A DNA stretch of 64,000 nucleotides from Octopus vulgaris (GCA_951406725.2 OX597840.1:22692001-22756000), one strand, 5' to 3'; shown: positions 1 to 64,000, counted from the stretch's first letter. The notes: generated by a model from the sequence alone, not told the origin. Made by a program: numbers and translations.

Positions 1-17273: not shown

Positions 17274-18482
17274 ATATATTTCTACTAATATATCTCCATC
17301 AAAAGTGATCTTTGTTAATATCTGAAGATGCTGCAAACTGCCTTCTTAATTGCTTTAACTCATTAACATTCAGATTACTCTGTCAAATTTAATGCTTATT
17401 TATTCAAATTCTTCTGAATTAATCATTCATTATCTTATTGCTTTAAGATTTCAACGATGTGATTCTTTATGTTTATATGACATTGCAGGGTGAGTGTAAG
17501 AGGCCAGATGTAGGCAATTTCAACATAGAATATGCAGAATATTTGGGAATGGTATGCCCAGTTCAAATGTTAAAGGATTAATTCAAATACAAATATAATT
17601 TTCTGTGTATTCCAGACAATAAAGAAGAAGAAATTTTGCTACATAAATGTCAGAGTTCAGAAGATATATTTTGCAGTAATTCAGTATATATTTATAGAAA
17701 CAGGGTTATACGTGTTATGAGTAAGACGTTCGATACTAATGATGTAGTTTATATAAAAATCCTGTGAAGCTGAGGTCATCTGATAATCTGAAACGAAAGA
17801 GAAACAACAGTGTAAAACATAAAAGATAATTAGGAATTAGAGATTAAAATAGTGAAAGTTTTACTACATTTTTATATAGACATGTCCATAGAGGTGCAGG
17901 GATGGTTGTGTGGTAAAAAGTTGGCTCCCCAACACACAAATCTAATAAGCACACCCATTTTCTTCCTTCATTTCACTCCTTTCTTGAATTCCCAAGATTC
18001 CCTGTCACCATCCAATTCCATGAACGTGAATTTGAATGCTTGAGACATTGTGAATCTTTCTTTAGCTGATTACACAACCATGGATACGTTGCAGTTACTC
18101 TCTTCATAGAGCCTGGTGATCCTGACCCCTGAACTACAAGGTTCCCTCTGCCCAGCATCAATATAAGAAGCATTGTTGGTTCAGCTGAGTTCTTCTGCTG
18201 CTTCTTCACAAACTGCAATGCTGCAGTCCCAAAGTTCGTCACAGAGTACCACAGGCGAAAAAATGGTTAGAAATCACAACCGTTCATTTATATTTTATTT
18301 GGAAAATATAAAGTGGACCTCGGTGGAATTTGAACTCAGAAACTAATAATAATAATGGTAAATTAATTATGTGCAATACTTAATTAACAAATGCTCCACC
18401 ACCCATACAATGTGACGTATGTCAGTTATGTGTGGGTAGGAACCCAGCAAATGTATTTCATCATATTAAATTCCAATATAAT

Positions 18483-18724
18483 CGTAATATACACAGTCTG
18501 GGTACTACTAGCGAACAGTGGGCCCGGTGCGCGAACTCGCGCAAGCTAGTCGATCCTACAATAATTTAAACTAAGTAAATATATTATTTTTATAAACAAA
18601 ATAAGGTTAGGGTTAGGTTTAGGGTTAAAAAGTCGTTGTAGGCTCGACTACTTACGACTAGCTAGCGCGAGTGCGCGCACCGGGACCACTGTTCGCTAGT
18701 AGTACCCAGACTGTGTATATTACG
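18483..18724. mobile_element. MITE-like fold-back element, 242 bp, with long TIRs and internal TTAGGG-like repeats; copy at 36899-37140
   Basis: Perfect 39-bp inverted repeat CGTAATATACACAGTCTGGGTACTACTAGCGAACAGTGG, extending imperfectly to ~70 bp; GGTTAGGGTTAGGTTTAGGGTT near 18605. Confidence 0.85.
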
Positions 18725-18849
18725 TTTATATTTCATGAAAGTAACTTAATTTCCATCAGGTTTCGAATATTATTTACGATGGGTAAAATCTAAACAAATT
18801 TTGAATTTCCAAAGATTTGCGACAATAAAAGGTTTTGTACAAAGAGAAA

Positions 18850-19860
18850 ACGAACTTAAATCTAAAAAATAAGACGAAATTATTACTTTACTTACGATTA
18901 AATCTCGATCGTTATCTTCGAAGGAGTCCTTTTCCCTGCAGTTTTGATACAAAAGCAGAAATGCATCCAGAAAAGTCGCTAATTTCAGAAAAGGGATCAA
19001 AGAACTTCTCAGATACCAGAAGCGATCCTTAGAAAAAAATACCGTTAAAAATGGGGTATGTGTAAAACATGAATTAGTTTGTTTTGAATACCGAAACGAA
19101 ATTATGGTAATGTACCAAACTTAATGGCAATTATTTAGGCCAGACATTATTTTTTTTTTTTGAGCTTAAATTCGGCCGATGTTAATTTTACCTTTCATAG
19201 CTTCGGAATAAATAAAATAAAGATCCAGTGAGAGACAAAAGTCGATGGTAGTTACTAATCTATCCCCCACTGATATTTAGAAAATACTGATATTTAGAAA
19301 ATGTGAAAGAGATAGAAATTCATAAATAATTTTTTGCTTGAGTGTAATGGAAAAAAAGTTATATTTCCTCTTCTTTTACAACCTTTTTCTAATAATTAAA
19401 TGAAAAATTAACCTTAGATAACTAAATAACCTTAAGTGTGAATAAAGAGCTCTTTAAATGTCGAGTTATTTCCCCCTAGCAATTCCCGCACTTTTTCTCC
19501 CGCAATATTTTTCCATTCCCTGCTGTTGATTGACCCTCGTGTTTATTACCGGTCACATCCGTTCAACAGATAATTAGCTGAGATTTAATTCGATAGACGT
19601 GATTGCTAATTAAACATGTAGAAAAATTATCAACTGAATTCTTTATTACGCTAATCTTAAAAACATAACGTCTATAATAAAACCTAGAATTTCTTACGAA
19701 GCTGTCGTTGTCTACCTTGGCTTAAGTTCTCACTACCTGAACATACTGCGACCTCGTCCTTACCGGATCTAAATATTACCTGCTTATTGTTAGAATGGAT
19801 TGATTGTGACACCTTCCTCCTCTACATTGGGTCTATAAATAATACGTAAGTGTTATATAT
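18850..19860. promoter_or_regulatory. Candidate bidirectional promoter and first non-coding exons for the A/B pair
   Basis: No recognisable repeat, relatively CpG-rich, centred between divergent genes; outward-facing donor-like GTAAGT at 19846 (+) and 18895 (-); two T(T/C)TCCCGC-like E2F-type motifs near 19482-19503. Inference only. Confidence 0.4.
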
Positions 19861-20216
19861 ATATATATATATCCTGCCATTGTCTGTCGTAGCTGAAGTT
19901 CTCATTTGGACATCCGTTTCTATAATAGATTTGTTATTAATGTATCAGTATTGTTCACATCAACGATTCTTTTTATGTGTTCAGTAAGTTATCAGAAAGA
20001 AACTGAAGGAAATAGAGAAATGTAACGAAAATAATTATTGTTATAATCTATATACAGAAGGGTCTCACATAATGTAAAGTAAATGTGAATTGTCAATATT
20101 GGGTTAACTAAGAGGTTAATCTAAGCAACATCAGAATTCCAGTCGAAGCAAAATTCTGGTTTAACCCCTCATAACTTCTTTACCTTTTAAATTTTCAGAA
20201 AATGTTTGTAAATTTG

Positions 20217-20616
20217 GGATCTTTTCGGTTTGAACGGCAGTTTTTTAAAATAATTTCCAGGTAACTAAACACTTTTAAACTTCGTATACTGGTAGAATGT
20301 GTTTATAAAACATCTTTTTCTCTTGGCTTTATTGAGAAAATTCTATAGTTTGTAAGATATTTGTTGTTTTTTTCTGCATTTTCAGCCTATCAATGACGTC
20401 TATTGAGGTGAAAACATTCTGTCCCGTATGAATTTATCCTTCGTTTAAGAAACAGATTGGGTTTATTTACATTTGTGAAGAAAAAAGATACCCTTCCCGC
20501 CACCCCTAACCCTAAATTAGATTGAAATGCAATAGATCGATACTAGGGTCATAATTATGGGTGACAATTTCATATGACACCACTAGAAAAAACTGTCGTT
20601 CAAACTGAAAAGATCC
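20217..20616. mobile_element. MITE-like element, 400 bp, with 30-bp TIRs; copies at 38629-39028 and, inverted, 51614-52021
   Basis: GGATCTTTTCGGTTTGAACGGCAGTTTTTT versus AAAAAACTGTCGTTCAAACTGAAAAGATCC (2 mismatches); internal CCCTAACCCTAA; no clear TSD. Confidence 0.82.
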
Positions 20617-20837
20617 GAGATGGAGCCTGAACAGCCCTTCAGTTGGTTACCTCCTTTCAAACCAACCAACCCATGCCAGTGTGTAAAATGGACTTTAAAT
20701 GATGACGGAGTGATAATTTTAAATTTGCATAGACATCTTGTAGTATGCCGTTTAAAGCCTGCTCACTGTATTTGGCTATCTGATGTCATCGACAGTATGG
20801 ATTTGTATGACACTGGATTTACTTGAGGATTTCCTTC

Positions 20838-21180
20838 ATCATCATCATCGTTTAACGTCCGTTCTCCATGCTAGCATGGGTTAGACGGTTTGACCGGGGA
20901 TCTGGGAAGCCAGAAGGCTGCGCCAGGCTCCAGTCTGATCTGGCAGTGTTTCTACAGCTGGATGCCCTTCCTAACGCCAACCACTCCGTGAGTGTAGTGG
21001 GTACTTTTTATGTGCCACCTGCACAGGTGCCAGACGAGGCTGGCAACGGCCACAATCGGATTGGTGCTTTTTAAATGCCACAGGCACGGAAACTAGTCTA
21101 GGCGGCGCTGGCATCGGCCACGTTCAGACGGTGCATTGACGTGCCACCGGCGCAGGGATCACGACTGCAGTTTCCATTGA
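20838..21180 (-). mobile_element. Meta/MESC-like SINE with (GAT)n tail; copies near 39250 and, inverted, 51060-51394
   Basis: CATCATCATCATCGTTTAACGTCCG...GCTGGATGCCCTTCCTAACGCCAACC; same family as the insert in ZNF-A. Confidence 0.8.
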
Positions 21181-21723
21181 ATTTGTTGTTGGTGTACTTG
21201 ACTCAATGGATCTCTTCAAGCACAGGGTCGAAATGGTGTTTCTTCACTTGCTACCTGCACAGGAGTCAGTCCTGTCAGTAGAGTTTAAAAAATGAGAGAA
21301 AGAGAAAGAAAATAGAATTTCCAAGACTAGTATTCACTACAATTGTTTCAACCCATTGTGCATCTGTGCCTCGCAGGTGAGATGCTGTACGAACAGTTGT
21401 GGTGCTTCCCTCGTTGCAGGTGTGTTTTGTCAGGTAACTTGTCAAAAGTGCTTCATATTTTAATTTCTGTTTTGCTTAATTCAGTTAGAATATATTTTGG
21501 TAGTTGGATTATTTGAAGCTTCTTTTAGTTTCCATCTACCAAATCCTTGCCCATGGCTTTGATTGGCCACTCTGGGACTGAACCCAGGACCATGTGGTTG
21601 GGAAGCCAACTTCTTACCACACAACCATCCCTGCACTTCTACAGCCATGTCTATATAAAAATGTAGTAAAACTTTCACTGTTTTAATCTCTCTAATTCCT
21701 AATTATCTTGTATGTTTTACACT

Positions 21724-21744
21724 GTTGTTTCTCTTTCGTTTCAG
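21724..21744 (+). promoter_or_regulatory. Probable 3' splice site of the terminal ZNF exon (mirrored on - at ~17788-17808 and present in all seven copies)
   Basis: Polypyrimidine tract TTTCTCTTTCGTTTCAG followed by ATTATCAG, conserved upstream of every ZNF copy. Confidence 0.55.
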
Positions 21745-22317
21745 ATTATCAGATGACCTCAGCTTCACAGGATTTTTATATAAACTACATCATTAGTATT
21801 GAACGTCTTACTCATAACACGTATAACCCTGTTTCTACAAATATATACTGAATTACTGCAAAATATATCTTCTGAACTCTGACATTTATGTAGCAAAATT
21901 TCTCTTCTTTATTGTCTGGAATACACAGAAAATTATATTTGTGTTTGAATTAATCCTTCACCATTTCATCTGTGCATATCAGTCCCAAATATTCTGCATA
22001 TTCTATGTTAAAATTGCCCACATCTGGCCTCTTACACTCACCATGCAATGTCTTATAAACATATAGAATCGCATCGTTAAAATCTTAAAGCAGTAAGATA
22101 ATGAATGATTAATTCAGAAAATTTGGAGAGATAGGCATTACATTTGACAGTAATCTGAATGTTAATGAGTTAAAGCAATTAAGAAGGCAGTTTGCAGCAT
22201 CTTCAGATATTAACAAAGATCACTATTGATGGAGATATATCAGTAGAAATATTTGTTAAGAGCAATATACGAGAAGAAGGAAAACATTTGTGTACTGTGA
22301 CGAGAGAAAGGAAAATT

Positions 22318-23516
<1,199 letters not shown>

Positions 23517-26299
23517 TACCTGTGGTAAATCATTTCCCAAATACAGCACTTTGTCTAGTCTCAAATGTCTTCATACATGAGAGAAGCCATATCATTGAAA
23601 CATGTGGCAAATCATTTGCTTATAGAAGCAGCGTAACTACTTCCTTAAACCTTCATGAGAGACAAACCATACCAGTCATCTGTCATCATTGTTCTCCATG
23701 TCCACATTTGCCAATCTCTCATTGGTGAGATGATATTTATTGAGGTGAATTTTCACTGTCCAGATGCCCTTCCTGTTGCCAACCTTCACCTGTTTCAAAC
23801 TAAAATATTTCCCCATGACCTGACATGTTTTTGTGGCAGATTGGCGATGGACATTGCTTGCATGGCAGTGACACCCACAACTATCACACAGTCTCCAGGC
23901 AAGGATATAGTAACACACACACACACACACACACACATTCATAAGCCCCTCACACTTCTTTGAAACATCTCCCTCTATCCTCCGTACCACTAATATCCCC
24001 CCACCACCACTACCTTTTATGTATGTCCTCATACATCTCCAACATCATCTACTTCTCTCTATATATCTATCATTCTCTCCTTTCTTTTCCTACTGGAATC
24101 GTCAGGTTTCTCCTCTATAGTAAGACACTCGTCTCTCTCCTGCTGTTATACATCAACCTCCCAACTGACAAAAAGCCATCCCCCTCGCTTCCACTCCCTC
24201 TGACAACCGAGTGGATCTTTATCTTGCGAGTTACTTGGTGATCCACAATGGTGCTGGTGCCACATAAAAAACATCCCATGCGCTCAGTAAAGGGGTCGGC
24301 ATTAGGAATGGCCTCCAGCCATGGGAACCTTGCCAAAGCAGACAATGGATCACCAGGACTCATTCTTTCTACACCTAGTACTTATTCTATCTGTCCCTTT
24401 TGCCAAACTGCTTAACTCACCAGCATCGGTTGTCAAGCGATATTGGGGGACAAACACAAACATATGCGCAGGAGTGGCTGTGTGGTAAGTAGCTTGCTAA
24501 CCAACCACATGGTTCCAGGTTCAGTCCCACTGCGTGGCATCTTGGGCAATTGTCTTCTGCTATAGCCTCGGGCCCACCAGTGCCTTGTGAGTGGATTTGG
24601 TAGACGGAAACTGAAAGAAGCCTGTCGTATATATGTATATATATATATGTGTGTTTGTTTCTGTGTCAGTGTTTGTCCCCCTAGCATTGCTTGACAACCG
24701 ATGTTGGTGTGTTTACGTCCCCGTCACTTAGCGGTTCGGCAAATAAGTGCCGGGGTCGATTTGCTCGACTAAAGGCGGTGCTCCAGCATTGCCGCAGACA
24801 AATTGCTGAAACAAGTAAAAGAGAAAAGAGAGAGAGATATACATACACATACCAATCTACACATAACAGGCTTCATTTAGTTTCCACCCACCAAATCCAC
24901 TCACAGGGCTTTGGTCGGCTCGAGGTTATTATAGAAGACACTTACCCAAGGTGTCCATGCTTGGCATGGGTTGTACATTTTGACCAGGGCTGGAAGGCTG
25001 CATCTGATTCCTGTCTCATTTCGCATGGTTTCTATGGCTGGATGCTCTTCCTTTCACCAACCACTCTGAGAGTGTAATGGGTGCTCAACAATAGAATGAA
25101 GAGTTAATGAATGCAGATGTCCGAAATGTGGAACATTCTTGAAAGTACTGGAAGGTTCGGAATTCCATTTTAAACAAGGACAGAGATTCATAATTGAGAC
25201 TGATTTCACTTGTGCATCAAAAATTTAATTTGTGCAATTACTAGTTCAGGATGTGAACACACAAAAAAGAAGAAGCATAGATGTCCCTCAGACAGAGAAC
25301 ACATTTCATGAGGAATAGATTCATTTCCCAAGTTACAGACATTGTTTATGAGTTTTATTTTTCAAGCACAACATCCAAATTTTGAAAGCTTCTACTACCA
25401 TAATAAATGCATCTGTGTCTTACCAAGAAGTTTATAAAGAGCAAAGGAATGCTTCTCAGTAAACAACTCTAGACTTGTTTCTTTGCTTGTGAATCAGTGG
25501 TCACGTCTACAAATGATGGTGTCCCTGAGTCTTTTCAAAGTGATTCAGAAAACAATTATAATAATATTTTGTTTATTCTAAATGATCTTGACATTGTTTT
25601 TACTTTACATAAAATATTCTTTACATTCTACTGTTGTTTTATTGTCATTTATTTACAAGTATTATGAATTTTAGAGGCAAAATATTTTTCTGGGAATGAA
25701 TTACAGTTTATAACATTGCTTCTCTGGGAAATTATTGCTTTGCTTTATGAGTTTTCACTTTAGGAGCAATCTCCAGGAAGAAATTAACTCATATATCAAG
25801 GCATTATTGTATCTGACGTTATTTTGGCTCAAGTCCAGCAATTTCAGGGGAAGGAATAAGTTGAATAACCACATGAATCAGCATGTGTGCTTTTTACATG
25901 AACTAGGACAGTGGCCTTTTACAGGGACCAGCTGAGATCCCCTTCGGTCATGATTGACTATGGGATTGCACCTAGAAAGTTACCCTCCCAGGCACAAGTC
26001 CGGGCAAGGTTGTTTATGGAAGACCAGCAGTCGCCCATGCATACCGGCCTCTCCTCTCCACGCCACCAGTGTTATCCAAGGGAAAGGCAAAGGGGCCGGT
26101 ACAGCTTGGCACCAGTGATGTCACAACTCATTTCTACAGCTGAGTGAACTGGAGCAACATGAAATAAAGTGTCTTGCTCAAGAACACAACACACAGCACA
26201 GTCCGGGATTTGAACTCACAACCTCACATTCATAAGCTCGATGCTCTAACCACTGACACATGGGCCTTCACTGGGACCAGCACCATATATATATATATA

Positions 26300-26590
26300 T
26301 GTGGTGCTGGTCAACGGAGAAGTTCTAAAAAGAAAATGTTGCTAGAAGCTAGGATCACCAATCATTGATTGGCACTTTTCAGTCATACTATGCGGAGAAA
26401 ATCCCTGGAGAAGGACATCATGCTCGGAATGGTCAGTGGCAAGAGAGGAAGAGGCCGACCAAGAACCCACTGGCTTGACACTATCAAGAGTGATACTGGA
26501 ATGGACATAGCCAATCTGAAAGAAGTGGCCCAGGATAGAACTGACTGGAGGACACTGATCCAACGAGTGACCGAGGGTCGACTGAGCGGA
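26300..26590 (+). mobile_element. RTE-clade LINE 3' fragment; copy at ~44687-44977
   Basis: FSHTMRRKSLEKDIMLGMVSGKRGRGRPRTHWLDTIKSDTG...AQDRTDWR, the characteristic RTE ORF C-terminus. Confidence 0.85.
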
Positions 26591-26994
26591 TATATATATA
26601 TATGTATATGTATGTGTGTGAAGCTATGTGCCTTCACATATATATGTGAAGGTACATGGCTCAGTGGTTAGAGCATTGGGCTCACAATTGTGAGGTAGTG
26701 AGTTCAATTCCCATGCCAGGCTGTGTATTGTGTTTTTGAGCAAAATGTTATGTTTCACTTTCATTTTCAAAGAGTACTCATTTGTTTTTTGTTTTTTTAT
26801 TTTATATATTATATTAATTATTTTTATTCCTATGTTTTGGTTTATGTTTTTCACTGTTTGATTTGCCTAATTGTGGTTTTATCTCTAATTTAATCTATAT
26901 TTATACCGTAAAATTAGATTTAATCCTAATTCTAATTTTTCCCTGTAAGTTTGGATTTATATTTATAATAAATATATATACACACACATACATA

Positions 26995-27026
<32 letters not shown>

Positions 27027-28021
27027 CATATATATAAGAATTGTTTGTGTAAGGCTGTGTAGATATTAGAACATTTATAGACTTTCTATCTATAAGTGTT
27101 CTAATATCTACACAGCCTTGGTTCTTTATCTCATTACGCAAAATATTGTTATATACACACGCTGGCATGTGACCAATGTTGAAACCCCTTCGAAAAATTA
27201 CCGAAACTAGAACTTCACTATGGTATCTATAGCAGTTCTTCAACATTACCTGACACCATTACCTATTATAACCTATATATATATATGTACACCATAAAAA
27301 CACACGTAATTTGCACAGGTAATTTTCTGGATAAAAACTGTTAAAAAGAAGCTTCTACTCATGTAAAATTCACACCCAATTTTTAGCCAGAGGGAAAAGG
27401 TTTCCAATTTAGTTGTATTTAGCATAATTTCACTTATGATTAGATTTTATTAAATTTTCCCTAATTAAAAATAATTTGTTTAACAGGTATCACATTGAAA
27501 GTTATTAAATTATGAAGTGTTTGTGTTGTTTATAATAAACTTTATTTTACACTATCACTATGACCCAGCAACACCGGGTCATAGTGCTAGTGCATGCATA
27601 TACAGCTGCGTGTGTGCACACGTACACGCGAGTACTGTCCAAATCTCCGACCATTCACATACAGCTAGCTGTGGAGGCACATGGCCTAGTGGTTAGAACA
27701 GCGGCCGAGGGATTGTGGGTTTGAATCTCAGACCGGGCGATGTGTGTTTATGAGCGAAACACCTAAACTCCACACAGCTCCGGCAGAAGGTAATGGTGAA
27801 ACTTCTGCTGACTCTTTCCTCCTGCATCTTCAAGTTCACCTGCGATGGACTGGCGTCCCGTCCTGGTGGGGAACCTATACGCCAAGAAACCGGCCCTTAT
27901 GAGCCAGGCATGGCTCAAGAAGGAACAACCATACAGCTAGCTGGCATTCAATTGGTGTATCAAGTTTTGGGCAATTTGATTGAGTTTTGGATAGAAAATT
28001 CACAAATAAGTCATTTCTATT

Positions 28022-31000
28022 GATTTTTTAATGGATTTGCGGGGTGGCTGGGGAAATGTAAAGATGTGCACGACCACCCTTGGACGGTTTTGAATGACCA
28101 TAGAAAGTGCGAGCCCTCTAATTGAAAAATTGTGGACGTGTATAAAGGACACACACACAGACATTTTGCCATTTATATATATACTAGCAGAATTGTCCGG
28201 CGTTGTTCGGGGCTGAATTGCTTGAAAGTACTGTTAATGATTGCACTGAATTATGATGATTATTCAGGCAAATATTGATATAAGTTTACGGTGGGAGATA
28301 AGGACTTAACGATCAAACGTGTGCCATTGCATTGTTTTGGGGGAACCAAATTTCTGATGAGCATTATAGGGGCACCAACTTTAAGTTTGAGAAAGTGTGG
28401 TGGTAGTCCGGGGTGCTCAAAGGAATTGAGTACCTCTATTGGATAGTTGATGACGTCCTCTGGGTCAGGAGTTGTATCGATAGACTGATATACATAGACT
28501 TCCCCAGGAATGAGTTTTAGCATTTCATCATTAATATGGTGAACAGTTTTATTCCTCGGGGCCAGTATAGCCTTTTTGCCAATCCAATCCATATTCTGAT
28601 AATTAGCTTGTAGATCTGGGAACACTGCATCTCTGAGATCAGAAGGCGTCTTAACAATGGTACAAATGGAATCGATGGCAATATTACCATTTTCATCCCC
28701 TGGTATTTTGCCTTCGCCAAGTGCAAGGAGGGTGTGAGGAAATGCTGCTGATGTGATATTACGTCGCATATGAGCACGCATATTGGTGTGAAGTTTGAGA
28801 GTTACTTCCCTTTATTTAAAAAAATATGCATTAAAATGGAAAAAAATGATGGTAAATTATTTGTAAAATCATAGACTCATCGTAGACGCGCGCTAATACC
28901 CAGAAGGGCTCGATATGAATCACGACTATAAGATACCCGGTTTTGGTTAAACTGCATCGCAAAATGTGGGAGTAGTTAGGAATCTAAATCGGAGTAGACA
29001 GACACACAACCTTTCTTTTATATATAAACTAGCAGTATCGCCCGGCGTTGCTCGGGTTGTAAGGGAAATAACTATATAAGCATTTTTAGAGAGTTATAGC
29101 CAAAAAATAGCAAAAAAATGCATTAAAAATTGAAAAAAAAATTAAGGTAAATTTTTTTTTTAAGTCGTTGACACATCGTAGATATTTTTAGAGAGTTACT
29201 TCCATTATATAAAAGCGAAAAAATGCATTAAAATGGAAAAATATGATGGTAAATTTTTTTTAAATCGTAGACTCATCATAGACGCGCTAATACCCAGAAG
29301 GGCTCGATATGAATCACGACTATAAGATACCCGCTTTTGGTTAAACTGCACCGCAAAATGTGGGAGTAGTTACGAATCTAAATCGAACGAGACAGACACA
29401 CAACAGATGCTTTTTTTTTTCAGTCATAGAGTTAGATTTATGAAGGTCTTCAGTAGAAAATCCTTCGAATTCTTACTCGCTGCTTGATATAATGAAATTC
29501 GTATCCATTTTTTGTCAGAATTACAAATTTTGAAAAGACAATAGGAACAAATTTTGGAAAAAAATCTCCCATAATTCACGGAATTAAAATTACACTTCGA
29601 TTTTTGTACAAAACTGTATTTGAAGTGTTTACGAAGTATAATACGTGTTTTCACGAATGTACTAAAGAGATTTACTCTGATATTCTCATTTAAATATGAA
29701 TAGGTAAATTCGGGCGGTTTGGTAACGAAAGGGTTTATATAAGTGTCGTCTGTTTATACATAAACACTGTTTCATACTGTCGCTAATTTACTCTCTTCCA
29801 AGAACATTTTCACTCACTCTTATCTGTTAGCTTCCCATACATTTTACTCATGTATCTATCAGCATGATAGAGAGAAACAAATATTACATCGTTTCACTTT
29901 ATTCGTTGCACACTGTGTGTGTGCGTTTGCGTGTGCTGTAAACCAGACTAAGAAAAGCATTTGACACACACACCAGAATGTGAGTTTTCTGTAAATTTTG
30001 CTTAATTGGAGTTTAAATTTTAAAAACTGGACCTGGCATGACGCGATGCGTTGTACTCTTAAAAATGCTAGGTAAATTGTAATTGGAGAAATCCTATATT
30101 GTAGATTTGTATAACTCCCAAAGGGAGGCAGATAAAATCTGCCTTTTATAATAAGAGATATTTTCATCCTAAAATCTATGTATGGATTGAATGGTTACCT
30201 CTATGGAAATATATACACGCACATTATACATACATGTGTGTATAGATGAATATATAAATACATTTAAATATCTATATACACTTTTGGGCGATCTTTCTGT
30301 TTCTTAGAGATAACTTTAGATCTTATTTTCGTCCTCAAATACTTTGTATGGAGTGAATGGTTACCTCTATGGAAATATATACACACACGTTATACATACA
30401 TGTGTGCGTAGATGAATATATAAATACATTTATATATCTATATACACTTTTGGGCGATCTTTGTGCTACTTAGAGATAACTTTAGATCTTATTTTCGTCC
30501 TAAAAAACTTTGTATGGAGTGAAAGGTTACCTCTATAGAAATATATACACACACATTATACATACATCTGTGTATAGATGAATATATAAATACATTTAAA
30601 TATCTATATACACTTTTGGGCGATCTTTCTGCTACTTGGATATAGGTCTTATATTCGTCCTAAAAAACTTTCCTGTCACACACTCACGCACACACACACA
30701 CAAGTTAGCTTACAATTTTATTTATATATTTGCATGTCTATGTGTGTAAAGAGGAAGTGGCAGAGTGAAAGAGTCACTCACTACAAAAAGTGAATTACTT
30801 TCACTTCATTCGTTGCACACTGTGTGTGTGCGTGTGGTGTAGGCCACACTAAGAAAAGCATTTGACTTATACACCACAATGTGAGTTTTCTCTAAATTTT
30901 GCTTAATTGGGGTTGAAATTTTAAAAACTGGACCTGGCACGACCCGATGCATTCTACTCTTAAAAATGCTAGGTAAATTGTAATTGAAGAAATCCTATAT

Positions 31001-31224
31001 TGTAGATTTCTATAAGATACAAAGGGAGGCAGATAAAATCTGCCTTTTATAATAAGAGATTTAATGGCTTTGCGTGATGACTGGGGAAATGTAAAGATGT
31101 GCACAACCACCCTTCGACGGTTTTGAATGACCATAGAAAGTGCAAGCCCTCTAACTGAAAAATTGTGGATTTGTATAAAGAACACACACACAGACAGATA
31201 TCTTGCCGTTTATATATATAGAGA
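28022..31224 (-). mobile_element. Second copy of the Helitron composite
   Basis: Near-identical to 9605-12810. Confidence 0.8.
28260..28781 (-). pseudogene. Helitron PIF1-like helicase fragment (173 aa in frame)
   Basis: [36 protein letters not shown]; lacks Walker A/B and the Rep domain. Confidence 0.9.
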
Positions 31225-31583
31225 TTCTTTATTAACAAATTCAAGTATACTATAAAATTTCCAGTAATGAATTTGTCTCAGAGTGAATATTTTTACAGAT
31301 GATGACAAATTTGAGGTTCACCTTGACAATATTGAAGTTGATGAAGGGAAAAAACATTGTGTTTTAGCAGACAAAATAGTTTTAATTGTTGTCATATAAA
31401 AAATCTTCACATAGGTGCAGGAGTGGCTGTGTGGTAAGTAGCTTGCTTACTAACCACATGGTTCCGGGTTCAGTCCCACTGTGTGGCACCTTGGGGAAGT
31501 GTCTTCTACTATAGCCTTGGGCCGACCAAAGCCTTGTGAGTGGATTTAGATGGAAACTGAAAGAAGCCCGTTGTATATATGTG

Positions 31584-31617
<34 letters not shown>

Positions 31618-33878
31618 CGAGCCCTCTAACTGAAAAATTGTGGATTTGTATAAAGAACACACACACACACAGACATTTTGCCGTTTATATATATAGAGGT
31701 TTCTTGCCCGCAAGAGATTATGTCCGATCTTTCGTATTCTTCTGTAGGTCTTCCCAAATCACGATCATAGGAAAAGTTGTTGCCAGTTCTTATCAACAAA
31801 AACAAAGCTGATAAATATGCACAGGTGTTGCAAATTAAGTTTAATTACCAATAAACATCAGCTTGGATGACACTTAATCAAATGACAGAGGAAGGTGTAC
31901 AATCAAACTGATTATGTAAACAGAATTCTGATTGGTCAAAAGTGTCTTCTTGTCTCAAGCTCTGATTTTCTGCCTATTCTTGTCAGAACCTTTGATATGG
32001 AGTATCAAAATTTTAATCCCTTTCACACTTCTAAAATGTCAAACAAACTTTAACATTTGTCACAACTGTTTTAGCCGGGAGACGAAACTGATAGTTTGGT
32101 AACCTGCTGAAATAAACAATAAAAATTGAAAGGAGAAAAGAAACAGCTTTGCAAGTTTAACTCAGTGTTTATTGAACAAGTGAGGTGGGAAATTTAAGAA
32201 GCGAAATGTGAGAATATACACGTCTGTGAGGAGACATGAACAAGAATAGCAAAGATCTACAATACCAAAAGAACTGGTAATACATAAATTACAAGTGTTC
32301 TATGAAGAGAACATAAGACTGCTACATAATTCAACATAAATGTGAAACGACATTAAACATCGTATAAAGTAAATGAAGGTTTCAGTAGGAATGCTACGTC
32401 ATATTTACTTAGGGAGTATACATGCACAAAGATGTATTATGATGTTGTCAGTGGTGTTAGATACAGTAAAATATGGCCTGGACCATGATTACCAGCATCA
32501 ACGTGAAACTTCAGAAAGTAGTTAACCATTTAATGGTTTTAGTAAATTTATACAGAAAAAATAAGTATTATACCTATTTCTTTATTACCCACAAGGGGCT
32601 AAACATAGAGGGGACAAACAAGGACAGACATAGGTATTAAGTCGATTACATCGACCCCAGTGCTTAACAGGTACTTAATTTATCGACCCCGAAAGGATGA
32701 AAGGCAAAGTCGACCTCGGCGGAATTTGAACTCAGAAACAACGGCAGATGAAATACCGCTAAGCATTTCACCCGGCGTGCTAACGTTTCTGCCAGCTCGC
32801 CACCTTCTTTATACCGTTTGACAAAAGCTGGTCAAGCAGAGTTATGCACTAGGGTTGTTGGTCTCCTTCGGTATGGTTTCTATGACTGGATGCCCTTCCA
32901 AACATAAACTAGGAAAAGAAGGGAGAGAATGACAGATATATAGGCGCAGGAGTGGCTGTGTGGTAAGGAGCTTGCTTACCAACCACATGGTTCCAGGTTC
33001 AGTCCCACTGCGTGGCATCTTGGGTAAGTGTCTTCTACTAAAGTCCCGGGCCGACCACAGCCTTGTGAGTGGATTTGGTAGAAGGAAACTGAAACAAGCC
33101 CGTCGTATATATATATATATATTCGTGTGTGTGTTTATGTGTCTGTGTTTGTCCTCCTAGCATTGCTTGACAACTGATGCTGGTGTGCTTATGACCCCGT
33201 TACTGAGCGGTTCGGCAAAAGAGACCGATAAAATAAGTACTGGGCTTACAAAAGAATAAGTCCCGGGGTTGAGTTGCTTGATTAAAGGCGGTGCGCCAGC
33301 ATGGCCGCAGTCAAATGACTGAAACATGTAAGGAGTAAAGAGTATATAGAGAGAAATGGATGGTGATGGAGATGTATGAGGACATACACAAAAGGTAGTG
33401 GTGGTGGGGGGAATATTAGTGGTACAGAGGATAGAGGAGGATGTTTCTTAGAAGTGTGAGGGGCTTATGAATGTGTGTGTGTCACTATATCCTTGCCTGG
33501 AGACTGTGTGATAGTTGTGGGTGTCACTGCCATGCAAGCAATGTCCATCGCCAATCTGCCACACAAATATGTCAGGTTATGGGGAAATATTTTAGTTTGA
33601 AACAGGTGAAGGTTGGCAACAGGAAGGGCATCTGGACAGTGAAAATTCACCTCAATAAATATCATCTCACCAATGAGAGACTGGCAAATGTGGACATGGA
33701 GAACAATGATGACAGATGACTGGTATGGTTTGTCTCTCATGAAGGTTTAAGGAAGTAGTTACGCTGCTTCTATAAGCAAATGATTTGCCACATGTTTCAA
33801 TGATATGGCTTCTCTCATGTATGAAGACATTTGAGACTAGACAAAGTGCTGTTTTTGGGAAATGATTTACCACAGGTA

Positions 33879-35558
33879 TTACAGTGATGTGACTTCTTTT
33901 GTATGAATGCGTTTGTGCCTAGTCAGGTGACCATTTTGAGGAAATGATTTACCACAGATATCACAATGATATGGGTTCTCTCCTGTATGAATGCGTTTGT
34001 GCCTAGTCAGGTGATCATTTTTAGAAAATGATTTACCACAGATATCACAATGATATGGCTTCTCTCCTGTATGAATACGATTGTGACCATTTAAAGAACT
34101 TTTATGAGAAAATGATTTACCACAGATATCACACTGATATGGTTTTTCCCCAGTATGAATACGTTTGTGGTTAGTCAGGTGACTATTTTGAGAAAATGAT
34201 TTACCACAGATATCACAATGATATGGCTTCTCTCCTGTATGAATACGATTGTGACCATTTAAAGATCTTTTATCAGAAAATGATTTACCACAGATATCAC
34301 AATGATATGGCTTCTCTCCTGTATGAACACGATTGTGACCATCTAAAGAACTTTTATCAGAAAATAATTTACCACAGATATCACAATGATATGGCTTCTC
34401 TCCTGTATGAATGCGTTTGTGCCTAGTCAGGTGACTATTTTGAGAAAATGATTCACCACAAATATCACATTGATATGGCTTCTCTCCTGAATGAATGCGT
34501 TTGTGACCAGTTACATGATTAATTCTAGAGAAGGATTTACCACAGATATCACACTGATATGGCTTCTCTCCTGAATGAATGCGTTTGTGACCAGTCAAGT
34601 GACCATTTGTAGAAAATGATTCATCACAAATATCACATTGATATGGCTTCTCTCCTGTATGAATGCGTTTGTGACCAGTCAAGTGACCATTTTGAGAAAA
34701 AGATTCACCACAGATATCACATTGATATGGCTTCTCTCCTGTATGAACACGTTTGTGAGCAGTTACATGATTAATTCTAGAGAAGGATTTACCACAGATA
34801 TCACAATGATATGGCTTCTCTCCTGTATGAATACGATTGTGACTATTTAAAGAACTTTTACCAGAAAATGATTTACCACAGATATCACAATGATATGGCT
34901 TCTCTCCTGTATGAATGCGTTTGTGCCTAGTCAGGTGACTATTTTGAGAAAATGATTCACCACAAATATCACATTGATATGGCTTCTCTCCTGAATGAAT
35001 GCGTTTGTGACCAGTTACATGATTAATTCTAGAGTAGGATTTACCACAGATATCACACTGATATGGCTTCTCTCCTGAATGAATGCGTTTGTGGTGAGTC
35101 AAGGTATAATTATGAGAAAATGATTCACCACAAATATCAGAATGATATGGCTTCTCTCCTGTATGAACATGCTTGTGTGTAGTCAAGGTCCAAGCTACAG
35201 AGAAAGATTTACCACAGATATCACAATGATATGGCTTCTCTCCTGAATGAATGTGTTTGTGCCTAGTCAGGTGACTATTTTGAGAAAATGATTTACTACA
35301 GATATCACAATGATATGGCTTCTCTCCTGTATGAATGCGTTTGTGAATAGTTAAATAACGATATCCAGAGAAGGATTTACCACAGATATCACAATGATAT
35401 GATATTTTGCCCTTTTCATTCTTCTCCTCATCAGAAACATCAATTTCTTCAGACTCTCTTTTACATTCAACTTCAGTCCGATATAATTCATTTTCCATAA
35501 TTTTCTTTTTTCTTGTCACAGTACACAAATGTTTTACTTCTTCTCGTATCATCATCAT
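33879..35558 (-). CDS. C2H2 zinc-finger protein ZNF-A2, 559 aa, 18 fingers
   Basis: Intact ORF; the only protein difference seen from A1 is a SGEKP versus SGEKT linker. Confidence 0.92.
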
Positions 35559-38500
35559 CGTTTAACGTCTGCTTTCCATGCTAGCATGGGTTGGACGGTT
35601 CAGCTGGGGTCTGGCAAGCCCGAAGGCTGCACCAGGCCAGTCAGATCTGGCAGTGTTTCTACAGCTGGATGCCCTTCCTAACGCCAACAAATATATTTCT
35701 ACTAATATATCTCCATCAAAAGTGATCTTTGTTAATATCTGAAGATGCTGCAAACTGCCTTCTTAATTGCTTTAACTCATTAACATTCAGATTACTCTGT
35801 CAAATTTAATGCTTATTTATTCAAATTCTTCTGAATTAATCATTCATTATCTTATTGCTTTAAGATTTCAACGATGTGATTCTTTATGTTTATATGACAT
35901 TGCAGGGTGAGTGTAAGAGGCCAGATGTAGGCAATTTCAACATAGAATATGCAGAATATTTGGGAATGGTATGCCCAGTTCAAATGTTAAAGGATTAATT
36001 CAAATACAAATATAATTTTCTGTGTATTCCAGACAATAAAGAAGAGAAATTTTGCTACATAAATGTCAGAGTTCAGAAGATATATTTTGCAGTAATTCAG
36101 TATATATTTATAGAAACAGGGTTATACGTGTTATGAGTAAGACGTTCGATACTAATGATGTAGTTTATATAAAAATCCTGTGAAGCTGAGGTCATCTGAT
36201 AATCTGAAACGAAAGAGAAACAACAGTGTAAAACATAAAAGATAATTAGGAATTAGAGATTAAAATAGTGAAAGTTTTACTACATTTTTATATAGACATG
36301 TCCATAGAGGTGCAGGGATGGTTGTGTGGTAAAAAGTTGGCTCCCCAACACACAAATCTAATAAGCACACCCATTTTCTTCCTTCATTTCACTCCTTTCT
36401 TGAATTCCCAAGATTCCCTGTCACCATCCAATTCCATGAACGTGAATTTGAATGCTTGAGACATTGTGAATCTTTCTTTAGCTGATTACACAACCATGGA
36501 TACGTTGCAGTTACTCTCTTCATAGAGCCTGGTGATCCTGACCCCTGAACTACAAGGTTCCCTCTGCCCAGCATCAATATAAGAAGCATTGTTGGTTCAG
36601 CTGAGTTCTTCTGCTGCTTCTTCACAAACTGCAATGCTGCAGTCCCAAAGTTCGTCACAGAGTACCACAGGCGAAAAAATGGTTAGAAATCACAACCGTT
36701 CATTTATATTTTATTTGGAAAATATAAAGTGGACCTCGGTGGAATTTGAACTCAGAAACTAATAATAATAATGGTAAATTAATTATGTGCAATACTTAAT
36801 TAACAAATGCTCCACCACCCATACAATGTGACGTATGTCAGTTATGTGTGGGTAGGAACCCAGCAAATGTATTTCATCATATTAAATTCCAATATAATCG
36901 TAATATACACAGTCTGGGTACTACTAGCGAACAGTGGGCCCGGTGCGCGAACTCGCGCAAGCTAGTCGATCCTACAATAATTTAAACTAAGTAAATATAT
37001 TATTTTTATAAACAAAATAAGGTTAGGGTTAGGTTTAGGGTTAAAAAGTCGTTGTAGGCTCGACTACTTACGACTAGCTAGCGCGAGTGCGCGCACCGGG
37101 ACCACTGTTCGCTAGTAGTACCCAGACTGTGTATATTACGTTTATATTTCATGAAAGTAACTTAATTTCCATCAGGTTTCGAATATTATTTACGATGGGT
37201 AAAATCTAAACAAATTTTGAATTTCCAAAGATTTGCGACAATAAAAGGTTTTGTACAAAGAGAAAACGAACTTAAATCTAAAAAATAAGACGAAATTATT
37301 ACTTTACTCACGATTAAATCTCGATCGTTATCTTCGAAGGAGTCCTTTTCCCTGCAGTTTTGATACAAAAGCAGAAATGCATCCAGAAAAGTCGCTAATT
37401 TCAGAAAAGGGATCAAAGAACTTCTCAGATACCAGAAGCGATCCTTAGAAAAAAATACCGTTAAAAATGGGGTATGTGTAAAACATGAATTAGTTTGTTT
37501 TGAATACCGAAACGAAATTATGGTAATGTACCAAACTTAATGGCAATTATTTAGGCCAGACATTATTTTTTTTTTGAGCTTAAATTCGGCCGATGTTAAT
37601 TTTACCTTTCATAGCTTCGGAATAAATAAAATAAAGATCCAGTGAGAGACAAAAGTCGATGGTAGTTACTAATCTATCCCCCACTGATATTTAGAAAATA
37701 CTGATATTTAGAAAATGTGAAAGAGATAGAAATTCATAAATAATTTTTTGCTTGAGTGTAATGGAAAAAAAGTTATATTTCCTCTTCTTTTACAACCTTT
37801 TTCTAATAATTAAATGAAAAATTAACCTTAGATAACTAAATAACCTTAAGTGTGAATAAAGAGCTCTTTAAATGTCGAGTTATTTCCCCCTAGCAATTCC
37901 CGCACTTTTTCTCCCGCAATATTTTTCCATTCCCTGCTGTTGATTGACCCTCGTGTTTATTACCGGTCACATCCGTTCAACAGATAATTAGCTGAGATTT
38001 AATTCGATAGACGTGATTGCTAATTAAACATGTAGAAAAATTATCAACTGAATTCTTTATTACGCTAATCTTAAAAACATAACGTCTATAATAAAACCTA
38101 GAATTTCTTACGAAGCTGTCGTTGTCTACCTTGGCTTAAGTTCTCACTACCTGAACATACTGCGACCTCGTCCTTACCGGATCTAAATATTACCTGCTTA
38201 TTGTTACAATGGATTGATTGTGACACCTTCCTCCTCTACATTGGGTCTATAAATAATACGTAAGTGTTATATATATATATATATCCTGCCATTGTCTGTC
38301 GTAGCTGAAGTTCTCATTTGGACATCCGTTTCTATAATAGATTTGTTATTAATGTATCAGTATTGTTCACATCAACGATTCTTTTTATGTGTTCAGTAAG
38401 TTATCAGAAAGAAACTGAAGGAAATAGAGAAATGTAACGAAAATAATTATTGTTATAATCTATATACAGAAGGGTCTCACATAATGTAAAGTAAATGTGA

Positions 38501-40701
38501 ATTGTCAATATTGGGTTAACTAAGAGGTTAATCTAAGCAACATCAGAATTCCAGTCGAAGCAAAATTCTGGTTTAACCCCTCATAACTTCTTTACCTTTT
38601 AAATTTTCAGAAAATGTTTGTAAATTTGGGATCTTTTCGGTTTGAACGGCAGTTTTTTAAAATAATTTCCAGGTAACTAAACACTTTTAAACTTCGTATA
38701 CTGGTAGAATGTGTTTATAAAACATCTTTTTCTCTTGGCTTTATTGAGAAAATTCTATTGTTTGTAAGATATTTGTTGTTTTTTTCTGCATTTTCAGCCT
38801 ATCAATGACGTCTATTGAGGTGAAAACATTCTGTCCCGTATGAATTTATCCTTCGTTTAAGAAACAGATTGGGTTTATTTACATTTGTGAAGAAAAAAGA
38901 TACCCTTCCCGCCACCCCTAACCCTAAATTAGATTGAAATGCAATAGATCGATACTAGGGTCATAATTATGGGTGACAATTTCATATGACACCACTAGAA
39001 AAAACTGTCGTTCAAACTGAAAAGATCCGAGATGGAGCCTGAACAGCCCTTCAGTTGGTTACCTCCTTTCAAACCAACCAACCCATGCCAGTGTGTAAAA
39101 TGGACTTTAAATGATGACGGAGTGATAATTTTAAATTTGCATAGACATCTTGTAGTATGCCGTTTAAAGCCTGCTCACTGTATTTGGCTATCTGATGTCA
39201 TCGACAGTATGGATTTGAATGACACTGGATTTACTTGAGGATTTCCTTCATCATCATCATCGTTTAACGTCCGTTCTCCATGCTAGCATGGGTTAGACGG
39301 TTTGACCGGGGATCTGGGAAGCCAGAAGGCTGCGCCAGGCTCCAGTCTGATCTGGCAGTGTTTCTACAGCTGGATGCCCTTCCTAACGCCAACCACTCCG
39401 TGAGTGTAGTGGGTACTTTTTATGTGCCACCTGCACAGGCGCCAGACGAGGCTGGCAACGGCCACGATCGGATTGGTGCTTTTTACATGCCACAGGCACG
39501 GAAACTAGTCTAGGCGGCGCTGGCATCGGCCACGTTCAGACGGTGCATTGACGTGCCACCGGCGCAGGGATCACGACTGCAGTTTCCATTGAATTTGATG
39601 TTGGTGTACTTGACTCAATGGATCTCCTCAAGCATAGGGTCGAAATGGTGTTTCTTCACTTGCTACCTGCACAGGAGTCAGTCCTGTCAGTAGAGTTTAA
39701 AAAATGAGAGAAAGAGAAAGAAAATAGAATTTCCAAGACTAGTATTCTCTACAATTGTTTCAACCCATTGTGCATCTGTGCCTCGCAGGTGAGATGCTGT
39801 ACGAACAGTTGTGGTGCTTCCCTCGTTGCAGGTGTGTTTTGTCAGGTAACTTGTCAAAAGTGCTTCATATTTTAATTTCTGTTTTGCTTAATTCAGTTAG
39901 AATATATTTTGGTAGTTGGATTATTTGAAGCTTCTTTTAGTTTCCATCTACCAAATCCTTGCCCAAGCCTTTGATTGGCCACTCTGGGACTGAACCCAGG
40001 ACCATGTGGTTGGGAAGCCAACTTCTTACCACACAACCATCCCTGCACTTCTACAGCCATGTCTATATAAAAATGTAGTAAAACTTTCACTGTCTTAATC
40101 TCTCTAATTCCTAATTATCTTGTATGTTTTACACTGTTGTTTCTCTTTCGTTTCAGATTATCAGATGACCTCAGCTTCACAGGATTTTTATATAAACTAC
40201 ATCATTAGTATTGAATGTCTTACTCATAACACGTATAACCCTGTTTCTATAAATATATACTGAATTACTGCAAAATATATCTTCTGAACTCTGACATTTA
40301 TGTAGCAAAATTTCTCTTCTTTATTGTCTGGAATACACTGAAAATTATATTTGTATTTGAATTAATCCTTCACCATTTCATCTGTGCATATCAGTCCCAA
40401 ATATTCTGCATATTCTATGTTAAAATTGCCCACATCTGGCCTCTTACACTCACCCTGCAATGTCTTATAAACATATAGAATCACATCGTTAAAATCTTAA
40501 AGCAATAAGATAATGAATGATTATTTCAGAAGAATTTGGAGAGATAGGCATTACATTTGACAGTAATCTGAATGTTTGCAGCATCTTCAGATATTAACAA
40601 AGATCACTATTGATGGAGATATATCAGTAGAAATATTTGTTAAGAGCAATATACGAGAAGAAGGAAAACATTTGTGTACTGTGACGAGAGAAAGGAAAAT
40701 T

Positions 40702-41901
40702 ATGGAAAATGAATTATATCGGAGTGAAGTTGAATGTAAAAGAGAGTCTGAAGAAATTGATTTTTCTGATGGGGAGAAGAATGAAAAGGGCAAAATATCA
40801 TTTCATTGTGAAATCTGTGGTAAATCCTTCTCTGGATATCGTTATTTAACTAGGCACAAGCGTGTTCATACAGCAAAGAAGCCATATCATTGTGATATCT
40901 GTGGTAAATCATTTTCTGAAAATGGTAACTTAACTATTCACAAGCGTGTTCATACAGGAGAGAAGCCACATCATTGTGATATCTGTGGTATATCATTTTC
41001 TCAAAATGGTAACTTAACTCAGCACAAGCGTGTTCATACAGGAGAAAAGCCATATCAGTGTGATATCTGTGGTAAATCATTTTTTCAAAAATATGATTTG
41101 ACTGTCCATAAACGTATTCATACAGGAGAGAAGCCTTATCACTGTGATATCTGTGGAAAATCATTTTCTCAAAATTATAACTTGACTCGTCACAGACACA
41201 TTCACACAGGAGAGAAGCCATATCAGTGTGATATCTGTGGTAAACCTTTCTCTGAAACTGGTAACTTAACTAAGCACAAGCGTGTTCATACAGGAGAGAA
41301 GCCATATCCTTGTGATATCTGTGGTAAATCCTTCTCTCATTGTGACCATTTTTCTAAACATAAACATATTCATACAGGAAAGAAGCCACATTGCTGTGAT
41401 GTCTGTGGTAAATCATTCTCTCAAAGTAATGGCTTGACTCATCACAAACATACACATACAGGAGTAAAGCCATATCCTTGTGATATCTGTGGTAAATCAT
41501 TTTCTCAAAAAATTAATTTGACTGACCACAAACGTATTCATACAGGAGAGAAGCCATATCGTTGTGATATCTGTGGTAAATCCTTCTCTGTCACTAGTAA
41601 CTTAACTTGTCACAAACGTGTTCATACAGGAGAGAAGCCATATCAATGTGATATCTGTGGTAAATCTTTCTCTGGAAGTCATCATGTAACTGCTCACAAG
41701 CGTGTTCATACAGGAGAGAAGCCATATCAGTGTGATATCTGTGGTAAATCATTTTCTCAAAGACTTAATTTGACTAACCACAAACGCATTCATACAGGAG
41801 AGAAGCCATATCATTGTGATATCTGTGGTGAGTCATTTTCTCAAAATGGTCACCTGACTAGGCACAAACGCATTCATACAAAAGAAGTCACATCACTGTA
41901 A
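40702..41901 (+). CDS. C2H2 zinc-finger protein ZNF-B2, 399 aa from first ATG, 13 fingers
   Basis: Intact ORF from MENELY to HTKEVTSL; the track start 40576 is TTG. Confidence 0.92.
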
Positions 41902-44900
41902 TACCTGTGGTAAATCATTTCCCAAAAACAGCACTTTGTCTAGTCTCAAATGTCTTCATACATGAGAGAAGCCATATCATTGAAACATGTGGCAAATCAT
42001 TTGCTTATAGAAGCAGCGTAACTACTTCCTTAAACCTTCATGAGAGACAAACCATACCAGTCATCTGTCATCATTGTTCTCCATGTCCACATTTGCCAAT
42101 CTCTCATTGGTGAGATGATATTTATTGAGGTGAATTTTCACTGTCCAGATGCCCTTCCTGTTGCCAACCTTCACCTGTTTCAAACTGAAATATTTCCCCG
42201 TGACCTGACATGTTTTTGTTGCAGATTGGCGATGGACATTGCTTGCATGGCAGTGACACCCACAACTATCACACAGTCTCCAGGCAAGGATATAGTAACA
42301 CACACACACACACACACACATTCATAAGCCCCTCACACTTCTTTGAAACATCTCCCTCTATCCTCCGTACCACTAATATTCCCCCACCACCACTACCTAT
42401 TGTGTATGTCCTCATACATCTCCAACATCATCTACTTCTCTCTATATATCTATCATTCTCTCCTTTCTTTTCCTACTGGAATCGTCAGGTTTCTCCTCGA
42501 TAGTAAGACACTCGTCTCTCTCCTGCTGTTATACATCAACCTCCCAACTGACAAAAAGCCATCCCCCTCGCTTCCACTACCTCTGACAACCGAGTGGATC
42601 TTTATCTTGCGAGTTACTTGGTGATCCACAATGGTGCTGGTGCCACATAAAAAACATCCCATGCGCTCAGTAAAGGGGTCGGCATTAGGAATGGCCTCCA
42701 GCCATGGGAACCTTGCCAAAGCAGACGATGGATCACCAGGACTCATTCTTTCTACACCTAGTACTTATTCTATCTTTCCCTTTTGCCAAACTGCTTAACT
42801 CACCAGCATCGGTTGTCAAGCGATATTGGGGGACAAACACAAACATATGCGCAGGAGTGGCTGTGTGGTAAGTAGCTTGCTAACCAACCACATGGTTCCG
42901 GGTTCAGTCCCACTGCGTGGCATCTTGGGCAATTGTCTTCTGCTATAGCCTCGGGCCCACCAGTGCCTTGTGAGTGGATTTGGTAGACGGAAACTGAAAG
43001 AAGCCTGTCGTATATATGTATATATATATATGTGTGTTTGTTTCTGTGTCAGTGTTTGTCCCCCTAGCATTGCTTGACAACCGATGTTGGTGTGTTTACG
43101 TCCCCGTCACTTAGCGGTTCGGCAAATTAGTGCCGGGGTCGATTTTCTCGACTAAAGGCGGTGCTCCAGCATTGCCGCAGACAAATGACTGAAACAAGTA
43201 AAAGAGAAAACAGAGAGAGAGATACATACACATACCAATCTACACATAACAGGCTCCATTTAGTTTCCACCCACCAAATCCACTCACAGGGCTTTGGTCG
43301 GCTCGAGGTTATTATAGAAGACACTTACCCAAGGTGTCCATGCTTAGCATGGGTTGTACATTTTGACCAGGGCTGGAAGGCTGCATCTGATTCCTGTCTG
43401 ATTTCGCATGGTTTCTACGGCTGGATGCTCTTCCTTTCACCAACCACTCTGAGAGTGTAATGGGTGCTCAACAATAGAATGAAGAGTTAATGAATGCAGA
43501 TGTCCGAAATGTGGAACATTCTTGAAAGTACTGGAAGGTTTGGAATTCCATTTTAAACAAGGACAGAGATTCATAATTGAGACTGATTTCACTTGTGCAT
43601 CAAAAATTTAATTTGTGCAATAACTAGTTCAGGATGTGAACACACAAAAAAGAAGAAGCATGGATGTCCCTCAGACAGAGAACACATTTCATGAGGAATA
43701 GATTCATTTCCCAAGTTACAGACATTGTTTATGAGTTTTATTTTTCAAGCACAACATCCAAATTTTGAAAGCTTCTACTACCATAATAAATGCATCTGTG
43801 TCTTACCAAGAAGTTTATAAAGAGCAAAGGAATGCTTCTCAGTAAACAACTCTAGACTTGTTTCTTTGCTTGTGAATCAGTGGTCACGTCTACAAATGAT
43901 GGTGTCCCTGAGTCTTTTCAAAGTGATTCAGAAAACAATTATAATAATAATATTTTGTTTATTCTAAATGATCTTGACACTGTTTTTTACTTTACATAAA
44001 ATATTCTTTACATTCTACTGTTGTTTTATTGTCATTTATTTACAAGTATTATGAATTTTAGAGGCAAAATATTTTTCTGGGAATGAATTACAGTTTATAA
44101 CATTGCTTCTCTGGGAAATTATTGCTTTGCTTTATGAGTTTTCACTTTAGGAGCAATCTCCAGGAAGAAATTAACTCATATATCAAGGCATTATTGTCTC
44201 TGACGTTATTTTGGCTCAAGTCCAGCAATTTCAGGGGAAGGAATAAGTTGAATAACCACATGGATCAGCATGTGTGCTCTTTACATGAACTAGGACAGGG
44301 GCCTTTTACAGGGATCAGCTGAGATACCCTTCGGTCATGATTGACCATGTGATTGCACCTAGAAAGTTACCCTCCCAGGCACAAGTCCGGGCAAGGTTGT
44401 TTATGGAAGACCAGCAGTCGCCCATGCATACCGGCCTCTCCTCTCCACGCCACCAGTGTTATCCAAGGGAAAGGCAAAGGGGCCGGTACAGCTTGGCACC
44501 AGTGATGTCACAACTCATTTCTACAGCTGAGTGAACTGGAGCAACATGAAATAAAGTGTCTTGCTCAAGAACACAACACACAGCACAGTCCGGGATTTGA
44601 ACTCACAACCTCACATTCATAAGCTCGATGCTCTAACCACTGACACATGGGCCTTCACTGGGACCAGCACCATATATATATATATATGTGGTGCTGGTCA
44701 ACGGAGAAGTTCTAAAAAGAAAATGTTGCTAGAAGCTAGGATCACCAATCATTGATTGGCACTTTTCAGTCATACTATGCGGAGAAAATCCCTGGAGAAG
44801 GACATCATGCTCGGAATGGTCAGTGGCAAGAGAGGAAGAGGCCGACCAAGAACCCACTGGCTTGACACTATCAAGAGTGATACTGGAATGGACATAGCCA

Positions 44901-45366
44901 ATCTGAAAGAAGTGGCCCAGGATAGAACTGACTGGAGGACACTGATCCAACGAGTGACCGAGGGTCGACTGAGCGGATATATATATATATGTATATGTAT
45001 GTGTGTGAAGCTATGTGCCTTCACATATATATGTGAAGGTACATGGCTCAGTGGTTAGAGCATTGGGCTCACAATTGTGAGGTAGTGAGTTCAATTCCCA
45101 TGCCAGGCTGTGTATTGTGTTTTTGAGCAAAATGTTATGTTTCACTTTCATTTTCAAAGAGTACTCATTTGTTTTTTGTTTTTTTATTTTATATATTATA
45201 TTAATTATTTTTATTCCTATGTTTTGGTTTATGTTTTTCACTGTTTGATTTGCCTAATTGTGGTTTCATCTCTAATTTAATCTATATTTATACCGTAAAA
45301 TTAGATTTAATCCTAATTCTAATTTTTCCCTGTAAGTTTGGATTTATATTTATAATAAATATATAT

Positions 45367-45398
<32 letters not shown>

Positions 45399-45922
45399 TC
45401 ATATATATAAGAATTGTTTGTGTTAGGCTGTGTAGATATTAGAACATTTATAGACTTTCTATCTATAAATGTTCTAATATCTACACAGCCTTGGTTCTTT
45501 ATCTCATTACGCAAAATATTGTTATATACACACGCTGGCATGTGACCAATGTTGAAACCCCTTCGAAAAATTACCGAAACTGGAACTTCACTATGGTATC
45601 TATAGCAGTTCTTCAACATTACCTGACACCATTACCTATTATAACCTATATATATATATGTACACCATAAAAACACACGTAATTTGCACAGGTAATTTTC
45701 TGGATAAAAACTGTTAAAAAGAAGCTTCTACTCATGTAAAATTCACACCCAATTTTTAGCCAGAGGGAAAAGGTTTCCAATTTAGTTGTATTTAGCATAA
45801 TTTCACTTATGATTAGATTTTATTAAATTTTCCCTAATTAAAAATAATTTGTTTAACAGGTATCACATTGAAAGTTATTAAATTATGAAGTGTTTGTGTT
45901 GTTTATAATAAACTTTATTTTA

Positions 45923-45965
45923 CACTAGCACTATGACCCGGCAACACCGGGTCATAGTGCTAGTG
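45923..45965. other. Perfect 19-bp-stem hairpin resembling a symmetric Helitron 3' terminus; imperfect copies near 9133, 27550, 58410
   Basis: CACTAGCACTATGACCCGG-CAACA-CCGGGTCATAGTGCTAGTG. Confidence 0.75.
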
Positions 45966-48728
45966 CATGCATATACAGCTGCGTGTTTGCACACATACGC
46001 GAGTACTGTCCAAATCTCCGACCATTCACATACAGCTAGCTGCGGAGGCACATGGCCTAGTGGTTAGAACAGCGGACTCGCGGTCGAGGAATTGTGGGTT
46101 CGAATCTCAGACCGGGCGATGTGTGTTTATGAGCGAAACACCTAAACTCCACACAGCTCTGGCAGAAGGTAATGGTGAAACTTCTGCTGACTCTTTCTCT
46201 CACTCTTTCCTCCTGCATCTTGCAGCTCACTTGCGATGGACTGGCGTCCCGTCCTGGCGGGGAACCTATACGCCAAGAAACCGGCCCTTATAAGACAGGC
46301 ATGGCTCAAGAAGGAACAACCATACAGCTAGCTGGCATTCAATTGGCGTATCAAGTTTTGGGCATTTTGATTGGGTTTTGGAAAGAAAATTCACAAAAAA
46401 GTCTCTTCTATTGATTTTTTAATGGATTTGCGGGGTGGCTGGGGAAATGTAAAGATGTGCACGACCACCCTTCGATGGTTTTGAATGACCATAGAAAGTG
46501 CAAGCCCTCTAACTGAAAAATTGTGGATTTGTATAAAGAACACACACACAGACAGACATCTTGCCGTTTATACAGAGATTCTTTATTAACAAATTCAAGT
46601 ATACTATAAAATTTCCAGTAATGAAGTTGTGTCAGAGTGAATATTTTTACAGATGATGACAAATTTGAGGTTCACCTTGACAATATTGAAGTTGATGAAG
46701 GGAAAAAACATTGTGTTTCAGCAGACAAAATAGTTTTAATTGTTGTCATATAAAAAAATCTTTACATAGGTGCAGGAGTGGCTGTGTGGTAAGTAGCTTG
46801 CTTACTAACCACATGGTTCCGGGTTCAGTCCCACTGTGTGGCACCTTGGGGAAGTGTCTTCTACTATAGCCTTGGGCCGACCAAAGCCTTGTGAGTGGAT
46901 TTAGATGGAAACTGAAAGAAGCCCGTTGTATATATATATATATATGTGTGTGTGTGTGCGAGCCCTCTAACTGAAAAATTGTGGATTTGTATAAAGAACA
47001 CACACAGACATTTTGCCGTTTATATATATAGAGGTTTCTTGCCCGCAAGAGATTATGTCCGATCTTTCGTATTCTTCTGTAGGTCTTCCCAAATCACGAT
47101 CATAGGAAATGTTGTTACCAGTTCTTATCAACAAAAACAAAGCTGATAGATATGCACAGGTGTTGCAAATTAAGTTTAATTACCAATAAACATCAGCTTG
47201 GATGACACTTAATCAAATGACAGAGGAAGGTGTCCAATCAAACTGATTATGTAAACAGAATTCTGATTGGTCAAAAGTTTCTTCTTCTCTCAAGCTCTGA
47301 TTTTCTGCCTATTCTTGTCGGAACCTTTGATATGGAGTATCGAAATTTTAATGCCTTTCACACTTCTAAAATGTCAAACAAACTTTAAAATCTGTCACAA
47401 CTGTTTTAGCCGGGAGACGAAACTGATAGTTTGGTAACCTGCTGAAATAAACAATAAAAATTGAAAGGAGAAAAGAAACAGCTTTGCAAGTTTAACTCAG
47501 TGTTTATTGAACAAGAGAGGTGGGAAATTTAAGAAGCGAAATGTTAGAATATACACGTCTGTGAGGAGACATGAACAAGAATAGCAAAGATCTACAATAC
47601 CAAAAGAACTGGTAACACATAAATTACAAGTGTTCTATGAAGAGAACATAAGACTGCTACATAATTCAACATGAATGTGAAACGACATTAAACATCGTAT
47701 AAAGTAAATGAAGGTTGCAGTAGGAATGCTATGTCATATTTACTTAGGGAGTATACATGCACAAGGATGTATTATGATGTTGTCGGCGGTGTTAGATACA
47801 GTAAAATATGGCCTGGACCATGATTACCAGCATCAACGTGAAACTTCAGAAAGTAGTTAACCATTTAATGGTTTTAGTAAATTTATACAGATAAAATAAG
47901 TATTATACCTATTTCTTTATTACCCACAAGGGGCTAAACATAGAGGGGACAAACAAGGACTGACATAAGTATTAAGTCGATTACATCGACCCCAGTGCGT
48001 AACTAGTACTTAATTTATCGAACCCGAAAGGATGAAAGGCAAAGTCGTTACTTAGCGGTTCGGCAAAAGAGACCGATAAAATAAGTACTGGGCTTACAAA
48101 AGAATAAGTCCCGGGGTTGAGTTGCTCGATTAAAGGCGGTGCCCCAGCATGACCGCAGTCAAATGACTGAAATATGTAAGGAGTAAAGTGTATATAGAGA
48201 GAAATGGATGGTGATGGAGATGTATGAGGACATACACAAAAGGTAGTGGTGGTGGGGGGGGAATATTAGTGGTACAGAGGATAGAGGAGGATGTTTCTTA
48301 GAAGTGTGAGGGGCTTATGAATGTGTGTGTGTTACTATATCCTTGCCTGGAGACTGTGTGATAGTTGTGGGTGTCACTGCCATGCAAGCAATGTCCATCG
48401 CCAATCTGCCACACAAATATGTCAGGTCATGGGGAAATATTTTAGTTTGAAACAGGGGAAGGTTGGCAACAGGAAGGGCATCTGGACAGTGAAAATTCAC
48501 CTCAATAAATATCATCTGACCAATGAGAGATTGGCAAATGTGGATATGGAGAACAATGATGACAGATGACTGGTATGGTTTGTCTCTCATGAAGGTTTAA
48601 GGAAGTAGTTACGCTGCTTCTATAAGCAAATGATTTGCCACATGTTTCAATGATATGGCTTCTCTCATGTATGAAGACATTTGAGACTAGACAAAGTGCT
48701 GTTTTTGGGAAATGATTTACCACAGGTA

Positions 48729-50156
48729 TTACAGTGATGTGACTTCTTTTGTATGAATGCGTTTGTGCCTAGTCAGGTGACCATTTTGAGGAAATGATTT
48801 ACCACAGATATCACAATGATATGGCTTCTCTCCTGTATGAATGCGTTTGTGCCTAGTCAGGTGATCACTTTTAGAAAATGATTTACCACAGATATCACAA
48901 TGATATGGCTTCTCTCCTGTATGAATACGATTGTGACCATTTAAAGATCTTTTATCAGAAAATGATTTACCACAGATATCACACTGATATGGTTTTTCCC
49001 CAGTATGAATACGTTTGTGGTTAGTCAGGTGACTATTTTGAGAAAATGATTTACCACAGATATCACAATGATATGGCTTCTCTCCTGTATGAATACGATT
49101 GTGACCATTTAAAGATCTTTTATCAGCAAATGATTTACCACAGATATCACAATGATATGGCTTCTCTCCTGTATGAATACGATTGTGACCATCTAAAGAA
49201 CTTTTATCAGAAAATGATTTACCACAGATATCACACTGATATGGTTTTTCCCCAGTATGAATACGTTTGTGGTTAGTCAGGTGAATATTTTGAGAAAATG
49301 ATTTACCACAGATATCACAATGATATGGCTTCTCTCCTGTATGAATGCGTTTGTGCCTAGTCAGGTTACTATTTTGAGAAAATGATTCACCACAAATATC
49401 ACATTGATATGGCTTCTCTCCTGAATGAATGCGTTTGTGACCAGTTACATGATTAATTCTAGAGAAGGATTTACCACAGATATCACACTGATATGGCTTC
49501 TCTCCTGAATGAATGCGTTTGTGACCAGTCAAGTGACCATTTGTAGAAAATGATTCATCACAAATATCACATTGATATGGCTTCTCTCCTGTATGAATGC
49601 GTTTGTGGTTAGTCAGGTGAATATTTTGAGAAAATGATTTACCACAGAAATCACAATGATATGGCTTCTCTCCTGTATGAACACGTTTGTGAGCAGTTAC
49701 ATGATTAATTCTAGAGAAGGATTTACCACAGATATCACACTGATATGGCTTCTCTCCTGTATGAACATGCTTGTGTGTAGTCAAGGTCCAAGCTACAGAG
49801 AAAGATTTACCACATATATCACAATGATATGGCTTCTCTCCTGAATGAATGTGTTTGTGCCTAGTCAGGTGACTATTTTGAGAAAATGATTTACTACAGA
49901 TATCACAATGATATGGCTTCTCTCCTGTATGAATGCGTTTGTGAATAGTTAAATCACGATATCCAGAGAAAGATTTACCACAGATATCACAATGATATGA
50001 TATTTTGCCCTTTTCATTCTTCTCCTCATCAGAAACATCAATTTCTTCAGACTCTCTTTTACATTCAACTTCAGTCCGATATAATTCATTTTCCATAATT
50101 TTCTTTTTTCTTGTCACAGTACACAAATGTTTTACTTCTTCTCGTATCATCATCAT
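48729..50156 (-). CDS. C2H2 zinc-finger protein ZNF-A3, 475 aa, 15 fingers
   Basis: Intact ORF with the same termini as A1/A2 and a different internal finger order. Confidence 0.92.
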
Positions 50157-50485
50157 CGTTTAACGTCTGCTTTCCATGCTAGCATGGGTTGGACGGTTCA
50201 ACTGGAGTCTGGCAAGCCCGAAGGCTGCACCAGGCCAGTCAGATCTGGCAGTGTTTCTACAGCTGGATGCCCTTCCTAACACCAACAACTCCGAGAGTGT
50301 ATATTGCTCTTAAATATTTCTACTAATATATCTCCATCAAAAGTGATCTTTGTTAATATCTGAAGATGCTGCAAACTGCCTTCTTAATTGCTTTAACTCA
50401 TTAACATTCAGATTACTCTGTCAAATTTAATGCTTATTTATTCAAATTCTTCTGAATTTAATGCTTATTTATTCAAATTCTTCTG

Positions 50486-53400
50486 TGAAGCTGAGGTCAT
50501 CTGATAATCTGAAACGAAAGAGAAACAATAGTGTAAAACATACAAGATAATTAGGAATTAGAGAGATTAAAACAGTGAAAGTTTTACTACATTTTTATAT
50601 AGACATGGCTGTAGAAGTGCAGGGATGGTTGTGTGGTAAGAAGTTGGCTTCCCAACCACATGGTCCTGGGTTCAGTCCCAGCGTGGCAAGGATTTGGTAG
50701 ATGGAAACTAAAAGAAACTTCAAATAATCCAACTACCAAAATATATTCTAACTGAATTAAGCAAAACAGAAATTAAAATATGAAGCACTTTTGACAAGTT
50801 ACCTGACAAAACACACCTGCAACGAGGGAAGCACCACAACTGTTCGTACAGCATCTCACCTGCGAGGCACAGATGCACAATGGGTTGAAACAATTGTAGT
50901 GAATACTAGTCTTGGAAATTCTATTTTCTTTCTCTTTCTCTCATTTTTTAAACTCTACTGACAGGACTGACTCCTGTGCAGGTAGCAAGTGAAGAAACAC
51001 CATTTCAACCCTGTGCTTGAGGAGATCCATTGAGTCAAGTACACCAACATCAAATTCAATGGAAACTGCAGTTGTGATCCCTGCGCCGGTGGCACGTCAA
51101 TGCACCGTCTGAACGTGGCCGATGCCAGCGCCACCTAGACTAGTTTCCATGCCTGTGGCATGTAAAAAGCACCAATCCGATCGTGGCCGTTGCCAGCCTC
51201 GTCTGGCACCTGTGCTGGTGGCACATAAAAAGTTCCCACTACACTCACGGAGTGGTTGGCGTTAGGAAGGGCATCCAGCTGTAGAAACACTGCCAGATCA
51301 GACTGGAGCCTGGCGCAGCCTTCTGGCTTCCCAGATCCCCGGTCAAACCGTCCAACCCATGCTAGCATGGAGAACGGACGTTAAACGATGATGAAGGAAA
51401 TCCTCAAGTAAATCTAGTGTCATTCAAATCCATACTGTCGATGACATCAGATAGTCAAATACAGTGAGCAGGCTTTAAACGGCATACTACAAGATGTCTA
51501 TGCAAATTTAAAATTATCACTCCGTCATCATTTAAAGTCCATTTTACACACTGGCATGGGTTGGATGGTTTGAAAGGAGGTAACCAACTGAAGGGCTGTT
51601 CAGGCTCCATCTCGGATCTTTTCAGTTTCAATGGCAGATTTTCTAGTGGTGTCATATGAAATTGTCACCCATAATTATGACCCTAGTATCGATCTATTGC
51701 ATTTCAATCTATTTTAGGGTTAGGGGTGGCGGGAAGGGTATCTTTTTTCTTCACAAATGTAAATAAATCCAATCTGTTTCTTAAACGAGGCACATATTCA
51801 TACGAGACAGAATGTTTTCACCTCAATAGACGTCATTGATAGGTTGAAATTGCAGAAATTGAAGAAAAAAACAACAAATATCTTACAAACTATAGAATTT
51901 TCTCAATAAAGCCAAGAGAAAAAGATGTTTTATAAACACATTCTACCAGTATACGAAGTTTAAAAGTGTTTAGTTACGTGGAAATTATTTTAAAAAACTG
52001 CCGTTCAAACCGAAAAGATCCCAAATTTACAAACATTTTCTGAAAATTTAAAAGGTAAAGAAGTTATGAGGGGTTAAACCAGAATTTTGCTTCGACTGGA
52101 ATTCTGATGTTGCTTAGATTAACCTCTTAGTTAACCCAATATTGACAATTCACATTTACTTTACATTATGTGAGACCCTTCTGTATATAGATTATAACAA
52201 TAATTATTTTCGTTACATTTCTCTATTTCCTTCAGTTTCTTTCTGATAACTTACTGAACACATAAAAAGAATCGTTGATGTGAACAATACTGATACATTA
52301 ATAACAAATCTATTATAGAAACGGATGTCCAAATGAGAACTTCAGCTACGACAGACAATGGCAGGATATATATATATATATAACACTTACGTATTATTTA
52401 TAGACCCAATGTAGAGGAGGAAGGTGTCACAATCAATCCATTGTAACAATAAGCAGGTAATATTTAGATCCGGTAAGGACGAGGTCGCAGTATGTTCAGG
52501 TAGTGAGAACTTAAGCCAAGGTAGACAACGACAGCTTCGTAAGAAATTCTAGGTTTTATTATAGACGTTATGTTTTTAAGATTAGCGTAATAAAGAATTC
52601 AGTTGATAATTTTTCTACATGTTTAATTAGCAATCACGTCTATCGAATTAAATCTCAGCTAATTATCTGTTGAACGGATGTGACCGGTAATAAACACGAG
52701 GGTCAATCAACAGCAGGGAATGGAAAAATATTGCAGGAGAAAAAGTGCGGGAATTGCTAGGGGGAAATAACTCGACATTTAAAGAGCTCTTTATTCACAC
52801 TTAAGGTTATTTAGTTATCTAAGGTTAATTTTTCATTTAATTATTAGAAAAAGGTTGTAAAAGAAGAGGAAATATAACTTTTTTTCCATTACACTCAAGC
52901 AAAAAATTATTTATGAATTTCTTTCTCTTTCACATTTTCTAAATATCAGTATTTTCTAAATATCAGTGGGGGATAGATTAGTAACTACCATCGACTTATG
53001 TCTCTCACTGGATCTTTATTTTATTTATTCCGAAGCTATGAAAGGTAAAATTAACATCGGCCGAATTTAAGCTCAAAAAAAAAAATAATGTCTGGCCTAA
53101 ATAATTGCCATTAAGTTTGGTACATTACCATAATTTCGTTTCGGTATTCAAAACAAACTAATTCATGTTTTACACATACCCCATTTTTAACGGTATTTTC
53201 TTCTAAGGATCGCTTCTGGTATCTGAGAAGTTCTTTGATCCCTTTTCTGAAATTAGCGACTTTTCTGGATGAACCTTGTAGTTCAGGGGTCAGGATCACC
53301 AGGCTCTATGAAGAGAGTAACTGCAACGTATCCATGGTTGTGTAATCAGCTAAAGAAAGATTCACAATGTCTCAAGCATTCAAATTCAAATTCACGTTAA

Positions 53401-54050
53401 TGGAATTGGATGGTGACAGGGAATCTTGGGAATTCAAGAAAGGAGTGAAATGAAGGAAGAAAATGGGTGTGCTTATTAGATTTGTGTGTTGGGGAGCCAA
53501 CTTCTTACCACACAACCATCCCTGCACCTCTATGGACATGTCTATATAAAAATGTAGTAAAACTTTCACTATTTTAATCTCTCTAATTCCTAATTATCTT
53601 TTATGTTTTACACTGTTGTTTCTCTTTCGTTTCAGATTATCAGATGACCTCAGCTTCACAGGATTTTTATATAAACTACATCATTAGTATTGAACGTCTT
53701 ACTCATAACACGTATAACCCTGTTTCTATAAATATATACTGAATTACTGCAAAATATATCTTCTGAACTCTGACATTTATGTAGCAAAATTTCTCTTTAT
53801 TGTCTGGAATTCACAGAAAATTATATTTGTATTTGAATTAATCCTTTAACATTTGAACTGGGCATACCATTCCCAAATATTCTGCATATTCTATGTTGAA
53901 ATTGCCTACATCTGGCCTCTTACAATCACCCTACAATGTCATATAAACATAAAGAATCACATCGTTGAAATCTTAAAGCAATAAGATAATGAATGATTAA
54001 TTCAGAAGAATTTGAATAAATAAGCATTAAATTTGACAGAGTAATCTGAA
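50486..54050. other. Inverted copy of the A/B intergenic spacer
   Basis: Spacer landmarks (MLAWV and MEPEQ pseudo-ORFs, 400-bp MITE, MSIEVQ/MAVEVQ ends) are in reverse order and strand relative to 17930-21600 and 36350-40010. Confidence 0.93.
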
Positions 54051-54208
54051 TGTTAATGAGTTAAAGCAATTAAGAAGGCAGTTTGCAGCATCTTCAGATA
54101 TTAACAAAGATCACTATTGATGGAGATATATCAGTAGAAATATTTGTTAAGAGTAATATACGAGAAGAAGGAAAACATTTGTGTACTGTGACGAAAGAAA
54201 GGAAAATT

Positions 54209-54820
54209 ATGGAAAATGAATTATATCGGAGTGAAGTTGAATGTAAAAGAGAGTCTGAAGAAATTGATTTTTCTGATGGGGAGAAGAATGAAAAGGGCAA
54301 AATATCATATCATTGTGATATCTGTGGTAAGTCCTTCTCTGGATATCGTTATTTCATGATGCACAAGCGTGTTCATACAGCAAAGAAGCCATATCGGTGT
54401 GATATCTGTGGTAAATCATTTTCTGAAAATGGTAACTTAACTATTCACAAACACATTCATACAGGAGAGAAGCCACATCATTGTGATATCTGTGGTATAT
54501 CATTTTCTCAAAATGCTAACTTAACTCAGCACAAGCGTGTTCATACAGGTGAAAGGCCATATCGTTGTGATATCTGTGGTAAATCCTTCTCTGTCACTAG
54601 TAACTTAACTTGTCACAAACGTGTTCATACAGGAGAGAAGCCATATCAGTGTGATATCTGTGGTAAATCATTTTCTCAAAGTAGTACCTTGACTAACCAC
54701 AAACGCATTCATTCAGGAGAGAAGCCATATCAGTGTGATATCTGTGGTAAATCATTTTCTCAAAATGGTCACCTGACTAGGCACAAACGCATTCATACAA
54801 AAGAAGTCACATCACTGTAA
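54209..54820 (+). CDS. C2H2 zinc-finger protein ZNF-B3, 203 aa from first ATG, 6 fingers
   Basis: Intact ORF exactly 7 x 28 aa shorter than B2. Confidence 0.88.
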
Positions 54821-57542
54821 TACCTGTGGTAAATCATTTCCCAAAAACAGCACTTTGTCTAGTCTCAAATGTCTTCATACATGAGAGAAGCCATATCATT
54901 GAAACATGTGGCAAATCATTTGCTTATAGAAGCAGCATAACTACTTCCTTAAACCTTCATGAGAGACAAACCATACCAGTCATCTGTCATCATTGTTCTC
55001 CATGTCCACATTTGCCAATCTCTCATTGGTGAGATGATATTTATTGAGGTGAATTTTCACTGTCCAGATGCCCTTCCTGTTGCCAACCTTCACCTGTTTC
55101 AAACTAAAATATTTCCCCATGACCTGACATGTTTTTGTGGCAGATTGGCGATGGACATTGCTTGCATGGCAGTGACACCCACAACTATCACACAGTCTCC
55201 AGGCAAGGATATAGTAACACACACACACACACACACATTCATAAGCCCCTCACACTTCTTTGAAACATCCCCCTCTATCCTCTGTACCACTAATATTCCC
55301 CCACCACCACTACCTTTTGTGTATGTCCTCATACATCTCCAACACCCTCCATTTCTCTCTATATATCTATCATTCTCTCCTTTCTTTTCCTACTGGAATC
55401 GTCAGGTTTCTCCTCTATAGTAAGACACTAGTCTCTCTCCTGCTGTTATACATCAACCTCCCAACTGACAAAAAGCCATCCCCCTCGCTTCCACTCCCTC
55501 TGACAACCGAGTGGATCTTTATCTTGCGAGTTACTAGGTGATCCCCAATGATGCTGGTGCCACATAAAAAGCACCCAATGCACTTAGTAAAGGGGTTGGT
55601 GTTAGGAAGGGCCTCCAGCCATAGAAACCTTGCCAAAGCAGACAATAGATCCCCAGGACTTATTCTTTCTACACCTAGTACTTATTCTATCTGTCCCTTT
55701 TGCCAAACTGCTTAACACACCAGCATCGGTTGTCAAGCGATATTGGGGGACAAACACAAACATAGGCGCAGGAGTGGCTGTGTGGTAAGTAGCTTGCTAA
55801 CCAACCACATGGTTCCGGGTTCAGTCCCACTGCATGGCATCTTGGGCAATTGTCTTCTGCTATAGCCTCGGGCCGACCAATGCCTTGTGAGTGGATTTGG
55901 TAGACGGAAACTGAAAGAAGCCAGTCGTATATATGTATATATATATGTGTGTTTGTTTCTGTGTCTGTGTTTGTCCCCCTAGCATTGCTTGACAACCTAT
56001 GATGGTGTGTTTACGTTCCCGTCACTTAGCGGTTCGGCAAATAAGTGCCGGAGTCGATTTGCTCGACTAAAGGCGGTGCTCCAGCATTGCCGCAGACAAA
56101 TGACTGAAACAAGTAAAAGAGAAAAGAGAGAGAGATATACATACACATAACAGGCTTCATTTAGTTTCCACCCACCAAATCCACTCACAGGGCTTTGGTC
56201 GGCTCGAGGTTATTATAGAAGACACTTACCCAAGGTGTCCATGCTTGGCATGGGTTGTACATTTTGACCAGGGCTGGAAGGCTGCATCTGATTCCTGTCT
56301 GATTTCGCATGGTTTCTACGGCTGGATGCTCTTCCTTTCACCAACCACTCTGAGAGTGTAATGGGTGCTCAACAATAGAATGAAGAGTTAATGAATGCAG
56401 ATGTCCGAAATGTGGAACATTCTTGAAAGTACTGGAAGGTTTGGAATTCCATTTTAAACAAGGACAGAGATTCATAATTGAGACTGATTTCACTTGTGCA
56501 TCAAAAATTTAATTTGTGCAATAACTAGTTCAGGATGTGAACACACAAAAAAGAAGAAGCATGGATGTCCCTCAGACAGAGAACACATTTCATGAGGAAT
56601 AGATTCATTTCCCAAGTTACAGACATTGTTTATGAGTTTTATTTTTCAAGCACAACATCCAAATTTTGAAAGCTTCTACTACCATAATAAATGCATCTGT
56701 GTCTTACCAAGAAGTTTATAAAGAGCAAAGGAATGCTTCTCAGTAAACAACTCTAGACTTGTTTCTTTGCTTGTGAATCAGTGGTCACGTCTACAAATGA
56801 TGGTGTCCCTGAGTCTTTTCAAAGTGATTCAGAAAACAATTATAATAATAATATTTTGTTTATTCTAAATGATCTTGACATTGTTTTTACTTTACATAAA
56901 ATATTCTTTACATTCTACTGTTGTTTTATTGTCATTTATTTACAAGTATTATGAATTTTAGAGGCAAAATATTTTTCTGGGAATGAATTACAGTTTATAA
57001 CATTGCTTCTCTGGGAAATTATTGCTTTGCTTTATGAGTTTTCACTTTAGGAGCAATCTCCAGGAAGAAATTAACTCATATATCAAGGCATTATTGTCTC
57101 TGACATTATTTTGGCACAAGGCCAGCAATTTCAGGGGAAGGAATAAGTTGAATAACCACATGGATCAGCATGTGTGCTTTTTACATGAACTAGGACAGTG
57201 GCCTTTTACAGGGACCAGCTGAGATCCCCTTCGGTCATGATTGACTATGGGATTGCACCTAGAAAGTTACCCTCCCAGGCACAAGTCCGGGCAAGGTTGT
57301 TTATGGAAGACCAGCAGTCGCCCATGCATACCGGCCTCTCCTCTCCACGCCACCAGTGTTATCCAAGGGAAAGGCAAAGGGGCCGGTACAGCTTGGCACC
57401 AGTGATGTCACAACTCATTTCTACAGCTGAGTGAACTGGAGCAATGTGAAATAAAGTGTCTTGCTCAAGAACACAACATGTAGCCTGGTTCGGGATTTGA
57501 ACTCACAACCTCACATTCATAAGCTCAATGCTCAAACCAGTG

Positions 57543-57905
57543 ACATATATATATACATGTATATATATATGTATATATATACATATATACATACATATAT
57601 ATATATACATACATATGTATATATATATACATACATATGTATATATATACATACATATGTATATATATATATATACATATATATATATGTATATATACAT
57701 ACATATATATGTATATATACATACATATGTATATATATATATATGTATATATATATATGTATATATACATACATATGTATATATATATATATATACATAT
57801 ATATGTATATATACATACATATGTATATATACATACATATGTATATATACATACATACATATATGTATATATATATATATATATATATACATACATATCT
57901 ATATA
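57543..57905. repeat. Degenerate (TA)/(TACA)/(TATG) microsatellite; shorter homologue at 8340-8550
   Basis: Low-complexity tract; overlapping Y/I/H/M-rich ORFs are artefacts. Confidence 0.92.
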
Positions 57906-59415
57906 AGAATTGTTTGTGTAAGGAGATAAACAAAACCAAGGCTGTGTAGATATTAGAACGTTTATAGACCTTCTATCTATAAATGTTCTCATATCTACAC
58001 AGCCTTGGTTCTTTATCTCATTACGCAAAATATTGTTATATACACACGCTGACATGTGACCAATGTTGAAACCCCTTCGAAAAATTACCGAAACTGGAAC
58101 TTCACTATGGTATCTATAGCAGTTCTTCAACATTACCTATTATAACATATATATATATATGTACACCATAAAAACACACGTAATTTTCTGGATAAAAACT
58201 GTTAAAAAGAAGCTTCTACTCATGTAAAATTCACACCCAATTTTTAGCCAGAGGGAAAAGGTTTCCAATTTAGTTGTATTTAGCATAATTTCACTTATGA
58301 TTAGATTCTATTAAATTTTCCCTAATTAAAAATAATTTGTTTAACAGGTATCACATTGAAAGTTATTAAATTATGAAGTGTTTGTGTTGTTTATAATAAA
58401 CTTTATTTTACACTAGCACTATGACCCAGCAACACCGGGTCATAGTGCTAGTGCATGCATATACAGCTGCGTGTGTGCACACATACGCGAGTACTGTCCA
58501 AATCTCCGACCATTCACATACAGCTAGCTGCGGAGGCACATGGCCTAGTGGTTAGAACAGCGGACTCGCGGTCGAGGAATTGTGGGTTCGAATCTCAGAC
58601 CGGGCGATGTGTGTTTATGAGCGAAACACCTAAACTCCACACAGCTCTGGCAGAAGGTAATGGTGAAACTTCTGCTGACTCTTTCTCTCACTCTTTCCTC
58701 CTGCATCTTGCAGCTCACTTGCGATGGACTGGCGTCCCGTCCTGGCGGGGAACCTATACGCCAAGAAACCGGCCCTTATAAGACAGGCATGGCTCAAGAA
58801 GGAACAACCATACAGCTAGCTGGCATTCAATTGGCGTATCAAGTTTTGGGCATTTTGATTGGGTTTCAGAAAGAAAATTCACAAAAAAGTCTCTTCTATT
58901 GATTTTTTAATGGATTTGCGGGGTGGCTGGGGAAATGTAAAGATGTGCACGACCACCCTTCGACGGTTTTGAATGACCATAGAAAGTGCAAGCCCTCTAA
59001 CTGAAAAATTGTGGATTTGTATAAAGAACACACACACAGACAGACATCTTGCCGTTTATATAGAGATTCTTTATTAACAAATTCAAGTATACTATAAAAT
59101 TTCCAGTAATGAAGTTGTGTCAGAGTGAATATTTTTACAGATGATGACAAATTTGAGGTTCACCTTGACAATATTGAAGTTGATGAAGGGAAAAAACATT
59201 GTGTTTTAGCAGACAAAATAGTTTTAATTGTTGTCATGTAAAAAATCTTCACATAGGTGCAGGAGTGGCTGTGTGGTAAGTAGCTTGCTTACTAACCACA
59301 TGGTTCCGGGTTCAGTCCCACTGTGTGGCACCTTGGGGAAGTGTCTTCTACTATAGCCTTGGGCCGACCAAAGCCTTGTGAGTGGATTTAGATGGAAACT
59401 GAAAGAAGCCCGTTG

Positions 59416-59453
<38 letters not shown>

Positions 59454-61729
59454 CCCTCTAACTGAAAAATTGTGGATTTGTATAAAGAACACACACAGAC
59501 ATTTTGCCGTTTATATATATAGAGGTTTCTTGCCCGTAAGAGATTATGTCCGATCTTTCGTATTCTTCTGTAGGTCTTCCCAAATCACGATCATAGGAAA
59601 AGTTGTTGCCAGTTCTTATCAACAAAAACAAAGCTGATAGATATGCACAGGTGTTGCAAATTAAGTTTAATTACCAATAAACATCAGCTTGGATGACACT
59701 TAATCAAATGACAGAGGAAGGTGTCCAATCAAACTGATTATGTAAACAGAATTCTGATTGGTCAAAAGTTTCTTCTTGTCTCAAGCTCTGATTTTCTGCC
59801 TATTCTTGTCGGAACCTTTGATATGGAGTATCGAAATTTTAATCCCTTTCACACTTCTAAAATGTCAAACAAACTTTAAAATCTGTCACAACTGTTTTAG
59901 CCGGGAGACGAAACTGATAGTTTGGTAACCTGCTGAAATAAACAATAAAAATTGAAAGGAGAAAAGAAACAGCTTTGCAAGTTTAACTCAGTGTTTATTG
60001 AACAAGAGAGGTGGGAAATTTAAGAAGCGAAATGTTAGAATATACACGTCTGTGAGGAGACATGAACAAGAATAGCAAAGATCTACAATACCAAAAGAAC
60101 TGGTAACACATAAATTACAAGTGTTCTATGAAGAGAACATAAGACTGCTACATAATTCAACATGAATGTGAAACGACATTAAACATCGTATAAAGTAAAT
60201 GAAGGTTTCAGTAGGAATGCTACGTCATATTTACTTAGGGAGTATACATGCACAAGGATGTATTATGATGTTGTCGGCGGTGTTAGATACAGTAAAATAT
60301 GGCCTGGACCATGATTACCAGCATCAACGTGAAACTTCAGAAAGTAGTTAACCATTTAATGATTTTAGTAAATTTATACAGAAAAAATAAGCATTATACC
60401 TATTTCTTTATTACCCACAAGGGGCTAAACATAGAGGGGACAAACAAGGACTGACATAAGTATTAAGTCGATTACATCGACCCCAGTGCGTAACTAGTAC
60501 TTAATTTATCGAACCCGAAAGGATGAAAGGCAAAGTCGACCTCGGCGGAATTTGAACTCAGAACACAACGGCAGATGAAATACCACTAAGCATTTCACCC
60601 GGCGTGCTAACGTTTCTGCCAGCTCGCCACCTTCTTTATACCGTTTGACAAAAGCTGGTCAAGCAAAGTGATGCACTAGGGTTGTTGGTCTCCTTCCGTA
60701 TGGTTTCTATGACTGGATGCCCTTCCAAACACAAACTAGGAAAAGAAGGGAGAGAATGACAGATATATAGGCGCAGGAGTGGCTGTGTGGTAAGGAGCTT
60801 GCTTACCAACCACATGGTTCCGGGTTCAGTCCCACTGCGTGGCATCTTGGATAAGTGTCTTCTACTATAGTCCCGGGCCGACAACAGCCTTGTGAGTGGA
60901 TTTGGTAGAAGGAAACTGAAAGAAGCCCGTCGTATATATATATATATATATTCGTGTGTGTGTTTATGTGTCTGTGTTTGTCCTCCTAGCATTGCTTGAC
61001 AAGTGATGCTGGTGTGCTTATGACCCCGTTACTTAGCGGTTCGGCAAAAGAGACCTATAAAATAAGTACTGGGCTTACAAAAGAATAAGTCCCGGGGTTG
61101 AGTTGCTTGATTAAAGGTGGTGCGCCAGCATGGCCGCAGTCAAATGACTGAAACATGTAAGGAGTAAAGTGTATATAGAGAGAAATGGATGGTGATGGAG
61201 ATGTATGAGGACATACACAAAAGGTAGTGGTGGTGGTGGTGGTGGGGGGGAATATTAGTGGTACAGAGGATAGAGGGAGATGTTTCTTAGAAGTGTGAGG
61301 GGCTTATGAATGTGTGTGTGTGTGTGTGTGTGTCACTATATCCTTGCCTGGAGACTGTGTGATAGTTGTGGGTGTCACTGCCATGCAAGCAATGTCCATC
61401 GCCAATCTGCCACAAAAACATGTCAGTTCACGGGGAAATATTTTAGTTTGAAACAAGTGAAGGTTGGCAACAGGAAGGGCATCTGGACAGTGAAAATTCA
61501 CCTCAATAAATATCATCTCACCAATGAGAGACTGGCAAATGTGGACATGGAGAACAATGATGACAGATGACTGGTATGGTTTGTCTCTCATGAAGGTTTA
61601 AGGAAGTAGTTACGCTGCTTCTATAAGCAAATGATTTGCCACATGTTTCAATGATATGGCTTCTCTCATGTTTGAAGACATTTGAGACTAGACAAAGTGC
61701 TGTTTTTGGGAAATGATTTACCACAGGTA

Positions 61730-62906
<1,177 letters not shown>

Positions 62907-64000
62907 CGTTTAACGTCTGCTTTCCATGCTAGCATGGGTTGGACGGTTCAACTGGGGTCTGGCAAGCCCGAAGGCTGCACGAGGCCAGTCAGATCTGGCA
63001 GTGTTTCTACAGCTGGATGCCCTTCCTAACGCCAACAACTCCGAGAGTGTATATTGCTCTTAAATATTTCTACTAATATATCTCCATCAAAAGTGATCTT
63101 TGTTAATATCTGAAGATGCTGTAAACTGCCTTCTTAATTGCTTTAACTCATTAACATTCAGATTACTCTGTCAAATTTAATGCTTATTTATTCAAATTCT
63201 TCTGAATTAATCATTCATTATCTTATTGCTTTAAGATTTCAACGATGTGATTCTTTATGCAGGGTGAGTGTAAGAGGCCAGATGTAGGCAATTTCAACAT
63301 AGAATATGCAGAATATTTGGGAATGGTATGCCCAGTTCAAATGTTAAAGGATTAATTCAAATACAAATATAATTTTCTGTGTATTCCAGACAATAAAGAA
63401 GAGAAATTTTGCTACATAAATGTCAGAGTTCAGAAGATATATTTTGCAGTAATTCAATATATATTTATAGAAACAGGGTTATACGTGTTATGAGTAAGAC
63501 GTTCAATACTAATGATGTAGTTTATATAAAAATCCTGTGAAGCTGAGGTCATCTGATAATCTGAAACGAAAGAGAAACAACAGTGTAAAACATAAAAGAT
63601 AATTAGGAATTAGAGAGATTAAAATAGTGAAAGTTTTTCTACATTTTTATATAGACATGGCCACAGAGGTGCAGGGATGGTTGTGTGGTAAGAATTTTGA
63701 TTCCCAACACACAAATCTAATAAGCACACCCATTTTCTTCCTTCATTTCACTCCTTTCTTGAATTCCCAAGATTCCCTGTCACCATCCAATTCCATGAAC
63801 GTGAATTTGAATTTGAATGCTTGAGACATTGTGAATCTTTCTTTAGCTGATTACACAACCATGGATACGTTGCAGTTACTCTCTTCATAGAGCCTGGTGA
63901 TCTTGACCCCTGAACTACAAGGTTCATCCAGAAAAGTCGCAAATTTCAGAAAAGGGATCAAAGAACTTCTCAGATACCAGAAGCGATCCTTAGAAAAAAA

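Follow-up and report, generated by a model that had tools for sequence, protein, structure and literature searches.

Reversal of a spacer between opposed C2H2 zinc-finger genes in an octopus array, with a predicted exchange of promoters and first exons

Bacterial invertible promoters, such as fimS with FimB and FimE or the hin/hix system, are turned by a dedicated recombinase at short fixed sites, and all of the DNA is conserved. In the human CTRB1-CTRB2 inversion (HsInv0030), according to the cited portions of the reports, promoter and first exon are exchanged, the mature protein is unchanged and the expression ratio is reversed (PMC6145291, PMC4576756). HsInv0241 is described, in the part of the source cited here, as a recurrent human inversion between inverted paralogues that exchanges the first exons of AQP12A and AQP12B (PMC3961182). 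The flip/flop region of Saccharomyces chromosome XIV, as far as the cited excerpt goes, re-inverts over evolutionary time and is stable in the laboratory (PMC9731477). An inversion that breaks a zinc-finger gene is, from the cited part of another report, already known (PMC4591017), and the octopus C2H2 zinc-finger expansions, with multi-finger genes in clusters, have been described as well (PMC12513265). In the main text of the octopus report, the word "promoter" occurs 0 times and the string "inver" once (in "invertebrates"), and head-to-head units and inversions are untreated in that main text (PMC12513265). We found no published paper on the locus described below in the literature searched, outside of which most subscription journals fall.

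The DNA analysed here (the window) is a stretch of 64,000 nucleotides from Octopus vulgaris (G000:C27:22692001-22756000), and the genome searched comprises 2.8 Gb in 227 contigs. Seven C2H2 finger arrays lie inside this 64-kb window. The genes are of two types: an A gene carries a SINE-like insertion ahead of the start codon and has the flank "a", while a B gene has no insertion and the flank "b". They are paired head to head across a spacer, the two ends of which we call P (the MSIEVQ end) and Q. We consider it probable that the spacer of unit 3 was reversed long ago in the germline, through a rearrangement involving the two inverted arms, with a predicted swap of promoters and non-coding first exons and with unchanged proteins.

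The reversed spacer and its junctions

The gene pair of unit 3 consists of ZNF-A3 (48729..50096, minus strand; single exon, 455 aa, 15 C2H2 fingers) and ZNF-B3 (54209..54820, plus strand; single exon, 203 aa, 6 C2H2 fingers). Since every ZNF coding sequence (CDS) is one exon, running from the MENE codon to the stop, the A3 and B3 proteins are unaltered by the junctions; both frames are open and retain the conserved C-terminus. A protein search with the first 60 residues of A3 gave 103 matches, mostly generic fingers, only 2 of which exceeded 50% identity across 92-100% of the query. These two best matches are named Octopus proteins, and we therefore treat the cluster as octopus-type. Finger arrays vary by whole fingers among copies (window 15462-62928), with 17, 17 and 15 fingers in the A genes and 13 and 6 in the B genes. 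The frames of B1 and A4 end early, at 272 aa and 186 aa, respectively, as do three copies at C27:23.47-23.49 Mb (hereafter C27b).

Units 1 (8890-27305) and 2 (27306-45678) share 99.6% identity over 13.3 kb and 98.8% over the remainder, and would represent either a duplication that happened very recently or two haplotypes placed one after the other in the assembly. At window positions 5789-8340, a "b" flank that lacks its gene comes immediately after a gap of 100 N, and a further unit may have been lost in this gap. The beginning of the window (1-5240) is occupied by long AT-only microsatellite arrays around a 488-aa reverse-transcriptase frame (2584-4050; Pfam RVT_1, E 9.9e-31). Between units, at 28263-28811, there is a Pif1 helicase 2B-domain fragment (E 2.7e-15) that presumably comes from a Helitron-type element.

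A preliminary description had reported that the spacer of unit 3 is reversed relative to units 1 and 2, and this is confirmed. Positions 37380-40207 of unit 2 align on the opposite strand to 53271-50459 of unit 3 (97.3%), with the same outcome for unit 1, and 35693-36560 of unit 2 align on the opposite strand to 54143-53271 of unit 3 (97.8%). The marker TNLISTP lies on the plus strand at 17936, 36352 and 63711 and on the minus strand at 53485; MSIEVQ/TNLISTP serves as a reading-frame marker only and falls within no ORF of at least 150 aa. The unique, reversed part of the unit-3 spacer spans 50661..53482, with its Q end at 50661 and its P end at 53482. It contains a SINE-like repeat near the Q end (51240..51394) and a MITE-like element with 34-nt terminal inverted arms (51609..52026), and it lacks an 819-bp segment that units 1 and 2 have (reference copy in unit 2 at 36561..37379, minus strand, with the P-side donor GTGAGT at 37311). 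This deletion is common to units 3-5. Within the 819-bp segment lies a 78-nt, 95% inverted repeat (window 36891-37148). The visible start of unit 4 had been said to match units 1 and 2, and unit 4 does match unit 1, but in its visible half only; outside the window, the opposite end is turned towards another gene of A type.

Thirty diagnostic sites separate the A arms (A1, A2, A4) from the B arms (B1, B2, B5); the C2 arm was left out of this alignment because of a long insertion. In B3, the first 20 of the 30 sites are A-type (53528-54030), the next 9 are B-type (54116-54279) and the last is A-type (54309). The A-type arm now joined to B3 occupies 53483..54039 on the plus strand, with an acceptor TTTCAG at 53630-53635 and the last exon from 53636, and it is followed by the interval in which homologous A-type sequence switches to B-type (54040..54115, plus strand). 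In A3, which is read on the minus strand, the first 4 sites are B-type (50616-50543), 11 are missing and the remaining 15 are A-type. Here the B-type distal arm (50483..50660, with a splice acceptor TTTCAG that ends at 50509) halts at CACAG, and the sequence restarts 344 bases on in A-type sequence, with CAG on both sides, so that the A3 breakpoint (50483..50486) combines a 344-bp deletion with 3 bp of CAG microhomology. A 31-bp tandem duplication at the same junction (50424..50485, minus strand) is common to the C27b copy and absent from the unit-4 copy. The A-type proximal arm of A3 (50299..50454, minus strand) follows, in a region where a 117-bp stretch (50342-50458) has the same sequence as 53999-54115 of B3, and then the multi-copy insertion that marks all A-type genes (50146..50295, minus strand), which we take to be SINE-like and which lies in the 5' untranslated part of the last exon. 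The pattern of diagnostic sites is far beyond chance. It also coincides with the preliminary description, in which the B3 leader was A-type up to about 54050 and B-type from about 54115, and the A3 leader B-type beyond 50486; the two switches fall within 54040-54115 and at 50483-50486.

The two junctions are non-reciprocal, with a loss of DNA at one of them and copying of DNA at the other. Had a crossover in 54040-54115 been reciprocal, A3 would be B-type at sites 577-592 of the arm alignment, but at these five sites A3 is A-type, like B3, and 11 B-type sites are gone. A pure reciprocal inversion through non-allelic homologous recombination (NAHR) is ruled out, given the loss of 344 bp and the five sites that are A-type on both sides. 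The earlier proposal of an inversion by recombination between the inverted arms thus stands for the reassignment of 5' regions and fails for a plain crossover, since 344 bp were deleted and 31 bp duplicated. A double-strand break might instead have been repaired at one end by homology and at the other by microhomology joining; by an alternative repair route, a crossover would have been succeeded by deletion and conversion. Upstream, the two arms of unit 3 still match perfectly over 117 bp, and the 3' ends of the genes over 178 bp, which we infer to be enough for rare germline exchange.

The junctions also bear on whether the spacer could be a programmed or somatically reversible switch that toggles the pairing of promoters with finger arrays, in the manner of bacterial phase variation. 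We regard such a switch as very improbable. The inverted arms that flank the spacer, with the perfect identity left in them and at the 3' ends of the genes, and the several spacer orientations found in one assembly would suit it, as would 7 tyrosine-recombinase-like matches on other contigs. However, the junction has both lost and acquired DNA, the copies switch at different points and there is no fixed core site. Site-specific recombinases conserve DNA at the exchange, and the loss of DNA at the A3 junction therefore does not fit such an enzyme. The preliminary description had stated that no recombinase is encoded in the window, and this was borne out for the long ORFs tested: the long non-repeat ORFs are zinc fingers, the reverse transcriptase (RVT_1) and the Pif1 piece. 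Among the best candidates of a PF00589 profile search, none lies on C27; the 7 matches are partial, on C4, C5, C9, C10, C12, C17 and C18, with open frames of 199-583 aa, and are likely mobile elements.

Predicted 5' modules and their reassignment

The spacer is likely made of two unrelated, back-to-back 5' modules with two different non-coding first exons. No inverted homology was found between the P and Q modules (best alignment E 0.47). On the Q side, the likely non-coding first exon of the Q-facing gene occupies 52391..52723 on the minus strand, with a donor GTAAGT at 52390-52385, as indicated by the ends of paralogue contigs and by donor conservation; in the regions compared, an exact copy of this donor stands at 13 places, and even paralogues that are 77-80% alike have it. 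On the P side, a 5' module at 52966..53270 on the plus strand, with an invariant TTCGTTTCGGTA at 53135, is predicted from its conservation to provide the P-facing gene with promoter and first exon. Among 11 aligned paralogues, 10 have GTGAGT at the end of the P module, and unit 1 has GTAAGT. In unit 3, this module is cut at 53270/53271 by the 819-bp deletion, which removed the conserved donor; the donor lies about 70 bases inside the segment missing from units 3-5.

The association of both modules with genes was examined on C29, where 20 stretches were chosen from 49 matches. Of the loci examined there, 4/4 have the Q module upstream of a stand-alone ZNF gene in the same orientation, and 14/15 have the P module upstream of an arm in the same orientation. 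Stand-alone ZNF genes at G000:C29:19.0-22.2 Mb (L041-L060) fall into two 5'-module families, P and Q.

Public contigs provide additional information, with the reservation that none of the matching runs listed is recorded as RNA, that the RNA label of runs X14-X17 is a guess and that contigs give neither strand nor start. Over the whole spacer, 15 of 78 contig joints were listed, with SINE and MITE repeats dominating. The listed contigs of X14, X15 and X16 end at 52391, adjoining the minus-strand GTAAGT, and the listed pieces of X17 cross 52391. Contigs of the Q exon carry bases of the C29 paralogues (7/7 in X14) and 0/7 unit-3 bases, and the first-exon architecture is thus shown for the family, as seen in the C29 paralogues rather than in A3 or B3. 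At the acceptor, the summed depth steps up in RNA-labelled runs (from 33.7 to 718 in X14 and from 63 to 168 in X16) and falls in the DNA run X1 (from 9415 to 2592), which argues that the last exon likely starts at the arm acceptor TTTCAG. Two X14 contigs have loose ends before 53635. A search for their upstream exon was unsuccessful, the best donor match to the consensus in the fetched regions reaching 17 of 30 letters, and none of the listed pieces joins a first exon to the acceptor.

A promoter swap between A3 and B3 is, from the arrangement of these modules, likely. A3 would now be driven by the intact Q-side first exon, with a predicted leader about 300 bases shorter (412 vs 705). B3 would have received the P-side module, which in units 3-5 is without splice donor; because of this, B3 is predicted to be likely weakly or abnormally transcribed. 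The preliminary description had allowed that transcription might start inside the arms, leaving the flip without regulatory effect, but the apparent first-exon modules lie outside the arms. Its idea of an invertible cassette that reassigns promoter and 5' exons is upheld for the reassigned 5' regions and the predicted first-exon modules in the spacer, and not for a reversible, programmed or somatic switch.

If the germline rearrangement is accepted, there is still a substantial chance, though rather less than even, that it is real but has no regulatory effect, either with copies that are decaying or with promoters that act alike. The early-ending frames of B1, A4 and three C27b copies would agree with decay, as would the missing P donor of units 3-5 and the derivation of the listed RNA contigs from C29 paralogues. 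Against this, the frames of A3 and B3 have stayed open and end in the conserved C-terminus, the P and Q modules are unrelated in sequence, and the deletion joint is present in the RNA-labelled run X14.

Copies of the junction, its age and the wider array

In the genome, the deletion junction is present three times, compared to 18 exact matches to the intact-arm pattern. All three have Q/B-type distal bases, two of them also carry the 31-bp duplication, and none of the 3 genome copies has returned to face P. One copy belongs to a second flipped unit with the 31-bp duplication 730 kb away, at C27b, where a normal and a flipped unit are found; the C27b units may be the other haplotype instead of a separate locus. 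The sequence of C27b beside an assembly gap (L011-L012, G000:C27:23469659-23472000) is deletion-rich and about 82% identical to unit 2 in two blocks, as is typical of a poorly polished contig end, and the C27b flipped spacer (81.9% in two blocks) was excluded from dating for this reason. The unit-3 spacer differs from those of units 1, 2, 4 and 5 by 1.18-1.32% and has 11 variants that are private or common only to the C27b flipped copy.

The 344-base joint (with 3 ambiguous letters) is also present in public runs. It was found in the DNA run X1 (organism label A, depth 249, short side 27 letters) and in the RNA-labelled run X14 (organism label B, depth 58, short side 23 letters); with short sides of 23 and 27 letters, these joints fit unit 3 or unit 4 alike and show only that the junction exists outside the assembly. 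X1 and X14 are two studies with two organism labels, and X1, the run with the best match, may be the assembly's own sample, so that at least one independent study contains the joint. The joint was not among the matches listed for run X16, and in the raw-read run X23, 1 read of 12.9 million aligned.

These observations make it very unlikely that near-identical repeats were misassembled into a flipped unit. The region does contain gaps, the 99.6% identity of units 1 and 2 extends over 13.3 kb, and the deletion-rich C27b copy lies beside a gap, all of which could promote misassembly. However, both junctions have sequence of their own (deletion, duplication and private SNPs) in several distinct copies, the deletion joint is present in two public runs, unit 3 has 11 private spacer variants as well as its own finger arrays, and a second flipped unit with the same duplication exists 730 kb away. 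The copies also bear on the idea of a reversible switch, against which stand the 3/3 deletion junctions that face Q, with none flipped back, and the old variants that the flipped spacer has acquired as its own. Given that the junction is present three times in the genome and that the spacer is 1.2-1.3% diverged from its neighbours, the sequence comparison indicates that the unit-3 event is old and inherited, with the junction passed on through later duplications. The question of a single versus a recurrent event, raised in the preliminary description, is in part answered: this junction arose once, and arm exchanges recurred over evolutionary time.

Beyond the window, unit 4 has the structure A-P-Q-A' and unit 5 the structure B'-P-Q-B, i.e., they are A-A and B-B pairs, and the second A-type gene of unit 4 carries the same deletion junction as A3. 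The 9-kb block between the spacers of units 4 and 5 is inverted relative to units 1-3 (window 62900-64000 and G000:C27:22754001-22774000). B3 and the left gene of unit 5 (B5l) have the same switch, with 13/13 two-row sites common in the 5' part; in its 3' flank, B3 agrees with the right gene of unit 5 (B5) at 20 of 35 two-row sites and with B5l at 4. This split between 5' and 3' sites suggests that a further exchange occurred inside the finger arrays. Later NAHR and tandem duplication would have spread the junctions and made the A-A and B-B pairs.

The order of these events could have been different. Within the germline reading, it is nearly an even chance that the first event inverted a block between two units (B gene, flanks and A gene), as now seen in units 4-5, and that unit 3 arose later in two ordinary steps. 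In units 4-5, both junctions are found on adjacent spacers, as one block inversion would give, and the junction is simpler in its unit-4 copy, which lacks the 31-bp duplication. On the other hand, two homologous steps, the same in either direction, turn the arrangement of unit 3 into that of units 4/5 or back, the B5l-like 5' end and B5-like 3' end of B3 fit both orders, and trees of the spacer and of the a and b flanks do not root the order of events.

Exchange in the arrays is apparently not confined to unit 3. There are at least 3 other mosaic switch intervals, representing independent exchange points among copies, and the bB_Q arm switches again at yet another interval; some of these mosaic switches may be gene conversion. 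At sites 409-432, the arms of C29 units are B-like where they face P and A-like where they face Q; this phase is the reverse of that on C27 and points to an older flip. Many P-family C29 genes (L041-L060, 19.0-22.2 Mb) use the intron piece that faces Q in C27 units, so that the Q-facing gene of the C27 units would be an older hybrid. Also on C29, at L026 (G000:C29:23884553-23885697), two arms stand head to head without spacer as a near-palindrome, with both 5' modules gone, and L040 (G000:C29:20274686-20279868) is a tandem array of units of about 147 bp derived from the MITE-like element of the spacer. Taken together, the differing switch points among copies indicate that the array is a product of ordinary repeated recombination between inverted paralogues. 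A bolder version, in which inversions keep re-pairing two promoter classes with finger arrays, recombine the arrays and continue in somatic cells, e.g., neurons, to give cell-to-cell variation in repertoire, seems to us highly improbable.

Comparison with known rearrangements

The octopus locus resembles fimS and hin/hix in that a segment predicted to bear promoters lies between inverted sequences and occurs in two orientations. Unlike those systems, it has no dedicated recombinase among the long ORFs tested in the window or, on C27, among the best PF00589 candidates, no fixed short site and no conservation of DNA; of the features that define phase variation, conservative exchange at a fixed short site is absent, and a recombinase linked to the element was not found among these ORFs and candidates. 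We therefore view unit 3 as likely to be a known kind of rearrangement and not a controlled genetic switch, and live somatic flipping as most improbable. If the germline reading is correct, unit 3 exemplifies, at sequence resolution, that the diversification of octopus C2H2 clusters goes beyond tandem duplication and the gain or loss of fingers: inversions, too, would bring promoters and first exons together with other finger arrays and create hybrid genes. Human and yeast loci already show this mechanism, and the locus is thus a useful case of cluster evolution and not a new kind of system; its importance would rise much only if single units flipped within an animal.

Comparison with the eukaryotic loci is limited to the cited portions of the respective reports. 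Like the yeast flip/flop region, the octopus units are an inverted repeat of gene pairs, but the yeast arms are almost identical through homogenisation and 15 genes are inverted, whereas the octopus arms are 90-94% alike and 5' modules are inverted (PMC9731477). HsInv0241 shares with the octopus array the recurrent exchange between inverted paralogues and a first-exon swap, here predicted; the repeats of the human inversions in that report measure 1.6-24 kb, whereas in the octopus arms perfect identity upstream of the CDS extends over 89-122 bp at most (PMC3961182). CTRB1-CTRB2 is the closest precedent. As in that locus, two similar genes lie in opposite directions and the inversion is between repeats that overlap the genes, and unit 3 shows the corresponding features: opposed paralogues with homologous arms, both orientations, and breakpoints inside the arms. 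The octopus spacer differs in its length of about 3.6 kb, in its predicted first exons, which are non-coding, and in the 344 bp lost at one junction. Moreover, unlike the CTRB1-CTRB2 alleles, the octopus states are paralogues side by side in one array, with an effect on expression that is predicted only. With these differences, and by analogy, the octopus rearrangement would work like the CTRB1-CTRB2 inversion (PMC6145291, PMC4576756).
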